From the NCBI GenBank assembly GCA_964406675.1, contig CAYOSP010000001.1, positions 133,440-194,739 of the forward strand: 61,300 bases of DNA. Reading direction: 5' to 3'. This DNA is from an uncultured Eubacteriales bacterium (GTDB taxonomy: Bacteria; Actinomycetota; Coriobacteriia; Anaerosomatales; JAUVQN01). Below the pieces are notes generated by a model that worked only from the letters and a program-made list of their open reading frames with translations, had not been told where the DNA came from and made no database searches. The position numbers and the translations under genes were made by a program. Of this stretch, positions 1 through 61,300 are shown one piece after another; the first letter of the stretch is position 1, and each line of letters opens with the position of its first letter.

Positions 1-207
1 GACGACGGTGCCGACGACTCGGCGGGTATCGACGCCGCGATGGTCGTCGACACGAAGTGCACCTCGTGTCACGACCTCGAGCGCGTCGAGCAGGCCGACT
101 ACGACGTCGCCGGTTGGGAGAGCACGATCGAGCGCATGGAGAGCCTCGGGCTGTCCATCACGGAGGAGGAGAAGCAGGCGGTCGCCGAGTATCTCGCGAC
201 CCGGTAG
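1..207 (+). CDS. c-type cytochrome, C-terminal fragment (5' end outside window)
   Basis: Frame +1 is open from the window edge to TAG at 205-207. The translation ...AAMVVDTKCTSCHDLERVEQADYDVAGWESTIERMESLGLSITEEEKQAVAEYLATR contains a CxxCH haem-c motif (CTSCH). It is missing from the ORF track only because no start codon lies in the window. Confidence 0.6.
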   Translation, partial: DDGADDSAGIDAAMVVDTKCTSCHDLERVEQADYDVAGWESTIERMESLGLSITEEEKQAVAEYLATR

Positions 208-236
208 GGGCGTCCTGCGAACGGTCCCGGACGAGC

Positions 237-264
237 GAAGGCCCCGCCTCCAGGCGGGGCCTTC
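237..264 (+). terminator. GC-rich hairpin downstream of the cytochrome c fragment
   Basis: GAAGGCCCCGCC-TCCA-GGCGGGGCCTTC forms a perfect 12-bp stem with a 4-nt loop, 30 nt after the stop. There is no clear U-tract. Confidence 0.5.
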
Positions 265-290
265 TCACGTGGACCGACCGATCCACGTGA
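265..290. repeat. perfect 9-bp inverted repeat with two CACGTG cores
   Basis: TCACGTGGA-ccgaccga-TCCACGTGA directly abuts the preceding hairpin, in the convergent intergenic region. Confidence 0.6.
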
Positions 291-297
291 ACGGACT

Positions 298-404
298 CGG
301 GGGCGGGAGGACCTGCCGTCACATACGGTCGGAGCCAGCACCAACGGAACCGCAGCGGCTGGAGTGAGATGTGCGCCGAAAAGAGGGCGGTCCCCCCGCC
401 CCCG
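298..404. repeat. long-range 16-nt inverted repeat (15/16 complementary) enclosing ~75 nt
   Basis: CGGGGGCGGGAGGACC (298-313) is complementary to GGTCCCCCCGCCCCCG (389-404) with one mismatch. It lies in the 3' region shared by two convergent genes. Confidence 0.5.
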
Positions 405-526
405 AGAGTCGTCGGCGGACGCTTCCGATGTCCGGCCGATCTCCCTCTCGGGTGTACCGTCGAGCGTCCTGTGAAGGTGTCGCGACCCGTGTCGCGTGTA
501 TAGGTAGTTACCCCTTATCCGGCCGT

Positions 527-3500
527 CTAACCTCCGGATGCGCCTTTATCCGATAGGAGTACCTCCACCACACGCCCGGCGGCGTGCCGAGCGGCATCCG
601 TCGCATGCCGCTCGGCGCCCGTGCGTCCGGTGTCACCGGGTCCGAGCGGAGCGCCGGCCTCGGATGGTCCGTCGGTCTCGAGCGGCACGAGCCACGCGGT
701 CTCGAGCGGTCGGCCGTCCAGCGTCCCCGAGACCACGCGCGACCCCGCCGGAGCGCCGGGCGCGATCTCGCCCGGTCCCCTGCGGACCCGGATGTCGTAG
801 CGTGCGTCCTCGAAGCGGTAGGTCGCCTCGAAGCCGTCCCAGTCCGACGGGATCCTCGGATCGACCAGCAGGTGCGGTCGCCCTTCGCGCGTCACCCGCC
901 GGATGCCGAGCAGGTGGCCCACGGCTATCCGGTAGAACCACCCCGCCGAGCCGGTGTACCAGCTCCACCCGCCGCGTCCCTCATGCCCCTCGGCGGTGTA
1001 CACGTCGGCCACCACCGCGTACGGCTCGACGACGAACCGGTCGGCGGCCTCGACGTCGAGCGCGTGCCGCACCGGTGTGAGCATGCGCAGCAGCTCGTAG
1101 CCGCGGTCCGCCTCGCCGCGCAGCAGCCTCGCGAGCACCAGCCAGAGCACGCCGTGCGTGTACTGCCCGCCGTTCTCGCGCACGCCCGGCACGTAGCCCT
1201 TGATGTAGCCCGGGTCGTGCGCCATCTCGTCGAACGGCGGGTCGAGGAGCTGGATGAGGCCGAGCTCCTCGCGCACCAGGTACTCGTCGGCCGAGTCGAG
1301 CGCTCGGGTGGCGCGTGCCGGGTCGCCCTCGCCGACGATGGCCGCCCACGCCTGCGCGATCGCGTCGATACGGCACTCCCGGGCGTCGGCGGTGCCGAGC
1401 GGGGTGCCGTCGTCGAAGTACGCGCGCCGGTACCACTCGCCGTCCCACGCGCTCGCCTCCACGCGGTCGACGAGACGCTCCGCCCACAGCCGCTGGTCGG
1501 CGGCCCGCTCGTGATCGCCGCGCCCCTCGGCCACCTCCGTGAAGCGCCGCAGCGTGTGGACGAGGAACCACGCGAGCCAGACGCTCTCGCCGCGGCCCCT
1601 GACGCCCACTCGGTTCATGCCGTCGTTCCAGTCGCCGCCGCCGATGAGCGGCAGGCCGTGCGGGCCCTCGGGGCGGGCCGTCTCCAGCGCGGCGACGCAG
1701 TGCTCGTACAGGGACGCGGTGCGTTCGGAGACCGCCGGCTCCAGGTACAGGTCCTCCTGGCCCTCGTCGAGCGGCGGTCCGTCGATGTAGGCGATCCCCT
1801 CGTCGAGGATCGACTCGTCTCCGGTGACGTCGAGGTAGTGCGCGACCGCGTACGGCAGCCAGTGGCGGTCGTCGGTGATGCGCGTGCGCACGCCGCGTCC
1901 CGAGACCGGCATCCACCAGTGCAGCACGTCGCCCTCGGGGAACTGGTGCCGCGCGGCTTCGACGATCTGGGCGCGCGTGAGCTCCGGCCTCGCGAGGTCG
2001 AACGCGAGGCAGTCCTGCAGCTGGTCGCGGAACCCGTACGCGCCGGAGGACTGGTAGAGCGCGGTGCGGCCCCACAGGCGGCAGGCGAGCGTCTGGTAGA
2101 GCAGGCGGCCGTTGATCATGCGGTCGAGCGCGTCGTCCGGGGTCCGCACGGAGAGGATGTCGAGGAAGTCGTCCCACCAGGCCACCGTCCGCTCGAGGGA
2201 GGCCGCCGCCGCGTCCGCGCGGCGGTAGCGGCCGACGAGCTCGCGCGCCTCCTCGAGCGTGTCCGTCTGCCCCAGCAGGAAGGCGACGGTGGTCGTGTGC
2301 CCCGGCTCCACGCCGAGCCGCACGGTCACCGCGCCGCACGCGTCGTGGAAGCGCCCGGTCCGCCCGGAGAGCGCGGCCTTCGCGAGCGCCTCGGGCCGGT
2401 CCGGCGTGCCGTTGCGCCCGAGGAACTCGGTGCGGCTCGCAGTGTACGAGTCGATCGGGCGGTCCGCGCACAGGAAGGTGGCCCGTCCGGGGAAGTCGTC
2501 GTTGAAGTGGTTGTGCGCGGTGAGCATGTCCGCCTCGGCGTCGAACCAGGTGACCACGCGGTGCTGGGCCTGGCTGCGCGACGCGCCGAGCGACCACTCG
2601 ACGAACTGCGTCGCGGTGAGCGTGCGGCGCCTGTCCGTGGGGTTGGTGAGCTCGAGCAGCACGACCCGCACCGGTTCGTCCGGGGGCACGGACACGGTGG
2701 CGGTGTGCTCGATGCCGTGGGTCGTGCGCTCGAACACGGTGCGGCCGCGGGCGTGGCGCACCACCACCGGGGTCTCGTCGGGCACGGGCAGGGGGGTGGG
2801 CGACCAGTACTCGCCGGTCTCCTCGTCCCGGATGTAGAGGTGCTCGCCGCTGCCGTCGGACACGGCGTCGTTGTTCCAGGTGGTGAGCCTGTTCTCGTGG
2901 CTGTTGATCGCCCACGTGGTCCCCACCCCGGCTTCGGTGACCATGCCGCCGAACTCGAGCTCGTTGGCGAACACGTTGATCCAGGGCGCGGGAGGCACGC
3001 GGTCCCCGTCCACCACGATCACGTACTCGTCGGCGTCTGGCGCGAAGCCGCCGTAGCCGTTGTCGAAGGCGAGCTCGGGCCGCTCGAACGCGGGCGCCGG
3101 ACGGGAGACGGGCTCGCCTCGCGTCACGAGGTCCGGCACCGGCTCGGGCCGCTCGGCGCGCTGGTTCAGCTGGAACTCCAGCGAGCCCTCGGCGCCGTCC
3201 AGCACCGCCCGCGCCACGGTCTCGAGCAGGATGCGGGTGTCGGCGCCCATCTGGTCCGCGCGGCGGATGAACACGCCGCCGGGCTTGTCCTGCAGCTGGA
3301 GCGCGTGACTGGTGCGCACGAGGAGCTGCAGCCGTCCCTCGAGCTCGTCGGCGTAGGCGGTCGGCTTCGTGTTGAGGATGACGAGGTCGGCCCTCAGGCC
3401 CTTGTAGCGCCAGTACTGGTGGGCGAGCAGCGCCTGGCGGACGATGCCGGTGTCCTCGAGCCGCTCCACGCGTACGAGCAGGATCGGCATGTCGCCCGAG

Positions 3501-6500
3501 ACGCCGAGCCCCCACAGCCCCGACATCGGCAGGCCGTTCTCGACGGCCGTGCGCTCCTTGAGCGGGGAGTACGGATCCGTGAGCAGGAGGCGGGAGGCGA
3601 GACGCTGGTAGGTGAGCGCGTCCTCCGCCGAGATGCCGAGGTCGCGCAGTACGATCTGGTTGGCGGACCAGGCGAGGTCGAGCGAGCGCCGGACCGCCCG
3701 CGTGTCCCGGTACTTGGCGGCGAGGTGCTCCGCGTCCTCGCGTGTGGGCGCCACGCCCGTCGAGTACGCGAGCACGGCCGTGTCGCCCGGCTCGATGCGC
3801 ACGGCGTGCCGCACCGCGCACACCGGGTCGAGCACCGCGCCCACCGACCCGGTCAGGCCGTGGTCGTCCTCGAACGCCCGCGGCTCCTCCACGCCTCGGA
3901 GACGTCCCAGGAAGCGTGCGCGGTCGGTCTCGAACGAGCTGTCGTGGGCCCCGTCGTGCTCGCAGGCGAGCACGTGGAACCCCCACGGGCGCTCCTCGTC
4001 GGAGGAGCGCGGACGGCGGGAGAAGAGGACCGCGCCGGTGGGCTCGTGATGGAGCGTCTCGACGAACAGGTTCGAGAACGTGCGGTGCGCCTGGTCGGCG
4101 GCCGAAGGCGCGAGCGCGATCTCGAAGTAGCTGGTGACCTCGATCACGCGGGTCTGTCGGCCGTGGTTGGTCACCGCGATCCGGCGGTTCTCGACGTCGT
4201 CCTCCGGCGAGACGACCACTTGGGTGTACGTCTCCACGTCCCCGTCGCGACGCCGGAACTCGACCTTGTCGGCCGCGAAGGTCACGTGGTAGTCGTCGGG
4301 CTCGGTGAGGGTGGGCTGATAGCCGGCCGACCACGTGCGGTCCTCGTCGAGGTCTCGGAGGTAGAAGAACGTGCCCCAGCAGTCGCGCGTGACGTCCTCC
4401 CGGAACCTCGTCACGTCCATGTCCTCGAAGCGGCTGAAGCCGCCCCCCGCGTTGGTGACCATCACCGAGTAGCGGCCGTTGGAGAGGAACTGCGTGGCGG
4501 GCACGGGGGTGTGCGGGGTCGGGTAGGAGCGCTCCGTGGGCGGGGGCAGCTCGCGCACGGAGTGGACGTACTCGACCTCCTCGACGTGCGGGTGCGCGGG
4601 CGTGATGTGCCTGGGCACGCGCTCCTGCAGCAGCAGCTCCGCCGAGCGCACGAGCGGGTCGGCGTGGAAGCGGTCCTGCATGCGGTCCCCGGTGAGCACG
4701 TTGCCGATGGAGACGAGCCCCATGCCCTGGTGGTGCGCCATGTACGCCTTGACGAGCGCGCGCTCCTGGCCGGCGGGGATGCGTCCCGGCGTATAGTCGA
4801 TGGCCTCGTAGAAGCCGTATCGGCCGAGCGCGCCGCGCTCCTGCAGCGCGTGGAGGTTCTCCACCGAGCGCTTGGGCGCGACCATGAGCGCGAGCATGGT
4901 CGCGTACGGGGCGATCACCACGTCCTCGCTCAGACCCCGCTTGAGGCCGAGGCCCGGCACGCCGAACGCCTGGTACTGGTAGTTGAGATCGATGTCCTTG
5001 GCGTTGAACGCCGACTCCGACACGCCCCACGGTGTGCGCTGCTCGGCGCCCCACTGGATCTGGCGGCGGACGACGGTCTCGTAGGTCTGGTCGAGCAGGG
5101 TGCCTTCCCAGTCGCGCATGACCAGCAGCGGCATGAGGTACTCGAACATCGAGGCGCTCCAGGAGAGCAGCGCGTAGCCCTCGCGCGTGGTGGTGATCGA
5201 GCGGCCCAGCCGGAACCAGTGCGCCTGGGGGACGTCGCCCTTCGCCACCGCGAGGAAGCTCGCGAGCCGGCACTCCGAGGCGAGCATGTCGTAGTACGAG
5301 GGATCGAGCCGTCCCTCGGCGGTGTTGAAGCCGATCGAGAACAGCTTGCGGCTCGGGTCGTACAGCATGCGGAAGTCGGTGTGCTCCCACATCTCGCGGG
5401 CGATCTGCGCCATGAGCCGGAGTCGGGCGAGCAGGCGGCGCGCCGCCTCGCGGGAGTGCCGGACGCCTTCGCGCACCTCCCGCGCCCACGCGGCGAGCGC
5501 CTCGTCGCCGTCGGCCTCCATCGTCTCGAGCGCGCGTTCGGACTCCTCCAGGCCCTCGGCGAGCTCCCTGAGCGTGGGCACCCTCCCCAGCAGCGACCGG
5601 AGGTGCGTGGCCTCCACCGAGTGGATGATCCCCTCGGGGACCCGCCCCAGCGCCTCGGCGAAGCCGGCGAGCTCCCGGAGCTCGTCGCGGTGGCCGCGCA
5701 CGTCGGCGAGCAGGTCCGCCACGGCCGGGACGTCCCCGTCGGCCTCCTCGGCCTCGACCGCGAGCTCCTCGAGGTCGTTCAGCAGGCGCGCCCAACCGGA
5801 GAGCGTCACGGGGGCGGCGCCCTCCTCGAGCATCACGGCCGCCCGGCGCAGGACGGACCGCACCCCCTCGTGAGCGCGCGGCACCTCCTCGAGCGCGAGC
5901 GCGACCGGATCGTGCAGCCCGGCGCGTACCCGCGGGCCGACGATCGGCTCCTCGGCCGCGCCGAGCAGCCCGGTGCGCAGGACGAGCATGTGGCCGGCGA
6001 GGTTGCCGCTGTCCACGGTGGAGATGTAGCCGGGCGGCAGCGGATCGAGCGTGCGGGTGTCGTACCAGTTGTAGAAGTGGCCCCGGAAGCGCTGCATCCC
6101 CGCGAGCGTCGCGAGCGTGTCGCTCGCGCGGTCGACGAGCGCCGCCGGCCCTATCCAGCCCATGTCGTAGGCGGTCAGGTACGTGAGCAGCTGCAGGCCG
6201 ATGTTCGTCGGCGAGGTGCGGAAGGCCACCTCGCCCTTCGGGTCTTCCTGGAAGTTGTCCGGGGCGAGGTAGTGTCCCTCGGCGGTGACGAACGTCTGGA
6301 AGAAGCGCCACGTGCGCCTCGCCAGACGACGCAGATACGCCTCGTCCTCGGCGTCGAGCTCCCGCACCGCCTCCGGCGCCTCGCGGCTCGCCCGGCGGGC
6401 GAGCACCGGCGAGACCGCCCACAGGAGCGAGAGCGCGATCGCCACGACCGCGTGGCCGGGCCCCGCGAACACGGCGGGCAGCACGAGCGCGACGCCGAGC

Positions 6501-9433
6501 AGGATCGAGGGTCCCATCGCGCGATAGTGACCGGCGTAGGTCTCGCCGCCCGCCTTGGCGGCCTCGGCGGCGGTGGTCCACTCGAGCATGTGCCGCCGGC
6601 TCACGTAGGAGCGCCACAGCGCGCGCACGATCGCGTCGGTCATCAGCCACGCCTGGTGCGGCAGGATGGCGAGGGCGAACAGGCCGCGCATCGCGTCCCG
6701 CTCGAAGTCCTGCAGCGTCGAGTGCACCGCGCCCCGGAACGTGACGTCCTCCGGGCGGCGCACGAGCGAGTCCACGAACTGCACCACGGCGGGGAACATC
6801 ACGATGAACACGACGATGAGCGGCCACAACGGGCCGGGGTCCGGGAGCAGCACCCAGCCCGCGGCGATGAGCAGGAGCAGCAGCGGCGGCACGAGGCTGC
6901 GCCGCAGGTTGTCGAGCATCTTCCACCGGTGGATGGGCCTCAGCGGGTTGCGCTCGCGGCCGTCCTCGGTGGGCACCCTCCCGAGGATCCACGGCAGGAC
7001 CTGCCAGTCGCCGCGCGTCCAGCGGTGGTTGCGGGAGTTCTGCACCGCGTAGCGCACAGGGTAGTCGTCGAACACCTCGATGTCCGAGGCGAGCGCGGTG
7101 CGCATGTAGCTGCCCTCGAGCAGGTCGTGGGAGAGCACCCGTTCCTGAGGGACGCGGCTCTCGAGCGTCTCGAGGAACACGTCGACGTCCAACAGCCCCT
7201 TACCGGTGAAGCTGCCCTCGCCGAAGATGTCCTGGTACGCGTCCGAGACCGCGCCGCCGTAGGGGTCGATGCCCGCCACGCCGGTGTGCATCCACGCGAA
7301 GTACGTGGCCTTCGACGACGGCAGGGACACGCTCACGCGCGGCTGTATGAGCCCGTAGCCGCGCGCGGTGACGCGTCGCTCCTCGTCGACGACCGCCTGG
7401 TTGAGCGGGTGGACGATCGTGCCGACCATCTTCTTGGCGGCGTCGCGGGAGAGCACGGTGTCGGCGTCGAGCGTGAGCGCGTAGCGCACGCCGGCGAGGA
7501 AGTCGCGGTCGCCCTCGTGCACGGCGATGCTCGTGTGGTCCGCGCTCCTCAGGTACCTCGCGAGCTCGACCAGCGACCCGCGCTTGCGCTCCCAGCCGAT
7601 CCAGGCGTCCTCGGTCTCGCTGTAGCGGCGCTCGCGCACGAGCAGGTGGAACGGCCCCGAGCCGGTGTCGTCCAAGCCCGCCGTCGCTCCGCCGCCGTGA
7701 CGGCGGTTGAGGGCGCGCACCGACTCGAGCGCCGCCCGGATGATGTCGGCGTCGGAGTCGAGCACCTCCCGGTCCGCGCCGCGGAGGTCGGCGAGCACCG
7801 CGTAGTGGATCCCCGGGTCGCCGTCGCCGGAGAGGTAGTGCACCTCGAGGTGCTCGAACACCTCCTCCGCGTCCTCCTCGGAGAAGAGCAGGGTGGGAAC
7901 GACCACGAGCGTGCGCTCGTTCGGCTCGAGCGGGCGGCGGTAGTCGAGCTTCGGCAGGAGTCGGGCGGGCCACAGCATCGCGGCCATGCGGTTGGCGAGG
8001 ATGACCGCGATCTCGCTCACCGGGACGAGGGCGATCAGGAAGACGAGCGCCACCACCCAGGGCGCCGCGCCCACGGCGCTCGCGTAGAGGGCGACGAGCG
8101 CGGCGAGGAGCACGGTGAACGACGCGATCGACACCATGAAGGTGCGTCCGCGGCGCCTGAGCGGGCCACGGTGCATGCGCTCCCGCGTATGCGGCCGGTA
8201 CCGCAAGGAATCCTCGAGCGCGTAGCGGCCGCCGCTGATGAGGTGCCAGCCGACGTGCGAGCGTACCGGCTCCTCCCCCGCGGTCTCGGCCGCGAGCGCC
8301 GCCTTCACCGCCGCCTCGGCCACCGCGATCTCGTCGTGCGGACAGCGCCTCGCGAGCGACTCGACGGCGTGGCGGTATCGGTCCCGGCTCGCGAAGTCCA
8401 TCGACTCGTAGACGCCGGCCGGGTCGTCGCGCAGGACGGCCTCGACCACGCTCGTCTCCTCGAAGAACCCGCGCCAGTCCAGCGCGTCGAGGAACCGGAT
8501 GGACGTGATGGTGTTGGCGACCGAGATCTGGTCGGCGGACTGCCGGGCGCGCTGGGCCTTCCAGTACTCCTCGATCGACCGGTCCAGTGTCGCGATCCTG
8601 CCGCCGATCCAGTCCTCGAGCGGCTCGGCGCCCTCCTGATCGCGCAGGCGCTGGTGCAGGCGGATGAAGAACTCGGGACGCTGGTCGGCGGTCGCGCGGT
8701 CGAGCCCGGCCAGCAGCCGGTCGAGGTCGCCCTCACCCTCCCTGACCGCCGCGAGGAGCCTGCGCGCCCACTTCTCCGCGTCGGCGCTGTCGCGATACGC
8801 GGCGAGGACGCGCAGCGCGAGGCGGCGGACGTTCTCCACGAGGGCGGCCCGGAGCATGATGGGCACCGCCCAGGTCTCGCCGATGGTCATAGGCGAGACG
8901 CTCTGGTATCCACGGACGAAGCTCGCCAGGTAGTCCTCGTCGATGCGACCGTCGGTGTGGCGGATGAGATCGACGACCGCCTCGTACACGCGGGGGAAGG
9001 ACTCGTACGGCCCTGAGACCAGGTAAGGCAGCTCCTCGCCGTAGCCGGGCGGCAGGTCCTCGCGCACGCGGACGATCTGGCCCTCGATCAGGTACGAGTT
9101 GTCGAGCAGCCACTCGGTGGCCGCCGGCACCGGTTCCCCGTCGCGGACCGCCTGCCCGAGTTCTCGCTGGAAGGCCGTGAACCGCTCGTCGGCCCGCTCG
9201 ACGAGCCCCAAGAGCGGAGTGACGCGAGGCGCGCCCTTGGTGCGGATATCCTGGCCGCGCGCGAGCTCGGCAGCCCGCTCGGCGAGCCGGTCTACCGAGT
9301 AGAGCTCGGCGCGCATCGGAGCTTCGCTCGCGGCGCTCTCCGCGACGCCGTCCGCAGCGCCGTCGCGCTCCTCGTCGCGCACGCCGCGTCGCCGCCGGTC
9401 ACGGCCGGGCTGTGGTCTCGACGGGTCGTCCAA
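527..9433 (-). CDS. cyclic beta-1,2-glucan synthase-like giant protein (NdvB/ChvB/Cgs type: membrane glycosyltransferase region fused to a GH94-like glucan phosphorylase region), 2968 aa
   Basis: Single uninterrupted 8.9-kb ORF. The central region has glycosyltransferase motifs (LTLDADTVL, LSHDLLEGSYMR, HRWTRGDWQ) flanked by hydrophobic segments. The C-terminal third has GH94 cellobiose/chitobiose-phosphorylase-like motifs (FRDQLQDCLAF, PLIGGGDWNDGMN). The track start is TTG at 9433; an in-frame ATG at 9316 (MRAELYSVDRL) is an alternative. Confidence 0.85.
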   Translation of the reverse strand: MDDPSRPQPGRDRRRRGVRDEERDGAADGVAESAASEAPMRAELYSVDRLAERAAELARGQDIRTKGAPRVTPLLGLVERADERFTAFQRELGQAVRDGEPVPAATEWLLDNSYLIEGQIVRVREDLPPGYGEELPYLVSGPYESFPRVYEAVVDLIRHTDGRIDEDYLASFVRGYQSVSPMTIGETWAVPIMLRAALVENVRRLALRVLAAYRDSADAEKWARRLLAAVREGEGDLDRLLAGLDRATADQRPEFFIRLHQRLRDQEGAEPLEDWIGGRIATLDRSIEEYWKAQRARQSADQISVANTITSIRFLDALDWRGFFEETSVVEAVLRDDPAGVYESMDFASRDRYRHAVESLARRCPHDEIAVAEAAVKAALAAETAGEEPVRSHVGWHLISGGRYALEDSLRYRPHTRERMHRGPLRRRGRTFMVSIASFTVLLAALVALYASAVGAAPWVVALVFLIALVPVSEIAVILANRMAAMLWPARLLPKLDYRRPLEPNERTLVVVPTLLFSEEDAEEVFEHLEVHYLSGDGDPGIHYAVLADLRGADREVLDSDADIIRAALESVRALNRRHGGGATAGLDDTGSGPFHLLVRERRYSETEDAWIGWERKRGSLVELARYLRSADHTSIAVHEGDRDFLAGVRYALTLDADTVLSRDAAKKMVGTIVHPLNQAVVDEERRVTARGYGLIQPRVSVSLPSSKATYFAWMHTGVAGIDPYGGAVSDAYQDIFGEGSFTGKGLLDVDVFLETLESRVPQERVLSHDLLEGSYMRTALASDIEVFDDYPVRYAVQNSRNHRWTRGDWQVLPWILGRVPTEDGRERNPLRPIHRWKMLDNLRRSLVPPLLLLLIAAGWVLLPDPGPLWPLIVVFIVMFPAVVQFVDSLVRRPEDVTFRGAVHSTLQDFERDAMRGLFALAILPHQAWLMTDAIVRALWRSYVSRRHMLEWTTAAEAAKAGGETYAGHYRAMGPSILLGVALVLPAVFAGPGHAVVAIALSLLWAVSPVLARRASREAPEAVRELDAEDEAYLRRLARRTWRFFQTFVTAEGHYLAPDNFQEDPKGEVAFRTSPTNIGLQLLTYLTAYDMGWIGPAALVDRASDTLATLAGMQRFRGHFYNWYDTRTLDPLPPGYISTVDSGNLAGHMLVLRTGLLGAAEEPIVGPRVRAGLHDPVALALEEVPRAHEGVRSVLRRAAVMLEEGAAPVTLSGWARLLNDLEELAVEAEEADGDVPAVADLLADVRGHRDELRELAGFAEALGRVPEGIIHSVEATHLRSLLGRVPTLRELAEGLEESERALETMEADGDEALAAWAREVREGVRHSREAARRLLARLRLMAQIAREMWEHTDFRMLYDPSRKLFSIGFNTAEGRLDPSYYDMLASECRLASFLAVAKGDVPQAHWFRLGRSITTTREGYALLSWSASMFEYLMPLLVMRDWEGTLLDQTYETVVRRQIQWGAEQRTPWGVSESAFNAKDIDLNYQYQAFGVPGLGLKRGLSEDVVIAPYATMLALMVAPKRSVENLHALQERGALGRYGFYEAIDYTPGRIPAGQERALVKAYMAHHQGMGLVSIGNVLTGDRMQDRFHADPLVRSAELLLQERVPRHITPAHPHVEEVEYVHSVRELPPPTERSYPTPHTPVPATQFLSNGRYSVMVTNAGGGFSRFEDMDVTRFREDVTRDCWGTFFYLRDLDEDRTWSAGYQPTLTEPDDYHVTFAADKVEFRRRDGDVETYTQVVVSPEDDVENRRIAVTNHGRQTRVIEVTSYFEIALAPSAADQAHRTFSNLFVETLHHEPTGAVLFSRRPRSSDEERPWGFHVLACEHDGAHDSSFETDRARFLGRLRGVEEPRAFEDDHGLTGSVGAVLDPVCAVRHAVRIEPGDTAVLAYSTGVAPTREDAEHLAAKYRDTRAVRRSLDLAWSANQIVLRDLGISAEDALTYQRLASRLLLTDPYSPLKERTAVENGLPMSGLWGLGVSGDMPILLVRVERLEDTGIVRQALLAHQYWRYKGLRADLVILNTKPTAYADELEGRLQLLVRTSHALQLQDKPGGVFIRRADQMGADTRILLETVARAVLDGAEGSLEFQLNQRAERPEPVPDLVTRGEPVSRPAPAFERPELAFDNGYGGFAPDADEYVIVVDGDRVPPAPWINVFANELEFGGMVTEAGVGTTWAINSHENRLTTWNNDAVSDGSGEHLYIRDEETGEYWSPTPLPVPDETPVVVRHARGRTVFERTTHGIEHTATVSVPPDEPVRVVLLELTNPTDRRRTLTATQFVEWSLGASRSQAQHRVVTWFDAEADMLTAHNHFNDDFPGRATFLCADRPIDSYTASRTEFLGRNGTPDRPEALAKAALSGRTGRFHDACGAVTVRLGVEPGHTTTVAFLLGQTDTLEEARELVGRYRRADAAAASLERTVAWWDDFLDILSVRTPDDALDRMINGRLLYQTLACRLWGRTALYQSSGAYGFRDQLQDCLAFDLARPELTRAQIVEAARHQFPEGDVLHWWMPVSGRGVRTRITDDRHWLPYAVAHYLDVTGDESILDEGIAYIDGPPLDEGQEDLYLEPAVSERTASLYEHCVAALETARPEGPHGLPLIGGGDWNDGMNRVGVRGRGESVWLAWFLVHTLRRFTEVAEGRGDHERAADQRLWAERLVDRVEASAWDGEWYRRAYFDDGTPLGTADARECRIDAIAQAWAAIVGEGDPARATRALDSADEYLVREELGLIQLLDPPFDEMAHDPGYIKGYVPGVRENGGQYTHGVLWLVLARLLRGEADRGYELLRMLTPVRHALDVEAADRFVVEPYAVVADVYTAEGHEGRGGWSWYTGSAGWFYRIAVGHLLGIRRVTREGRPHLLVDPRIPSDWDGFEATYRFEDARYDIRVRRGPGEIAPGAPAGSRVVSGTLDGRPLETAWLVPLETDGPSEAGAPLGPGDTGRTGAERHATDAARHAAGRVVEVLLSDKGASGG

Positions 9434-9598
9434 GGGTGGGCCTTCCCGGGGATGTCCTCTCGCGGTCCTCGTACGCTGAGGACTATATCCCGCATGCCGA
9501 CGTCGTGTCTCTCGTCACGGGGCGCCCGGTGCGTCGCTCGGCACCCCGGCACGAGTCCACGGGTCCCCGGCGGCGCGAGCGGACTGGATATCACTGCC

Positions 9599-9628
9599 TG
9601 GTGAGGTGTCGTCGTCCGGGGGTATAAT
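9599..9628 (+). promoter_or_regulatory. candidate housekeeping-sigma promoter (TGGTGA, 18-nt spacer, consensus TATAAT)
   Basis: A perfect TATAAT lies at 9623-9628 in a region with no plus-strand ORF of 60 aa or more. The -35-like hexamer at 9599-9604 is weak (3/6). Confidence 0.4.
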
Positions 9629-9633
9629 CCCTG

Positions 9634-9976
9634 TAGTGATGACGTCGATCAGCCGAGGAGCGTGATCGCAGCCTGAGTGAGACGAAAGATTCGTCCAAGG
9701 CAGCGCCCGAGACGGCAGATGAAGGCTCCCGGATGGCGCACAACGGAATAGCGAGACGGACGATCCGCTTCGATGGTCGTAGCCACGGGAAGCCCGGCAT
9801 AAGCTCTTGCTGACAGAGCGAGGGTGAGGCCGAGAGGGAGAACACTCACTCGGCCGATAACCTTCGACTGAGACCTAAAAGTCGGGAAGCTTGAGCGGTG
9901 CGAAGGCCGTCTCGGGCGCGAGTCCGTCCAGAGGCAGGTGAAGACAGGCGGCGGTCCTCCGGGGCCGTTTCTTCGT
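9634..9976 (+). ncRNA. candidate ~340-nt structured RNA of unknown class
   Basis: Bounded by the TATAAT promoter and a hairpin plus U-rich tail. No plus-strand ORF is present, and G+C is lower than in flanking coding DNA. Internal complementarities: GCC(U)GAGUGAG 9671-9681 with CUCACUCGGC 9845-9854; hairpin GACGAA-AGA-UUCGUC at 9681-9695; a perfect 14-nt pairing of GCGCCCGAGACGGC 9703-9716 with GCCGUCUCGGGCGC 9906-9919. I could not match it by eye to RNase P, tmRNA, SRP, 6S or any common riboswitch. Confidence 0.35.
9951..9976 (+). terminator. intrinsic-terminator-like hairpin with U-rich tail
   Basis: CGGUCC-UCCG-GGGCCG (6 bp including one G-U pair) at 9952-9967 is followed by UUUCUUCGU. 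Confidence 0.45.
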
Positions 9977-9978
9977 AT

Positions 9979-9995
9979 CCGCGGCCGTTCCGCGG
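9979..9995 (-). terminator. GC hairpin just downstream of the nitroreductase stop
   Basis: CCGCGG-CCGTT-CCGCGG is a palindromic 6-bp stem, 5 nt after the minus-strand TGA at 10000-10002. Confidence 0.4.
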
Positions 9996-9999
9996 GCGC

Positions 10000-10509
10000 T
10001 CACCAGGTCTCGTGGTGGACGCGCGAGGGATCGTAGCGGTCGGCGGGCGGCTTCTCCTCGGCGGGATGCCCGAGGCCGATGAGGGCGAACGGCGTCACGT
10101 CGTCCGGCAGCTCCGCCAGCTCACGACACCCCTGCACGCGTTCCTCCACGGGGTACACGCCCAGCCACACGCCGCCCAGCCCTCGGGAGGTGGCCTCGAG
10201 CAGGATGTTCTGCACCGCCGCGGAGCAGTCGTGCGGCCAGTGGTGCGGATGCTTCAGCCCCTCGGTGCGCGCGCAGACCATGACCGCGGCCGCCGCCTCG
10301 GGCATCATCGCGGCGTAGCGGTGGAACGACGGGATGGCGGCCAGCTTCTCCCGGTCGCGTATCACGACGAAGCACCACGGCTGCTGGTTGCCGGCCGAAG
10401 GGGCCGCCATCGCGGCGCGCATGAGCGCCTCGAGGTCCTCGTCGGAGAGCGGCTCGTCGGTGTACTTGCGGATGCTGCGTCGGGCGAGGATCGTGTCCAT
10501 GACGTCCAT
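10000..10509 (-). CDS. nitroreductase family protein (169 aa)
   Basis: MDVMDTILARRSIRKYTDEPLSDEDLEALMRAAMAAPSAGNQQPW... is a typical nitroreductase N-terminus. ATG at 10509 is preceded by GAAAGG. The longer track ORF (to 10656) would run into the tRNA gene. Confidence 0.85.
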   Translation of the reverse strand: MDVMDTILARRSIRKYTDEPLSDEDLEALMRAAMAAPSAGNQQPWCFVVIRDREKLAAIPSFHRYAAMMPEAAAAVMVCARTEGLKHPHHWPHDCSAAVQNILLEATSRGLGGVWLGVYPVEERVQGCRELAELPDDVTPFALIGLGHPAEEKPPADRYDPSRVHHETW

Positions 10510-10610
10510 CCTTTCGGGTCGGCCCTCGGTCGTCGGGATCGCGCCCGCGGCGGCGTGTCCGCCTAGGACGCGGGTGCTTCTGCTAGAGATTACCCAGGCA
10601 CGCTGCGTGC

Positions 10611-10616
10611 TATAGT
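10611..10616 (+). promoter_or_regulatory. candidate -10 box (TATAGT) for tRNA-Ala
   Basis: TATAGT lies 15 nt upstream of the tRNA 5' end and is flanked by the inverted repeat AGGCAC/GTGCCT. No good -35 is present. Confidence 0.3.
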
Positions 10617-10630
10617 GTGCCTGCTCAGAT

Positions 10631-10705
10631 GGGCGAGTGGCGCAACGGGAGCGCACCTGCTTTGCACGCAGGGGGTTGAGGGTTCGAATCCCTTCTCGTC
10701 CACCA
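10631..10705 (+). tRNA. tRNA-Ala (anticodon UGC), CCA encoded
   Basis: Cloverleaf folded by hand: acceptor GGGCGAG/CTCGTCC with the G3:U70 alanine identity pair; D stem GCGC/GCGC; anticodon stem CCTGC/GCAGG with loop TTTGCAC (UGC); T arm GAGGG-TTCGAAT-CCCTT; discriminator A followed by CCA. Confidence 0.95.
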
Positions 10706-10711
10706 GTCGAA

Positions 10712-10754
10712 AACGAAGGCTCCTTCGGATCTAGCTTCCGAAGGAGCCTTCGTT
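10712..10754. terminator. perfect 18-bp hairpin between tRNA-Ala and the convergent islet gene (possible bidirectional terminator)
   Basis: AACGAAGGCTCCTTCGGA-tctagct-TCCGAAGGAGCCTTCGTT has no mismatch. Confidence 0.6.
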
Positions 10755-10817
10755 CCTACCCCTTGAGGCGCTCTTGTGCTCGGCCTGCAGACGCGTCTCG
10801 CAGGTGGTCAGATGTCC

Positions 10818-11462
10818 CTACCTCAGAATCATGGAGGCCGCGACTTTCTGGAGCTGTCCGTATGGCAGATCAGGATGCACTATGAACACGAGCCACCTAT
10901 CGGATGCGAAGGCGAGTTGAGACTTGCCAAGCTCGATTCCCGTGCCTGACTTTGTCCAGCCCTCGCCGTCCGTCTCTGCGGGAATCGCTCCCTTGCTCCA
11001 GGCGACGCCAGGATTTCCCTCGACGCTCACCCGGTGCATAACGCTGGAGAACTCTGGCAAGTACATGCCGTCGACCACCTGTGCTGCGGCGGATCGCGTA
11101 CTTGCCTCCTCGAAAGAGATGGTCATTCCGTTGTCGTATTCCAGAACGACTACGTCAGGCTCGCCTGGATCTTCGAGGCCGTCGACATACGTTCCAGTGA
11201 CATTGCCGGCGACCGAGTCGGTCGGCAGGCCGAGTTCGATGCCTGCGGTGGCCAAGGTTGCGGAGGGATTATCGACGCGTTCATAGCCTCGCTCCTCGAA
11301 ACCGTTGAGAGCATCTTCAGGCGAAAACGTCCCAGCACTCTCGACTGGATCTTCGTCGTTCACGTGCCTCGCGTTCTGGGAGGTCCGACCAAAGACAACG
11401 CCAGCTACCGCTCCTACAACAAGGACTGCGCAGAGGGTCAAAGCAACGCGTTGAAGAGTCAT
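10818..11462 (-). CDS. membrane-anchored hypothetical protein (214 aa), C-terminus reminiscent of DUF4367 / anti-sigma C-terminal domains
   Basis: Start chosen at ATG 11462 (MTLQRVALTLCAVLVVGAVAGVVFG is a TM anchor), preceded by GAGAGGTGA. The upstream part of the track ORF overlaps the previous gene. The tail ...LAFASDRWLVFIVHPDLPYGQLQKVAASMILR resembles DUF4367 from memory only. Confidence 0.55.
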   Translation of the reverse strand: MTLQRVALTLCAVLVVGAVAGVVFGRTSQNARHVNDEDPVESAGTFSPEDALNGFEERGYERVDNPSATLATAGIELGLPTDSVAGNVTGTYVDGLEDPGEPDVVVLEYDNGMTISFEEASTRSAAAQVVDGMYLPEFSSVMHRVSVEGNPGVAWSKGAIPAETDGEGWTKSGTGIELGKSQLAFASDRWLVFIVHPDLPYGQLQKVAASMILR

Positions 11463-11476
11463 TCGATTGTCACCTC

Positions 11477-12154
11477 TCAGTATTCGTATGTGTACCAATG
11501 CGACGCCGAGTAGTTGCGCCAGCCGTAGTACGGGTCTTGATTCAGTCCTCTCACGGAAGATGTCCAGTATTGCCACCCGAAGCTATCGTTCTTGACCTTG
11601 ATGTACCGGAATGAACTCCGGTTCGAGTCGCCCCAGTACCCTCTCTCGCTGCTGATGCTGGCTGCGTCCTTGACCATCATGAAGTTGTTGACGTACGCAG
11701 TGACCTTCCCATTGTATGCCGTGCGCCAGTTTTCTGGCGCGTAGTTGCCGTTGGACGCGTTATTGATCTCAAGCTGGACGTAGTAGGCGTTCCCCCAATC
11801 CGTTGGAAATCTCAAAGAATACGGATACAGTTGTATGGGGTTCCAGGTGCTGTAGCTGTAGTTGTACTGGACGACGACCTTGGGGCTGCTCCAGCTGCTT
11901 CGGAGCCCCACTCCGGTCTCTATGTGGCGGACATTGGTAGGCCAGTTATCAGTGTGCATGTAGATGCTGCTGATCCTCTGACCGCCAGGCTGTAGAGTCC
12001 ACACATCGTCCGGGTAGACGTATGGTTGGGCAGCGATTCCTCTCCAGTTGCCGGGCTGGTGCCGCGTGTCGGCGCTCAGAGCTAGGGCAGGCTGACTGGC
12101 TGCCATCACCAGGCAGAGAGCAAACAACAGGGCTGCGCTCACTCGAAGACGCAT
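11477..12154 (-). CDS. secreted Trp/Tyr/Asn-rich protein of unknown function (225 aa)
   Basis: Sec-type signal peptide MRLRVSAALLFALCLVMAASQPALA-LS. The mature part has no Cys and is very rich in W, Y, N and S (…WQYWTSSVRGLNQDPYYGWRNYSASHWYTYEY). Low GC. I recognise no family. Confidence 0.65.
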   Translation of the reverse strand: MRLRVSAALLFALCLVMAASQPALALSADTRHQPGNWRGIAAQPYVYPDDVWTLQPGGQRISSIYMHTDNWPTNVRHIETGVGLRSSWSSPKVVVQYNYSYSTWNPIQLYPYSLRFPTDWGNAYYVQLEINNASNGNYAPENWRTAYNGKVTAYVNNFMMVKDAASISSERGYWGDSNRSSFRYIKVKNDSFGWQYWTSSVRGLNQDPYYGWRNYSASHWYTYEY

Positions 12155-12219
12155 ACGGTCACCTTTCTCTTCTGACGGTACTCACGCCGGGCACTCCGCG
12201 CTGACTCACGTTTGACTGC

Positions 12220-12248
12220 TCCCTTCGTTCTCGGTCACTCAGTCAACC
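12220..12248 (+). repeat. degenerate direct repeat of the tRNA-Ala 3' end plus flank (possible att remnant)
   Basis: TCCCTTCGTTCTCGGTCACTCAGTCAACC compared with the tRNA end and flank TCCCTTCTCGTCCACCAGTCGAAAAC. Shared blocks are TCCCTTC, TCG, TC, AC and CAGTC, and several indels are needed. Confidence 0.2.
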
Positions 12249-12728
12249 GGTACCGTGGACGACCGTAGCCGCTAGGTCTTACCGGATCCTTACCGCTCGA
12301 TGGCCGAAATCGTCGATGGCCGTAGGCGTCTGGCGCGTGAGCGCCCCGGTAAGCATGCCGGGCCTTCCGTTTCGAGAACATGAGGAGGCAGGGTTGATGA
12401 CCAAATCAGAGCGGAAGTGAGCGTAGCGACCCTGAACGCGCGGCAGGGTTCATGATTGGTCTGCTCATCCTCGTGATTTACGTAAGCCGCTGCTCCGCAT
12501 GCGGCTGGAGACGCACAAGATGGGCGCCGACGGCTATCCGAAGAAGTGGACGCCTCTCTCATGCAGCGAAGAGAGCAATCTGGCGACGTTGTGCGTCATG
12601 GTCCTCGTGTTCGGAGCGCTGCTCATGACCGGGGACGTGCCTACGGGAATCGTGTGGACCTGACGGTGAGGAGCTACTAGCAGGCGGTGCTCGTCCGGAG
12701 GACACGGCTCCCGCCACACACCCGAAAC

Positions 12729-13382
12729 ATGACGCCTCTACCATGGCCTGACCGGCATGCGCCGGGCACGGTCGAGGCTGGAGAGAGCGTGCGGATCCGC
12801 GGCATCGAGCATGTCGAACACGAGACCCCCGGGTCCATCGCCGAATGGGCCGCCGAGCGCGGTCACGGAACGGGGCGGACCCGCCTGTGGGCCGGGGACC
12901 CCCTGCCGGATCTCGACTCCTTCGACTGGCTCGTGGTCATGGGCGGCCCCATGAGCGTGAAGGACGAGCGGGAGCATCCCTGGCTGGTGAAGGAGAAGTG
13001 GCTCGTCGTCCAGGCGATCGCCGCACGGAGGCTCGTGCTCGGGGTCTGCCTCGGGGCGCAGATCGTCGCCGAGGTGCTGGGCGCGGACGTCACCGAGTGC
13101 CCGACCGCCGAGATCGGCTGGTATCCGGTGCGCCTCACCCCCGCGGTCGACGAGTCCCACGTCACATGGGTGCTGCCCGAGCGCTTCGTGCCGCTGCACT
13201 GGCACGGCGAGACGTTCTCCCTGCCGGCCCACGCCGTCCGCGTCACCGAGAGCGAGCGCTGTCGCGACCAGGCGTTCGAGGGAGCCCGCTCTCTCGCCTA
13301 CCTGCTGCTGGACCGGATGGCGGCTCGGGCGGACACGGATGAGGTCGAGGACGCGAAGGACGCGCGCGCCTCGACGGCCTGA
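12729..13382 (+). CDS. class-I glutamine amidotransferase-like protein with a divergent or truncated C-terminus (possible pseudogene)
   Basis: GATase1 features are FDWLVVMGGPMS and the nucleophile elbow GVCLGAQ. After ...CRDQAFEG the expected G-x-QFHPE His/Glu block is absent in all three frames and is replaced by ARSLAYLLLDRMAARADTDEVEDAKDARASTA. ATG 12729 was chosen. Confidence 0.6.
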   Translation: MTPLPWPDRHAPGTVEAGESVRIRGIEHVEHETPGSIAEWAAERGHGTGRTRLWAGDPLPDLDSFDWLVVMGGPMSVKDEREHPWLVKEKWLVVQAIAARRLVLGVCLGAQIVAEVLGADVTECPTAEIGWYPVRLTPAVDESHVTWVLPERFVPLHWHGETFSLPAHAVRVTESERCRDQAFEGARSLAYLLLDRMAARADTDEVEDAKDARASTA

Positions 13383-13438
13383 GCGCCGGGGTCCGACGCG
13401 TAATCAAGGCGCGGCTGACCCACCGGTGCCCCGGGCCC

Positions 13439-15571
13439 TCACGCCTCCTCATCGCCCGCAGCCGGGAACACCACCGTGATCACCGTCTGCTCGGCATGTT
13501 CCAGCAGCCACTCCGTCCCGTGGCCGAGGAACGGTCTCCCGTCGACCGGCCTCACGGTCGTTCCGACCACGAGGGTGTCGGCACGCCACTCCTTGGCGGT
13601 CCGGAGGAGCTCCTCCGCCGGCACCGCGCCCTCGCAGACCCGCACCTCGCAGGTGCTGCCGAACGCCTCCGCGGACTCCTGCACGCGCATGAGGTGACGC
13701 TCCGCGGCCGGCGAATGATCCTCGCCCTGCTCGCCCTCCGGGACCACATGGACGCTGAGGACCGCCGCGTCGAACGCGTTGGCCAGCCGGAACGCGAGCT
13801 CCTCGGAGGCGCGGCCCGGCTGGGTGCCGGTCACGCCCAGCAGGATCCGTCGTATCTCGCGGCCGTCCAGATCGCGCTCGCTGTGGATGTGCCGCCCGCG
13901 CCGGACGAGCAGAAGGGGGATCGGGGTGTCCGCGATCACCCTCTGGACCGGTTCGGACAGCTCGTGCGAGCCCACGTAGTCCTCGTTGAGGCCCAGGGTG
14001 AGGAGGCGATGACCGAGCTCGGCCTCCTGGAGGATGGACGCTGCGGGATCGTCGCGGCGAGTCTCGATGCGCAGATCGGTGGCGCGGTCCGCGAGGACCT
14101 TCCGGACCCCGTCGAGTTCCGGCATCGCGGTCGTGAGGCGATCGCGCACCGAGAGGATGGTGACCTGGGACGAAGGCTGGAGCAGCGCGTCGAGCACCTT
14201 CGCCGCGAGGACCGAGTTCAATCCGCCGCGGGTGGGGAGTAGGGCGCTGCGGGCGTTGGCGATGACGCTGTTGGCCAGGAGTTCCTCCTGCTCGAGTCGC
14301 TCGGCCTCCTCCGGCGACGCTTGGAGACGGCGGAGTATCGCCCGAAGCACGGGCGGCGCGCCCATCGACGTCGCCACGGCGAGCAGGACGATGATCGCAT
14401 AGGATGCCTCGTTCAAAGCGCCGAGGGACAGCCCGATGGTCGCCAACACGATCTCCATGGCGCCTCGGGCGTTCAGCCCCACGCCGGCGGCGAGACTCTC
14501 CATCTTGGACATCCCCGCCACCCGTCCGCCCCCGAAGGACCCGATCAGCTTGGCGAGTGCGGCGACCACCAGCACTACGGCCGCCCAGAACAGCGCCGTG
14601 GGATCGAACAGCACCGCGAGGTCGACGTACAGGCCCGCGGTGGCGAAGAAGATGGGCGCGAACACGTTGTTGCTCAGCACCTCTATCGAGCGCCGCACGT
14701 CCTGGCGCTGGTAGCGTGAGCGGCCCAGGACGACTCCCGCGATCAGCGCACCCAGGACCGCCTCGACCTGCATCGCCTGGGTGATCGCTCCCAGCACGAA
14801 GACGACGAGGAGCGTGGCCGAGAGTGCCGCGCCGAACCCCCCTGCGGCACGCGCCCGCCGCAGTATGAAGTCCGCCATCCGCTGTCCCACGGTGAGACCC
14901 AAGACGAGGAATGCGACGACGCCGGCCACGGTGATCGCGAGAGCGCCGGCGTCCACCGTGCCGGCGGTGAACACGCCCACCACCACGCCGAGGAGCATCC
15001 ATCCGACGAGGTCGTTCGCCACGCCGGCGGCGATGGTCAGCTGGCCGACGTTCCGGCGCATCAGGTCCATGTCGACCATGATCTTGGCGATCACCGGGAG
15101 GGCCGAGATGCTCAGCGCCACGCCGATGAACATGGCGAAGCCGAGCTGGTTGGCGTGATCGCCCCACAGGGCCTCCGGCATGATCCAGCCGGTCAGGAAT
15201 CCGAACACGAGCGGGACCACCAGACTGCCCACCGACAGCGTGAAGGCGGGCAATCCGAGTCGCCGCAGGAGGTCCAGGTCCGTCTCGAACCCGGTGACCA
15301 CCAACAGCAGGGCGATGCCCAACCAGGCGATGGCCAGGATGAGCGCGCTCTCGACCGGACCGCCGGGGAACACCCAGGCGGCGACATCGGGCAGCAGTCT
15401 CCCGAAGATGGAGGGCCCCAGGATGATCCCGGCGCCGAGCTCACCGACCACTCGCGGCTGTCCGGCCCGATGGGCGAGTGCGCCCAGCCCTCTCGCCGCC
15501 GCCAGGAGCAGGGCCAGCTGCACCCAGAAGACCAGGAGCTCGTGTTCTCCGACAGCGGTGAGCATCGTCAT
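13439..15571 (-). CDS. cation:proton antiporter (CPA2 / Kef-NapA type) fused to C-terminal universal-stress-protein-like domains (710 aa)
   Basis: The N-terminal ~400 aa is polytopic with GQPRVVGELGAGIILGPS. The C-terminal ~280 aa has two Usp-like modules (ILLGVTGTQPGRASEELAFRLA..., TLVVGTT...GHGTEWLLEHAEQTVITV). Confidence 0.85.
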   Translation of the reverse strand: MTMLTAVGEHELLVFWVQLALLLAAARGLGALAHRAGQPRVVGELGAGIILGPSIFGRLLPDVAAWVFPGGPVESALILAIAWLGIALLLVVTGFETDLDLLRRLGLPAFTLSVGSLVVPLVFGFLTGWIMPEALWGDHANQLGFAMFIGVALSISALPVIAKIMVDMDLMRRNVGQLTIAAGVANDLVGWMLLGVVVGVFTAGTVDAGALAITVAGVVAFLVLGLTVGQRMADFILRRARAAGGFGAALSATLLVVFVLGAITQAMQVEAVLGALIAGVVLGRSRYQRQDVRRSIEVLSNNVFAPIFFATAGLYVDLAVLFDPTALFWAAVVLVVAALAKLIGSFGGGRVAGMSKMESLAAGVGLNARGAMEIVLATIGLSLGALNEASYAIIVLLAVATSMGAPPVLRAILRRLQASPEEAERLEQEELLANSVIANARSALLPTRGGLNSVLAAKVLDALLQPSSQVTILSVRDRLTTAMPELDGVRKVLADRATDLRIETRRDDPAASILQEAELGHRLLTLGLNEDYVGSHELSEPVQRVIADTPIPLLLVRRGRHIHSERDLDGREIRRILLGVTGTQPGRASEELAFRLANAFDAAVLSVHVVPEGEQGEDHSPAAERHLMRVQESAEAFGSTCEVRVCEGAVPAEELLRTAKEWRADTLVVGTTVRPVDGRPFLGHGTEWLLEHAEQTVITVVFPAAGDEEA

Positions 15572-15710
15572 GACGTCGTCTCCGGATCCGCGGGGACGCC
15601 GGACCGCCCCCGATGTCGCGTCGCGTCCCGCGCACTATAGCACGTGTCCTGGTAGGGTTAGAATCCTTGGGCGGAGCGCAAAATGCCAGGTGAGACAGGA
15701 GGAGCGCGGG

Positions 15711-16628
15711 GTGACCGAGGACCGATTGGACGCCCGCACCCTACTCGCCGTCGGGACGACGCTGGTCTTCTGGGCGTCGGCGTTCGCGGGCATACGGGCC
15801 GGACTCGAGGCGTACGGGCCCGGGCAGGTCGCGCTCCTGCGCTTCCTCACCGCGTCCGCGGTGCTCGCCGTGTACGCCCTCGTCACCAGGATGCGGCTTC
15901 CGAGAGCCGGGGACGTGCCCGCCATCGTCCTCGCGGGGTTCCTCGGCATCACGGTGTATCACGTGGCGCTCTCCTTCGGCGAGCGGACCGTCACCGCGGG
16001 AGCCGCGAGCCTGTTGATCGCGGCCGGACCGATCTTCACGGCGATGCTCGCGGGCGTGTTCCTCGGCGAGCGGCTGACGCTGGCCGCATGGGGCGGGATC
16101 GCTCTCAGCTTCGTCGGCGTGGCGCTCATCGCGCTCGGAGAGGGCGAGGGGTTGCGGTTCGAGTCCGACGCGCTGCTCGTCTTGCTGGCGGCGCTCTCGA
16201 CGAGCATGTACTTCGTGTTCCAGAAGCCGTATCTGGCCCGGTACGGCGCGCTCGAGTTCGCCGCGTACGCGATCTGGGCGGGGACGGTGTTCATGCTCCC
16301 GTTCGCCCCGGGCCTGGTCCGGCAGCTGCCGTCCGCGCCGCTCGCACCCACCGCGGCCGTCGTGTACCTGGGGGTCTTCCCGGCCGCCTTGGCCTACGTG
16401 ACCTGGACCTACGCGCTCTCGCGGGCCGGCGCCTCGAGGATCACCACGTTCCTCTACCTGTCACCGGTGCTCGCCATCGCGATCGCCTGGGTGTGGCTCG
16501 GCGAGGTGCCGGGCCTGCTGTCGGTCGTGGGCGGAGCGCTCGCGGTCGCCGGTGTGGTGGTGGTCAACTCGCAGCGCAAGGGCGGTCGACGAAGGATATC
16601 GGGTAGGATGTGTACTAAGCTCCCGTAA
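15711..16628 (+). CDS. EamA/DMT family transporter (305 aa)
   Basis: About 10 hydrophobic helices in two EamA-like halves. GTG at 15711 is preceded by AGGAGG. The upstream part of the 482-aa track ORF is antisense to the antiporter gene. Confidence 0.85.
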   Translation: MTEDRLDARTLLAVGTTLVFWASAFAGIRAGLEAYGPGQVALLRFLTASAVLAVYALVTRMRLPRAGDVPAIVLAGFLGITVYHVALSFGERTVTAGAASLLIAAGPIFTAMLAGVFLGERLTLAAWGGIALSFVGVALIALGEGEGLRFESDALLVLLAALSTSMYFVFQKPYLARYGALEFAAYAIWAGTVFMLPFAPGLVRQLPSAPLAPTAAVVYLGVFPAALAYVTWTYALSRAGASRITTFLYLSPVLAIAIAWVWLGEVPGLLSVVGGALAVAGVVVVNSQRKGGRRRISGRMCTKLP

Positions 16629-16656
16629 TCTCTCGGGCCGTCCCTCGTCATGATCC

Positions 16657-16688
16657 GACGTAGGGCGGATGTGACGTAGGGCGGATGT
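16657..16688. repeat. perfect 16-bp tandem duplication (GACGTAGGGCGGATGT x2)
   Basis: Read directly at 16657-16672 and 16673-16688, about 40 nt upstream of the next start codon. Confidence 0.9.
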
Positions 16689-16726
16689 GGCCCCGGGGGG
16701 CGTTCGGCGCCGGAGCAGGAGAGGCG

Positions 16727-17038
16727 ATGGACATGTACTCGCACGATGACATCATGCTGCTCGTGGAACGGTCGCGCGAGCACTCCGGCATCCTGGACGA
16801 GGTCGCGAGCGGCCTCCACAGCCGGGACCCGGAACTCGCGGGAGATTGCGCGGAGTTGATGCGTTCGGTGGCGGAACAGGCGTCGGACGTCGTGCGCCCC
16901 TACGCGCGGTGTCTCGTAGAGGCCGCCGAGCACCCGGACGAGCGCGTGCGCGACGAGGCGCTCAGGGCGATGGCCATCCTGGGCGTCTCGGCGGACGACG
17001 TGGCGGACGAGAGCGAGCCACGGTCGTCGGACGCATGA
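16727..17038 (+). CDS. small HEAT-like helical-repeat protein, hypothetical (103 aa)
   Basis: ATG 16727 is preceded by GGAGAGG. ...CLVEAAEHPDERVRDEALRAMAILG is a HEAT-like motif. Confidence 0.5.
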   Translation: MDMYSHDDIMLLVERSREHSGILDEVASGLHSRDPELAGDCAELMRSVAEQASDVVRPYARCLVEAAEHPDERVRDEALRAMAILGVSADDVADESEPRSSDA

Positions 17039-17053
17039 TCCCGGTGGAGGGGA

Positions 17054-17500
17054 TCAGCCCTCCTCGCCGTCTTCCTCGTCGACGACCTCCACGAGCTCCA
17101 GTTCGAAAATGAGCTCCTCGCCGGCGAGCGGGTGGTTGAAGTCCAGCGTCGCTTCCTCGCCTTCGATCTCGGCGACCGTGGCCGCGAGCTCCTGGCCGTC
17201 CGGCGTCACCGCGGTGAGCATGTCGCCTTCGCCCGCCTCTTCGGGGAGCCTGTCCTTCGGGACCTGCTGGACGGCGCCTTCCTGGCGCTCTCCGTACGCG
17301 TTCTCCGGCGGGATGATGACCTGAGCCTTCTCGCCTTGCTCCATCTGCGAGACGGCCTCGTCGAATCCGCTGATCACGGAGCCTTTGCCGATCTCGAACT
17401 CGATGGGTTCTCCACGCTCGTAGCTCGAGTCGAACTGCTCGCCGCTGTTCAGCGTGCCCTTGTAGTGTACGCGCACGCGGGTGCCTTCCTCGATAGCCAT
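17054..17500 (-). CDS. slyD: FKBP-type peptidyl-prolyl cis-trans isomerase, SlyD-like (148 aa)
   Basis: MAIEEGTRVRVHYKGTLNSGEQFDSSYERGEPIEFEIGKGSVISGFDEAV..., plus an insert-in-flap region and DFNHPLAGEELIFELELVEV. The tail is acidic and not His-rich. GAGGAGG lies upstream of the ATG. Confidence 0.85.
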   Translation of the reverse strand: MAIEEGTRVRVHYKGTLNSGEQFDSSYERGEPIEFEIGKGSVISGFDEAVSQMEQGEKAQVIIPPENAYGERQEGAVQQVPKDRLPEEAGEGDMLTAVTPDGQELAATVAEIEGEEATLDFNHPLAGEELIFELELVEVVDEEDGEEG

Positions 17501-17737
17501 TCGTGCCTCCTCTGATAGTGGGCGGTCCGGTGACCGTAACACAGCGGCCACTAGGCCATCCTTCCCGTTATCCGCCGTCGGGTTCGACCGCACCCCGTCG
17601 GGGCATATACTGGATGGATACCCCGAAAGGTATTCACACCGCCCCTCACGGGGCACGCGGGCCGGAGCTTCCTCCCCCTCCCCTCCTCCGGCCCGCGCTC
17701 TACGTCCTGAAGCGGGATCCTCTTGAGAGGACCGGAT

Positions 17738-17769
17738 GCCGAAGAGGGCATGTGCCGAAGAGGGCGTGT
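17738..17769. repeat. 16-bp tandem repeat GCCGAAGAGGGC(A/G)TGT x2, followed by related purine-rich sequence
   Basis: Read directly at 17738-17753 and 17754-17769, immediately downstream of the Mrp-like operon stop at 17804. Confidence 0.85.
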
Positions 17770-17803
17770 GTCGAGGAGCGTGCGCGGAAGAGCACGTGCG
17801 CGA

Positions 17804-20440
17804 TCAGGCGAGCAGGGCGTAGACGAAGAGCAGGAGTACCGCTACCACGATCCCCACGTTGAGCCCTATGTCCCGGGCGTAGCGCTGGACCGCCAACCGG
17901 AGAGCCGTCCGACTCTCATCGGAGACGTGCTCCTCGATCATCCAGGGTATGCGCTCCTGGGTGACGGACTCGCCGACCACGCGTCCCAGATCCGAGACCC
18001 ATCGGCCGAGCCGCTCCACCATCGTCAGGTTCTCGTGATGATACGCGCTCAGTCGGCTGACCTCCGCGGGGACGACTTCCCGGGAATCCGGCTGCCACGT
18101 GGGGATCGACCGTCGGATGCGCCGGTCGAAGCGCTCCTCGCTCATGATGACGTTCATCTGGTGCGAGACGGAGCGGATGACGTTCTCGCCTTTCATCCGC
18201 GGCTCCGCGTACTCGAGCGCTACCCGCGCGATGCGTTCCCTGAACTCGCTCAGTTCCGGCATCACCCTCGACATCGCCGCCTCGATGGGCTCCACGCGGC
18301 CACGTTTCACGAGTCTGGTGAGGACGTCCATCCGCTCTCGGAAGAGCCGTCCGGCCATGTACGACGACAGGTCGCGCACCGAGTCGATGAACATGCGGCG
18401 CTCCTCGTCGTGCATGTCCTCGCGGTTCTGAGCGACGTGCAGGGCGTCGGTCACGGCCTTCCTCACGGTGGCGTGTCGCTCGTCGTCCATCACGATGTAC
18501 GCGGAATCGATGAAGCGCTGGTGTCTCAGCCCGGAGGCGCCGGTGCCGAGCGTGACGATGGAGCGCCGCCAGGACCGCGAGGCGTGGTCGAGGCCGGCAC
18601 GCAGGGTGGTGCGCGTGTCGTTGACGGCTACGGACGCGGCGTCGAGGTACGCGGCGTAGCCGCGATCCATCGCGACGGCGCCCTGCCGCGATAGTCTCGC
18701 GCCCTGCCGGTAGAAGTAGTCCACGGAGAACCACTCCGGGAAGTGGGCATGGAACGCCCCCGTCTTGATGCCGACCACCACGATGGTGATCCCGATCCCG
18801 AACGCCCAGGCCACGGAGGCGAGGTTCTCGCCGGTGAACAGGACGAACTCCTCGAGGATGTCGCCGTGCAGCCCCCAGACGTGCAGGCCGGGCACGAAGA
18901 TCCCCTCGAGGAGGAGCTGCGGCCACAGTCCGAGCACCACCAGCGGGACGGCGAGGATCCCCATCGCCACGAGCATGCGCGGCGGCGCCTCTCGGACCTC
19001 GCCGAGGTCGGTCTTCTCCTTGCCGAGGAAGACGAAGAGGATGAGCTTGATGAAGGACGCGGCGGTCCCACCGCAGGTCACGATGTATATCTTCTCGGCG
19101 AAGGACAGCGCTCCCGCATGCCAGGCGGGGACCATCGCCTCGGCCGCGTGCGCGAGGTGCTCCGCGTGCTCGATCGATTCGACGAGCGCGTGATGGATGA
19201 GGCACTTGCTCACGAACCCGTTGAACAGCGGCACGCCGGTGATGCCGAACGCGGCGACGAGCGTGAAGATGAAGGTGAGGGGCATCTTCTTCCACAGACC
19301 GCCGAGCTTGTACATGTTGAGCTCGCGGGTCCGGAAGAACACCGCGCCCACCCCGAGGAAGAGCAGCCCCTTGAAGAGCGCGTGATTCACGATGTGGTAC
19401 AGCCCGCCGGCGAACCCCATGGCCCCGTGGGCGCCCAGGTATCCGGCGGCGCCGATCCCGGCCAGGATGAAGCCCATCTGGCTCACGCTGTGGTAGGCGA
19501 GCATGCGCTTCGCGTTCTCCTGCAGCAGCGCGAGCACCACGCCGACGAACATGGTCGCGATGCCGATCCACAGCACGGCGTGGCCGAGTTGGCCGGCGAA
19601 GTGCCACAACCCCTCGGAGAGCTCCTCGACCACCGGCGGGCGGAAGATCGCGGTGACGACGCGGAAGATCCCGTACGCGCCCGCCTTGATCATCACGCCG
19701 GAGAGCAGCGCGCTCGCCGGCGACGGCGCGACGGGATGCGCTTCGGGCAACCACACGTGCACCGGGAGCATGCCCGCCTTCACGCCGAACCCGAGGATCA
19801 TCAGCCCGGCCGCCGACCAGCGCATGACCTCGGCGGCCTCCTCGGCCCCGAACGGGCCGATCGTGCCGCCGGAGCCCATCGCGTATACGAGGAAGATGCC
19901 CGCCACCAGGCTGAACCCGCCGACCAGGTTCATCCACAGGTACTTCACCGAGGCCTTCTTCGCCTCGGGGGTCTCGGTGTGGACGACCATCATGTACGAG
20001 GTCAGGCCCAGCGCCTCGAAGAACAGGTAGAGCGTGATCAGGTCGCCGGCGAGCACGACCCCGAGGTTGGCCGCGAGCACGATCAGGTTGAACACGTGGT
20101 AGCGGTCGCGCTTCTTCTCGTGCTGCATGTAGTCGCCCGCGTACAGGGTGGCGAGCATCCACACGAACGAGGTGAACAGCGCGAAGAGCATCCCGAACGG
20201 GTCGACCTCGAAGGTGAGCTCGCCGAAGAGCCCGGGGAGCGTGCAGCCGATCCGGTGGTGCTCGGCGATCTGGGGGATGAGCGCTACCGCGCCGAGGAAG
20301 GTGATCGCCGTGACGACCGTGGCGTACCAGTCCCGCACCGTCTCCGAGAGACGGCCGAGGAACGGGACGAGGGCGGCGGCGAGCGCGGGCACCAGGACCA
20401 GCAGCGCGGGGAGCGGGCTGTATGCGAGGTGTCCTTCCAT
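17804..20440 (-). CDS. mrpA: NuoL/MrpA-N-terminal-like antiporter subunit with a ~290-aa hydrophilic insertion before the last TM helix (878 aa)
   Basis: Motif GVKAGMLPVHVWLPEAHPVAPSPASALLSGVMIKAG. About 15 TM helices up to residue ~560. A charged, helix-prone segment spans ~565-858. A terminal TM helix is GLNVGIVVAVLLLFVYALLA. GGAAGGAGGG lies 6 nt upstream of the ATG. Confidence 0.8.
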   Translation of the reverse strand: MEGHLAYSPLPALLVLVPALAAALVPFLGRLSETVRDWYATVVTAITFLGAVALIPQIAEHHRIGCTLPGLFGELTFEVDPFGMLFALFTSFVWMLATLYAGDYMQHEKKRDRYHVFNLIVLAANLGVVLAGDLITLYLFFEALGLTSYMMVVHTETPEAKKASVKYLWMNLVGGFSLVAGIFLVYAMGSGGTIGPFGAEEAAEVMRWSAAGLMILGFGVKAGMLPVHVWLPEAHPVAPSPASALLSGVMIKAGAYGIFRVVTAIFRPPVVEELSEGLWHFAGQLGHAVLWIGIATMFVGVVLALLQENAKRMLAYHSVSQMGFILAGIGAAGYLGAHGAMGFAGGLYHIVNHALFKGLLFLGVGAVFFRTRELNMYKLGGLWKKMPLTFIFTLVAAFGITGVPLFNGFVSKCLIHHALVESIEHAEHLAHAAEAMVPAWHAGALSFAEKIYIVTCGGTAASFIKLILFVFLGKEKTDLGEVREAPPRMLVAMGILAVPLVVLGLWPQLLLEGIFVPGLHVWGLHGDILEEFVLFTGENLASVAWAFGIGITIVVVGIKTGAFHAHFPEWFSVDYFYRQGARLSRQGAVAMDRGYAAYLDAASVAVNDTRTTLRAGLDHASRSWRRSIVTLGTGASGLRHQRFIDSAYIVMDDERHATVRKAVTDALHVAQNREDMHDEERRMFIDSVRDLSSYMAGRLFRERMDVLTRLVKRGRVEPIEAAMSRVMPELSEFRERIARVALEYAEPRMKGENVIRSVSHQMNVIMSEERFDRRIRRSIPTWQPDSREVVPAEVSRLSAYHHENLTMVERLGRWVSDLGRVVGESVTQERIPWMIEEHVSDESRTALRLAVQRYARDIGLNVGIVVAVLLLFVYALLA

Positions 20441-20469
20441 GCTGCGCCCTCCTTCCGGTCAGTCGTCCG

Positions 20470-22071
20470 TCACCCGATGACGGCCTCGGCCACCATCCGC
20501 GCGAGCGAGAGAGGCAGCCCCGGCAGCCAGGCGAGCACGCCCAGCAGGACCGTGATGATCGCGCCGGCGAGAGCCGGGACGAGCATCGAGGGAGGCGCCT
20601 CGAGCCGCCGCCGGCCGCCGCCGGGCGGCTCCTTCTCGCTCGCATCGCTCGCCGTGCCTGTCTCGCTCGTCTCGCCCGAGCCGCCCGAGCCGCGCGTCTC
20701 TTCCGCCTCGCTCGCTCCGCCCGGTGCGGTTGTCTCGCTCACCGCCGGACGCTTGAAGTATGCCGAGTACACGATCGGGAGGAGGTAGCCCGCCGCGAGC
20801 AGCGCTCCGAGCAGGAGCACGATGAGGTAGAGGGGCTGGCCCGCCTCCACGATCCCCATGCCCAGGTACCACTTGCTCACGAAGCCCGACAGCGGCGGCG
20901 TGCCGATCATCGCGAGTGAGGCGACGGTGAACGCCGCCATGGTGAGCGGCACCCGCTTGCCGATGCCCGCCATGCGGCTCACCTTGCGGATGCCGAGACG
21001 TTTGATGAAGATGCCGGCACAGAGGAACAGGGTGCCCTTCATGAACGCGTGGTTGGCGATGTGCACGAGCGAGCCCTGCGTCGCCTCCAGTCCGAGCAGG
21101 GCGGCTCCGAGCAGGACGTATCCCATCTGCGAGATCGTCGAGTACGCGAGTCTGCGCTTGATGTCGTCCTGGGTGAGCGCGATGATCGCCGCGAGCAGGA
21201 TGGTCGCCGCGGCGAGGTAGCCGAGCCAGCGGGTCACGTCGAGCTCCGCGAGCAGGCCGGCGCCGAACACGTGGTACAGCACTCGGAGGATGCCGAAGCT
21301 GCCCGCGGCCACCATCACGCCCGAGAGTACCGCCGAGAACGGCGCGGGCGCGGCCGGGTGAGCGTCCGGGACCCAGCCGTGCAGCGGCACGATCGCCGCC
21401 TTCACCCCGAAGCCGGCGACGAAGCACCAGAAGACGGCGATGAGTACGGTACGGCCGGCCTCGAGCGTGAGGAGCGTCCCTCCCCCGAAGTCACCGTTGC
21501 CGGCGATGAAGTACGTGATCAGGATGGCGAGCAGCACGAGTCCGCCGCCGATGAGGATGTACACGATGTACTTCGTGCCGGCGGCCATCGCCTCGCTCGT
21601 CTGCTCGTGGACGACCAGCGGGTACGTGAGGACCGAGAAGAGCTCGTAGAAGACGAGCAGGGTCAGCAGGTTGCCCGCGAACGCCACGCCCGCCGTCCAG
21701 GCGAGCGCCATCATGAGGAACGAGAAGTATCGCGCCTGCCGATGTTCGTCGGCCATATATCCGGACGAGTACGGGACCGCGAGCAGCCACATGAAGGCGA
21801 CGGTGAGCGCGAAGAGCACCCCCAGCGCGTCGGCGCGGAAGTCGAGCCAGATGCCGGGCGTGATCTGCACCAGTTGCAGGTGCGGGATCTCCCCGCCGAT
21901 CACGGGGGAGACCAACGCGACCACGCCGGCCGCGCACAGCGCGCAGATCGCCGTCAGCACGACGTCGCGCATCGTCCTGGACACGCGCGACATCGGCACG
22001 GTGAGCGCGGCGCCTGCCAGCGGCAGCGCCACCACCACCGGCATCACCCATGCCATGTACGACGTCGTCAC
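20470..22071 (-). CDS. mrpD: MrpD/NuoN-like antiporter subunit, third copy (533 aa)
   Basis: Motif GVKAAIVPLHGWVPDAHPAAPAPFSAVLSG. Polytopic, with a Ser/Thr/Glu/Gly-rich loop before the last helix. Confidence 0.85.
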   Translation of the reverse strand: MTTSYMAWVMPVVVALPLAGAALTVPMSRVSRTMRDVVLTAICALCAAGVVALVSPVIGGEIPHLQLVQITPGIWLDFRADALGVLFALTVAFMWLLAVPYSSGYMADEHRQARYFSFLMMALAWTAGVAFAGNLLTLLVFYELFSVLTYPLVVHEQTSEAMAAGTKYIVYILIGGGLVLLAILITYFIAGNGDFGGGTLLTLEAGRTVLIAVFWCFVAGFGVKAAIVPLHGWVPDAHPAAPAPFSAVLSGVMVAAGSFGILRVLYHVFGAGLLAELDVTRWLGYLAAATILLAAIIALTQDDIKRRLAYSTISQMGYVLLGAALLGLEATQGSLVHIANHAFMKGTLFLCAGIFIKRLGIRKVSRMAGIGKRVPLTMAAFTVASLAMIGTPPLSGFVSKWYLGMGIVEAGQPLYLIVLLLGALLAAGYLLPIVYSAYFKRPAVSETTAPGGASEAEETRGSGGSGETSETGTASDASEKEPPGGGRRRLEAPPSMLVPALAGAIITVLLGVLAWLPGLPLSLARMVAEAVIG

Positions 22072-22084
22072 GGCGGATCACCCC

Positions 22085-23560
22085 TCACATGCGGAAGACG
22101 AACTCGACGGCCGCCCTCGCCAGCGACAGCGGCAGCCCCGGCACTTCGGCGAAGCTGCCGAGGAGGATCACGTACACGGCGCAGACGACGGTGGGAATGA
22201 GCAGCGTCGGCCTCGCCTCGCGCATCTCGACGTGTGCGTCCGGGTCGGTCTTGAAGAACGCGAGGTAGACGATGGGCAGCCAGTAGGCCGCGTTCAGCAG
22301 CGAGCTGATCACCATCACCACCACGAAGATCGGCTGCTCGGCCTCGAGCGCCCCCAGCGACAGGTACCACTTGCTGATGAACCCCGAGAAGATGGGCAGG
22401 CCGATGAAGCTGAGTGCGGCGATCGTGAACGCGGTCATCGTCCAGGGCATCCGGTAGCCGATCCCCGCGAGCTCGTGCACGTTCGTCTTGCCGGTCGTGC
22501 GCTGTATGGCGCCCGCGACGAAGAACATGGTGATCTTCTGGAAGGCCTGGTTCGCGATGTGCACGATCGCGGCCAGGGCTGACAGCGGGGTGAGCAGCGC
22601 AGCGCCGAGCACGATGTAGGAGAGCTGCGAGATGGTCGAGTATGCGAGCCGGCGCTTGAGGTTGTCCTGCATGATCGCGATCACGGAGGCCGCCACGATG
22701 GTGAACCCGGCGAGGTAGGCGAGCGGCAGGCCCAGCCCGAGCTCGGAGAGCAGGTCGACGCCGAACACGTTGTAGATGATGCGCAGGATGCCGAACGCAC
22801 CCGCTTTGACCACCGCCACCGCATGTAGCAGCGCGCTCACCGGCGTGGGCGCCACCATCGCCGAGGGCAGCCATCCGTGCAGCGGCATGATGCCGGCCTT
22901 CACCCCGAAGCCCGCCATGAAGCAGACGAAGAGCACGGTCAGCATGCCGCTGCCGACGTCCATGGTGAGGATGCCGGGCTCGGCGAGGGTGAGCGTGCCG
23001 GCCGCCTGGAAGGTGATCGCCGTCCCGATGAGGATGAAGGCCCCGCCGGTGAGCGTGTACACGAGGTACTTGCGCCCCGCCTTCATCGCCTCGGGTGTCT
23101 CGTCGTGTATGACCAGCGGATACGTGCAGATGGTGAGCATCTCGTAGAAGAGCAGCAGCGTGAGCAGGTTCTCGGAGAAGGCCAGGCCGACGGTGGTCGA
23201 CACGCAGAGCGCGAAGAATCCGAAGAACCTCACCTTGGCGTGCTCGGGCTCCATGTAGCCGATGGCGTACACGGTGGTCAGCAGCCACAGCGTCGAGGAC
23301 ACGAGTGCGAAGAACATCCCCAGCGCGTCGGCACGGAACCCGAGACCGATGCCCGGGGTGAACTCGATGAGCCTGAACACGTAGACCGTGCCGTCCATCG
23401 CGCCCGGCAGCATGCTGATGACCACGGCGAACTTCACCAGCGCGGCGGTGAGACTCCAGAAACGCCGCCAGAACGGCCGCGCCCCGAAGCCGAACACGAG
23501 ACCGGCGCACGCCAGCGAGAGCAGCGGCGCGAGCATCGGTCGCAGGTCGTGGACCTCCAC
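22085..23560 (-). CDS. mrpD: MrpD/NuoN-like antiporter subunit, second copy (491 aa)
   Basis: Motif GVKAGIMPLHGWLPSAMVAPTPVSALLHAVAVVKAG. Polytopic. Confidence 0.85.
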   Translation of the reverse strand: MEVHDLRPMLAPLLSLACAGLVFGFGARPFWRRFWSLTAALVKFAVVISMLPGAMDGTVYVFRLIEFTPGIGLGFRADALGMFFALVSSTLWLLTTVYAIGYMEPEHAKVRFFGFFALCVSTTVGLAFSENLLTLLLFYEMLTICTYPLVIHDETPEAMKAGRKYLVYTLTGGAFILIGTAITFQAAGTLTLAEPGILTMDVGSGMLTVLFVCFMAGFGVKAGIMPLHGWLPSAMVAPTPVSALLHAVAVVKAGAFGILRIIYNVFGVDLLSELGLGLPLAYLAGFTIVAASVIAIMQDNLKRRLAYSTISQLSYIVLGAALLTPLSALAAIVHIANQAFQKITMFFVAGAIQRTTGKTNVHELAGIGYRMPWTMTAFTIAALSFIGLPIFSGFISKWYLSLGALEAEQPIFVVVMVISSLLNAAYWLPIVYLAFFKTDPDAHVEMREARPTLLIPTVVCAVYVILLGSFAEVPGLPLSLARAAVEFVFRM

Positions 23561-23563
23561 GGC

Positions 23564-25057
23564 TCAGCCCCCTATCGGCGCGAGCAGCGCGTTCACCGCA
23601 GGCTCGATGAAGCTCAGCGGTATCCGTCCGAACACGCCCATCACCAGGCACAGCGCGGCGAGCACGAGGATCGGGGCGAGCATGCTCCCCGGGACCTCGC
23701 GCACCGCCGCCATCTCCGAGGTGACCGGTTCCTTGAAGTAGAAGGCGTTCACGATGCGGATGTAGTAGACGAAGATGAGCAGAGCGCCGAAGACCAGGAC
23801 GAAGGCGAACAGCGGCTTGCCCGCCTCGATGGCTCCCAGCGTGATGTACCACTTGCAGAGGAAGCCCGCGGTCGGCGGTATGCCGACGATCGAGACCGCT
23901 CCGATCGCGATGGCGGCCGATGTGATCGGCATCGCCTTGCCGACCCCCTGCAGGTCCCGCAGTCTCCGGTGGCCGGTCTGGTGGATGATCGCGCCGGCGC
24001 CGAGGAAGAGCGTCGCCTTGATGAGTGCGTGGTTGAAGATGTGCACGCTCGCGCCGATGATGCTCAGTTGCGAGGCCAGCCCGAGTCCCATGAAGATGTA
24101 GCCGATGTTCGAGATGGTCGAGTAGGCGAGGATGAGCTTGAGGTCGTCCTGCACGATGGCGAATAGCGCGCCGATGATGATCGAGGCCGCGCCGAGCCAC
24201 GTGAGCGCGGTGTTCAGTCCGTCCATGTCCAGCACGCCGGACTGGTAGTACATCTGGTAGAGCCGCAGCATGCCGAGCACGCCGACCTTGACGACCAGTC
24301 CGGAGAGGATCGCGCTGACCGGGCTGGGCGCGATCGCGTGCGCGTCGGGCAACCAGACGTGCATCGGGAACAGTGCCGCCTTGACGCCGAACCCGAGGGT
24401 GAGGCCGGCGGCGGCGACCGCCGCCGGGGTGGCGGGCACGCCTCCGAGCCGTGCGGCGATGTCACCCATGTTGAGCGTGCCGGTGAGCGCGTAGAGGAAG
24501 CCGGTGCTGAAGAGGATCATCAGCGAGGAGACGGCACCCATGATCAGGTACTTGAACGCCGCGAGTTCGGCCACGCCCTTGCCGGTCACCGCCACGAGCG
24601 CGTAGCTGGAGAGCGAGAGGATCTCGACGAAGACGAAGAAGTTGAACAGGTCCCCGGTGACGATGACCCCGATCACGCCGCCGAGATCGAGGAGGACGAG
24701 CGAGTAGAAGTAGGGGACGCGCGCCTCGGGGATGGCGTGCGGCACGTAGCGCCGGGAGAACCACAGGGAGAGCAGGCCGATCAGGCACACCACTCCCACC
24801 GCGGAGGAGAACTCGTCGAAGCGCAACTCGATGCCGAACGGGGGCTCCCAGTCGCCCATCTCATAGGAGAAGGGGCCGTCGATCGCGACCTTCGCGATCA
24901 GGAATCCGCAGGCGACCGAGGCGAGCCCCATGACCGCCATCGCCCAACGCCAGGCGGTCTCGGCGCTGCGCCTGCCCACGATCGGGGCGACGGCGGCGCC
25001 CGCGAGCGGGAGCGCCACCGCCGCGATCAGCCACTGCGAGCTCAGCAGCGGCCCCAT
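23564..25057 (-). CDS. mrpD: MrpD/NuoN-like antiporter subunit, first copy (497 aa)
   Basis: Motif GVKAALFPMHVWLPDAHAIAPSPVSAILSGLVVKVG. The start lies 1 nt after the mrpC stop. Confidence 0.85.
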   Translation of the reverse strand: MGPLLSSQWLIAAVALPLAGAAVAPIVGRRSAETAWRWAMAVMGLASVACGFLIAKVAIDGPFSYEMGDWEPPFGIELRFDEFSSAVGVVCLIGLLSLWFSRRYVPHAIPEARVPYFYSLVLLDLGGVIGVIVTGDLFNFFVFVEILSLSSYALVAVTGKGVAELAAFKYLIMGAVSSLMILFSTGFLYALTGTLNMGDIAARLGGVPATPAAVAAAGLTLGFGVKAALFPMHVWLPDAHAIAPSPVSAILSGLVVKVGVLGMLRLYQMYYQSGVLDMDGLNTALTWLGAASIIIGALFAIVQDDLKLILAYSTISNIGYIFMGLGLASQLSIIGASVHIFNHALIKATLFLGAGAIIHQTGHRRLRDLQGVGKAMPITSAAIAIGAVSIVGIPPTAGFLCKWYITLGAIEAGKPLFAFVLVFGALLIFVYYIRIVNAFYFKEPVTSEMAAVREVPGSMLAPILVLAALCLVMGVFGRIPLSFIEPAVNALLAPIGG

Positions 25058-25058
25058 G

Positions 25059-25412
25059 TCACTCGGCCCCCCACAGCTCGTCCGACTCGAGCGTCCCGTA
25101 GCGCCGGTAGATGCGCACCATGAGGGCGAGAGCGAGCGAGGTCGTGCTCACCGCCACGACGATACCGGTGAGGATCAGCGCCTGCGGCAGCGGGTTGGCG
25201 AACGGGGCGGCGGCGCCCTCGCCGACGATCGGGGCGTCGCCGTCGGCGATCATGCCCGCCGCGATGATGAAGGCGAACACGGCGGTCTCCATGATGTTGA
25301 TCCCCATGAACTTCTTGATGAGGTTGTGCTTGGAGATGACCGTGTACAGCCCGATGAGGAACAGCACCACGGAGGCCACGTAGTCGAGGTTCATCCAGAG
25401 TCGCTCGATCAT
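25059..25412 (-). CDS. mrpC: MrpC/MnhC (NuoK-like) subunit (117 aa)
   Basis: MIERLWMNLDYVASVVLFLIGLYTVISKHNLIKKFMGINIMETAVFAFII... has three TM helices. There is an ATGA overlap with the upstream cistron. Confidence 0.85.
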   Translation of the reverse strand: MIERLWMNLDYVASVVLFLIGLYTVISKHNLIKKFMGINIMETAVFAFIIAAGMIADGDAPIVGEGAAAPFANPLPQALILTGIVVAVSTTSLALALMVRIYRRYGTLESDELWGAE

Positions 25413-26122
25413 GTGCGACCCTCCATCCGCCAGAACAGGGAGGCGACGATGGATCCGCCGCCGACGGCGATCCCCGCCTCGAGGACCAGCATCGCGAGTT
25501 CGCGGACCAGCTCGTAGTCCTCGGCGCGCGGGAGCTCCAGGTAGGAACCCAGCCACAGCAGACCGGATACGCCGACCACGAAGAAGGCGAGGACCGCGGC
25601 CGCGTGCAGCCAGGTCCGGACGGCGCGCGGGAGGAGTCTCGCGGCCTGGCGGCGGCCGAGGACGAGGCTCACCACGATGACGACCGAGCCGAGGACGGCG
25701 CCGCCCTGGAAGCCCCCTCCGGGAGTGAGGTGGCCGTGCATGACCAGGGAGATGGAGAACAGCACGATGAAGGGCGCCGTCAGGCGCACCACGAACGCGA
25801 GTACCGGACTGACGGGCATGGTCGGTTCGCCCGAGCCTTCGTCCTCGTCGACGGTCCTCGCGGCGAGTACCGCCATCACCGCGGCGAGCGCGGTGAAGAT
25901 GACGGTCACCTCGCCGTAGGTGTCGAAGGCGCGGTAGTTGAGGATGACGTCGGTGACGATGTTCGGGCCGCCCGCCTCCTCGGCGCCCTTCTCGAGGTAG
26001 CGAGGCACCACGTGGGTGTACGCGGGGGTGTCGGTGGCGCCGATCTCCGGCAGCTCGGCGACCGCGGCGAGCAGGGGGACCGCGGCGACGAGCAGCAGCG
26101 CGATGATCGAGGCGCGTCTCAA
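25409..26122 (-). CDS. mrpB: MrpB/MnhB-like subunit (fused MbhE+MbhF-like, ~237 aa)
   Basis: MnhB-domain motifs NIVTDVILNYRAFDTYGEVTV and HGHLTPGGGFQGGAVLG. The start is placed at TTG 26122, overlapping the upstream stop (TTGA), and is uncertain. Confidence 0.75.
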   Translation of the reverse strand: MRRASIIALLLVAAVPLLAAVAELPEIGATDTPAYTHVVPRYLEKGAEEAGGPNIVTDVILNYRAFDTYGEVTVIFTALAAVMAVLAARTVDEDEGSGEPTMPVSPVLAFVVRLTAPFIVLFSISLVMHGHLTPGGGFQGGAVLGSVVIVVSLVLGRRQAARLLPRAVRTWLHAAAVLAFFVVGVSGLLWLGSYLELPRAEDYELVRELAMLVLEAGIAVGGGSIVASLFWRMEGRT

Positions 26123-26361
26123 CGTTCTCGCCTCGTGGTGCGGGCTATCGCCACCAGGAACAGCACCGTGGTCACTCCCGCGCCGACCGCGGCCTCGGTG
26201 AGCGCCACGTCGGGTGCACCGCGGTGCTGCCACACGAGGCACATCAGGAGGCTGTACGCGGAGAAGATGATCGCCGCCGCGAGCAGGTCCTTGGTGCGCA
26301 CCACGGTGAGCGCCGCGATGATCAGCAGTGACAGCAGGACTACGTCGAACGCGCGGCTCAT
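26119..26361 (-). CDS. MrpA C-terminal / MbhD-like (DUF4040) small membrane subunit (80 aa)
   Basis: MSRAFDVVLLSLLIIAALTVVRTKDLLAAAIIFSAYSLLMCLVWQHRGAPDVALTEAAVGAG... The APDVALTEAxVG block is typical of MrpA-C/MbhD. AGGAGGG lies upstream of ATG 26361. Confidence 0.75.
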   Translation of the reverse strand: MSRAFDVVLLSLLIIAALTVVRTKDLLAAAIIFSAYSLLMCLVWQHRGAPDVALTEAAVGAGVTTVLFLVAIARTTRRER

Positions 26362-26747
26362 CGTGATCCCTCCTGTGTCGTGGGTGTCTCCGTCGTCGCG
26401 GAGGCAGTCGCGCCGGGAGCCGAGGCGGATCCCTTGCGCCAGGCCTTCAGCCCGCTCCGGTACGCGGCCCGTGCGAGCGCGTGCCCGGCGGTGGGGCTGG
26501 ATATGAACACGAACACGGCGAGAAGGATGATCTTGAGCGAGACCGCGTCCGGCCCGTGCGCCACCGCGAGCGCGAGCAGCATGGTGCCGGCGCCGAGCGT
26601 GTCGCACTTGGTCGCCGCATGCGTGCGCGAGTAGAAGTCGGGGAGTCGGAGCAACCCCAGCGTCCCCACGAGGAAGAAGAACGCTCCGATGGCCGCGAGC
26701 ACGATGGTGGCCGCCTGGACGACGGGGTTGTCCGCCCACCCGGTCAT
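26358..26747 (-). CDS. mrpG: MrpG/MnhG subunit (129 aa)
   Basis: LRLPDFYSRTHAATKCDTLGAG is the hallmark motif. There is an ATGA overlap with mrpF. Confidence 0.85.
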   Translation of the reverse strand: MTGWADNPVVQAATIVLAAIGAFFFLVGTLGLLRLPDFYSRTHAATKCDTLGAGTMLLALAVAHGPDAVSLKIILLAVFVFISSPTAGHALARAAYRSGLKAWRKGSASAPGATASATTETPTTQEGSR

Positions 26748-27040
26748 GTCCGCTCGCCCTCCCTCGGGCCCATGACGTCCTCGAGGCGCCCACTCTCGAG
26801 ATACCTCGACGCGGCGATCGTCAGCGCGAGGCTGAGGAGGGCGTACACGAACGCCACGTCCATGAACAACGAGCGATCGAAGGCGAACGACAGGAGCACC
26901 AGCACCACCAGGGTCTTGGTGGTCACGATGTTGACGGCGAGGATGCGGTCGACCACCGTGGGTCCGGCATACGCGCGGTACAGGCACAGCAGCGCGTTGA
27001 GCAAGAGGAAGATGGCGGCGCCCCAGAAGAACCAGCTCAT
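26744..27040 (-). CDS. mrpF: MrpF/MnhF subunit (98 aa)
   Basis: MSWFFWGAAIFLLLNALLCLYRAYAGPTVVDRILAVNIVTTKTLVVLVLL... Confidence 0.85.
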   Translation of the reverse strand: MSWFFWGAAIFLLLNALLCLYRAYAGPTVVDRILAVNIVTTKTLVVLVLLSFAFDRSLFMDVAFVYALLSLALTIAASRYLESGRLEDVMGPREGERT

Positions 27041-27549
27041 CCGGAGCCTCCTCGAGTCGCGTCCGCGCCGTGCTCGCCCGACTCGAACACCCGGGCGATG
27101 CGCCTCTCGAGCAGGTGCTCCTCGATCCCCCCTCGGAATTCGGGGCCCAGGCAGTGCACGAGCAGCGCATCCTCACCGAGGTCGACGGTGAGTGTCCCCG
27201 GCGTGAGGGTGATGGAGTTCGCGAGCGTGACCTTCGAGATATCCCGATGCAGGGTGGTGTGCGCCGTGACGACCTCCGGATCCACCGGCAGACGGGGATC
27301 GAGCACGATCTCGGCGACGTAGAGCGCGGCCTTGACCACCTCGGCGAGCAGCCAGGGCACGTACGCCACGAAACGGAGCGCCTCGCCCAAGCCGATATGC
27401 GGCAGGTCCTCACGCCAGAGCGCTCGGGACGCCCACACGGCGACCAGGACGGACAGCACGGCCCCCAGCGCCAGGTCCATCGGGTCCAGCGTGCCCGCGA
27501 GGAGCACCCAGAAGGTGAACAGCCCTATGGTCAACCACCAGGTACGCAC
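27037..27549 (-). CDS. mrpE: MrpE/MnhE subunit (170 aa)
   Basis: ...ANSITLTPGTLTVDL is the hallmark motif. GTG 27549 lies 1 nt after the stop of the GGDEF-like gene. Confidence 0.8.
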   Translation of the reverse strand: MRTWWLTIGLFTFWVLLAGTLDPMDLALGAVLSVLVAVWASRALWREDLPHIGLGEALRFVAYVPWLLAEVVKAALYVAEIVLDPRLPVDPEVVTAHTTLHRDISKVTLANSITLTPGTLTVDLGEDALLVHCLGPEFRGGIEEHLLERRIARVFESGEHGADATRGGSG

Positions 27550-27550
27550 G

Positions 27551-28468
27551 TCACGCGTCCCCCTTCTGGGGGGCTCCCCGCGGTACGTGCCGCGTGTCCG
27601 CGGCGGGTCGCGCGTCGGCCCTGGTGGCGGCGATCGAGCCGCGCCGCACCCGATCGCCGCCGTCTCGGGCCGCGCCACGTGCCGCCTCCAGCGCCGCGAG
27701 TACGAGTTGCTGCTCGTCCTCCCCCTCCTCCGGATACGAGGCGACACCCACGCTCGTCGTCAGCCGCACCACCGGCTCGAGCTCGTCTCCCTCGAACTCG
27801 GCGTCGCGCACCACACCCACCACGCGTTCCGCGGCGGTCGCGGCGCCCTCCATGTCGGTGAACGGGAGGATCAACGCGAATCCGTCGCCGTGGCGCGCGA
27901 GGACGTCGGTGTCGCGCACGGAGATCCGGATGACGTCGGCCAACCGAGCGGCGAGCATACCGGCGCGCTGGTGCCCGAAGCGCTCGTGATACGCGCTCAT
28001 GCCGTCGGCGCGCAGGATCATCACGGAGAGCGAAGTCTCGTATCGGTCGGCCCGGTGGGTCTCCTCGGTCAGGCGATCGAAGAGGCAGTCCTCCGTGTAT
28101 ACGCCCGTGACCGGATCGCGCACCGCGCACGCGCGCAACTCCCTCATGCGCGCGTCCCGTTTCGCGGCGTACGCGCCGACCGCGAGGCCGACGACCACGA
28201 AGACGGACAGGCCGAGCAGCACGGGGCCGGAGGGGGCCGAGCCCTGCAACTCGATGGAGAGCACCGAAGCGGCCGCGACGGCGAGCGCGGACGTGACGAG
28301 CGCCCCGGCGCCTCGGTGCGTGATGGCGGAGATGACGATCGGGATACCGAACAGCGGCCAGTACAGTTCGAGGTCCCCGGTGATGACGACCAACACCGCG
28401 ACGAACGCGAGGGTCGCCGCGACCGCCAGCCAACCCCGCAGGCCGATCCCTTCATGCACGGTTCGCAC
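27551..28468 (-). CDS. membrane protein with a degenerate GGDEF domain (GDGF in place of GG[D/E]EF; RxxD I-site-like motif retained), 305 aa
   Basis: About 4 TM helices span residues 12-100. The GGDEF fold follows: RDPVTGVYTEDCLFDRL ... SVMILRADGMSAYHERFGHQRAG ... RDTDVLARHGDGFALILP ... TTSVGVASYP. GTG start at 28468. Confidence 0.8.
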   Translation of the reverse strand: MRTVHEGIGLRGWLAVAATLAFVAVLVVITGDLELYWPLFGIPIVISAITHRGAGALVTSALAVAAASVLSIELQGSAPSGPVLLGLSVFVVVGLAVGAYAAKRDARMRELRACAVRDPVTGVYTEDCLFDRLTEETHRADRYETSLSVMILRADGMSAYHERFGHQRAGMLAARLADVIRISVRDTDVLARHGDGFALILPFTDMEGAATAAERVVGVVRDAEFEGDELEPVVRLTTSVGVASYPEEGEDEQQLVLAALEAARGAARDGGDRVRRGSIAATRADARPAADTRHVPRGAPQKGDA

Positions 28469-28816
28469 CCCCCCAAGGACATCCCGGGGTGTCGCTCACC
28501 GCTCGCAGTCGATAGCGCCGCGTGGGACGTGGGTGCCGGCGTAGTCGAGTAGGCTTCGCAACCGGGTTCGTCGGCGCTGCCCGCGCGTCCGGCGCGGCCC
28601 GTCTGGCTGGACGGGCGGTTCGACATCCCTTGGATGCCGGACGACGTCGCGGATCCTTGCCGCTGACACACGGCTCATGAATCCTCACGTCCTCGATATT
28701 CGGTCACCCGAAGGGCCCCTCCTGCATAATTCTACGCCAGATTGCTACACGCTCGTTCATCTCGCGTGTCCTTCGATGTGCCGGGCGGGGGCCTGCCCCG
28801 GGCTGCGGCGCCGTCC

Positions 28817-29524
28817 TCAGTCGAAGTAGGGCTCGTCCAGGTCCCCGGTGTTCGAGTAGCCCCTGCGTTCCCAGAATCCCTCGTACTCGTCGTCGTCCGA
28901 GAGCTCGATACGCTCGACCCAGCGCACCCACTTGTAGCCCCACTTGTCCTCGGCCATGAGCTGGAAGGGGAAGCCGCGGTCGACCGGCAGGGTGACGCCG
29001 TTCATCTCGTAGGCGAGCAGGATATCGTTGTCGACGTGGTACTCGAGCGGGAGCGAGGAGGTGTAACCGTCGGCGGCGTGCAGGATGACGGTGTCGGCCT
29101 CGTCGGCGGGCTCCGCGAGCGCGATGAGGTCGCGCATGAGCACGCCCTCGACGAGCACCGTCGCGTCCCATCCCTCGACGCAGTAGAGGGTGAGCGCCTT
29201 CTCGTAGGCCGGGAGTCCGGCGACGACCTCGTCGTACGTGAGCGTGGTCGGCGTCGTGACCAGACCGTCGATCCGGAGACGATACTCGTCGACGTCGACC
29301 TGTGGCGGACCGTTGATCGAGTTCTCACGGAAGTCCGTGACGGAGTCGAGCGGCATGCCCTCGTACTCGCGGATCTCCACGTCCTGTAGCCGGGTCGCGT
29401 CGTCCCCGTCCGGAGCCGGCGTGCCCGCGCAGCCGATGAGCGGCGCGAAGAGGAGCGAGAAGAGGAGTGTCGCGAAGAGCGCGGAGGCGGGGAAGGCTGT
29501 GGGGCGGTCGATGATACGGCTCAT
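28817..29524 (-). CDS. sulfite-oxidase-family molybdopterin-binding oxidoreductase domain protein with lipoprotein-type signal (235 aa)
   Basis: LTLYCVEGWDATVLVEGV and FPFQLMAEDKWGYKWVRWVERIEL. The N-terminus MSRIIDRPTAFPASALFATLLFSLLFAPLIGCAG carries a lipobox (LIGC). There is an ATGA overlap with the upstream gene. Confidence 0.8.
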   Translation of the reverse strand: MSRIIDRPTAFPASALFATLLFSLLFAPLIGCAGTPAPDGDDATRLQDVEIREYEGMPLDSVTDFRENSINGPPQVDVDEYRLRIDGLVTTPTTLTYDEVVAGLPAYEKALTLYCVEGWDATVLVEGVLMRDLIALAEPADEADTVILHAADGYTSSLPLEYHVDNDILLAYEMNGVTLPVDRGFPFQLMAEDKWGYKWVRWVERIELSDDDEYEGFWERRGYSNTGDLDEPYFD

Positions 29525-29853
29525 GAGACGGAGAACCCGCTCTCGCCGCGAGGCTCCTCGTAGTCGACCTCGACCCCGTCCACCGTCGCGCGCTCGGGGC
29601 CTTCGTGCATCCACTCGACCATGCGTCGCACCGCGGCGGGTCCGCCCTCGAAGACGGCCTCCACGCGGCCGTCGGGGCGGTTCGCGACCCAGCCCGACAC
29701 GCCCAGTTCGGACGCCCTCTGACGGGTGCTCGCCCGGAAGAAGACCCCCTGCACGCGTCCGGACACGAGCACGTGTGCGCGGGTCCGTCCGGTCCGGCCG
29801 GTCTCGGAGCCGGGGGAGTGCCCCTCGGCGTTCCCGGTGTGGTGATCCGTCAT
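29521..29853 (-). CDS. acyP: acylphosphatase (110 aa)
   Basis: VSGRVQGVFFRASTRQRASELGVSGWVANRPDGRVEAVFEG is the signature. ATG 29853 was chosen. Confidence 0.85.
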   Translation of the reverse strand: MTDHHTGNAEGHSPGSETGRTGRTRAHVLVSGRVQGVFFRASTRQRASELGVSGWVANRPDGRVEAVFEGGPAAVRRMVEWMHEGPERATVDGVEVDYEEPRGESGFSVS

Positions 29854-30101
29854 GTGCGGGTCCTCCTCGAGGTCCGTCGGATCGGGAGACGGGGCTCTTC
29901 CGATGATACCCTCACGCGGGCATCGGGCACGGGAGGCCGGCATATCGGAAGTGGTCGAGGTCGCGCTCCTGACGAGCCCCTGACGAGCCCTCGACGACAT
30001 CCTGGGATGTTTCCTGCCGGACGGCCGGAGGAATAATGCCTATCGAGCCGAAGGCGGAAGCACGGCGCGCTTGACGAGTCAGCGATCCGAAGGGATGACC
30101 G

Positions 30102-30512
30102 ATGGAACTCTTCGCGAGGGTCTGCAACTACGACAGGATGAATATCGAGCGCCTGATCGCCAGGGCGTTCGTCCTGCTCGGTGGACTGTTCTGGTTCGTG
30201 GCCGCGCTGGGTGCGGCGACCCGCTACCTGGAGGACGGCGAGGCCGTTCTCAACCAGGCGTGGATACTGCTGGGCGTGACCGTGCTGGTGTTCGTCCTCA
30301 GCCTCTTCTTCGAGGTGCTGGTCGCCGTCATCCTGTTCGTGGCAGCCGTGGTCTTCATCGCCATGGCGTTCGTCGTGCCCGGCATCGCTCGCGAGACCGG
30401 TACCATAGCACTGTGGCTGCTGTTCACCGCGGCGCCGGCCTTGGTCGCCGCGGTGCTCTTCCTGCTCGCGGCGCGCATGCAGAACGTATGCGAATTGGAC
30501 GTCGCCGCCTGA
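30102..30512 (+). CDS. hypothetical 4-TM membrane protein
   Basis: There are four long hydrophobic segments and no family is recognised. An alternative start is ATG 30138 (MNIERL). Confidence 0.45.
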   Translation: MELFARVCNYDRMNIERLIARAFVLLGGLFWFVAALGAATRYLEDGEAVLNQAWILLGVTVLVFVLSLFFEVLVAVILFVAAVVFIAMAFVVPGIARETGTIALWLLFTAAPALVAAVLFLLAARMQNVCELDVAA

Positions 30513-30699
30513 GGTCGCGCGCGGCCGCTCGACGTGAAGAACCCCGGATCCATCCCGTGCGGGTCGGGCTACTTGGAGTACACTGGGACCGAAGAGACAG
30601 GGAGTGGCGCCACCTCTCGGCCCCCTCACGGAGCGGCGCCGCAGACCCCGTTGGCAAGATACGCACCCGGGCCGCGATGCGCGAGACGGGGGAAGGTCC

Positions 30700-31050
30700 T
30701 TGTACGAACTGGAGGGAGTCCTCGGACCGTCGGTGATGACGTTCGTGGATCAGCATGTCAGATCGCTTCTGACGTGGGATATCCTCGTGTTCTTCCACCG
30801 CAACCAGGATGCCGTGCTCGACATGGAGGGGCTGGCGCGTCGTCTGGGCAGACGGGTCGAGGAGCTCCGACCGGAGGTCGAGAGTCTTTGCCGAGATTCC
30901 ATCCTCGACGACAGCGGCGGGCTGGTCCGATACAAGCCGTCCGCCGAGATGCGCGAGACCATCGGCGAGTTCACCGAGGCGTGCCATGAGCGTCGCCGTC
31001 GCCTCGCGCTCATCGCGCTGGTCCTGCACAGGATCAACCCGCGCGGCTAG
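30700..31050 (+). CDS. hypothetical small cytoplasmic protein (possibly winged-helix-like)
   Basis: TTG 30700 is preceded by GGGGGAAGG, and ATG 30736 is an alternative. ...LTWDILVFFHRNQDAVLDMEGLARRLGRRVEELRPEVESL... The composition looks coding, but no firm family is recognised. Confidence 0.4.
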   Translation: MYELEGVLGPSVMTFVDQHVRSLLTWDILVFFHRNQDAVLDMEGLARRLGRRVEELRPEVESLCRDSILDDSGGLVRYKPSAEMRETIGEFTEACHERRRRLALIALVLHRINPRG

Positions 31051-31104
31051 CGCGACGGACGCGGACACGGCCGGCCCGTACGGGCGGAGGCTTCTCGAGC
31101 ACTG

Positions 31105-32529
31105 ATGAACGGCTACATCGGCGAGATCGCCCTCATCCTCGCGCTCATCGTCCTCAACGGATTCTTCGCCGCCGCTGAGATGGCGCTGGTGAGCGCGAGG
31201 CGCGTGGCGCTCCGGTCGGCGGCCGACGAGGGGTCGGCGAACGCGCGGGCCGCGCTCGATCTGGTGGACGAGCCGTCACGCTTCCTCGCCGCCATCCAGG
31301 TGGGGATCACGCTGGCCGGCTTCATGGCCTCGGCGACCGCCGCGGTCAGTCTCGCGGGGATACCGGGCGACTGGCTGCGGGGCCTCGGGATCGATTGGCT
31401 CGCCGGCATCGCCTCCGGGGTCTCCGTGTTCATGGTCACCCTGGTGATCTCCTACCTCACGCTCGTCTTCGGCGAGCTCGCCCCCAAGCGACTCGCTCTG
31501 CATCGCTCGGAAGTGGTGGCGATGAGAGTGGCCCGCCCGATCGCCCTGATGGCGACGATCACGCACCCGATCACCTGGGCGCTCGCGCGCTCCACGGAGA
31601 CGGTCGCGCGTCTGTTGGGGGTGCGCGAGGAGACCCGGAAGGCTACCGTCACCGAGGACGAGATCCGCCTGCTCGTCGCGGAGCAGACGAGCCTGCTCGA
31701 GGAGGAGAAGCGCATCATCCAGGAGGTGTTCGACCTGGGGGACACCGTCGCGCGCGAGATCATGATCCCCCGAGTCGACATGGTGATGCTCGAGGACACG
31801 GCGAAGGTGGGAGAGGCGCTCGAGGAGTTCGAGCGCAGCGGATACTCCCGGATCCCGGTCTTCCACGAGGAGCCCGACAGGGTGGTGGGCATCCTCCTGC
31901 TCAAGGACCTGTTGGGACCACTCGCCCAGGAGCGCACGGACGAGACGGTCGCCGGCTACATGCGTGAGATCACCTTCGTGCCCGAGACGAAAGCCGTCCT
32001 CCCCCTGCTCACCGAGATGCAGCGCGCGAGGAACCACCTGGTGATCGTGCTCGACGAGTACGGCGGGACCGCCGGCCTGCTCACCATCGAGGACATCATC
32101 GAGGAGGTCGTCGGTGAGATCACCGACGAGTTCGACATCGAGGAACGCTACATCACACGGCTCGACGAAGGTGACCACATAATCGACGGTCGCCTCTCGA
32201 TCGAGGACGCCAACGAGGCGCTCGGTCTCGGTCTGGAGGAGTCCGAGGAGTATGAGACGCTCGCCGGCTGGGTGCTCGCGCGGTTGGGGCACATACCCAC
32301 CGCCGGAGAGACCGTCCGGCACGGTGACGTGGAGATACGCGTGCAGGCGGTGCGCCGTCGCCGCATCGCTCGGCTGCGGGTGATCGCTCACGCGGACGAG
32401 CACCGGGCCGCGGGACGCGACGGTGACGGCACCGAGCCCCGCGACGCCGGGGCCCGCGGCCCGGAGGCCCGCGACGCCGGGGCTCACGACCCGGAGGCCC
32501 GCGACACCGAGGAGGGAGCCGGTGCCTGA
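31105..32529 (+). CDS. hemolysin-family / CNNM (DUF21-CBS-CorC_HlyC) protein (474 aa)
   Basis: DUF21 start NGFFAAAEMALVS, a CBS pair, and a CorC/HlyC domain (GHIPTAGETVRHGDVEIRVQAV). The tail is an Ala/Arg/Asp-rich repeat. Confidence 0.85.
   Translation: MNGYIGEIALILALIVLNGFFAAAEMALVSARRVALRSAADEGSANARAALDLVDEPSRFLAAIQVGITLAGFMASATAAVSLAGIPGDWLRGLGIDWLAGIASGVSVFMVTLVISYLTLVFGELAPKRLALHRSEVVAMRVARPIALMATITHPITWALARSTETVARLLGVREETRKATVTEDEIRLLVAEQTSLLEEEKRIIQEVFDLGDTVAREIMIPRVDMVMLEDTAKVGEALEEFERSGYSRIPVFHEEPDRVVGILLLKDLLGPLAQERTDETVAGYMREITFVPETKAVLPLLTEMQRARNHLVIVLDEYGGTAGLLTIEDIIEEVVGEITDEFDIEERYITRLDEGDHIIDGRLSIEDANEALGLGLEESEEYETLAGWVLARLGHIPTAGETVRHGDVEIRVQAVRRRRIARLRVIAHADEHRAAGRDGDGTEPRDAGARGPEARDAGAHDPEARDTEEGAGA
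32434..32515 (+). repeat. 30-bp coding tandem repeat (~2.7 copies; EPRDAGARGP / EARDAGAHDP / EARDTEEG)
   Basis: Read directly: GAG(C/G)CCCGCGACGCCGGGGC(C/T)C(G/A)CG(G/A)CCCG units at the 3' end of the CNNM gene. Confidence 0.8.
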
Positions 32530-33460
32530 CACGCCGGCCGCGGCACCCGCGCGCACCCGCTCGGGCGACGTCATCGACGGTCACGTCCACATGTTCTCGC
32601 TGCCGTTGTTCGAGGAGTACGTCGCCAAGAACCCCGACGCGCCGGCGCGCTGGCGCAAAGCGGTGAAGGAGAAACGTTTCGGCAGGCGGGGCGACAGCAT
32701 ACTCCCGGAGCTCGGGCCCGAGGAGATGGCGGGGTGGTACGCGTCGCGACTGGACGAGGCCGGGATCGCGGCGGCCGTCATCATGTCGGTGCTCCCGGAC
32801 TCGGACTACATGCGCGACCTCGTCGCCGCCGGCGCCGGCCGGGTGTTCGCCCTCGCGAACCTCGACCCTCGCGAGCCGGACGCGCCGGAACTGCTCGAGC
32901 GCGAGATGCGAGCCGGCTTCCGGGGGGTCAAGCTGCTGCCGGTCAACCGCGCCTTCAGCCTGTCGGACCCGGCGTGCCGGCCGTTCTTCGACAAGGCGGC
33001 CGAACTGGGAGCCTCCATCGTGGTGCACTACGGCGTGAGCGTGGATACGCACGCGGACCTGCGCTACGCCGATCCGGTGGACCTGTCTCCCGTGGCGCGT
33101 GACTACCCCGACCTGCCGTTCGTGATCGCGCATTTCGGCGCCGGGTACCTGGGGAGCGTGCTCAGGCTCGGTTACCAGTGCGGGAACGTGTGCGTCGATT
33201 CCTCGGGCACGAACAACTGGATGGACTTCATGCCTTCGCCCACGTCACTGGCCGAGGTGTTCGAGCGGGTCGTCGAAGCGCTCGGCCCGGAGCGGGTCAT
33301 CTTCGGCACCGATTCGGGGACCACCGCCCCGTATCGGCGGTGGATCGCATATCAGCAGAGGCGGACGCTCGAGGAGCTCGGGTTCTCGGACGAGGTCCGC
33401 GACCTGATCCTGAGACGCAACGCGATACGGGTGTTCGGGCTGGAGGAGAGCGACGAGTGA
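32522..33460 (+). CDS. metal-dependent amidohydrolase (TIM-barrel, amidohydrolase-2 type) (312 aa)
   Basis: DVIDGHVHMF..., VVHYGV..., IAHFGAG..., IFGTDS. GTG 32522 overlaps the upstream stop. Confidence 0.75.
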   Translation: MPDTPAAAPARTRSGDVIDGHVHMFSLPLFEEYVAKNPDAPARWRKAVKEKRFGRRGDSILPELGPEEMAGWYASRLDEAGIAAAVIMSVLPDSDYMRDLVAAGAGRVFALANLDPREPDAPELLEREMRAGFRGVKLLPVNRAFSLSDPACRPFFDKAAELGASIVVHYGVSVDTHADLRYADPVDLSPVARDYPDLPFVIAHFGAGYLGSVLRLGYQCGNVCVDSSGTNNWMDFMPSPTSLAEVFERVVEALGPERVIFGTDSGTTAPYRRWIAYQQRRTLEELGFSDEVRDLILRRNAIRVFGLEESDE

Positions 33461-33473
33461 GCGGGAGCGACGG

Positions 33474-34253
33474 ATGAGCGAACGCGAGAGCTTCGCCGGA
33501 GCGCACGAGTACGACCAGGTCGTCGATTGGAGCGCGCGACTCCCGAGAGAGGCGTCGTTCTTCCGCGCGCTGTTCGAGGAGGCCGAGGTGTCCAGTGTGC
33601 TCGACGTGGGCTGCGGGACCGGGCGTCACGCGGCGGAGTTCGCCTCGTGGGGTCTCGACGTCACGGCGGTCGATCCCGACGAGGGGATGCTGGAGGCGGC
33701 CCGGCGACACGCGCGGGAGCGGAGCGTCGACGTGGCCTTCGCGGCGGCGGGCTACGGCGTCCTATCCGAGACGGTCGGCGGGAAGGCGCCCTTCGACGCG
33801 GTGGTGAGCCTCGGCAACGCCCTGCAGCACGTGGAGGGCCCCGAGGGAGCTCGGGAGGCGATCGAGGACATCGCCGAGGTCACGGAGCGCGGCTCCGTGG
33901 TGGCGCTGCACTTCCTCAACCACGACCGCCTGCTCGCCGAGAGGCCCCGGCTGCTCTCGAGCGCGCTGCGCGAGACCGACGAGGGCGAGCGCATCTTCCT
34001 GAAGGTGCTCGACTTCGACGTGGCGGGCGAGGACGAGCTGCGGTTCGAGCTCCTGACGCTCGCTCGCGAGGATGTCGGCGGCTGGTCGGTCGCCTCGTGG
34101 CGGGCGAGCGACCACCGGGTGCTGCCGGTCGGTGCGGTGCTGGACGCCTTCGCGGCGGCGGGGTTCCGTGACGTGGAGGCGTACGGCGATCACGACCGGA
34201 CGCCGCTGGACCTCATGCGCCATCGGTCGGCTGTCGTCGTGGCGCGGCGCTGA
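33474..34253 (+). CDS. class I SAM-dependent methyltransferase (259 aa)
   Basis: Motif I is VLDVGCGTGRHAAEF, followed by DVTAVDPDEGML. Confidence 0.85.
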   Translation: MSERESFAGAHEYDQVVDWSARLPREASFFRALFEEAEVSSVLDVGCGTGRHAAEFASWGLDVTAVDPDEGMLEAARRHARERSVDVAFAAAGYGVLSETVGGKAPFDAVVSLGNALQHVEGPEGAREAIEDIAEVTERGSVVALHFLNHDRLLAERPRLLSSALRETDEGERIFLKVLDFDVAGEDELRFELLTLAREDVGGWSVASWRASDHRVLPVGAVLDAFAAAGFRDVEAYGDHDRTPLDLMRHRSAVVVARR

Positions 34254-34938
34254 CCCGCGGCCCGAGCACGCATTCGACGCCTCGCGCTTCGTCGCATGCG
34301 CGATACGGGGGCGTGAGACCGGCGGGCGGCTCGCCGAGCTCACCGCTCGCCATGATCGCGTAGAGCCGGCAGAGCGGGAGGCCGGCCACGTTCTGGAAGC
34401 ACTCGTCGAGCTCGACGCTCGCGAGGTGCCGTTCGATGTTGTAGGCGCCGGCGCACCCCATGAGCTCCCCTTCGTCGAGCCATCGGGCGATATCGTCCTC
34501 GGAGAGCCGACGCATCCGGACGGGGGTGGACTCGGCGGTCACCAGCGGATCGGCCGACGCGGGGCCCCAGACGGCGAGACCGGTCACGACCTCGTGGTCC
34601 CTGTCGGAGAGCGAACGCAGCATGCGCACCGCGTCCTCGGCGTCTTTCGGCTTGCCGAGCACCTCGCCCTCGTGCACGACGAGCGTGTCGAAGCCGAGCA
34701 CCCAGCGGTCCGGCGTGTCGAGCGCTCGCGCGGCGCGGGCCTTGCGCTCCGCCAGCAGGCCCGCGAGAGCTGCCGGATCGGACGCGAGGGGGACGTCGAG
34801 GTCCTCGTCCACGTCGACCGCGACGGTGTCGTAGCTCACGCCGAGCATGCGGAGGAGCCTCCGCCGTCTCGGGGAGGCGGAGGCGAGCAGCGCGTCGGGA
34901 CGCCGGACGGCCGCGTGGGGACGGGTGGGTGGTCGCAT
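34213..34938 (-). CDS. maf: Maf-like nucleoside triphosphate pyrophosphatase (241 aa)
   Basis: LLASASPRRRRLL..., GKPKDAEDA..., MGCAGAYNIE. ATG 34938. The 3' end overlaps the convergent methyltransferase gene by 41 bp. Confidence 0.85.
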   Translation of the reverse strand: MRPPTRPHAAVRRPDALLASASPRRRRLLRMLGVSYDTVAVDVDEDLDVPLASDPAALAGLLAERKARAARALDTPDRWVLGFDTLVVHEGEVLGKPKDAEDAVRMLRSLSDRDHEVVTGLAVWGPASADPLVTAESTPVRMRRLSEDDIARWLDEGELMGCAGAYNIERHLASVELDECFQNVAGLPLCRLYAIMASGELGEPPAGLTPPYRACDEARGVECVLGPRVSAAPRRQPTDGA

Positions 34939-35104
34939 GTCCGGGATGATATCAGCCCACCGGCCGCCTCCTGAGGACGTACGCCGGCCGTCTTCCGAGG
35001 ACGTATGCGCGCGCCATCCGGACGGGTGCGGCTCTCCCCGACCTCCGGTATGCTCGACTCGTCCCTGCTCGCCTCCTCGAACCCGATAGAGATACAGGAG
35101 GAAC

Positions 35105-37249
35105 GTGACGCCGAGCACCACAGGAGCCCCCCCGCCGGGCGTCGAGCGATTCGTCAAGAGACTGCTGGTCGCGCTCAAGGCGGTGCGCCTGTACCCGCCC
35201 ACCAGCCGCATACCGCGCGACAGCGTCGAGGACGCCATCGCGAGCTTGCGTGAGCATCTCGAGCGTTCGCCGGAGATGCGTCTCGTGGTCACGAAGCACG
35301 CGCTGGAATACGCGGGGTCCCCCATCGACCCGGACCGGCCGGCCTTCCAGGAGTTCGCCCGCGAGTTCTACACGAGGCACATCGCCGAGGTGCGCTTCCA
35401 CTCCGGTACCACCCCGGACCAGTTGCTCGCCTTCCTCTCGGTGCTGGACGTCCCGGTCGAGTCCGTGGAGTCCGGAGAGGACGTGTCGGCGCGACTGTGG
35501 GACGCGGGTGTGGTGGACATCAGCGTGAACGTGACCACCACGCGCGTCATCGAACGGGTCGAGGAAGCGGGAGGCGACGGCTGGCCGCCGCCTCCCGAGC
35601 GGGTCGACGAGGCGATCTCCGGAGCACTGGGAGGCAGACCGGCGGAGCGCCGCCTGCTCCTGACCGTGCTCTCGGACAGGAACGCGATGAGCGGTTACCT
35701 CTCCGCGGTCGCCGACCGTCCCGGCCGACGGGCGGAGGCCTGGGTGGCCGGCCGGATGGAGTCGATCGTCCACGCGATCGAGGACGAGCCGGTCGAGGAG
35801 AGGGAGGCCCACCTGACCGATCTCGCCGAAGCGCTCGCGGGCCTGCCGGAGGAGCTGCGCGCTCGCGTGGTCCGGGACAGACTGCTCCCCGACGCGCGTC
35901 ACGACGAGGCCGTCGCGCAGGTCATCCGCACCATGGGGGTCGAGAAGGTGTGTCGGCTGCTCGCTGTCGGTTCGGAGGAAGGCCCCGCGGGCCGCGACGG
36001 ACTCGCCAGGGCGCTGCGCAACCTCATGCTGATCACCCTGCAGTCGCAGGGCGAGGTCACGGATATCGCGAGGGACTGCCTCGCCGGGTCGGGGGTGTCG
36101 TCCGAGGACATCGACGAGGTGATCGACGCGGCGACCCCGGAGCGTCTGCGGGGCGGGGGCGCGGTATCGGACGAGGGCCGCAGTCTGAGCCGGGTGCTCG
36201 AGCTCGTCGACGCGGCCGCCCGGCGGACGGGCGAGGTCGATCGCGAGGTCGAGGATCTGGCGCAGGAGGCCGCCGAGAGCATCACCGACGCGGACGTGCT
36301 GCACTCCCTGCTGGCCGTCGCGTGGCTCGAGCACCGCGAGGAGGAGTTCTTCTCGCTGATGGGCGTCATCCGTGACGGGATGGAGATCCTCATCGAGCGG
36401 CGGGAGTTCGTGGTGGCCGCGGATGCGGTGGAGCTCCTGACCGCGATCGCGAAGGACCCGGTCCGCGCGACGCCCCAACGCGAGAGCGCCCGCGATGCCC
36501 TGTCGCCGCTCATGGTGAAGCGGCGCATGCGGATGATCGTCGGCGCGATGCACGTGCACGATCGCGACACGGACGAGTACGCGGCGGCCCGGCGGCTGCT
36601 CGCCGGTCTGGGCGGCGAGGCTCTGGGTCCGCTGTTGGAGGTGCTGGCGGACGAGCCGGATCGGCGGACACGCAAGGCGCTCGTCGAGCTGGCTTCCGCC
36701 GTCGCCGACGAGCACGTCGAGGAGCTCGCCGAGCATCTCGGGGACGGGCGCTGGTACTTCGTGCGCAACGTCGTCACGATCCTCGGTTCCTCGCGGAGAT
36801 CCGAGGCGGCCCGATACCTCGAGCGCACCCTGCGCTACCCGGACGCGCGCGTGCGCCGCGAGACGATACGCGCCGCCGCGGGGCTCGGCGGCGCGATAGC
36901 GTGCGAGGTCCTGCGGGCGGCCCTCGCCGACGAGGACCCGCAGAACGTGCGACTCGCGGCGCGCTATCTGGGATCGATGGGCGATGCGGCCACGGTGCGG
37001 GCACTGGAGGAGGTCGCGCGAGGAGAGGGACGGGGCGCGCGCGGGACGGGTCCCCGTGTGGAGGCGATCGAGGCGCTGGGCCTCGTCGGCGACCGAGACA
37101 GCGCCGAGGTGCTCCGCAAGCTCACGCACGGGGGCCGGCTGCTCGGGCGACGGCGCTGGAAAGAGATCCGTGTGGCCGCGCGAAGCGCGCTCGAACGGCT
37201 GGAGACGACCGGACGCCGTGAGGAGGGGGATGATGACGCCCGCCGATAA
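35105..37249 (+). CDS. HEAT-repeat protein with an N-terminal domain paralogous to that of the downstream HD-GYP protein (714 aa)
   Basis: The C-terminal HEAT/PBS-lyase-like repeats include DPQNVRLAARYLGSMGDAATVRALEEVA and RVEAIEALGLVGDRDSAEVL. N-terminus: FVKRLLVALKAVRLYPPTSRIPRDSVEDAI. GTG 35105 follows GGAGGAAC. Confidence 0.8.
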   Translation: MTPSTTGAPPPGVERFVKRLLVALKAVRLYPPTSRIPRDSVEDAIASLREHLERSPEMRLVVTKHALEYAGSPIDPDRPAFQEFAREFYTRHIAEVRFHSGTTPDQLLAFLSVLDVPVESVESGEDVSARLWDAGVVDISVNVTTTRVIERVEEAGGDGWPPPPERVDEAISGALGGRPAERRLLLTVLSDRNAMSGYLSAVADRPGRRAEAWVAGRMESIVHAIEDEPVEEREAHLTDLAEALAGLPEELRARVVRDRLLPDARHDEAVAQVIRTMGVEKVCRLLAVGSEEGPAGRDGLARALRNLMLITLQSQGEVTDIARDCLAGSGVSSEDIDEVIDAATPERLRGGGAVSDEGRSLSRVLELVDAAARRTGEVDREVEDLAQEAAESITDADVLHSLLAVAWLEHREEEFFSLMGVIRDGMEILIERREFVVAADAVELLTAIAKDPVRATPQRESARDALSPLMVKRRMRMIVGAMHVHDRDTDEYAAARRLLAGLGGEALGPLLEVLADEPDRRTRKALVELASAVADEHVEELAEHLGDGRWYFVRNVVTILGSSRRSEAARYLERTLRYPDARVRRETIRAAAGLGGAIACEVLRAALADEDPQNVRLAARYLGSMGDAATVRALEEVARGEGRGARGTGPRVEAIEALGLVGDRDSAEVLRKLTHGGRLLGRRRWKEIRVAARSALERLETTGRREEGDDDARR

Positions 37250-38639
37250 GGGAGAGGGCCCCGTCTTCTCCGCCGCACAGATGCGTGAGGCGCGCATGCT
37301 GCTCGCGAGGTTCTCCGCCGCGCGCAAGGCGTCGCGCTTCTATCCTCCCGGGCACCCCGCGGTCGGGCAGAGCGTCGACGAACTCATGGAGTCGGTCCGG
37401 AGCATCCACTCCGAGGAGCTGGACGTCCCTCTCGTCTTCTACGAGGACGAATTGCTGCTCGGCGAGCAGTTCCTATCGGAGGCGAGCGTCCATTTCGACC
37501 AGCTGATCCGGGACATGACCGCCATCGGCGCGGGGAGCATCACGTTCAGGAGGGGCCTGGCGGCGGATGAGCTCGGCCGCGCGGTCCGCGTGCTCAGTCG
37601 CGACCCGGTCGAGGTGGAGGAGGCCGGGGGGCTCGGACGCCTGCTCGAGGGCGAGGATCTGCCGCACGTGACGGTCGCCACGGTCGAGGTGTGGAAGCCG
37701 CGCGAAGCCGCCGACGGGCACGACAGGGAGGCGGCGCGCCGCACGTACTCGGAGGGGGTGGACCTCCTCCGCGAGCTCGAGCTCGCGATGCGTCGGGCGG
37801 ACGGCGGCTTCCCCGCGCACACCAGGGCGGTGGCGCGCGGCTTGGTGGACAACGTCCTGCACAACCGCGGGGCGATGATCGAGTTCGCCGGACTGCGGGA
37901 CTACGACGAGTACACCTTCTATCACTCGGTGAACGTGGCGATCCTCTCGATCGCGCTGGGAGCGCACATCACCTCGGAACGGCGCTTCCTCACGTCGCTC
38001 GGGGCCGGGGCCCTCATGCACGATATCGGTAAGATGGCGGTCGGTCCGGACATACTGAACAAGACAGGACCCTTGACAGAGCGGGAGTGGGAGCTCATGC
38101 GGCTGCATCCCGTATGGGGCGTCGAGGCCGCTCTCTCCATCCCCGGACTGGACCGATCCTCCCTGGTGATGATCCTCGAGCACCATATGCGATACGACGG
38201 ACAAGGCTATCCGCGCTACCCTGAAGCGGGTCGCGGGCAGCACCTGTCCAGCCGCATCGTGTCCGTGGCCGACGCGTTCGACGCGATGACGTCGGAGCGC
38301 GCCTACAGCACGGCGCGGCTGGCCGACGAGGCGATGGGCGTGCTCGTGCGGGACGCGGGTTCCGCCTACGACCCGCGACTCGTGCGCGGATTCCTGCGCG
38401 TGGTGGGCGTCTACCCGCCGCGCACGGTGGTGAGGCTGTCCACCGGAGAGACGGGGGTGGTGGTGGCGTCGAACGAGGAGTCGCCGGCCCGTCCCGTGGT
38501 GCGTCTCTTCGCCGACGAGGACGGCGAGCTGTCCGACCCCGTGGACGTGGACCTGGCGACCTGGGAGCATGAGGAGACGACCATCACGCGCAGTCTCGAC
38601 GCGACGACGCTCAACGTGGACCCCGACGCCTACATGTGA
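37230..38639 (+). CDS. HD-GYP domain protein (putative c-di-GMP phosphodiesterase) (469 aa)
   Basis: HSVNVAILS..., GALMHDIGK..., EHHMRYDGQGYP. ATG 37230 follows GAGGAGGGGG and overlaps the HEAT gene by 20 nt. Confidence 0.85.
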   Translation: MMTPADKGEGPVFSAAQMREARMLLARFSAARKASRFYPPGHPAVGQSVDELMESVRSIHSEELDVPLVFYEDELLLGEQFLSEASVHFDQLIRDMTAIGAGSITFRRGLAADELGRAVRVLSRDPVEVEEAGGLGRLLEGEDLPHVTVATVEVWKPREAADGHDREAARRTYSEGVDLLRELELAMRRADGGFPAHTRAVARGLVDNVLHNRGAMIEFAGLRDYDEYTFYHSVNVAILSIALGAHITSERRFLTSLGAGALMHDIGKMAVGPDILNKTGPLTEREWELMRLHPVWGVEAALSIPGLDRSSLVMILEHHMRYDGQGYPRYPEAGRGQHLSSRIVSVADAFDAMTSERAYSTARLADEAMGVLVRDAGSAYDPRLVRGFLRVVGVYPPRTVVRLSTGETGVVVASNEESPARPVVRLFADEDGELSDPVDVDLATWEHEETTITRSLDATTLNVDPDAYM

Positions 38640-38645
38640 GGATGG

Positions 38646-41441
38646 ATGCGAGTGACCCCTCGAGCCGATAGACGAGGCGATGAAGCGCGCCGACCGCTCC
38701 TGATCGTGTTGGGGGTGGTGGTCGTCGCGCTGTTCGCGGGCGGGGGCCTGCTCGCGGAGGCCTACACCGACCTGATCTGGTACGACGCCATGGGCCAGAC
38801 GGTGGTGTTCTGGACCGACCTGCTGAGCCGACTGGCGGTGTGGGCCGGCTTCGGCGCGCTGTTCTTCGTGGTCCTGTACGCCAACGTGCTCATCGCGAGG
38901 CGCTTCGCCCCCAAGACGAGGGTGCGGCCGATGTCCGTCGGACCCGGCGGCCCCATGCCCGGCGGCCCCGGCCCGCAGTTCGACGAGACGCTCGAGCGCA
39001 TGCGCGAGCAGATCGAGCCGTTCGTGAGGTGGGTGCTCGTCGGCGGGTCGCTCTTCCTCGCGTTCCTCGCGGGGGCCGCGCTCGCCGACTCGTGGCCCGT
39101 CTTCCAGCTGGCGCTGCACGCGCAGGAGTTCGGCACGGTCGATCCGCAGTTCGGGCGCGACGTGGGCTTCTACGTGTTCACGCTCCCGGCGCTGCGGCTC
39201 GTGGCCGACTGGCTGTTCGGCGCGCTCATCGTGATCCTGCTCGCGACCGCCGCGGTGCATCTCCTCGACGGCGCCATACGCCCACGGGAGAGCACGCTCG
39301 GCTTCGCCCCGCACGTCAAGGCGCATCTGTCCGTGCTGGCCGCCTCGATCCTCGTGGTGAAGGCGCTCGACTACTACCTGAGCATCTTCGAGTTGAACTA
39401 CTCGATGCGCGGGCAGGTGTTGGGCGCCTCGTACACGGACGTCAACGCCCAGATCCCGGCGTTCCAGATCCTGATCGTCATCGCGCTGATCGCGGCGGCC
39501 GTCTTCCTCGTGAACATCCGCCACAAGGGCTGGAAGCTGCCCGCGGTCGCTCTCGGTCTGTGGATCGCGGCGTCGCTGCTCGCGGGCCAGGTCTACCCCG
39601 CGCTCGTCCAGCAGTTCCGCGTCGAGCCCAACGAGATCGCGGTCGAGACCCCGTACATCGAGCGCAACATCCTGGCGACCCGTCAGGCCTACGATCTCGA
39701 GGACGTGGCGACCGTACCCTTCCCCGCGGAGCAGTCGCTCACGAGCCAGGACATCGAGGAGGGCCAGGCCACCATCGACAACGTGCGGCTCTGGGACCCC
39801 GAGGTCGTCGTGGAGTCGTACAAGCAGCTCCAGGAGATCCGCTTCTACTACGACTTCAACGACGTCGACATCGACCGTTACACCATCGACGGCGACTACC
39901 GGCAGGTGCTCGTCTCCGTGCGTGAGATGAACGCGAACGAGCTCTCGGAGCAGGCGAAGACCTGGGTGAACCGGCATCTGGTGTACACGCACGGGTACGG
40001 GGCGGTGGTGAGCCCCGTGAACCTCGCGACCTCCGAAGGCTTCCCCCGCTTCCTCGTGCGGGACATCCCTCCCCAGACTCAGACCGACCTCGAGGTCACC
40101 CAGCCGCGGGTCTACTTCGGCGAGGAGACGTTCGACTACGTGATCGCCGGGACGGACCTCGACGAGTTCGACTACCCCGTCGGCGACGAGAACGCGACGA
40201 ACACGTACGACGGCGCGGCGGGGGTCGAGGCCGGCGGGGTGGTGAGACGCGCGGCGTTCGCGCTGCGGTTCGGTTCGGCGAAGCTCCTGCTCTCCGACTA
40301 CATCCGGCCGGACAGCAAGGTCCTCTTCCGACGGACCATCACCGAACGGGTGGGCGCGCTGGCGCGGTTCCTGGATCTCGACCAGGATCCCTATCCCGCG
40401 ATCGTCGACGGCCGACTCACGTGGATCCTCGACGGGTACACGACATCGCGTCACTATCCGTACGCGGAACGGTTCGTGGCCGGCGGCATCAACTACATCC
40501 GCAACTCGGTGAAGGTGACCGTCGACGCGTACGACGGGACCGTCACGCTGTACGGTTTCGACGAAGAGGACCCGGTGCTCGAGGCGTGGAGCGAGATCTA
40601 CCCCGGACTCATCACGTACGAGGAGCTGCCGGACGACGCGTATCGCCATCTCCGCTACCCGGAGGGCCTGTTCGCCGTGCAGGCCGAGGTCTACAAGACC
40701 TACCACATGACCGACCCGGTGGTCTTCTACAACAAGGAGGATCAGTGGGAGCTGCCCGGAGCCGAGGCAGGCACGCCCATGCGGCCGTTCTACGTGATGA
40801 TGCGCCTGCCGGAGGAGGACACCGAAGAACTGATCCTCATGCAGCCGTTCACCCCGCGGACCAAGGACAACATGATCGGCTGGATGGCCGCGCGCATGGA
40901 CGGCGAGGAGTACGGCTCCCGCCTCGTCTTCCAGTTCCCGAAGCAGCGATTGATCCTGGGACCGGAGCAGGTGGAGGCGCGGATCAACCAGGACCCGGTG
41001 ATCTCCCAACAGCTCAGCCTGTGGAACCAGCGCGGCTCGAACGCCATCCTCGGGAACCTGCTGGTGATACCGATCGAGGACGCCATCGTGTTCATCCAAC
41101 CGCTGTACCTGCGGTCGGAGCAGACCTCGATCCCACAGCTCACGAGGGTGATCGTCGCGTCGGCCGACAAGGTGGCGATGGAGCCGGACCTCGAGACCGC
41201 GCTCGCCGTGGTGTTCGACGTGGACATCGAGGGAGCGGGCGAACCGACGACCGAACCCACGGACGGCGAGGCGGGTCCGCCCGAGGAGGCCGAGACCGCG
41301 CTCGAGCTGCTTGAGCGCCTGCAGCGACAGGTCGAGGAGGAGCGCACCGAGTTCGACGCGCTCAGCCGGGAGCTCCAGCGCACGCTGGAATCGCTGCTCG
41401 GCACGGACGGCGCCTCCGCTCCGACGACGCCCACGCCGTGA
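38646..41441 (+). CDS. UPF0182 family large membrane protein (931 aa)
   Basis: The N-terminal polytopic region (...AEAYTDLIWYDAMGQTVVFWTDLLSRL...) and large extracytoplasmic domain are typical of UPF0182/COG1615 proteins of Actinobacteria. Confidence 0.8.
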   Translation: MRVTPRADRRGDEARRPLLIVLGVVVVALFAGGGLLAEAYTDLIWYDAMGQTVVFWTDLLSRLAVWAGFGALFFVVLYANVLIARRFAPKTRVRPMSVGPGGPMPGGPGPQFDETLERMREQIEPFVRWVLVGGSLFLAFLAGAALADSWPVFQLALHAQEFGTVDPQFGRDVGFYVFTLPALRLVADWLFGALIVILLATAAVHLLDGAIRPRESTLGFAPHVKAHLSVLAASILVVKALDYYLSIFELNYSMRGQVLGASYTDVNAQIPAFQILIVIALIAAAVFLVNIRHKGWKLPAVALGLWIAASLLAGQVYPALVQQFRVEPNEIAVETPYIERNILATRQAYDLEDVATVPFPAEQSLTSQDIEEGQATIDNVRLWDPEVVVESYKQLQEIRFYYDFNDVDIDRYTIDGDYRQVLVSVREMNANELSEQAKTWVNRHLVYTHGYGAVVSPVNLATSEGFPRFLVRDIPPQTQTDLEVTQPRVYFGEETFDYVIAGTDLDEFDYPVGDENATNTYDGAAGVEAGGVVRRAAFALRFGSAKLLLSDYIRPDSKVLFRRTITERVGALARFLDLDQDPYPAIVDGRLTWILDGYTTSRHYPYAERFVAGGINYIRNSVKVTVDAYDGTVTLYGFDEEDPVLEAWSEIYPGLITYEELPDDAYRHLRYPEGLFAVQAEVYKTYHMTDPVVFYNKEDQWELPGAEAGTPMRPFYVMMRLPEEDTEELILMQPFTPRTKDNMIGWMAARMDGEEYGSRLVFQFPKQRLILGPEQVEARINQDPVISQQLSLWNQRGSNAILGNLLVIPIEDAIVFIQPLYLRSEQTSIPQLTRVIVASADKVAMEPDLETALAVVFDVDIEGAGEPTTEPTDGEAGPPEEAETALELLERLQRQVEEERTEFDALSRELQRTLESLLGTDGASAPTTPTP

Positions 41442-41505
41442 GCGGACGCATGATCGGGTATCTTCGTATGGAGTACGCCGACGGCTCGACTTGGAGGTCG
41501 AACGA

Positions 41506-41835
41506 ATGTCTCCGCAGGAGGATCCTGTACGACCGAACCTCATAGACCAGGTCGCCGACCTGCTGCAGATGGCCTCGGACTGGGTGCGCCAGGAAGCGGA
41601 GTCGTTCTTCCGCAACAAGATGCTCATCCCGCTGCAGAAGGCGGGCATCACGGTGGCGTCGGCGCAGGCCGCGGGCTGCCTGCTGGTGATGGGGGTGATC
41701 TTCCTCGAGGTGGGGGTGATCATGCTCCTGGGCCAGTGGCTGGGCTATCCGGTGACGTTCCTGATCATCGGCGGGGTCCTGCTCCTGGGCTCGGCAGTGT
41801 TCCTCGGGATCAAGATGAGGATGATGCAGAAGTGA
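41506..41835 (+). CDS. actinobacterial holin-X-like (phage holin superfamily III-like) membrane protein (109 aa)
   Basis: An amphipathic N-terminus is followed by two TM helices (ITVASAQAAGCLLVMGVIFLEVGVIMLL, VTFLIIGGVLLLGSAVFLGI). GGAGG lies upstream of the ATG. Confidence 0.6.
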   Translation: MSPQEDPVRPNLIDQVADLLQMASDWVRQEAESFFRNKMLIPLQKAGITVASAQAAGCLLVMGVIFLEVGVIMLLGQWLGYPVTFLIIGGVLLLGSAVFLGIKMRMMQK

Positions 41836-42017
41836 GCGCGAAGCAGAAGGTCACCGTCGACGATCTCCGCCGGAAGGCGGAGCAGATACAGGAGACCGTC
41901 AAGGACGACGTGCGTCGGGCGGCCAGGGACGAGCTGACCACCATCGCCGTCATCGGAGGCATCGCGGTCGTCGGGCTCATGTCGCTCTCCTACTACCTGG
42001 GGTCGCGCCGCGGCTGA
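41832..42017 (+). CDS. small single-TM protein (61 aa), DUF3618-like
   Basis: The GTG overlaps the upstream stop (GTGA). A charged helix is followed by the TM segment IAVIGGIAVVGLMSLSYYLG. Confidence 0.5.
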   Translation: MSAKQKVTVDDLRRKAEQIQETVKDDVRRAARDELTTIAVIGGIAVVGLMSLSYYLGSRRG

Positions 42018-42057
42018 CCCCACGCAGGCCGACCGGCCCGCGATATACCTCGACGCC

Positions 42058-42546
42058 GTGAGGGCGGACGAGCGTCCCGTATCGGCACGTGTCCGGATAC
42101 CCGACGGCGCGCCGCTGCGGACATCGGCGTATCCGGGTGTCGCTCGCAGGGCCGTCGCCCTCCTCCCCGGACTCCGCCGCCACGTGTGTCGCAACCCCGA
42201 CGGCACGGACATCCTCGACGAGCTCGCCGACACCGAGGTCGCGCACCTCTGCGAGCACGTCGTCCTCGAGCTGATGGCGCTCGCCGGAGCGCCTCGCCGG
42301 CTCGAGGGCAGGACGAGGTGGGACTTCGCGAGGACCGGGAGGGGCGTGTTCGACGTCGAGATCGCCTACGAGGACGGAGCGGCGAGCGCCCGCGCCCTCA
42401 CCGCCGGCGTCGAGGTCGCGCGGCGGCTGCTGGAGCGGGAGCCGGTGGAAGACCTCGACGCGATCGTCGCCGCCGTGCGGGGCGCACCTTGCCGCTCCGG
42501 AACCCCCGGTGCTACGTTTCCCGAAAGCTCGACCGACGAGAGGTAG
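42058..42546 (+). CDS. stand-alone protein resembling the N-terminal domain of cyanophycin synthetase (162 aa)
   Basis: LLPGLRRHVCRNPDG...TEVAHLCEHVVLELMALAG...GRTRWDF...GVFDVEIAYEDGAASARALTAGVEVARRLL parallels CphA N-domain blocks (LPSL.EH.CS..., H..EHVALELQ.LAG..., GRTRET...Y.VV.EY..E.AGR.A...AV.L). This comparison is from memory. Confidence 0.5.
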   Translation: MRADERPVSARVRIPDGAPLRTSAYPGVARRAVALLPGLRRHVCRNPDGTDILDELADTEVAHLCEHVVLELMALAGAPRRLEGRTRWDFARTGRGVFDVEIAYEDGAASARALTAGVEVARRLLEREPVEDLDAIVAAVRGAPCRSGTPGATFPESSTDER

Positions 42547-42550
42547 CGCC

Positions 42551-43837
42551 GTGGGCACCGCGAGGATCCGTTTCGACAAGTGGCAGGACGCCTACTCCGA
42601 GCGGATGGAGCAGGTGCGCTCTTCGGCGGTGCGCGACCTGTTCGCCGCCGCCTCGCGTTCCGACGTCATCTCGTTCGCGGGCGGGATGCCCGAGATCGGG
42701 CTGATCCCCACCGAGGCGGCGGCCCGCGCGGCGCACGACGCGGTGGCGCACCACGGCTCGATCGCCCTGCAGTACGGCAGCTCGGAGGGGCGACCGGAGC
42801 TCAGGGCCTTCATCGGCGAACTCATGGCCGAGATCGGCGTGCGGCTCACGCCCGAGGACGTCATCGTGACCACCGGCGCCCAGCAGGCCCTCGACCTGCT
42901 CGGGAAGGTCCTCATCGACCCCGGCGACGTGGTCGTCACGGAAGGGCCCACGTACGTGGGGGCGCTGCAGGCGTTCTCCGCCTACCAGCCGGATATCCGC
43001 GCGATCCCGATGGACGAGGACGGCATGCGCATGGACGTGCTCGAGGAGGAGTTGCGCCGGCTCGGGCCGAAGGGCGCGAAGTTCATCTACACGGTGCCCA
43101 CCTTCCAGAACCCCGCGGGCGTGACGCTGAGCCCCGGTCGCCGCCGCAGGCTGCTCGAGCTCGCGCACGAGTACGGCATCCCGGTCATCGAGGACGACCC
43201 GTACGGACGCCTGCGCTTCGAGGGCGGGCACGTGATCCCGCTCAAGGCGCTCGACGACGAGGTCATCTACGTGGGGACGTTCTCGAAGATCTTCGGACCG
43301 GGCCTTCGCCTGGGGTGGATCGCGGCTCCCAAGCCGATCCTTCGCAAGATCCTGCTCGCGAAGCAGGCCGCGGACCTGTGCGGCAGCGCGTTCTCGCAGA
43401 TCGTCGCCGAGGAGTACTTCGGTCGCACCCGCTGGCGCAAGGTGCTCAAGGAGCTCACCCGCACCTATAAGGAGCGCCGCGACGTGATGCTCGCCGCGCT
43501 GGAGGAGCACTTCCCCGAGGAGGCCACGTGGACGGTGCCGCAGGGCGGGTTCTTCGTGTGGGCGACGCTGCCGCGGTTCGTGGACTGCAAGACGATGCTC
43601 GCCGAAGGCGTGGAGCACGGGGTGACGTACGTGCCCGGCGACGGTTTCTTCCCGGACGGTCGCGGACGCGAGTCGATGCGTCTGGCCTTCTGCTACGCTC
43701 AGCCCGACGACATCCGGGAGGGCATATCGCGCCTGGCGGCGGTGCTCGAGGACCGGCTGGAACTGTACCGTGCGTTCCTCGCCGCCGGAGCGCTCGGCGA
43801 CGAGCGGGCGAGCGCCGGACGGCAGACGACCCGGTAG
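42551..43837 (+). CDS. PLP-dependent aminotransferase, class I/II (2-aminoadipate/LysN-like subgroup) (428 aa)
   Basis: ISFAGGMP..., LQYGSSEGRPELR..., YTVPTFQNPAG..., GTFSKIFGPGLRLGW (PLP lysine). Confidence 0.85.
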   Translation: MGTARIRFDKWQDAYSERMEQVRSSAVRDLFAAASRSDVISFAGGMPEIGLIPTEAAARAAHDAVAHHGSIALQYGSSEGRPELRAFIGELMAEIGVRLTPEDVIVTTGAQQALDLLGKVLIDPGDVVVTEGPTYVGALQAFSAYQPDIRAIPMDEDGMRMDVLEEELRRLGPKGAKFIYTVPTFQNPAGVTLSPGRRRRLLELAHEYGIPVIEDDPYGRLRFEGGHVIPLKALDDEVIYVGTFSKIFGPGLRLGWIAAPKPILRKILLAKQAADLCGSAFSQIVAEEYFGRTRWRKVLKELTRTYKERRDVMLAALEEHFPEEATWTVPQGGFFVWATLPRFVDCKTMLAEGVEHGVTYVPGDGFFPDGRGRESMRLAFCYAQPDDIREGISRLAAVLEDRLELYRAFLAAGALGDERASAGRQTTR

Positions 43838-43850
43838 GGGGACTTCGAAG

Positions 43851-44807
43851 ATGGCGGACAAGATCGCGGTCCTGATGGGCGGCCCCTCGCTGGAGCGGGA
43901 GGTCTCGCTCATGAGCGGCGAGCGCGTCACCGCCGCGCTCACCCGCAAGGGATACAAGGTGACGCCGCTGGACGTCACCGCCGAGCTGGTCTCCACCCTG
44001 CGGGCGGAGCAGCCCGACGCCGTCTACATCGCGCTGCACGGCAAGTTCGGCGAGGACGGCACGGTCCAGGAGCTGCTCGAGTTCCTCGACATCCCCTACA
44101 CCGGCCCCGGCGTGCTGGCCTCGGCGCTTTCCTGGGACAAGGCGATCTCGAAGCGCCTGTTCGCCGCCAACGGCATCCCCACCCCGGCGTGGGCGACGCT
44201 CACCGCCGACGCGTTCAAGCAGATGGGCGCGGCCACCGCGCTCGACGTGGCCGCGCATGCCGTGGGCGAGTTCCCCCTGGCGGTCAAGCCGGCCCAACAG
44301 GGCTCGGCGCTCGGCCTCACCCGGGTGGACAGCGCGGGCGAACTGGCGGAGGCGCTGCTCGGCGCGCTCTCCTTCGGCGACAAGGCGCTCATCGAGCGGT
44401 GGATCGACGGGACCGAGCTCGCCGTGTCCGTGCTCGACGCGGCGGACGGCCTCGACGTGCTGCCGCCGGTCGAGATCGTGGCGAAGTCGGGGCTGTTCGA
44501 TTTCAACGCCATGTACACGCCCGGCGAGACGGACTACTTCGTCCCCGCCCGGCTCGACGACGCCGTCATGGCCGAGGTCCGCAGGCTCGCCGAGGAGGCG
44601 CACCGTCTGATCGGCGCGCGCGACGTGAGCCGCATCGACATGGTGGTGGCGGGCGAGGGCGCGGACGCGGGACCGTACGTGCTCGAGGCGAACACGTCGC
44701 CGGGCATGACGGAGACGTCTCTGCTGCCGATGGCCGCCGAGGCCTCGGGCATCGAGTTCGACGACCTGGTGGACCGCATCGCGAGGGCGGCGCTCGCGCG
44801 CGGGTGA
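43851..44807 (+). CDS. ddl: D-alanine--D-alanine ligase (318 aa)
   Basis: KIAVLMGGPSLEREVSLMSG, ALHGKFGEDGTVQELLEFLDIPYTGPGV, LEANTSPGMTETSLLP. Confidence 0.9.
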   Translation: MADKIAVLMGGPSLEREVSLMSGERVTAALTRKGYKVTPLDVTAELVSTLRAEQPDAVYIALHGKFGEDGTVQELLEFLDIPYTGPGVLASALSWDKAISKRLFAANGIPTPAWATLTADAFKQMGAATALDVAAHAVGEFPLAVKPAQQGSALGLTRVDSAGELAEALLGALSFGDKALIERWIDGTELAVSVLDAADGLDVLPPVEIVAKSGLFDFNAMYTPGETDYFVPARLDDAVMAEVRRLAEEAHRLIGARDVSRIDMVVAGEGADAGPYVLEANTSPGMTETSLLPMAAEASGIEFDDLVDRIARAALARG

Positions 44808-44904
44808 GGGGGTGCAGGCCCGTCTCCGCCGAACGGGTAAGATAGGCATACGACTGGAAGCTTCCGCAGTCCGGCATGCCATTGTCGGGGAGCACTGGAG
44901 GTGC

Positions 44905-45390
44905 ATGCGAATGTACGAAGAGGATCGAGGGAACGGCGGCAGCGCGTTCATGGCGTTCATAATGGGTGGCGCCGTCGGCGCGATACTCGGCCTGCTGTTC
45001 GCGCCGAGGTCCGGCGCCGAGACGCGCCGGATCATCGCGGACAAGTCGAACGAGTACTACGAGCAGGGCAAGCAGACCTACGAGCAGGGTCGCGAGAAGG
45101 CCACCGAGATGTACGAGACGGGCGTGGCCACAGCGACCGAGAAGGGCGAGGAGCTGCGCGGCAAGTTCGACGAGGCGCGCGGCAAGCTGAAGGAGCAGGT
45201 GGACGAGCTCTCCAGTACGGCCAAGGAGAGGATCGCCCACGGCACCGAGACGGCCACGCAGAAGGTGGCCGAGGCGGGAGCCAGGGCGAGCTCGACCGTC
45301 GCCGAGGGCGCCGACGCGGCCAAGAAGGCGGCCGACGAGGCTGCGGAGGCAGCGAAGAAGGCGGAGAAGAAGACCGAGGACAAGGTCTGA
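44905..45390 (+). CDS. YtxH domain protein (161 aa)
   Basis: FIMGGAVGAILGLLFAPRSGAETRR is followed by a long charged Ala/Glu/Lys-rich helical region. Confidence 0.8.
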   Translation: MRMYEEDRGNGGSAFMAFIMGGAVGAILGLLFAPRSGAETRRIIADKSNEYYEQGKQTYEQGREKATEMYETGVATATEKGEELRGKFDEARGKLKEQVDELSSTAKERIAHGTETATQKVAEAGARASSTVAEGADAAKKAADEAAEAAKKAEKKTEDKV

Positions 45391-45490
45391 CGGAAGGCCT
45401 GAGCCGAGCCGTCCTCCGAGACGCGTTATGATGGGGTCGTCCCGCCGATGAGGTGGGACGGCCCTTTTCGTTCGACCGCCCCGGAGGGAC

Positions 45491-46159
45491 ATGCCGAAGG
45501 TAACCACTCTCGAAGGCAGGGACGTGATCGGCGAGGGCGGACGTCGGCTCGGATGGATCGTCCACGTCCTGTTCTCGCAGGAGGACCACCGGGTGGTGGG
45601 ATTCGCGATCGAGCGCCCCCTCTTCTGGGGCCTGCTGCCGCGCAAGGAGACCTTCCTCCCTCTCGACGCGCTGCGGCTCACCAAGAAGCACGCGCGGTTC
45701 GCCGGCAAGCGCCTGCCGGGTCCGATACGCTCGGCGCGACGCTACGGCATCGACTGGGAACGCACGGTCGTCTTCAAGCGCATGACGGTGCGTACCGATG
45801 ACGGCAAGCAGCTCGGCATGGTGCGCGACCTCGAGGTGAAGCTCCCCGGCGGCGGACTCGTCTCCATCGACGTGTCCTCCGGCATGTCCGAGGACATCGC
45901 CGTGGGGCGCACCACCGTGGAGGTGGACGACATCCTTCGCTACGAGGACTACGCGCTGGTCGTGAACGAATCCGTGGACAAGATGGAGTCCTCGGGCGGA
46001 GCGGCGGCGGCCGCCGGGAGGAGCACCGCGGTGGCCAAGGTCGCGGCGGCCGGCGCGGTGGACAAGGCCGCGCGGGTCTCGGGGCGGATGGCCGGCAAGG
46101 CCTCGAAGCGGCTCAAGAAGTCGCTCGGGGAGTGGAAGGACGTACTCGGCGGGGAATGA
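45491..46159 (+). CDS. PRC-barrel domain protein (two PRC-like modules) (222 aa)
   Basis: TLEGRDVIGEGGRRLGWIVHVLFSQEDHRVVGFAI... and RMTVRTDDGKQLGMVRDLEV... Confidence 0.75.
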   Translation: MPKVTTLEGRDVIGEGGRRLGWIVHVLFSQEDHRVVGFAIERPLFWGLLPRKETFLPLDALRLTKKHARFAGKRLPGPIRSARRYGIDWERTVVFKRMTVRTDDGKQLGMVRDLEVKLPGGGLVSIDVSSGMSEDIAVGRTTVEVDDILRYEDYALVVNESVDKMESSGGAAAAAGRSTAVAKVAAAGAVDKAARVSGRMAGKASKRLKKSLGEWKDVLGGE

Positions 46160-46166
46160 GCGACTG

Positions 46167-46787
46167 ATGCCGCGTCGCATGCGGCCCCTCGGCCGCGAAC
46201 ACATCGGACTGCTGCCGCGTCCCTGCATGGGCTGCGTCTACTGGGAGACGGGTGAGCGCCTCCCGCTCAGGTGTGGGGCGCGCTGCGACGAGGACGAGCT
46301 CGGCGGGTGGATCGAGTACGTCGGTGCGCAGTGGGGGGATTCGGGCCGCGTCGCGGTGGACGGTGAGGACGTGCTCGGCTTCATCAAGTACGCGCCGGCC
46401 GGCTTCTTCCCTCAGGCGCGGTACCAGCTGGTGGGTCCCCCGTCGGATGACGCGGTGCTGATGGCGTGTCTGCACGTCACGGACCAGGCGCGCCACAGGG
46501 GTCTCGGCAAGCTGCTGCTGCACGCCGCGCTGCGCGACCTCTTCCTGCGCGGCGAGCGCGCGGTCGAGGCGTACGCGATGACGGAGCCGCCTCCCGAGTC
46601 GCCGGTCGTCTCGCTCGAGTTCCTGCTGAAGCAGGGATTCGTGGTCGAGCGCCCCCACCCGCGCATGCCGCTCATGCGCCTGAACATCAAGTCGCTCGCC
46701 GCCGTCACCGAGAACATCGAATCCGTGCTGGATACCCTGCAGATACCGCTGCGGGTTCACAATCGCCGACCGGCTCCGTACTCTTAG
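46167..46787 (+). CDS. GNAT family N-acetyltransferase (206 aa)
   Basis: The acetyl-CoA loop is HRGLGKLLLHAAL. There is an N-terminal Cys cluster (CMGCVYW...C..C). Confidence 0.75.
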   Translation: MPRRMRPLGREHIGLLPRPCMGCVYWETGERLPLRCGARCDEDELGGWIEYVGAQWGDSGRVAVDGEDVLGFIKYAPAGFFPQARYQLVGPPSDDAVLMACLHVTDQARHRGLGKLLLHAALRDLFLRGERAVEAYAMTEPPPESPVVSLEFLLKQGFVVERPHPRMPLMRLNIKSLAAVTENIESVLDTLQIPLRVHNRRPAPYS

Positions 46788-46838
46788 GCGAGCAGCCGTC
46801 CGGGCGAGCAGCCGTTCGCGAGAGGAGTCGCCGGAGGC

Positions 46839-47324
46839 ATGGGAGCAGTCGCAGAGGATCCGCGCTCGCTCGAGCGTGTCCGTACGTATCTGGGATCCCA
46901 TGACCTCGACGACCGCCTGGTCGTCTTCGAGCGCTCCACCCGTACCGCCCAGATGGCCGCGGACGCCGTCGGCTGCGAGCTCGGCCAGATCGTGAAGTCG
47001 CTGGTGTTCGTCGCGGACGACGAGCCGCTCGTCGCGCTCGTCGCGGGCGACCGCAGGGGCGACGCCGAGGCGATCGCCGAGCGGGTGGGGGCGGACCGCG
47101 TGCGGATGGCGGGTCCGGAGGCCGTGCGCGAGGCGACCGGCTACGCCGCCGGAGGGGTGGCGCCGTTCGACCTCCCCGGCGAGCTCACCATCCTGATCGA
47201 CGACTCACTCGAGAGGTTCGACGAGGTCTACACCGCCGCCGGCACCTCGGATTCCGTGGTGCGGCTGACCCTCGACGAGCTCCTTCGCATCACCGGAGGC
47301 CAGATGACGAGCGTCTCGCACTGA
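46839..47324 (+). CDS. YbaK/EbsC-type aminoacyl-tRNA deacylase (161 aa)
   Basis: GQIVKSLVFVADDEPLVALVAGDRR..., GYAAGGVAPF... Confidence 0.8.
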   Translation: MGAVAEDPRSLERVRTYLGSHDLDDRLVVFERSTRTAQMAADAVGCELGQIVKSLVFVADDEPLVALVAGDRRGDAEAIAERVGADRVRMAGPEAVREATGYAAGGVAPFDLPGELTILIDDSLERFDEVYTAAGTSDSVVRLTLDELLRITGGQMTSVSH

Positions 47325-47332
47325 GGGGCCGG

Positions 47333-48475
47333 ATGTCCTTCACGAGGGTCCGGCGCCCGGAACACACGTGGCCGCGCTCCGGCGCGTTCGGTGCGGGCGC
47401 GGTGGCGGCCGTCCTCACCCTCACGCTCACCGGCGCGACCTTCCAGGAAGTGGACGTCACCATCGACGATCGCCGCGTCGCCGTCCCGCGGGGCTCGACG
47501 ATCGAGAGCGTGTACGAGGGCGGCTACATGGACGCGACCCCCGGTGACCTCGTCTCGGCGGGCGACCGCTCCGTGCTCGAGACCGGGGCGGGGGAGCCGG
47601 TGCGGTTCAGGGTCGAGGGCGTGGCCGCGGACGAGGCGTATCGCATCGTGCGGGACGTGGAGGTCGACAGCGTAACGGGCGCCGACGTGGTCGAGCCCAC
47701 CCGCGTCGAGACGCGGCCGATCGAGCCGCCGCTGGAGGAGCGCGGCGGGGGCGAGGTGGTCACCCTCGTCCAGGAGGGCGCACCGGGCGTACGCGAGCTC
47801 ACCTGGGGGACGCTCTCGGGAGAGTCGGTCGCCGACGAGGTGCTGAGGGAGCCCGTGCCCATGGTCGTGGAACGCCGGCGGTGGACCGCGCACGACCCGG
47901 TCGTCGCCCTCACCTTCGACGACGGCCCGTGGCCCGGCCAGACGGACCGGATACTCGATATCCTCGAGGCGGAGGACGTCCCGGCCACCTTCTTCATGCT
48001 CGGGGCGCAGGTACGCAAGCATCCCGAGCTCGCGAGGCGGGTGAGCGAGGCCGGTCACGCCGTCGGCAACCACACGGAGACCCACATCCGCAGCCGGCTG
48101 AGCGACCCGGCGTGGTGCCGCTCGGAGATCGGCTCGGCGCAGTGGGCGATCGAGCAGGCGACGGGCGAGAAGCCGGTGTGGTTCCGTCCTCCCGGCGGCT
48201 ACGACGTGCCCGTGGTCTATCGCGTGTGCGAGGAGATGGGGATGTACGTCCTGGGGTGGACGGTCGATCCGCAGGACTGGCGCGGGAAGTCGGCCGACAC
48301 GATCACCTCGGAGGTCCTCGGGGGCATCGAGCACGGCTCCGTGGTCCTCCTGCACGACGGCGGCGGGGACCGGAGCGCCACCGTCGAGGCGCTGCCCGCC
48401 GTCATCGACGGGCTCAGGGAGCGCGGCTACTCGTTCGTCACCATCGACGAGGCGCCCGAGCTCGCCTGGCAGTGA
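47333..48475 (+). CDS. polysaccharide/peptidoglycan deacetylase (NodB domain) with N-terminal DUF348/G5-like region (380 aa)
   Basis: VALTFDDGPWP, HAVGNHTETH, WFRPPGG, VVLLHDGG. There is an N-terminal TM anchor. Confidence 0.85.
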   Translation: MSFTRVRRPEHTWPRSGAFGAGAVAAVLTLTLTGATFQEVDVTIDDRRVAVPRGSTIESVYEGGYMDATPGDLVSAGDRSVLETGAGEPVRFRVEGVAADEAYRIVRDVEVDSVTGADVVEPTRVETRPIEPPLEERGGGEVVTLVQEGAPGVRELTWGTLSGESVADEVLREPVPMVVERRRWTAHDPVVALTFDDGPWPGQTDRILDILEAEDVPATFFMLGAQVRKHPELARRVSEAGHAVGNHTETHIRSRLSDPAWCRSEIGSAQWAIEQATGEKPVWFRPPGGYDVPVVYRVCEEMGMYVLGWTVDPQDWRGKSADTITSEVLGGIEHGSVVLLHDGGGDRSATVEALPAVIDGLRERGYSFVTIDEAPELAWQ

Positions 48476-48522
48476 CGCCGCGGCGGGCCGAGCCGTGCCC
48501 CGCCGTGCCCCGCCCCCGGTCG

Positions 48523-49128
48523 CTACCGTTCCCGCGCGCTCCCCCGGGCGCCCGTCCTGAGCGAGCGAGTGGGGGTCACGATGACGTCGACCGGCGCGTC
48601 GCGCTCCGTCGCGGGCACCTCCTCGACCACCTGACGGTCGAACGCGACCCCGATCCTCGGCGCCGTCGCCGCGAGCCGCGGGAGCAGCGCGTCGTAGAAG
48701 CCGCCGCCGTACCCGAGGCGCCGGCCCGCCGCGTCGAACGCGATCCCCGGTACGAGCACCGCCTCCACCTCGTCGAGCGCCGCGACCGGCGAGCCCTCGG
48801 CGGGTTCCTCGATGCCGTACGCGCCGGTGACGAGTTCGGAGGCCTCATCCACCCAGTGCAGCTCCAGCTCGGCCGGGCCGACGACCCGCGGGAGGCAGAC
48901 GCGCACGCCGTCCCGCCGAAGGGCGTCGACGGCCGGTCGCGGGCAGACCTCCTCGCCGCTCGCGGAGTAGGTGAGCACGCAGCGCACCCCGGCGAGCTCC
49001 GGGAGACCGAGGAGCCGCTGGGAGACGGCGTCGGAGAGCGCGCGACGCTCGTGGTCGTGCAGGGCGCGCCGCTGTCGGCGCACCGCCTCGCGCAGCGCGG
49101 CCTTGCGCTCTGCGATCGCGTCGCTCAT
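48523..49128 (-). CDS. 5-formyltetrahydrofolate cyclo-ligase (201 aa)
   Basis: LVPGIAFDAAGRRLGYGGGFYD. There is an ATGA overlap with the upstream transporter gene. Confidence 0.85.
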   Translation of the reverse strand: MSDAIAERKAALREAVRRQRRALHDHERRALSDAVSQRLLGLPELAGVRCVLTYSASGEEVCPRPAVDALRRDGVRVCLPRVVGPAELELHWVDEASELVTGAYGIEEPAEGSPVAALDEVEAVLVPGIAFDAAGRRLGYGGGFYDALLPRLAATAPRIGVAFDRQVVEEVPATERDAPVDVIVTPTRSLRTGARGSARER

Positions 49129-50384
49129 GCCATCCCCAGCGCGGTCATCGCGAGGAGCGCCACGGTGAGCCCGATGGTCACCGCCACGGTCACCCACGCG
49201 AAGCCGTTGAAGAACGGCCCGTTGACGTGCCGGCCCATGAGCCGCCGGTCGTTCACGATCTTGAGGAGGAACACGAGCAGGAACGGCAGGAGGATGCCGT
49301 TGAGCGTCTGCGAGAGGACCATCACGCGGATGAGGTCGAGGTCCGGGAGCATGATGAACGCCGCCCCGAGCACGATGGCGAACGTGTAGATGCCGTTGAA
49401 CATCGGCGCCTCGCTGAAGCTGCGATCGATACCCGACTCCCAGCCGAACGCCTCGCAGATCGCGTACGCGGCGGTGAGCGGGAGGACGCACGCGGCGAGC
49501 AGCGAGGCGGCGCCGAGGCCGACGGCGAAGAGCACGGCCGCGTAGTCCCCCGCGACCGGCGCGAGAGCCCGGGCCGCCTGCTCGGCCCCGTCGACCGGGA
49601 TCCCCGCGGGATGGAGTACCGCGCCCGTGGTCACGATGATGAACAGCGCGATCACGTCGGCGACGATCGCGCCGGTCCACACGTCGGCGCGGATCAGCTT
49701 CCAGTCCTTCATCGTGAGCCCCTTGTCCACGATGTTGCTCTGGACGAAGAACTGCATCCACGGAGCGATGGTCGTCCCCGCCATGGCGATGGCGAGCACG
49801 ACGAAGCCGGTCGTGGGGACCACGGTGGGGACGACGAGCCCGCGCGCGACCTCGCCCCAGTCCGGCCGGGCGAGGACGGCGGCGGCGATGTAGGAGACGA
49901 ACACGAGGGAGAGCGCGAGGAAGACCTTCTCCACGTTGCGGTACGACCCGCGCACCACCAGCAGCCAGACCACGACCATCGCCACGGGCACCGAGAGGTA
50001 CTTCGAGACGCCGAACAGCTCCATCGAGGCGGCCACCCCGGCGAACTCCGCGATGGTGGTGGCGACGTTGCTCACCAGGAGGAGTCCCATCGCGAAGAAG
50101 GTGAGCCGCAGGCCGAACTGCTCGCGGATGAGCGCGGCGAACCCCTTGCCGGTCACCGCGCCGGTGCGGGCCGCCATCTCCTGCACGACGACGAGCGAGA
50201 CGGTCATGATGAGCAGGAGCCAGAGCGTGTGGTAGCCGAACTCGGCCCCGGCGACCGAGTAGGTGGAGATGCCGCCGGAGTCGTTGCCCGCCGAGGCGGC
50301 GACGATGCCCGGGCCGATCACGCCGAACAGCGCGACGAGGCGGCCTCGGCGCGTGAGCTTCGGCTGCTCCTTCGCGTCCGGCAT
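49125..50384 (-). CDS. NRAMP-family transporter with an NRAMP-related Mg2+ transporter (NrmT/NRMT)-type binding site (419 aa)
   Basis: NRAMP fold. TM1 reads GNDSGG where Mn/Fe NRAMPs have DPGN. TM6 reads GTTIAPWMQF where they have a Met-Pro-His motif (Met to Ala, His to Trp). It lies directly downstream of mgtE behind an M-box. Confidence 0.8.
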   Translation of the reverse strand: MPDAKEQPKLTRRGRLVALFGVIGPGIVAASAGNDSGGISTYSVAGAEFGYHTLWLLLIMTVSLVVVQEMAARTGAVTGKGFAALIREQFGLRLTFFAMGLLLVSNVATTIAEFAGVAASMELFGVSKYLSVPVAMVVVWLLVVRGSYRNVEKVFLALSLVFVSYIAAAVLARPDWGEVARGLVVPTVVPTTGFVVLAIAMAGTTIAPWMQFFVQSNIVDKGLTMKDWKLIRADVWTGAIVADVIALFIIVTTGAVLHPAGIPVDGAEQAARALAPVAGDYAAVLFAVGLGAASLLAACVLPLTAAYAICEAFGWESGIDRSFSEAPMFNGIYTFAIVLGAAFIMLPDLDLIRVMVLSQTLNGILLPFLLVFLLKIVNDRRLMGRHVNGPFFNGFAWVTVAVTIGLTVALLAMTALGMA

Positions 50385-50388
50385 GGCC

Positions 50389-52197
50389 CTAGACGCCCGC
50401 CGCGGTCCGCAGGATGGTGGCGAGTCCCAGGTAGACGGCGATCCCGGCGAGCGCGACCGTCGTGCTGATGAGCGTCGACGGCACGCGCCGCTCCAGCCCC
50501 ATCCACAGCGCGACCCACGGCAGCAGCGACGCGATGACTGCGGTGACCAGCACGGTGGCGGCGGTGGCGACGGCCAGGACCACCGCCACGTCCGTCTCGT
50601 AGGCGAGCAGTTCCATGAGCACGAGCACGACCAGTCCGCTCACCACCCCGAGCCCCAGCCCCACACCCACGTCGATGGTGAACTGCCTGCCGAAGGCGGG
50701 CCGCTCCTCGGGGTCGGCCGACTCGATGAGCATCGCGAGCGAGTGCGAGGCGACGTCCTCGGAGAGCCGCATCACGAGCGGCAGGAAGAACACCAGGGCG
50801 ACGAGCGAGGAGAGCTCGCCGGCGAACGCGCGGATGACGAGCGCCGCTCCGACGCCGAGGATCGCCCACACGGTGAGCCAGCCCGAGCGTCGCAGCAGCC
50901 AGCTCCACGCGCCGGTGGCCGTGAAGCGGCGGTGCGAGCCGGTGGCGATGGCGAGGTCCTCCTTGGACTCCTCCTCCATGACCTCGAGCGCGTCGTCGAC
51001 CGTGACCACGCCGAGGATCCGACCGCCCTCGTCCACGACGGGCACGGCGAGCAGGTCGTACTTCCTGATGACGTCGGCGACCTCCTCCTGGTCGTCCTCG
51101 ACGCCGACGGTGATGACGTCGCGGCGGACGAGCTCGCCCACGAGCGCGTCGGGCTCGCTGACCACGAGATCGCGCAGGTTGATGACCCCGAGCAGGGTGC
51201 GGTCCTCGTCGACCACGTAGATGTAGTAGACGTCCTCGCCGGTGGGCGCCTCGTGGCGCAGGTACGAGATGACCTCGCTCACCGTCATGTCCTCGGTGAC
51301 CGCGGTGACCTCGGAGGTCATGATGCCGCCCGCGCTGTCCTCGCGGTAGCCGAGGAGCTGCCGGATGAGGCGGGCCTCTCGGACGCCCATCAGCTTGAGC
51401 AGGCGCTCCGCGCGTTCGTAGTCGAGCTCGCCGAGGATGTCCGCGGCGTCGTCCGGGTCCATCTCCTCGAGGATGTCGCTCGCGCGCTGGGCGGACATGC
51501 CGTCGAACACCTGCGCTTGGTACTCGTCCTCCATCTCGGCGATCGCCTCGGCGACCTGACCGAGCTCGAGGTGCTCGAACACCCGGCCCCGCTGTCCGGG
51601 CGACATCTGTTCGAGGATGTCCGCGACGTCGGCCGGGTGCAGCTCGTGCAGGCGCTTGTGCGTCACCGAGAGCTTGACGCGGGTCAGGTCGCGGTCGAGC
51701 AGCTCCATGTAGTTCCACGCGATGAGCTTCTCGGGAAGGCGGGCCCCGAACACCTCGAGCGTCTTCTCGGCGGCGGTCTCGAGCCACGGTGCGAGGCCGC
51801 GCAGCACGCCCCGGATGCCGACCTCGGCGCCGAGCAGGCGCAGCCGGCCCTTCGCCTCGGAGAGCTTGAGGTCGTTGACGCGCACGACCTTCTTGCCCTG
51901 CGTGTCCACGATCTGCTTGTTGAGGAGGTCCCGGGCGAGAAGCACCTCGTCGGGCTGCAGGTAGCTGAAGCGGATGTCCTTGGCGGACACGTTGAGCCGG
52001 ATCCGCTCCTCGTCGACGTCCTGGACGTACTTGCGCCAGGAGAGCATGAACGGCTTCTTGTCAGGGCCCACGAAGGCGAGGGAGGTCACGCGGGGGAAGA
52101 TCTCCCCTGTCTCGATCGCGATGTCGTTGATGCGGCCGATCTCCTCGCCGTCGGCGTCGACGACCGGCTTGCCCAGCATCCTCGACAGATAGAACAC
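50389..52197 (-). CDS. mgtE: magnesium transporter MgtE with an extra N-terminal PRC-barrel-like region (602 aa)
   Basis: MgtE N-domain (ADVADILEQMSPGQRGRVFEHL), a CBS pair, and a C-terminal 5-TM domain. The N-terminal ~150 aa (FYLSRMLGKPVVDADGEEIGRINDIAI...; LLNKQIVDTQGKKVVRVNDLKL) is PRC-barrel-like. GTG 52197 follows GGGAGGAGGG. Confidence 0.85.
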   Translation of the reverse strand: MFYLSRMLGKPVVDADGEEIGRINDIAIETGEIFPRVTSLAFVGPDKKPFMLSWRKYVQDVDEERIRLNVSAKDIRFSYLQPDEVLLARDLLNKQIVDTQGKKVVRVNDLKLSEAKGRLRLLGAEVGIRGVLRGLAPWLETAAEKTLEVFGARLPEKLIAWNYMELLDRDLTRVKLSVTHKRLHELHPADVADILEQMSPGQRGRVFEHLELGQVAEAIAEMEDEYQAQVFDGMSAQRASDILEEMDPDDAADILGELDYERAERLLKLMGVREARLIRQLLGYREDSAGGIMTSEVTAVTEDMTVSEVISYLRHEAPTGEDVYYIYVVDEDRTLLGVINLRDLVVSEPDALVGELVRRDVITVGVEDDQEEVADVIRKYDLLAVPVVDEGGRILGVVTVDDALEVMEEESKEDLAIATGSHRRFTATGAWSWLLRRSGWLTVWAILGVGAALVIRAFAGELSSLVALVFFLPLVMRLSEDVASHSLAMLIESADPEERPAFGRQFTIDVGVGLGLGVVSGLVVLVLMELLAYETDVAVVLAVATAATVLVTAVIASLLPWVALWMGLERRVPSTLISTTVALAGIAVYLGLATILRTAAGV

Positions 52198-52238
52198 GTC
52201 GACCCTCCTCCCGTGGCGGACCCGTCCTCGCGGTCCGG

Positions 52239-52284
52239 CCGAAGAAACGAGAACGCCCCGCGTCCGCGTGTGGGACGTGGGGCG
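52239..52284 (-). terminator. intrinsic terminator of the M-box expression platform
   Basis: The minus-strand RNA CGCCCCACGUCC-cacacgc-GGACGCGGGGCG forms a 12-bp stem with 1 mismatch, followed by UUCUCGUUUCUUCGG. It lies ~40 nt upstream of the mgtE start. Confidence 0.7.
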
Positions 52285-52360
52285 ATGCCGGCGGCCTGAT
52301 GCGGCCGTGGATCGGCGCGGCCGATGCGTATCAGGCATCGGGATCCGGGCCGCTCCGCAA

Positions 52361-52568
52361 CGCTCCGTCCCTCGGTCGAGGTTTAGGCACTGCCCGACGT
52401 AGGCCCGACGCCCCTCCGCGCCACGCGCGTGTCGCGGGTCGCCGTGCTGCCAGCCACCTTAGCCTACGCCTTAAGCCGGCGAGGGCTGTTCTACCCATTG
52501 GCGTCTCTCGACATTTCCGGGCAGTGGCCTGTGTTCGGACAGGAGCCGCACCCAACGGATGGAGCCCG
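52361..52568 (-). promoter_or_regulatory. M-box (ykoK leader) Mg2+ riboswitch aptamer
   Basis: The minus-strand RNA reads ...CCGUUGGGUGCGGCUCCUGUCCGAACACAGGCCACUGCCCGGAAAUGUCGAGAGACGCCAAUGGGUAGAACAG...UAAGGCG...GGCUGGCAGC...GGGCAGUGCCUAAACC... These blocks match the conserved M-box blocks of the B. subtilis mgtE leader (GUUAGGUGAGGCUCCUG, CUGCUGCCC, AAUGUC.AAAGACGC.AAUGGGUCAACAG, UAAGG, GUGCUAAAGC). An outer helix CUCCAUCC/GGACGGAG closes the domain. Confidence 0.85.
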
Positions 52569-52663
52569 TCTCATGGTGTCAAACAGCAACGCGATTCTAG
52601 GGTACTACCTGCGACTACGCAACAGCGGCCGACCGAGGGCACGCCCGTCGGAGGGCCGCCTGC

Positions 52664-53572
52664 TCAGCCGCGGGCAGCTCCGATCCACGCGCGCGCGACC
52701 TCGGCGAAGCCTTCCGAGGCGGGCGAGTCGGTGACCACCGCGTGGGGCACCTCGGCGAGCCGGCGAGCCACCCGCTCGCTGCGCAGCGCGTTCGCCACCA
52801 GGACGACGAGGCCGACCGCGGGGTGGGTCTCGAGATCGGCGAGCGCGTCGCCCACCAGGACGGCGTGCTCGCGGGGCACGCCGCGGGCGCGCAGGTCGGC
52901 GTCGATGCCCTCGGTCTTGCCGGCGCCCTTCGGCATCACGTGGTACGCGTGTATGGTCGCCGGCGCGCCGTCTCCGCTCTTCCCGAGGCGCACCCCGTGG
53001 TTCGGCGGGTCGACGATGCCGTTGTCGACGATGCGTATCGGCGGATGGAAGCGGTCGAGCACCTCCTGCGCGCGATCGACGTCGACGTGACCGCGCAGCA
53101 GGTGCGTGACCTCGCGGTCGTGGTGGTACGGGGTGTGGTGCTCGAGCGCGCCCTCGAACTCGTCGAAGAGCGCCTCGATGGCGCCGGAGTCCTCGATCAT
53201 GCGGTGCGGCGTGCGGTCGGTCGGGAGGGCGATGCGGTCCCAGACACCGAGCCTGCGCTCGACCCGGCTCCCACGGTCGTATACCGCGACGGTCCCCATC
53301 TCCGCCAGGTAGGAGGTCCAGCCGAGCAGACGCGCGATCTCCCGCAGCTGCGCCCGGGTGCGCGCCGAGACGATCACCGCCTCGCGTCCGGTCTCCGCCA
53401 GCGACACGATCGCGGAGGCGGCCGCGAGCGAGGGAGTGCCGTCGTGGTCGCGCAGGAGCGACCCGCCCCGGCCGAGCAGGGTACCGTCGAGGTCGGTGTA
53501 GAGCACCTCGGCGCGCGCGAGCGTCTCGCGGGCGAGCGAGGAATCGGCGAGTCTGGGCACGGTGTCCGACAT
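52664..53572 (-). CDS. HAD-superfamily (IIB-like) sugar-phosphate phosphatase (302 aa)
   Basis: Motif I is LYTDLDGTLL. The later motifs are VIVSARTR and LVGDALADLE. Confidence 0.75.
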   Translation of the reverse strand: MSDTVPRLADSSLARETLARAEVLYTDLDGTLLGRGGSLLRDHDGTPSLAAASAIVSLAETGREAVIVSARTRAQLREIARLLGWTSYLAEMGTVAVYDRGSRVERRLGVWDRIALPTDRTPHRMIEDSGAIEALFDEFEGALEHHTPYHHDREVTHLLRGHVDVDRAQEVLDRFHPPIRIVDNGIVDPPNHGVRLGKSGDGAPATIHAYHVMPKGAGKTEGIDADLRARGVPREHAVLVGDALADLETHPAVGLVVLVANALRSERVARRLAEVPHAVVTDSPASEGFAEVARAWIGAARG

Positions 53573-53717
53573 GTGCCCGATTATCGCACGGGCGGACGGG
53601 TGCTAGTATCGGCGCTGATCGATGGTGATCGACGCGCGCGTCGGCGCCGAGCGCACCGGTGCGCAGGCGCACGGCACGCGGGTGTACGCGCACGCAGGCG
53701 ACGGACGAGGAGGTCGC

Positions 53718-54734
53718 GTGTCCGAATCCCGTCACGATCCGCTCACGGGCTCGTGGACGCTCATCGCGCCGTCGCGCGACGGGCGACCACACGACTTCGC
53801 GACCGCGGAGACCGGCGGTGAGGACCCGGAGTGCCCGCTGTGTGCCGGGTCCGAGCATCTCACGCCGCCCACGAAGGAGCTCTTCCGCCTGGGTGACGAG
53901 CCCTGGACGGTGCGCGTGGTCGACAACGAGTTCCCCGCGCTGCGGGCGAGCGAGGGGGAGCTCGGCGCCGAGGCGATCGACGCTCCCTGGCCCTACGAGG
54001 CGACCACGGGCTTCGGCGGCCACGAGGTCATCGTGGAGTCCCCGGTGCATGGCGTCGGGATGGCGGACTACGCCCCCGAGCACGTGCGCCTGTTGGTGGA
54101 CGCCTACGTGTCGCGGCTGCGGCATTGGCGCCGTGACGGGAGGGTCATGCAGGCGCTGCTCTTCCGCAACCGGGGTCGCGCCGCCGGCGCGTCGCTCGCG
54201 CACGCGCACACGCAGTTCGTCGCGCTCCCGCGGGCGCCGGAAGCGATCGTCCGTGAGATGGGCAACATGACCGGCCACGCGGCTCGCGGCGAGGGGTGCC
54301 TGCTCTGCGACATGCTCGCCGCCGACGACCGCGAGGATCGCGTGGTCTTCGACGACGGCGTCACCGTGGTGCACTCGCCGTACGCGGCGGCGACCCCGTA
54401 CGCGCTGCGCATCGCGCCCCGTCGGTGCGCGTCCACCTTCGAGGACGCCGCGCCCGACGAGCTGGACAGCCTCGCGAGGGCTCTCTCGGCGGTGGCCCGA
54501 GCGCTCGAGTCCGCGCTCACCGACCCCGCGTACAACCTGTTCATGCACGTGGCGCCCTATCGCATCTCGGATCTGGCGGGCATGGCGTTCCACTGGCACG
54601 CGGACGTGATGCCCCGCACGCACGCGGCGGCGGGTTACGAGCTCGGCAGCGGCTGGTCCATCAACGTGGTCGATCCCGACGAGGCCGCGCGCACTTTGCG
54701 GTCCGCGGTCGATGGGCTAGAGTCCGATACGTGA
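53718..54734 (+). CDS. galT: galactose-1-phosphate uridylyltransferase-type HIT-superfamily nucleotidyltransferase (338 aa)
   Basis: RHDPLTGSWTLIAPSR, zinc motif ECPLCAG, GGHEVIVESPVH, and the active site SLAHAHTQFVALP. GTG 53718 follows GAGGAGG. Confidence 0.8.
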   Translation: MSESRHDPLTGSWTLIAPSRDGRPHDFATAETGGEDPECPLCAGSEHLTPPTKELFRLGDEPWTVRVVDNEFPALRASEGELGAEAIDAPWPYEATTGFGGHEVIVESPVHGVGMADYAPEHVRLLVDAYVSRLRHWRRDGRVMQALLFRNRGRAAGASLAHAHTQFVALPRAPEAIVREMGNMTGHAARGEGCLLCDMLAADDREDRVVFDDGVTVVHSPYAAATPYALRIAPRRCASTFEDAAPDELDSLARALSAVARALESALTDPAYNLFMHVAPYRISDLAGMAFHWHADVMPRTHAAAGYELGSGWSINVVDPDEAARTLRSAVDGLESDT

Positions 54735-54832
54735 TACCCGGCGGCGGCACGGTGCGTACGCGGCGCTTGTGCCGCGACGCCGCGCGTGCACGGCACGTGC
54801 GCCGATGACCCGCCGCTTACTCGATCCGTGAG

Positions 54833-55462
54833 GTGGACCGGTCCATGAGCGCGTTCTCGGACGAGGACCTCGAGGTCCCGTATCCGCACTATCAGTGCCC
54901 CATCTGCGGGGACGAGCTGCCCGTGCCCGAGGCGCGGGTGACCGTCACCTGCGCGCGGCACCACGAAGGGCAGGCCGTCGAGTTCGAGGTGAGGGACGCC
55001 CGGTCCGCCGACAAGTCCGCGATCGAGGAGATCTGCGACCGCGCTTGGGGCGAGACGGAGATCGACGTGTTCGGCCGGACCTTCGACGTGCTGGCGCTCG
55101 ACGACATCGTCGCCGTCTCGGACGGGGAACTCCTCGGGCTGGTGTCGCTCGCCGTGCACGGCGGCGAGCTCGCGATCGTTCTGCTGAGCGTGTATCCGCG
55201 GTACCAGGGGGCCGGCGTGGGCAGGGCGCTCATACAGGCGGCCGACGTTCGCGCACGTGAGAAGGGCCTGCCGTTCATGAAGGCCTCGGCGTCCAACGAC
55301 GACGTGCCTTCGCTGTACTTCTACATGCGGCAGGGGTTCGTGATCTACGACATCGCGATCGGCACCATCGCCGACAGCCTGGGGACCGCTTCCCCCGGTT
55401 TCGCCGGCATCCCGATCCGCGACGAGGTGAGGCTCCGCAAGCCGGTGGACGGCTGCGACTGA
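54833..55462 (+). CDS. GNAT family N-acetyltransferase with N-terminal Cys4-like ribbon (209 aa)
   Basis: CPICG...CARHH at the N-terminus. The acetyl-CoA loop is YQGAGVGRALI. Confidence 0.75.
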   Translation: MDRSMSAFSDEDLEVPYPHYQCPICGDELPVPEARVTVTCARHHEGQAVEFEVRDARSADKSAIEEICDRAWGETEIDVFGRTFDVLALDDIVAVSDGELLGLVSLAVHGGELAIVLLSVYPRYQGAGVGRALIQAADVRAREKGLPFMKASASNDDVPSLYFYMRQGFVIYDIAIGTIADSLGTASPGFAGIPIRDEVRLRKPVDGCD

Positions 55463-55478
55463 GACGGGAGGCTGCGAG

Positions 55479-56537
55479 ATGACCGATCGACGAGTGACCC
55501 TGCTCGTGCTCGCCCTGCTCCTCGCCGTGACGGCGGGCTCGATGCTGTCGGGGTGTGAGCCGGGGGAGACGGAGCTCGACGAGGCCGAAGACACCGCCGA
55601 AGACCGAGACGTCGAGCCGGCGCCGATCACGTTCGGGACGCTGCCCACGGAGGACGCGCTCCCGCTGTGGGTCGCCGAGAGCGAGGGGCTCTTCGAGGAG
55701 GCGGGCCTGGAGGTCGAGATCCAGGTGTTCCAAGCGGCGCAGGAACGAGACGCGGCGATGACCGCGGGTGCGGTGGACTGCTACATGGGGGACATCATCG
55801 CCGCGGCGCTCCTGGAGAACGGGGGCACCCCGGTCTCGATCACCACCGTCATGTTGGGCGCCGAGCCCGACGAGGGCAGATTCGGCATCCTGGCGTCCCC
55901 GGGCTCGTCCTATGCCACCCTCGAGGACCTGGCCGGCGTCCCGATCGGGACCTCGAGCGGGACCATCCAGGAGTACGTGGTCGATTCCCTCATGACCCAG
56001 GCGGGGGTGCCCGCCGCGGACGTCGTGAAGGAGGAGGTCGACAAGGTGCCGGTACGCTTCGAACTGCTGATGAACGGACAGCTGGAGGCTGCCGCGCTGC
56101 CGGAGCCGCTGCTCAGCCTCGGCGAGTTCCAGGGCGCCGTGCTCGTCGCGGACGACACCGGCGACCGCAACGTCTCGCAGACGGTGATGGTGTGCGCCGA
56201 CGAGTACCTCGCGGAGGCCGAGGGGGCCGAGGCGATGGCTCGCTTCCTCGAGGTCTGGGACGAGGCGGCGGCGATCATCGACGAGGATCCGGACGCGTGG
56301 CGCGACACGTTGGTGGAGAAGGCCCGACTCCCGGAGCCCATCAAGGACACGTACTCGATCAGCGAGTATCCGCGGCATCAGCTGCCGGCCCGCGAACAGG
56401 TCGTCGACGTGCTCGCGTGGATGGTGGGCCGCCAGTTGCTCGATGAGGAGCTGACCTACGAGGAGCTCGTGTGGGACGCCGGGTACGAGGGCGCCGCGGG
56501 CGATCCGGCCGAGGCGTCAGAGACCGCGGGAGGGTAG
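55479..56537 (+). CDS. ABC transporter substrate-binding lipoprotein (NMT1/SsuA-TauA-like) (352 aa)
   Basis: A signal peptide with lipobox LSGC is followed by an NMT1/THI5-like periplasmic-binding fold pattern. Confidence 0.8.
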   Translation: MTDRRVTLLVLALLLAVTAGSMLSGCEPGETELDEAEDTAEDRDVEPAPITFGTLPTEDALPLWVAESEGLFEEAGLEVEIQVFQAAQERDAAMTAGAVDCYMGDIIAAALLENGGTPVSITTVMLGAEPDEGRFGILASPGSSYATLEDLAGVPIGTSSGTIQEYVVDSLMTQAGVPAADVVKEEVDKVPVRFELLMNGQLEAAALPEPLLSLGEFQGAVLVADDTGDRNVSQTVMVCADEYLAEAEGAEAMARFLEVWDEAAAIIDEDPDAWRDTLVEKARLPEPIKDTYSISEYPRHQLPAREQVVDVLAWMVGRQLLDEELTYEELVWDAGYEGAAGDPAEASETAGG

Positions 56538-56555
56538 CCCGCGGTCGGGCGGCCC

Positions 56556-57398
56556 ATGACGACGGTCGACGTACGCGGCCTACGGGTCACCTACCGCGGC
56601 GCGGGGCGTGACGTCGACGCGCTCGGCGGGGTCGACCTGCGGGTGGGCGACGGCGAGCCGGTGGCGATCATCGGACCCTCCGGCTGCGGCAAGTCCACGC
56701 TGCTGCTCGCGCTCGCCGGGCTGATCGGAGAGGGCGCGGGAGAGTCCGGCAAGCGGGGAGCCGTCGTGAGCGGCGAGACGCTCGTCGACGGGCGGAGCGT
56801 GTGCGGCCCGCGCCTTCGCACGGCGCTGATCCTCCAGGACTTCGGGCTGCTCCCGTGGAAGACGGTGCGGCACAACGCCGCGCTCGGGCTCGAGGTGCGC
56901 AAGGTCGAGCGCCCCGATAGGGAACGGCGCGCCATGGAGGCGCTCGAGCAGGTGGGCATCGCCGAGTTCGCGGACGCGTATCCCGCGGAGCTGTCGGGTG
57001 GGATGGCCCAGCGGCTCGCGGTGGCCAGGGCGCTCGCGCTCGACGCCGACCTCCTGCTCATGGACGAGCCGCTCTCCGCGCTCGACGCGCTCACCCGTGA
57101 GGGTCTGCAGTTGCTCCTCGTCGACCTCTGGAAGCGGCGAGGATACACGTCGATCCTGGTCACCCACTCGATCGAGGAGGCGGTCTTCCTCGGCCGACGG
57201 ATCGTGGTGATGTCGCCGAGACCCGGCGCCGTGGCCGCGGTCGTGGACAACCCGCACGTCGGCGATCCCGGTTACCGCAACACGGAGGACTTCTACGCCC
57301 ACTGCGCCGAGCTGCGCGCCCTGCTCAAGGCCGAGGGCGCCTTCGTGGAGGAGGGCCGTCCGATGGCGGCCGAGCAGGGTCGGGAGGCCGGCCTGTGA
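56556..57398 (+). CDS. ABC transporter ATP-binding protein (NitT/TauT family) (280 aa)
   Basis: Walker A GPSGCGKST, signature LSGGMAQR, Walker B LLLMDEP. Confidence 0.9.
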   Translation: MTTVDVRGLRVTYRGAGRDVDALGGVDLRVGDGEPVAIIGPSGCGKSTLLLALAGLIGEGAGESGKRGAVVSGETLVDGRSVCGPRLRTALILQDFGLLPWKTVRHNAALGLEVRKVERPDRERRAMEALEQVGIAEFADAYPAELSGGMAQRLAVARALALDADLLLMDEPLSALDALTREGLQLLLVDLWKRRGYTSILVTHSIEEAVFLGRRIVVMSPRPGAVAAVVDNPHVGDPGYRNTEDFYAHCAELRALLKAEGAFVEEGRPMAAEQGREAGL

Positions 57399-58150
57399 GC
57401 GGGCCCGCGCGCAAGGCGGTCGGCTACGTGGGCGCGGTCGGGGCGCTGCTGGTCGGGTGGCAGCTGCTCTCGTGGGCGGTCGGGTCGCCCGCGCTGCCCG
57501 GGCCCGCGGCGGCCCTCGCGGACTTCGCGGACGCTCTCGTCTCCGACCTGCTCCCGCAGTTCGGCATCAGCGCGTATCGCGTGCTCGTCTCGATGGCGAT
57601 CGGACTCGTCCTGGCCGCGCCGCTCGGGCTGCTGCTCGGGCGCTCGCCGCGAGCGGACTCCGTGCTCGCGCCGCTCGTCTTCCTGACCTATCCGGTCCCG
57701 AAGGTGGTGTTCCTCCCGGTGCTGTTCGTCCTGTTGGGGACCGGGGACCTGTCCAAGGTGGCGCTGATCGCGATCATCGTGTTCTTCCAGATACTCGTGA
57801 CGGCCCGCGACGCGTCGCGGGGCATCCCGCGCGAGTCGCTGCTCTCGGTCCGTTCGCTGGGAGCGACGAGGGCGCAGATCTTCCGCCACGTGGTCGTCCC
57901 GGCCTCCCTCCCCGATATCTTCACCGCCCTGCGCATCAGCACCGGGACCGCGGTGGCGGTGCTGTTCATCTCGGAGACGGTGGCGGGCAACACCGGGCTC
58001 GGCTACCACATCATCGACGCGTGGGGCCGCATCGACTACGGGGACATGTTCGCGGGCATCCTCGCGATGGCGATACTCGGCGTGCTCCTCTACGAGCTGC
58101 TCGAGTTCGCCGAGTCGCGGGTCTGCCGATGGACGCGCAGGGGAGCCTGA
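57395..58150 (+). CDS. ABC transporter permease (NitT/TauT family) (251 aa)
   Basis: Six TM helices and the EAA-type loop SLGATRAQIFRHVVVPASLP. It overlaps the ATPase stop by 4 nt. Confidence 0.9.
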   Translation: MSGPARKAVGYVGAVGALLVGWQLLSWAVGSPALPGPAAALADFADALVSDLLPQFGISAYRVLVSMAIGLVLAAPLGLLLGRSPRADSVLAPLVFLTYPVPKVVFLPVLFVLLGTGDLSKVALIAIIVFFQILVTARDASRGIPRESLLSVRSLGATRAQIFRHVVVPASLPDIFTALRISTGTAVAVLFISETVAGNTGLGYHIIDAWGRIDYGDMFAGILAMAILGVLLYELLEFAESRVCRWTRRGA

Positions 58151-58716
58151 TGTCGCGACGCGCGCTCGGTCCGGCGGCTCTGCTCGTCGCCTGCGTGCTG
58201 CTCGCGTCGATCCTCGTCGCGGACTACGTCGAGGCGGGCGGGGAGCTTCCCCAAGAGCACCTCCCGAAGGGGGGCTCGCCGATCGACCACGATCTGAACG
58301 CCTTCCTGGGAAGACGGCAGGACAAGCCGCACTACAACTACCGGACCTCCGCCTGGGTGGTCGCGCTCGCCGCGCCGGACGCCGCGGGCACGGATCATCC
58401 GAGGATCGCGTGGCCCGAGCAGAAGGTCACCACCATGGCCAACTCGGGCCCCGCGGACGGTGAGATCACCGGCGTGCCGCGAGGGATGGCGGATCTCGCC
58501 TCGGGGGACCGTACGTTCGTCGACGCCTCGTACGAGGTCACCGTGACGCCCGCCCAGGTGCGAGCCTGGACCCGCGACGGGCGCGTGTGCGGAAGGCCTT
58601 GGAGCGTCTACGTCGTGCGAGGCGACGAACCCGACGACACGGTGCGCGTCATGCAGGACCGGACCGGCACGAAGGTGTACGTCGTGCCGGAGCATCTGGC
58701 GGAGGGGTCGGACTGA
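58150..58716 (+). CDS. membrane-anchored hypothetical protein (188 aa)
   Basis: The ATG overlaps the permease stop (TGATG). The N-terminal TM anchor is ALGPAALLVACVLLASILVA. No family is recognised. Confidence 0.6.
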   Translation: MSRRALGPAALLVACVLLASILVADYVEAGGELPQEHLPKGGSPIDHDLNAFLGRRQDKPHYNYRTSAWVVALAAPDAAGTDHPRIAWPEQKVTTMANSGPADGEITGVPRGMADLASGDRTFVDASYEVTVTPAQVRAWTRDGRVCGRPWSVYVVRGDEPDDTVRVMQDRTGTKVYVVPEHLAEGSD

Positions 58717-60299
58717 TGTCCGGCGAGCTGCAGACCCTCCTGTGGACCGTGGCCGTCGGGCTCGCCGCGCTCGTTCCGGCGCGGCGGACGCTCGGGACGT
58801 CGCTGTGGCTGCTCCTGGGGTTGCCGACCGGGCTCGTGGCGTGGTCGTTGCCGCCGCTCGTGGACAGCGTCATCCCCGGCCCGCTCTCCTGGGGGGTGGT
58901 GGCGCCGGTGACGCTGGCGTTCATCGGGGCGACCGTCGCGGTCTCGGTGTGGCTCGAGGACGGGCGACGACGCGACGCCGGATCGGAACTGCTCCCCGAG
59001 TCCGAGCGGCCGGGCGCACTCGCGTCGGCGGTCGTGTTCCTGCTCGGGGCGGGACTCGTCGCTCGGCTGTTCGAGCGTATCGGTCTCGTGGTGACCACGC
59101 TCGACGGCTGGGCCGGATACGAGCTCTTCGGGTCGTTCCTCAACGGCTCGGGCTACGTCACCGTCGAGATGATCTCGTGGCGCTCGCTGCTGCTCCCGGC
59201 CTACATCGCGGTGCAGCGCGAGCTGGGCGGCGAGCTCGCCTACGTCGTCTATCCGATGGCGGCGACCACCGTCGCGCTGCTGGTGGGGTACGCGCTCTGG
59301 ACGTCCGGCGGCGAGAAGGGACCGGGTCCGCTCGCGCGGCGAACGATCGCCGGGGCGGTGGTGGTCCTCATGGTGACCGTGCCGCTGTTCCGCATCCACA
59401 CGATCTACATGCACGCGAACATGCTCTCCGGGCTCCTGCTCACCGCGGGACTGGTGGTGCTGCTGCCGGCGGCGTCGAGTCGCCTCCCGGCGGGAGAACG
59501 GCGCGTGCGCCTCCTCGTAGCCGCGCTCATGGGCATCGGGCTCGGCTACGCGCGCACCGACGGGATCGCCTACGCGTTCGTGCTCTTCGCCGTCATCGCG
59601 TTCGCGGTGCTGCTCGGGCGGATGCGCTGGAGTGAGTCGCTCGCGTTCTTCGTGCCCTACGTCGTCGCGTCGTCGGCGCTGCATGTCGTGCTGATCGCGC
59701 GGGAGGGCTGGTACTCGTATCCGGATCGTGTCGGGGCGTCGGGGGCCGCGGCGATCCTCGGGCTCAGCGCGCTCGTCCCGCTCGTCCTGTGGGGCCTCGA
59801 GCGTGCCGCCGAGGCCTACCCCGCCGTCCGCTCGCCGAGGGTCGTCGCGTACGGACTCGCCGCGCTCGGCGTGGCGGCGATCCTGGTGTCCGTGGCGGTG
59901 GCGCCTGACCGATTCGCCGAACTGTGGTCGATACTCTCGAGGAACCTGTTCGAGCGGGGCGGGTGGGGCCGGTACTGGTACTGGGCCATCGGCGTCCTCC
60001 TGCTCGGAGGCGTCGGACTCGCGTCCCGGACCTCACGGGATCGACCGTTGCCCGCGCTGTGGACCGCCGTGTGGGTCTTCCTGGTGGTGAGCGTGCTCAT
60101 CCACGGATGGACGCACCCGGGCCGTATCGGCTGGAGCGACTCGCAGAATCGGGTGCTCATCCAGGTGATGCCGGCGTTCTTCTGGCTGTTCGGTGAGGTC
60201 GCCCTGCTGTCCGTGGCCGGACTGAGGGCGGCGCGCTACGAAGCCGACCCGCGGCGCGATGTGGACTCGCGGCGCGAGGCCGACGTCCGGATCGGGTAG
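58716..60299 (+). CDS. polytopic integral membrane protein of unknown function (at least 12 TM; GT-C-like topology is only a guess) (527 aa)
   Basis: The ATG overlaps the upstream stop (TGATG). Hydrophobic helices are present throughout. No conserved motif is recognised. Confidence 0.65.
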   Translation: MSGELQTLLWTVAVGLAALVPARRTLGTSLWLLLGLPTGLVAWSLPPLVDSVIPGPLSWGVVAPVTLAFIGATVAVSVWLEDGRRRDAGSELLPESERPGALASAVVFLLGAGLVARLFERIGLVVTTLDGWAGYELFGSFLNGSGYVTVEMISWRSLLLPAYIAVQRELGGELAYVVYPMAATTVALLVGYALWTSGGEKGPGPLARRTIAGAVVVLMVTVPLFRIHTIYMHANMLSGLLLTAGLVVLLPAASSRLPAGERRVRLLVAALMGIGLGYARTDGIAYAFVLFAVIAFAVLLGRMRWSESLAFFVPYVVASSALHVVLIAREGWYSYPDRVGASGAAAILGLSALVPLVLWGLERAAEAYPAVRSPRVVAYGLAALGVAAILVSVAVAPDRFAELWSILSRNLFERGGWGRYWYWAIGVLLLGGVGLASRTSRDRPLPALWTAVWVFLVVSVLIHGWTHPGRIGWSDSQNRVLIQVMPAFFWLFGEVALLSVAGLRAARYEADPRRDVDSRREADVRIG

Positions 60300-61222
60300 C
60301 CGTAGCGGCGCAAAAGCGGGGCGGTCCCGGCGGTGACCACGAGGCGGTCGAAGCGCCCGAGTTCATCGCGCCAAGCGTCGTCGCCGCGGATCCGGATCGG
60401 CCCGCGCTCGAACCGACGCGGGTTGCCCATCGCGGTGTGGTTCGCGACGAACTCGACCGCGCCGTCCTCGAGGAACGGCAGCGCGACGTCGTCCGCACCC
60501 GTCCATGCGACGAGGCGACGGACCGACTCCTCGGGAGCGTCCACGAAGTCCTCGTAGCGCAGGCGGATCATGCGCTCGCCGGCCTTGCGTGCGGTGGATT
60601 CGGCTGCCAGGTTGCGGAGCGTCCAGCTCGCCACGGTGTGGAGCGGGCCGAAGCGCGGCATCGCCTCGCCGGTGTCGGGGATGATCTTGAGCCGACGCCA
60701 TGAGTGGGCGACGGCGCGGGAGTCGCGCACGAGCTGTATGCCGAGTGTCCGCCGGCCCGGGAGCCCCTGCACGAGCGACGGCACGGCGGGCCACTTCGAC
60801 GTGTCGACGATGACCCGCGCGCCCGTCGCCCGCGCGATCGCGTCGTAGAGGGCGGTCATCGCGGCGAGGTATCGGGCGAGGTCGTCCTCGCTCGGACCGC
60901 CGGTGAAGACGGTCCTCCAGGAGAGGACGCGCCGCTGGAGCGAGACCATCGACTGTGGCGCGTCCGCGATCCAGGCGGTATCGGGTGACCGCCGCAGGTC
61001 GGCGAACACGTCCGACCACATCGGGCAGGCCTCGAAGCGCTCACCGCAGCTGCAGGTGTTGGTGCCGAGCAGGCCGTGGCTCCAGAGTTTGTCGAGCTCG
61101 CCGGCGTGGAAGAAGCCGGGGACGCTGCCGAGCACGTCGCCGAGCAGCGTGCTCCCGCTGCGGCCCTTGCCCACGACGAAGATGACTGCGCGATCGTGTC
61201 GGGTGTTCGTGTGCTCGGTCAT
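60236..61222 (-). CDS. sulfotransferase family protein (328 aa)
   Basis: A PAPS-binding 5'-PSB-like loop is VVGKGRSGSTLL, and later LVRDSRAVAHS. ATG 61222. The 3' end overlaps the convergent membrane-protein gene by 64 bp. Confidence 0.75.
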   Translation of the reverse strand: MTEHTNTRHDRAVIFVVGKGRSGSTLLGDVLGSVPGFFHAGELDKLWSHGLLGTNTCSCGERFEACPMWSDVFADLRRSPDTAWIADAPQSMVSLQRRVLSWRTVFTGGPSEDDLARYLAAMTALYDAIARATGARVIVDTSKWPAVPSLVQGLPGRRTLGIQLVRDSRAVAHSWRRLKIIPDTGEAMPRFGPLHTVASWTLRNLAAESTARKAGERMIRLRYEDFVDAPEESVRRLVAWTGADDVALPFLEDGAVEFVANHTAMGNPRRFERGPIRIRGDDAWRDELGRFDRLVVTAGTAPLLRRYGYPIRTSASRRESTSRRGSAS

Positions 61223-61300
61223 GCCGGGAAGGTTCGCACAAGTGACGTTCGCGGGGAAGTAGACGTACCCGCGGGCCGTACCGGCGGGCGCGACCATACG

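Follow-up and report, generated by a model that had tools for sequence, protein, structure and literature searches.

An Mrp-type operon with four antiporter-like subunits and no linked redox module in an uncultured actinobacterium

Does a cluster of Mrp-like genes with four antiporter-like subunits and no redox partner beside it encode the orphaned arm of a respiratory enzyme, or an antiporter that is complete in itself? The question is raised by a minus-strand operon in a 61,300-nt stretch of a contig from an uncultured Eubacteriales bacterium, the whole of which is referred to here as the window. The original prediction described ten co-directional cistrons joined by 4-nt overlaps or by gaps of 29 nt or less. 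Deriving the open reading frames and start codons anew from the sequence returned the same ten genes and junctions: five 4-nt overlaps (E/F, F/G, G/MbhD, MbhD/B and B/C), which suggest translational coupling, followed by gaps of 1, 3, 13 and 29 nt (C/D1, D1/D2, D2/D3 and D3/A-like). GGAGG-type ribosome-binding sites are found at most cistron starts. The ten cistrons had been recognized correctly, but the gene that precedes them was overlooked. It encodes a 305-aa membrane GGDEF protein (27551-28468; Pfam GGDEF, 76 bits) and stops 1 nt before the mrpE start; the operon is therefore, judging by this spacing, most likely composed of eleven cistrons with the GGDEF gene first. The 348-nt intergenic region upstream of it (28469-28816) presumably contains the operon promoter and 5' leader; neither a consensus promoter nor a match to an Rfam family was found within these 348 nt. 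An FKBP gene lies downstream of the operon and a small Moco protein (Oxidored_molyb) is encoded further upstream, both as first described.

All ten Mrp cistrons exceed the curated cut-off in a Pfam profile search. The first three genes encode MrpE (MbhA-like, 170 aa; 27037-27549, GTG start; MNHE, 111.7 bits), MrpF (MbhB-like, 98 aa; 26744-27040; MrpF_PhaF) and MrpG (MbhC-like, 129 aa; 26358-26747; PhaG_MnhG_YufB, 98.7 bits). These are followed by an 80-aa MbhD-like subunit with three transmembrane (TM) helices (26119-26361; MbhD, 81 bits) that is equivalent to TM17-19 of MrpA, its NCBIfam matches aligning to approximately positions 600-690 of the MrpA models. The next protein (237 aa; 25409-26122, TTG start) had been called MrpB-like; it does have an MnhB domain at residues 107-202, but an MbhE part at residues 32-86 had been omitted, and the protein, which also matches NCBIfam PRK12507 (153 bits), is an MbhE and MrpB fusion as in MbsE. 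MrpC (MbhG/NuoK-like, 117 aa; 25059-25412) matches Oxidored_q2 (90.5 bits) and the NCBIfam MrpC models. Motifs of the cation path are intact in these small subunits: ANSITLTPGT of MrpE is invariant in 20 sequences, and invariant too are GPTxxDR of MrpF, which holds an Asp of the putative Na+ path, RTHAATKCDT and SSPT of MrpG, and APDVAxTEAAVGAG of the MbhD-like protein. The Mrp structure paper (PMC7419157) describes D35f, P86g and P114 of MrpE as essential or conserved, and these residues have their counterparts in the motifs.

The four large subunits, D1 (497 aa; 23564-25057; 220 bits), D2 (491 aa; 22085-23560), D3 (533 aa; 20470-22071) and the A-like terminal subunit (878 aa; 17804-20440; 192 bits), all match Proton_antipo_M, and the NuoL/M/N-MrpA/D signature reported for them (G-x-K-A-x-x-x-P-x-H-x-W-[LV]-P ... 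A-P-x-P-x-S-A) occurs in each one. They form four distinct orthogroups that span both a close and a more distant clade, indicating that four modules were present ancestrally and have been kept. Decay of the D-like copies had been named as an outcome that would overturn the prediction; however, none of the four orthogroups (19 orthologues each) shows any change at TM5 Glu, TM7 Lys, TM11 His/Lys or TM12 Lys, apart from a TM12 Ser in one of 19 A-like sequences, and therefore these are not decaying paralogues. D1, in which all channel residues are invariant, is by sequence a true MrpD/MbhH orthologue, with its best PDB matches to MbhH (243 bits) and MrpD (207-213 bits). D2 is the most conserved protein of the operon at about 75% identity and carries the MrpA/NuoL-type TM8 His plus a TM8 Lys; a His-to-Gln substitution in D2 is paralogue-specific and itself invariant. 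D3 is 45% identical to D2 and has a poorly conserved, acidic, Ser/Gly-rich loop at about residues 450-500. Every D3 orthologue has Ala at the position of the TM8 Lys and no compensating His, again a paralogue-specific and invariant change. Since D3 is left without a protonatable residue in TM8, this subunit may fall short of a complete fourth route for protons, a point that counts against a machine with four working channels.

The same Ala favors a reading in which only some of the modules conduct ions and others, for example D3, are structural spacers. Mrp members with K+ or Ca2+ specificity also exist, and the substrate pair could conceivably be K+/H+ or Ca2+/H+, as reported for the Mrp of Thermomicrobium roseum (PMC5703873). 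We regard either possibility as highly improbable: conservation extends to the acidic and Pro motifs of the putative Na+ path, and every D3 orthologue has TM5 Glu, TM7 Lys, TM11 His-His-Lys and TM12 Lys, which a spacer would not be expected to keep unvaried.

The terminal subunit had been described as antiporter-like, and its first 520 residues (18881..20440, minus strand) are indeed a 14-TM antiporter core of the MbhH/MbsH'/MrpA-N type, modeled by AlphaFold with pLDDT mostly above 90. Its PDB matches (MbhH, 218 bits; MbsH', 161 bits; MrpA, 149 bits) place it closer to MbhH/MbsH' than to classical MrpA, to which the original reading had likened it. The fold resembles MrpA/NuoL, and the best Foldseek matches of the whole model are MrpA chains. 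Overlooked in that reading was a C-terminal extension, comprising residues 561-878 and the stop codon (17804..18760, minus strand), which starts just after TM15 (537-560). Based on AlphaFold models, hydropathy and charge, the extension is predicted to be an all-helical, clade-restricted region of about 320 aa with a TM anchor at its end. In the single-chain AlphaFold model, parts of which are of low confidence, a helix of 60 residues (573-632) is followed by a helical bundle predicted with confidence (637-777); a flexible linker then connects to helices at 807-856 and the C-terminal TM anchor (858-877). The extension is rich in Arg and Glu and hence is assigned to the cytoplasm. Searches of Pfam, of PDB sequences and of known folds returned no match to it, and among 1.84 billion representatives the domain occurs in only 36 clusters, in each case either as the C-terminal part of a protein of this type or as a fragment.

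A survey for the gene order E-F-G-A'-B-C-D-D-D-A, as had been suggested, showed that it recurs in about 25 loci, mostly from Coriobacteriia/Actinomycetota metagenome-assembled genomes and including the cultured Parvivirga hydrogeniphila. Three more distant loci also have the ten-gene order, one of them adjoined by a TonB receptor gene. In 19 independent genomes the order is the same while identity per subunit is 45-80%, a degree of conservation far beyond chance. Downstream neighbors differ from genome to genome. The operon was described as redox-free, with a split MrpA and four intact antiporters, and this is upheld: examination of the window and of the gene tables of eight relatives (including loci L049, L050 and L053-L057) revealed no NuoB/C/D/H/I-, MbhJ-N- or hydrogenase-like gene within approximately 10 kb.

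Could the operon nevertheless encode the membrane arm of an enzyme similar to Mbh, Mbs or complex I, with a redox module of the hydrogenase, NuoBCDHI or formate dehydrogenase type encoded elsewhere that docks on the terminal subunit and drives pumping? There are grounds for the suggestion. MbhH is the top-scoring match of every large subunit, and for the terminal one it is followed by MbsH' of the sulfane-sulfur reductase; the pattern of a separate MbhD and a fused MbhE and MrpB is that of MBS (PMC8415708). In addition, relatives of the host are hydrogen- and formate-oxidizing anaerobes with extra nuo-like loci without NuoEFG, such as the second, incomplete locus of P. hydrogeniphila (NuoACDHJKLM; PMC9686372), and the redox survey of the host genome spans 61 kb. 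However, the inspected loci have no NuoH/MbhM-like adaptor and no NuoB/C/D/I-like gene in or beside the operon, the flanking genes are not conserved, and in Mbh, Mbs, Fhl and Nuo systems the redox genes are clustered with those of the membrane part. Furthermore, the nuo loci of the cultured relative have their own NuoL/M(/N) and therefore are not orphans (PMC9686372), and the place of the MrpA-N-type subunit, which the redox module takes in MBH, is filled here. We consider this possibility improbable. Although the EFG-first order with a split MrpA had been taken as the layout of Mbh/Mbx-type complexes, it is not specific to them, being the established layout of group 3 Mrp (PMC8415708; PMC5703873). 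Nor does the energy source or partner that had seemed to be lacking need to be postulated, as a secondary antiporter runs on the proton motive force.

We conclude that the locus probably encodes, rather than an orphaned respiratory arm, a complete and self-sufficient four-module antiporter of the group 3 Mrp (CPA3) type that exchanges cations for protons. The proton motive force would drive it, its H+/cation ratio would be raised, and it would probably respond to c-di-GMP. Such an architecture is an undescribed variant of the Mrp sodium/proton exchanger, having four proton-channel subunits rather than two. In this antiporter, MrpE, F, G, the MbhD-like protein, the MbhE and MrpB fusion and MrpC would form the module for translocation and coupling of the cation, most likely Na+, and the antiporter-like subunits would be aligned beside it in gene order (D1, D2, D3 and terminal), the last standing in for the MrpA N-domain, NuoL or MbsH'. 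TM15, the long cytoplasmic helices and the C-terminal TM anchor of the terminal subunit have a topology that matches a strap, and in the proposed arrangement they may hold the subunit row together; this strap would be lengthened, and interrupted by the helical-bundle insert, so as to span three neighbors rather than one. Proton flow inward through four modules, driven mainly by the electrical part of the proton motive force, would power cation export, with the two extra modules raising the H+ per cation above the approximately 2 assumed for ordinary Mrp. This would permit expulsion of Na+ or acidification of the cytoplasm at low driving force, and reverse operation would interconvert H+ and Na+ gradients. 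If true, the raised gearing would suit energy-limited anaerobes, whose subsurface habitats are often alkaline or saline.

It is also possible, though unlikely, that the main task of the same machine is to exchange an H+ gradient generated by complex I or an uptake hydrogenase for a Na+ gradient, or the reverse, feeding Na+-dependent A/V-type ATPases or transporters rather than serving detoxification or pH homeostasis. Earlier proposals give such a role to the Mrp/Mnh modules of Thermococcus, Methanosarcina and Atribacteria, and H+ to Na+ conversion by Mrp beside membrane hydrogenases has been discussed (PMC6469976, PMC8415708). Cultured relatives combine low-energy lithotrophy with F-type and two A/V-type ATPases (PMC9686372), and a high, fixed H+/Na+ gearing would count most in a conversion of this kind. 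Against this, no ATPase genes are linked to the operon in the inspected loci, and sequence gives no distinction between gradient conversion and cation export.

A precedent for a redox-free, EFG-first Mrp is the group 3 Mrp of Pyrococcus furiosus (mrpEFGBB'CD, PF1147-53; Haja et al. 2021, PMC8415708). The two share the EFG-first order, the lack of a full-length MrpA and of a redox module, and small proteins, separate or fused, that correspond to the C-terminal part of MrpA and precede MrpC and MrpD; the archaeal complex is presumed to be an H+/Na+ exchanger, as this one would be. It has, however, one antiporter-like subunit and no MrpA-N-type terminal subunit, in contrast to four here with a long-extension terminal protein; its MrpB fuses MbhD and MbhE, whereas here MbhE is fused to MrpB; and it is archaeal with no GGDEF gene, unlike the bacterial operon with a GGDEF gene in the close clade. 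Deletion of this stand-alone Mrp gave only a mild phenotype, a point against a self-sufficient antiporter, and its driving force was called unknown (PMC8415708). MBS, which together with MBH provides the closest sequence matches to the large subunits, has the same arrangement of MbsD, MbsE (an MbhE and MbhF fusion) and MbsG and the same order of membrane-part genes. MBH and MBS operons carry MbhJKLMN-type redox subunits and one (MBH) or two (MBS) antiporter-like subunits, compared with none and four, respectively, here. Group 1/2 Mrp (Anoxybacillus flavithermus 6z16, Bacillus pseudofirmus 7qru, Dietzia 7d3u) has the same domain inventory (A-N, A-C and B-G) and shares the channel and cation-path residues, but is arranged ABCDEFG with a single-polypeptide MrpA, two antiporter-like modules and one lateral helix. 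Relative to it, MrpA is here split into three genes, two D-type modules are added and the lateral region extends over about 300 aa. Group 3 clusters with a duplicated mrpD, such as mrpFGBCDDAE of Microbacterium sp. TS-1, which is actinobacterial and has its D genes before A as here, and cyanobacterial mrpCD1D2EFGAB (PMC5703873; Ito et al. 2017), resemble the operon in their irregular order and more than one mrpD. By their descriptions, none of these clusters exceeds three antiporter-like genes, and none has three D genes with a terminal subunit, a C-terminal extension or a GGDEF gene.

The arm had been predicted to be longer than that of complex I, which is true of canonical complex I, but not of all variants described in PMC9040806, where forms with four modules ('2M') and with five, their lateral helices extended, are covered with reference to Chadwick et al. 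2018; the complexes compared here are '2M' complex I and Complex_I_3 of Ca. Manganitrophus (Yu et al. 2022). They provide precedent for lengthening the lateral helix to accommodate extra modules. As presented there, these complexes parallel the operon in an arm enlarged to four or five antiporter-like modules, in a terminal lateral helix reaching across the extra module and in an interpretation that invokes altered ion/energy stoichiometry. In contrast to Mrp E/F/G/B without a redox part here, they are Nuo complexes that are powered by a redox reaction and have NuoA-K as well as peripheral arms; the lateral region here carries a whole inserted helical domain.

The protein encoded by the first cistron has three or four N-terminal TM helices and a GGDEF domain. 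Comparison of 20 sequences and alignment to solved GGEEF cyclases indicated that its A-site is degenerate (RHG-DGF), while the I-site RxxD is retained (RDTD). Based on this one motif, it is likely a c-di-GMP-sensing membrane protein, and the operon is probably regulated by c-di-GMP; in the close, Coriobacteriia-related clade, the catalytically dead protein would act as a c-di-GMP-responsive regulator or accessory subunit. Degenerate GGDEF receptors of the PelD/PopA type likewise have a non-canonical A-site with the RxxD I-site kept, and are attached to, or act on, a membrane machine. The likeness lies in this site pattern and in the membrane machine, the comparison being made at the level of the GGDEF domain. 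No report linking such a protein to an Mrp operon was found in the literature searched. The gene is directly upstream of mrpE in every close-clade locus and is absent from the distant clade (L053, L055 and L057); it is therefore not essential to the machine.

Reading frames were re-derived on the minus strand between 17.8 and 28.5 kb of the window. All of the Mrp subunit domains are found, with each of ten products scoring above the Pfam gathering cut-off for its expected family: mrpE (27037-27549; MNHE), mrpF (26744-27040; MrpF_PhaF), mrpG (26358-26747; PhaG_MnhG_YufB), a gene for an 80-aa MbhD-like protein (26119-26361; MbhD), a gene for a 237-aa protein (25409-26122; MbhE and MnhB), mrpC (25059-25412; Oxidored_q2), and four genes for large antiporter-like subunits that match Proton_antipo_M. 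The latter comprise three MrpD-type subunits, D1 (497 aa; 23564-25057), D2 (491 aa; 22085-23560) and D3 (533 aa; 20470-22071), and a terminal, A-like subunit of 878 aa (17804-20440). Frames and families therefore bear out the ten-cistron Mrp-type operon of the original prediction, including the family anticipated for every cistron. Five junctions are ATGA/GTGA-type 4-nt overlaps, the remaining gaps are 1, 3, 13 and 29 nt, and GGAGG-like sites lie ahead of most start codons. The 237-aa product is an MbhE-type piece of MrpA joined to MrpB, the same fusion as in MbsE of the Pyrococcus sulfane-sulfur reductase (PMC8415708). MrpA is divided among three genes, and the order reads E-F-G-A(C-part)-B-C-D-D-D-A(N-part). 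As in other Mrp (CPA3) clusters the genes are co-oriented in a single operon, and this order is kept in more than 20 loci. In NCBIfam every product is matched best by an Mrp subunit model, yet scores fall below the equivalog cut-offs.

Group 3 Mrp clusters are characterized by irregular gene order, the lack of a full mrpA and frequent duplication of mrpD, examples being mrpFGBCDDAE in Microbacterium sp. TS-1 and mrpCD1D2EFGAB in cyanobacteria (PMC5703873). The operon described here likewise has an irregular order, no full-length mrpA and several mrpD genes, and this real and strongly conserved feature is best classed with the known group 3 antiporters, as a variant. Pyrococcus furiosus has a stand-alone mrpEFGBB'CD operon without a redox module, which has been deleted and studied and whose driving force was termed unknown (PMC8415708); a layout that starts with EFG and lacks a redox module is therefore not new. 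The original proposal of an arm longer than that of complex I holds for canonical complex I only, since "2M" complex I has four modules and Complex_I_3 of Ca. Manganitrophus five, both with a lengthened lateral helix (PMC9040806). In principle, enlarged arms are thus not new. For an Mrp complex with four antiporter-like subunits, no description was found in the open-access literature searched.

Complexes of the Mbh, Mbs and Mbx type are recognized by linked redox or adaptor genes, and none lie within ~10 kb of the operon. Specifically, MbhJ, K, L, N, M or NuoB/C/D/I/H-like genes are absent from the ~10 kb that flank the operon to each side in the window and from the same distance around it in seven relative loci (L049, L050 and L053-L057), in agreement with the original prediction. 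Hydrogenase, Nuo, formate dehydrogenase and Rnf genes were likewise not seen in the parts of the window that were scanned or read. Complex I, including the 2M form, is also a poor fit: Mrp E, F, G and B subunits stand in place of NuoA, NuoH, NuoJ and a peripheral arm, and the operon contains no Nuo-specific Pfam families beyond the shared NuoK-like and antiporter-like ones. As only 61 kb of the genome is in view, the operon could conceivably encode a respiratory arm whose redox partner is located elsewhere. Two findings weigh against this explanation: linked adaptor subunits are missing from every genome read, and the nuo loci of relatives have L, M and N subunits of their own.

In order to examine the four large subunits, canonical channel residues were transferred from E. 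coli NuoL, NuoM and NuoN, in which the known positions were verified. The TM5 Glu, TM7 Lys, TM11 His/Lys and TM12 Lys are present in all four, and the TM8 Lys in D1, D2 and the terminal subunit. D2 combines the MrpA/NuoL-type TM8 His with the Lys, and D3 has an Ala at the TM8 position, without a compensating His; it is possible that D3 is non-conducting, or that the ion transported is a different one. Across 19 sequences per orthogroup the channel residues are invariant, including the D3 TM8 Ala and a D2-specific TM11 Gln, the sole exception being a TM12 Ser in one A-like sequence. The pattern is one of purifying selection on differentiated paralogues and not of decay. That several copies might be decaying, which had been named as grounds for abandoning the original prediction, is ruled out by these residues together with the orthogroup tree. 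The small subunits are similarly constrained. Invariant motifs include GPTxxDR in MrpF, RTHAATKCDT and SSPT in MrpG, ANSITLTPGT in MrpE, APDVAxTEAAVGAG in MbhD and NIMET/PQALILTG in MrpC. By motif rather than structural alignment, they match the published residues D35f, H42g, P86g and MrpE P114, which have been placed on the Na+ path or termed essential (PMC7419157). Conserved channel and cation-path residues are expected of Mrp (CPA3) antiporters; here the motifs with the Asp of MrpF and the Pro of MrpG and of MrpE are all invariant, and among the channel residues the TM8 Ala of D3 is the exception.

Among solved structures, the best match for all four large subunits is MbhH of the Pyrococcus hydrogenase. 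D1, at 243 bits against MbhH and 207-213 bits against MrpD of bacteria, is clearly the MrpD/MbhH orthologue. D2 and D3, which are 45% identical to each other, are more diverged (161 and 174 bits), and the terminal subunit scores 218 bits to MbhH, followed by MbsH' and MrpA; its best NCBIfam model is PRK08668, of the MbsH'-type family. Neighbour-joining yields one orthogroup each for D1, D2, D3 and the terminal subunit, and each spans both a close clade of Coriobacteriia-related loci and a distant clade (L053, L055 and L057). The four-module state is therefore ancestral to the family and was retained. A homologue search with D2 gave at least 120 matches, and those listed are all orthologues with 71% identity or higher. 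D3 also has an acidic, low-complexity loop rich in Ser, Gly, Thr and Glu at residues ~450-500 (ETTAPGGASEAEETRGSGGSGETSETGTASDASEKEPPGGG), ahead of its last TM helix, of which 16% is conserved among orthologues versus 60-80% in the rest of the protein.

A scan of species-representative genomes identified 20 close loci, all in uncultured Coriobacteriia/Actinomycetota MAGs, with terminal subunits that are mostly 53-67% identical to that of the window. The complete E-F-G-MbhD-B-C-D1-D2-D3-A order is found in 18 of them, with per-subunit identities of 43-82% that are highest for MbhD and D2. A nineteenth contig (L016) ends inside the terminal gene, and L017 is a fragment. At L020 (CAVOWY010000006.1, 3-6137) the D2, D3 and terminal genes are recovered as several out-of-frame tblastn pieces, with 40% identity for the terminal subunit, which suggests frameshifts from long-read assembly errors or a pseudogenized operon. 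The same operon, fetched apart from the scan, is present in Parvivirga hydrogeniphila Es71-Z0120 (L049), a cultured, thermophilic, H2/formate-oxidizing Fe(III) reducer of the Anaerosomatales (OPB41), in whose genome paper neither Mrp nor antiporter occurs as a word (PMC9686372). Well over a hundred more full-length relatives of the 878-aa protein are in the protein database, and the ten-gene order extends to more distant loci at 44-46% identity. One distant metagenomic contig (L055) carries two complete operons in tandem (3074-12709 and 13646-22257), each consisting of E-F-G-MbhD-B-C and four large genes. In the second of these, the third large protein (520 aa) has no recorded Pfam match and the fourth is 577 aa; the first two group with D1 and D2 in the tree and the last two are divergent. 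At another distant locus (L057) the operon adjoins a TonB-dependent receptor gene, suggesting a diderm host. A recent horizontal-transfer island was also considered and is unsupported, the operon GC content of 0.67-0.70 being like that of the rest of the window.

The terminal subunit shares with NuoL, the MrpA N-domain and MbsH' a topology of TM15, lateral helix and last TM. Its AlphaFold model (pLDDT 84.9), read together with hydropathy, predicts a 14-TM core, TM15 (537-560), a 60-residue helix (573-632), a bundle of four to five helices at 637-777 (pLDDT 94-99 when modelled alone), a disordered linker, helices at 807-856 and a C-terminal TM helix (858-877). The ~300 residues between TM15 and the last TM include 39 Arg, 24 Glu and 15 Asp, and this stretch should therefore be cytoplasmic. 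Foldseek ranks MrpA chains first against the model as a whole. For the extension beyond TM15, there is no match in Pfam or to PDB sequences, and Foldseek gives no significant match, with nothing but generic helices of BAR-like or coiled form at E>0.1; similarity therefore assigns it no function. Out of 1.84 billion representative clusters just 36 have the domain, and in all of these it either forms the C-terminus of such a protein or occurs as a fragment. By hydrophobic moment the long helices are moderately amphipathic, which fits a membrane-surface location as well as soluble packing. Helices outside the bundle amount to ~100 residues in the model, or an estimated ~150 Å, on the order of the length required to span three neighbouring modules. 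In one close relative (L054, GCA_015657915.1, 10001-11956) the terminal subunit is called at 651 aa with most of the extension missing; the protein could be naturally truncated, or a frameshift or a fault in the assembly could be the cause.

Directly upstream of mrpE is an ORF overlooked in the original count of ten genes, which was therefore incomplete. It encodes a 305-aa GGDEF membrane protein (27551-28468, minus strand; Pfam GGDEF, 76 bits) with three to four N-terminal TM helices, and ends 1 nt ahead of the mrpE start codon. Such a gene occupies the same position in 19/19 related operon-bearing loci (tblastn, 31-44% identity), and it is annotated as overlapping or abutting in L049, L050, L054 and L056. 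The A-site is non-canonical in all 20 aligned sequences, reading RHG-DGF in the window protein and GPEEF, SPTEF, GSESF, KDETF and others in the 19 orthologues; relative to solved GGEEF cyclases, and with the register confirmed, the window A-site has a one-residue deletion and a Glu to Gly change. The GG(D/E)EF A-site of an active diguanylate cyclase is thus found neither in the window protein nor in any of the 19 orthologues. All 20 nevertheless retain an RxxD I-site five residues upstream of the A-site (RDTD in the window), in register with the solved cyclases and as is found in degenerate-GGDEF receptors, and share a family-specific invariant motif, EFEGD. We read the protein as a cyclase-dead, predicted c-di-GMP-binding receptor. 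The gene is absent from L053, L055 and L057, distant loci with the same ten mrp genes, and therefore is a clade-specific addition and not a core part. Rfam models applied to the whole window, and with permissive settings to the 5' leader, revealed no c-di-GMP or other riboswitch upstream of the operon. Neither a domain-bearing C-terminal strap nor a GGDEF-Mrp operon was found in the open-access literature searched. Approximately 8 kb from the GGDEF gene, and preceded by a gene for a HEAT-repeat protein (35090-37249), a plus-strand gene (36900-38639) encodes a 579-aa HD_5/HD protein with an HHxxxDGxGYP-like motif; it is thus of HD-GYP type and possibly a c-di-GMP phosphodiesterase.

We infer that the operon encodes a complete secondary antiporter, in which the membrane potential would be the main force that brings protons in, via up to four modules. 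The modules in the row would be coupled electrostatically, as current Mrp models have it (PMC7419157), and so move Na+ (or K+) outward via the E/F/G/B/MbhD-E/C module. With the extra modules, more H+ would pass per cation than the ~2 that is assumed for Mrp, which would suit energy-poor, often alkaline or saline subsurface niches, and c-di-GMP would act on activity or assembly by way of the dead-GGDEF protein. Efficient interconversion of H+ and Na+ gradients would also be allowed, and is a compatible role for the same machine; it is a plausible use because relatives encode both F- and A/V-type ATPases (PMC9686372). It is conceivable, though in our estimation unlikely, that all of these properties converge in the first Mrp-type exchanger to be both geared up and switched by c-di-GMP. 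In such a complex four serial proton modules would set H+/Na+ at about 4-5, a uniquely long, domain-bearing lateral strap would hold the modules together, and the cytoplasmic helical bundle of the strap would dock the dead-GGDEF subunit, with c-di-GMP turning ion exchange on and off. Such an exchanger would offer nature's own test of how module number sets stoichiometry across the complex I superfamily, at hand in P. hydrogeniphila.

Mrp, MBH and complex I all raise the questions of how many ions each cycle moves for a given number of modules and of what the lateral helix is for. Here, a redox-free complex has four modules instead of two, such that stoichiometry could be related to module number without a redox arm; its paralogues carry invariant substitutions, with D3 lacking the TM8 Lys and D2 having both His and Lys, and the lateral element is ~five times the usual length. 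The operon therefore makes a simple test system, and its presence in a cultured thermophile makes biochemistry and cryo-EM feasible. That tractability, along with the unexpected GGDEF link, is its chief value. If confirmed, the conserved link to a dead GGDEF protein whose I-site is intact would bring primary ion homeostasis in Actinomycetota under the control of c-di-GMP. Subsurface lineages of the OPB41/Anaerosomatales type commonly have the operon; energy is limiting for them and their fluids are alkaline or saline, which makes the economics of ion gradients a central matter.

A consensus promoter/terminator scan of 16900-29700 gave nothing beyond shuffled expectation, and operon boundaries were therefore set from gene spacing and synteny. 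Upstream of the GGDEF gene are a 348-nt leader and genes for an Oxidored_molyb lipoprotein-like protein, an acylphosphatase and a CNNM/CorC transporter. The last operon gene is followed by a ~300-nt spacer with two GC-rich hairpins, and then by an FKBP gene, a small ORF, an EamA transporter and a Na_H_Exchanger+Usp protein. Each relative read has other genes downstream (MFS, cNMP-binding, acyl-CoA dehydrogenase, PfkB, methyltransferase and others), and the operon alone is therefore the unit of conservation. In L054, Na_H_Exchanger, Oxidored_molyb, acylphosphatase and EamA genes likewise surround the operon, which indicates a wider synteny between this relative and the window. The Na_H_Exchanger gene of the window (13439-15571, minus strand), with its C-terminal Usp domain, is a single-gene second cation/proton exchanger 2 kb downstream of the operon. 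Between 10000 and 12200 the GC content is 0.61 versus ~0.70; this segment has a tRNA gene (10631-10702, plus strand) and two minus-strand ORFs without a Pfam match (10818-11576 and 11477-12154), and may be an integration hotspot or foreign DNA. An M-box (Mg2+) riboswitch (52361-52566, minus strand; Rfam 122.8 bits) has directly downstream of it an ORF whose translation reads as an MgtE-like magnesium transporter (50389-52458), followed by an NRAMP-like ORF (49125-50639). Cyclic beta-1,2-glucan synthases are best known from Proteobacteria. In the window, a 2968-aa ORF (527-9433, minus strand) with Glycoamylase, GH94 supersandwich and GH94 catalytic domains has the architecture of such an enzyme (Cgs/NdvB-like), in an apparently actinobacterial genome of ~70% GC.

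What the first reader, a model, noticed from the sequence alone, without database searches (positions are those of the whole stretch)
27551..28468. Degenerate GGDEF membrane protein as first, translationally coupled cistron of the Mrp-like operon
Seen: a 305-aa protein has ~4 N-terminal TM helices and a GGDEF-fold C-terminus. The signature reads R-H-G-D-G-F (27878-27892) instead of R-x-G-G-[DE]-E-F. The upstream metal and substrate region is also divergent (LRADGMSAYHERFGHQRAG). An RxxD motif (RDTD, residues 185-188) sits five residues upstream of the degenerate signature, at the position of the allosteric I-site. Its TGA (27551-27553) lies 1 nt from the mrpE GTG (27549). Known: GGDEF domains with a ruined A-site but an intact RxxD often act as c-di-GMP receptors rather than cyclases. 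I know of no Mrp operon that begins with such a gene. Inference: the protein may be a c-di-GMP-responsive regulatory or accessory subunit of the ion-translocating complex. An HD-GYP phosphodiesterase lies 9 kb away (37230-38639).
Basis: partly seen in the sequence, partly recalled or inferred. Interest (0 to 1): 0.62.

Follow-up and report, generated by a model that had tools for sequence, protein, structure and literature searches.

The report
Dead cyclase heading Mrp antiporter operon
The first gene of this sodium/proton-antiporter (Mrp) operon encodes a small membrane protein whose c-di-GMP-making site is destroyed but whose c-di-GMP-binding site is perfectly conserved, and this pairing recurs in 64 of 66 related operons, so it is probably an undescribed second-messenger sensor attached to an ion pump.

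Summary
Window 27551-28468 (-) encodes a 305-aa protein with four TM segments, a stalk helix and a canonical GGDEF fold. The GG[DE]EF signature reads G-DGF, one residue short, and the guanine-binding residues are gone. The RxxD I-site (R185/D188), the secondary RxxR site (R139/R142) and R215 are intact. The stop codon lies 1 nt from the mrpE start.

The organism is an uncultured Anaerosomatales (OPB41, Coriobacteriia) MAG.
- Of 146 species genomes in the order, 66 carry this mrpE type.
- 64 of those have the GGDEF gene directly upstream on the same strand, usually with an ATGA/GTGA overlap.
- No genome has the gene without the operon.
- In 48 distinct clade sequences the four I-site residues are invariant, while the A-site is among the most variable positions.
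- Relatives outside the clade keep an intact GGEEF, and two of four with readable context are also linked to the same operon type.

Best reading (about 0.5): a YdaK/PelD-like c-di-GMP receptor co-produced with a four-module Mrp antiporter. c-di-GMP binding and contact with Mrp are untested. I found no published description. Earlier notes of this scan reached the same reading. I class it as a new variant of a known kind.

The parts
27551..28468 (-). Gene for the 305-aa membrane protein with a degenerate GGDEF domain; stop TGA at 27551-27553; alternative GTG start at 28459
28163..28432 (-). N-terminal membrane module, residues 13-102: four hydrophobic segments, DUF4118/MASE1-like in relatives
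   Evidence: hydropathy and charge; AF2 helices 6-30, 33-73, 81-116; DUF4118 in 20 of 34 members and MASE1 in 16 of 34; the window's own protein has no hit
27656..28126 (-). GGDEF-fold domain, residues 115-271; the last TM helix runs into a stalk helix that ends at residue 116, just before the domain
   Evidence: (TM-score to target 0.9 and rmsd 1.7-1.9 A against 3IGN and 4URG)
28043..28054 (-). Secondary I-site RxxR (R139-A-D-R142); R142 aligns with WspR R198
   Evidence: numbering offset; 48 of 48 invariant; PMC2270323; same motif in YdaK, PMC5422440
27905..27916 (-). Primary I-site RxxD (R185-D-T-D188)
   Evidence: (48 of 48 invariant)
27878..27895 (-). Degenerate A-site R192-H-G-D-G-F197, in place of RxGG[DE]EF and one residue shorter
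   Evidence: (positions 193-196 rank 81-144 of 158 by entropy; three of the four rank 120-144)
27824..27826 (-). R215, at the position of PleD R390, the third primary I-site residue (PleD numbering from memory)
   Evidence: invariant in 37 sequences; 46 of 48
27773..27796 (-). Family-specific motif F225-E-G-D-E-L-E-P232 in the loop after helix 206-222; candidate docking surface
   Evidence: F, E, G, D and P invariant; present in 4 of 4 out-clade members linked to Mrp, degraded in 2 of 2 unlinked members
27547..27565 (-). Coupling junction: SD-like AAGGGGGA (27558-27565), TGA stop (27551-27553), 1 nt, mrpE GTG (27547-27549)
   Evidence: (orthologous junctions: 27 of 33 ATGA/GTGA, 4 TGATG)
27037..27549 (-). 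mrpE (MNHE, PF01899)
17804..27040 (-). Rest of the operon: mrpF, mrpG, MbhE/MnhB-type gene, mrpC, three mrpD-type genes, and an 878-aa MrpA/NuoL-like last gene

Best explanation
The gene encodes a catalytically dead, membrane-anchored GGDEF protein. It is the dedicated, translationally coupled first cistron of a stand-alone four-module Mrp cation/proton antiporter operon.

Proposed mechanism:
- Four TM helices anchor a dimer in the membrane, beside or in contact with the Mrp complex. MrpE is the most likely neighbour, because its start codon is coupled to this gene's stop.
- The last TM helix continues as a stalk into a GGDEF domain that can no longer bind or condense GTP.
- The domain keeps a complete c-di-GMP allosteric site: primary R185xxD188 plus R215, and secondary R139xxR142.
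- Intercalated c-di-GMP bridging these sites would change the stalk and TM arrangement and so tune antiporter activity or assembly. This would tie ion and pH homeostasis to the cell's c-di-GMP level.
- The layout parallels B. subtilis YdaK with the yda EPS machinery and PelD with the Pel synthase.

Shown here: the fold, the loss of the A-site, invariance of the I-site, the operon position and the conservation of linkage.
Inferred: c-di-GMP binding, dimerisation, contact with Mrp and the direction of any regulation.
For: 1. GGDEF fold: Pfam E 3.5e-21; AF2 mean pLDDT 90; Foldseek rmsd 1.7-1.9 A to isolated GGDEF domains.
2. Lost A-site and lost guanine-binding residues.
3. Conservation in 48 distinct clade sequences at 30-45% identity. 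Only 11 of 158 domain columns are invariant, and four of them are R139, R142, R185 and D188. R215 is kept in 46 of 48. Signature positions 193, 195 and 196 rank 120-144 of 158 in entropy.
4. R142 aligns with WspR R198 and R185/D188 with R242/D245. Mutating R198 or R242 abolishes c-di-GMP retention in WspR (PMC2270323). The same RxxR plus RxxD layout is needed for YdaK function (PMC5422440).
5. Linkage. 33 of 33 species loci have the order GGDEF-mrpE-F-G-B-C-D. In the order-wide census, 64 of 66 operon-bearing genomes have the gene directly upstream, and none of 80 operon-less genomes has it.
6. Junction: 27 of 33 overlap as ATGA/GTGA. No promoter or terminator was found between the two genes.
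7. The degenerate clade lies on one side of a well-supported branch (95/82), which fits a single old loss followed by long retention.
8. The genome has at least 8 proteins with intact GG[DE]EF and an intact HD-GYP, so the ligand is plausibly present.
Against: - There are no biochemical data. Binding, dimerisation and Mrp contact are all inferred.
- RxxD and the other Arg residues are also invariant in the intact-GGEEF relatives, where they would serve product inhibition. Part of the conservation could therefore be inherited or structural.
- Two genomes of one genus (G141, G142) keep the operon without the gene, so it is not essential for Mrp.
- The window's own N-terminal domain matches no Pfam family.
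- AF2 draws TM2 and TM3 as one long helix.
- No transcript data could be obtained.
Confidence: 0.5

Rival explanations
1. Sensor or scaffold rather than receptor. The DUF4118/MASE1-like membrane module reads the state of the antiporter or an ionic or membrane signal. The dead GGDEF domain passes this on through protein-protein contact with active cyclases or phosphodiesterases (local signalling). The I-site would serve as a docking element, as in GcbC-LapD, and Mrp itself would not be regulated.
For: - Relatives with intact DxDxFKxFND and RYGGEEF motifs head or abut the same operon type (P0037; P0029). The ancestral role was therefore signal production next to Mrp, not reception.
- 20 of 34 family members match the KdpD-type sensor domain DUF4118.
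- PMC5422440 cites work showing that I-sites promote cyclase-receptor contacts.
Against: - After loss of catalysis there is no output domain.
- Strict translational coupling to mrpE and complete dependence on the operon fit a stoichiometric partner of Mrp better than a free signalling hub.
- No cyclase or phosphodiesterase gene is conserved next to the operon.
Confidence: 0.2
2. c-di-GMP-independent accessory or assembly subunit. The GGDEF fold is retained only as a cytoplasmic structural module, and the conserved Arg/Asp residues and FEGDxLEP bind Mrp subunits or lipids rather than a nucleotide.
For: - FEGDxLEP is as invariant as the I-site. Among out-clade members it tracks Mrp linkage: 4 of 4 linked members have it and 2 of 2 unlinked members do not.
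- The gene is tightly coupled to mrpE.
Against: - The invariant residues are exactly those that contact c-di-GMP in WspR and YdaK, with the same spacing.
- Their joint invariance beside a freely drifting A-site is hard to explain by fold stability.
- The operon can exist without the gene.
Confidence: 0.2
3. Residual enzyme: the domain still makes c-di-GMP or another cyclic dinucleotide despite the unusual signature.
For: Some non-canonical signatures such as AGDEF retain activity (PMC3974145, listed). D155, at the position of the metal-binding Asp, is kept in the window's protein.
Against: - The signature has a one-residue deletion and lacks the catalytic acidic pair.
- The Asn at the guanine-binding position is replaced in all 48 clade members, and the Asp position holds Asp in only 24 of 48 (Gly in the window's protein).
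- The signature differs in almost every genus: GPTQF, EDGLF, DSALF, KDETF and others. That pattern indicates no selection for catalysis.
Confidence: 0.03

Closest known systems
Bacillus subtilis YdaK (degenerate GGDEF c-di-GMP receptor of the ydaJKLMN EPS operon; PMC5422440)
   Same: - About 300 aa, with four N-terminal TM helices and one degenerate GGDEF domain.
- Primary RxxD five residues before the dead signature.
- Secondary RxxR about 45 residues upstream (YdaK R157/R160 and R202/D205; here R139/R142 and R185/D188).
- Encoded inside the operon of the membrane machine it serves.
   Different: - The target is a Mrp cation/proton antiporter, not a polysaccharide synthase.
- The gene is translationally coupled to mrpE.
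- It carries the family-specific FEGDxLEP motif.
- Homology beyond the generic GGDEF fold was not tested, because no YdaK sequence was at hand.
PelD (Pseudomonas aeruginosa Pel polysaccharide synthase c-di-GMP receptor)
   Same: A membrane-anchored protein with a degenerate GGDEF domain. From general knowledge, PelD binds c-di-GMP at an RxxD I-site and is a subunit of the complex it activates.
   Different: - PelD has a GAF domain between the TM region and the GGDEF domain. Here the last TM helix leads straight into the GGDEF domain.
- A profile of this family does not hit any PelD chain in the PDB at E <= 1, while ordinary active cyclases score down to 1e-34.
- It therefore works like PelD but is not a member of that family.
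Active membrane diguanylate cyclases with product inhibition (WspR, PleD, GcbC, SiaD)
   Same: These are the closest in sequence and fold. They share I-site residues R198, R242 and D245 (WspR numbering). Sister-lineage members of this family still carry GGEEF.
   Different: The A-site is destroyed and the guanine-binding Asn and Asp are lost, so synthesis is not expected.
Stand-alone group-3 Mrp of Pyrococcus furiosus (Haja and Adams 2021, PMC8415708); gene order mrpEFGBB'CD as given in earlier scan note e1-5084285, not read here
   Same: An E-F-G-B-C-D gene order with no redox module. That antiporter uses sodium as coupling ion for cytoplasmic pH control (abstract).
   Different: No GGDEF gene is described for that operon. 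The operon here has four antiporter-like subunits and the extra first cistron.
Amt-GGDEF sensor transporters (PDB 8QPF, 8QJ3, titled 'Ammonium transporter')
   Same: A precedent for a transport protein wired directly to a GGDEF domain. These chains are hit by the family profile at 3e-23.
   Different: There the GGDEF domain is fused to the transporter. Here it is a separate dead-enzyme polypeptide.

Membership tests
GGDEF domain (Pfam PF00990) | Profile match above the gathering score, and the fold | tested here: met
   76.1 bits against a cut-off of 23.8. AF2 model plus Foldseek give TM-score to target 0.9 against 3IGN and 4URG.
Active diguanylate cyclase | GG[DE]EF signature with catalytic acidic residues | tested here: not met
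   RHG-DGF with a one-residue deletion. None of the 48 clade sequences has GG[DE]EF.
Active diguanylate cyclase | Guanine-binding Asn and Asp (PleD N335 and D344; numbering from memory) and the DxD metal site | tested here: not met
   Asn is replaced by His161 and Asp by Gly170. D155 is kept in the window's protein but varies in the clade (20 D, 12 E, others).
I-site c-di-GMP receptor of the degenerate-GGDEF type (YdaK/PelD functional class) | RxxD five residues upstream of the signature position | tested here: met
   R185-D-T-D188; 48 of 48 invariant.
I-site c-di-GMP receptor of the degenerate-GGDEF type (YdaK/PelD functional class) | Secondary I-site arginine(s) (WspR R198; YdaK RxxR) | tested here: met
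   R139xxR142; R142 aligns with WspR R198; 48 of 48 invariant.
I-site c-di-GMP receptor of the degenerate-GGDEF type (YdaK/PelD functional class) | Measured c-di-GMP binding | not testable with these tools
   Needs DRaCALA, ITC or MST on the purified domain.
I-site c-di-GMP receptor of the degenerate-GGDEF type (YdaK/PelD functional class) | Encoded with the machine it controls | tested here: met
   64 of 66 operon-bearing genomes have it directly upstream of mrpE; 0 of 80 operon-less genomes have it.
PelD family | TM-GAF-GGDEF architecture and sequence relatedness to PelD | tested here: not met
   No GAF hit. No PelD chain appears among the PDB hits of the family profile at E <= 1.
DUF4118 / MASE1 membrane sensor domains | Profile match of the N-terminal TM module | tested here: inconclusive
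   20 of 34 relatives hit DUF4118 (best E 3.7e-07) and 16 of 34 hit MASE1 (best E 1.8e-05). The window's own protein hits neither at E <= 0.1.
Mrp antiporter subunit | Physical presence in the purified complex | not testable with these tools
   Only operon membership and translational coupling are shown.

The most novel reading that the evidence does not exclude
A previously unrecognised family of small 4TM-GGDEF proteins, marked by an invariant FEGDxLEP loop, wires c-di-GMP signalling directly to a four-module Mrp antiporter related to complex I.
- Members with an intact GGEEF (P0037, P0029) would act as antiporter-coupled local c-di-GMP sources.
- The Anaerosomatales clade would have converted the same protein into a pure receptor that gates or tunes ion translocation.

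I found no published case of cyclic-dinucleotide control of a Mrp or complex-I-type ion-translocating machine, so this would be the first I know of.
Probability: 0.35. Interest if true: 0.8.

Novelty: new variant of a known kind. Interest (0 to 1): 0.6.

Why it matters
Mrp antiporters are the ancestors of the membrane arm of respiratory complex I and its relatives. The Mrp papers I searched and read describe no dedicated regulatory subunit and no second-messenger input. Cyclic di-AMP is the nucleotide usually tied to ion homeostasis, while c-di-GMP is tied to motility, adhesion and polysaccharide export (general knowledge).

A conserved c-di-GMP receptor co-translated with MrpE would extend c-di-GMP control to ion and pH homeostasis. 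It would also give a genetic handle on how a Mrp-type machine can be switched. The system is compact: one small gene, four candidate binding residues and a heterologously expressible operon. That makes it directly testable.

The family also offers a natural series from active cyclase to dead receptor, both attached to the same partner machine.

Tried and rejected
- Word-indexed homologue search found only the protein itself plus generic GGDEF proteins. The exhaustive HMMER search was needed to find the family.
- The search for related loci with the broad alignment A2 failed for lack of a conserved stretch. The narrower alignment A3 worked.
- c-di-GMP or other riboswitch in the 348-nt gap upstream of the gene: no Rfam match at E <= 1.
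- Sigma-70 promoter or intrinsic terminator between the GGDEF gene and mrpE, or in the upstream gap: none. The single terminator-like hit lies at the mrpE/mrpF border and is within the shuffle expectation.
- GGDEF-MrpE fusion proteins: the longer hits checked are GAF-GGDEF or plain GGDEF proteins, not fusions.
- PelD membership: rejected.
- The HD-GYP gene as part of the system: rejected as unsupported. It is intact, but CNNM, HEAT-repeat and other unrelated genes lie between it and the operon.
- Apparent exceptions to linkage: G116, G117 and G120 proved to be frameshift-laden long-read MAGs that still carry both genes. G141 and G142 are true losses.
- Pseudogene or neutral relic: rejected. 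One intact copy per genome is kept across 25 genera of the order.

Full report
**1. What is in the sequence**

The minus-strand ORF 27551-28468 translates to 305 aa from GTG 28468. The public protein collection holds the same product as 302 aa, starting at the next GTG.

Four hydrophobic segments (13-30, 36-50, 57-73, 83-102) are separated by short loops. The loop charges follow the positive-inside rule, which places both the N-terminus and the C-terminal domain in the cytoplasm.

Residues 115-271 match Pfam GGDEF (E 3.5e-21, 76 bits) and TIGR00254 (E 9.7e-25).

An AlphaFold2 model was built on 34 family sequences. It has mean pLDDT 90 and shows helices 6-30, 33-73 and 81-116. The last helix runs from the membrane as a stalk that ends at residue 116, just before the GGDEF domain. 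Foldseek superposes that domain on isolated GGDEF domains (3IGN, 4URG) at rmsd 1.7-1.9 A and TM-score 0.9. AF2 draws TM2 and TM3 as one 41-residue helix, so the count of three or four membrane passes is not fully settled. Hydropathy and charge favour four.

**2. Active site and allosteric site**

In the HMMER alignment to WspR:
- RYGGEEF corresponds to RHG-DGF, a one-residue deletion without the catalytic acidic pair.
- DVDYFKSYND corresponds to RADGMSAYHE. The Phe-Lys and the guanine-binding Asn are lost.
- GHVAGD corresponds to GHQRAG. The guanine-binding Asp is lost.

Catalysis is therefore not expected.

By contrast, R185-D-T-D188 aligns with WspR R242xxD245, and R142 aligns with WspR R198. 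R215 lies at the position I recall as PleD R390.

De et al. 2008 (PMC2270323) showed that R242 and R198 hold the intercalated c-di-GMP dimer. R242A and R198A proteins purify nucleotide-free.

**3. Position in the operon**

The TGA stop (27551-27553) is followed by one base and then the mrpE GTG (27549). An AAGGGGGA run lies 8 nt upstream of that GTG, inside the 3' end of the GGDEF gene.

Downstream on the same strand lie mrpE (MNHE), mrpF, mrpG, an MbhE/MnhB-type gene, mrpC, three mrpD-type genes and an 878-aa MrpA/NuoL-like gene. No redox module is present. The genes flanking the operon are an FKBP isomerase and a Moco oxidoreductase.

Consensus scans found no promoter or terminator between the GGDEF gene and mrpE. 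No Rfam family matches the 348-nt upstream gap.

**4. Organism**

The window is part of a 1.9-Mb, 70% G+C MAG. Record titles of related loci place the family in Actinomycetota, Coriobacteriia, order Anaerosomatales, formerly OPB41. A few records carry discordant NCBI labels (Eubacteriales, Myxococcota, Aeromicrobium), although their genes nest within the same clade.

**5. Is the pairing conserved?**

- Thirty-three species-representative loci with a full-length relative all show GGDEF-mrpE-F-G-B-C-D on one strand, as far as each contig reaches.
- A census of all 146 species genomes of the order found 62 with the family gene. In 61 of these the close mrpE type lies directly downstream.
- The apparent exceptions G116, G117 and G120 are long-read MAGs with frameshifts that still carry both genes side by side.
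- G141 and G142, one genus, have the operon preceded by a divergent transporter gene and no GGDEF gene.

In total, 66 genomes have the operon, 64 of them have the gene at its head, 80 have neither, and none has the gene alone.

At the junction, 27 of 33 loci overlap as ATGA/GTGA, 4 as TGATG and 1 has a 2-nt gap. The last locus (L052) is one of the frameshifted MAGs and shows the same ATGA at the junction.

**6. Pattern of selection**

In 48 distinct clade sequences (30-45% identity to the window's protein), only 11 of 158 domain columns are invariant. They include R139, R142, R185, D188 and F225-E-G-D228/P232. R215 is present in 46 of 48.

Three of the four central signature positions (193, 195, 196) rank 120-144 of 158 by entropy. 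Position 194 ranks 81 and keeps Gly in 29 of 48. Almost every genus has a different string there, such as GPTQF, EDGLF, GDNAF, DSALF and KDETF.

This is the signature of a released catalytic site beside a constrained allosteric site.

**7. Origin of the family**

The exhaustive search found about 35 full-length family clusters. In a maximum-likelihood tree, the 48 degenerate Anaerosomatales-type sequences lie on one side of a well-supported branch (95/82). All eight members with intact DxDxFKxFND and RYGGEEF motifs lie on the other side, together with four independently degenerate members.

Context of the out-clade members:

| Member | Signature | Context |
|---|---|---|
| P0037 | intact | Directly upstream of MNHE-MrpF-MrpG-MbhD-MbhE/MnhB-MrpC-MrpD-MrpD |
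| P0016 | degenerate | Heads the same operon type |
| P0014 | degenerate | Heads the same operon type |
| P0029 | intact | Convergent with the 3' end of a four-module operon |
| P0025 | intact | Not linked to Mrp |
| P0042 | intact | Not linked to Mrp |

The contigs of P0018 and P0034 were too short to show context.

The FEGD...P loop is present in the four linked members and degraded in the two unlinked ones. The sample is small. The association with this Mrp type therefore predates the loss of catalysis.

**8. Membrane module**

Twenty of 34 members match DUF4118, the KdpD-type 4TM sensor domain (best E 3.7e-07). Sixteen match MASE1. The window's own protein matches neither.

**9. Is the ligand available?**

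The genome encodes at least eight proteins with intact GG[DE]EF, seven of them with RxxD. It also encodes an intact HD-GYP protein at 37230-38639. All 41 genomes first surveyed contain 5-22 GGDEF matches.

**10. Comparison with known systems**

B. subtilis YdaK has four TM helices, a degenerate GGDEF domain (SDERI), RxxD five residues upstream and RxxR about 45 residues further up. It binds c-di-GMP in vitro, is encoded in the yda EPS operon and needs its RxxD to function (PMC5422440). The protein here has the same layout with a different partner machine.

PelD is functionally similar but has a GAF domain, and the family profile does not detect it.

By sequence the family sits among ordinary active cyclases such as WspR, GcbC, SiaD and PleD.

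Literature searches for Mrp together with GGDEF or c-di-GMP, the main Mrp review, and the paper describing the first Anaerosomatales isolates all lack any mention of such a gene.

Earlier notes of this scan on this operon and on two other genomes reached the same reading. I re-derived their claims independently here, and they are not independent evidence.

**11. Verdict**

Shown:
- The first cistron is a dead GGDEF protein with a complete I-site under strong selection.
- It is fixed at the head of the operon and translationally coupled to mrpE.

Most likely mechanism (about 0.5): a c-di-GMP receptor that modulates the antiporter.

Rivals:
- A sensor or scaffold role inherited from the cyclase ancestors (0.2).
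- A nucleotide-independent accessory subunit (0.2).
- Residual enzymatic activity (0.03).

Binding, contact with Mrp and co-transcription remain to be tested.

Noticed in passing
window 27773-27796 (residues 225-232): The FEGDxLEP loop is as invariant as the I-site across the clade. Among out-clade relatives it is present in the four Mrp-linked members and degraded in the two unlinked ones. It may be the Mrp-docking surface, but the sample is small.
   Followed up: partly
G141:C38 and G142:C172 (loci L061, L062): One genus of the order keeps the mrpE-led operon but has lost the GGDEF gene. A divergently oriented 492-aa membrane transporter gene precedes mrpE there. This is a natural knockout for comparison.
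   Followed up: partly
genome contig C5, ORF o2869 (302 aa; outside the window): A second small membrane protein with a degenerate GGDEF domain (LEDGRF) and an RxxD motif (RLVD) in the same genome. Its context was not examined.
   Followed up: no
window 13439-15571 (-): A 710-aa Na_H_Exchanger (CPA-type) protein with a C-terminal universal stress protein domain lies about 2 kb beyond the end of the Mrp operon. It is a second cation/proton exchanger with its own nucleotide-binding-type regulatory domain.
   Followed up: no
window 17804-20440 (-): The last operon gene is 878 aa. Its antiporter-like core matches MrpA/NuoL families only over about residues 1-560. A long charged C-terminal extension has no Pfam match. 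The L058 relative has a 939-aa counterpart.
   Followed up: no
window 27037-27549 (-), mrpE: The best NCBIfam match is NF009295 (PRK12652), a 368-aa subunit-E model in which the MnhE part occupies positions 178-324. Some MrpE proteins therefore carry a roughly 170-aa N-terminal extension at the position where this operon has a separate GGDEF gene. The nature of that extension was not examined.
   Followed up: no
loci L034, L046, L051, L052 (MFD long-read MAGs): The GGDEF and Mrp genes are broken into several frames. These are most likely indel errors of long-read assemblies rather than pseudogenes. They lower apparent gene presence in threshold-based censuses.
   Followed up: partly
loci L021, L024, L037, L039, L042, L048: Record titles name Eubacteriales, Myxococcota or Aeromicrobium, yet the genes nest within the Anaerosomatales clade and the same contigs are held as genomes of that order. 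The NCBI labels of these MAGs are probably wrong.
   Followed up: no
window 527-9433 (-): A single 2968-aa ORF with coding-type GC3 (0.95). It was not analysed here.
   Followed up: no
L056 and L059: The low-GC relatives share an upstream neighbourhood (YjbQ, histone-deacetylase-like gene, DUF2085) whether or not the Mrp operon follows. This suggests the operon was lost or moved in the L056 lineage while the active cyclase stayed.
   Followed up: no
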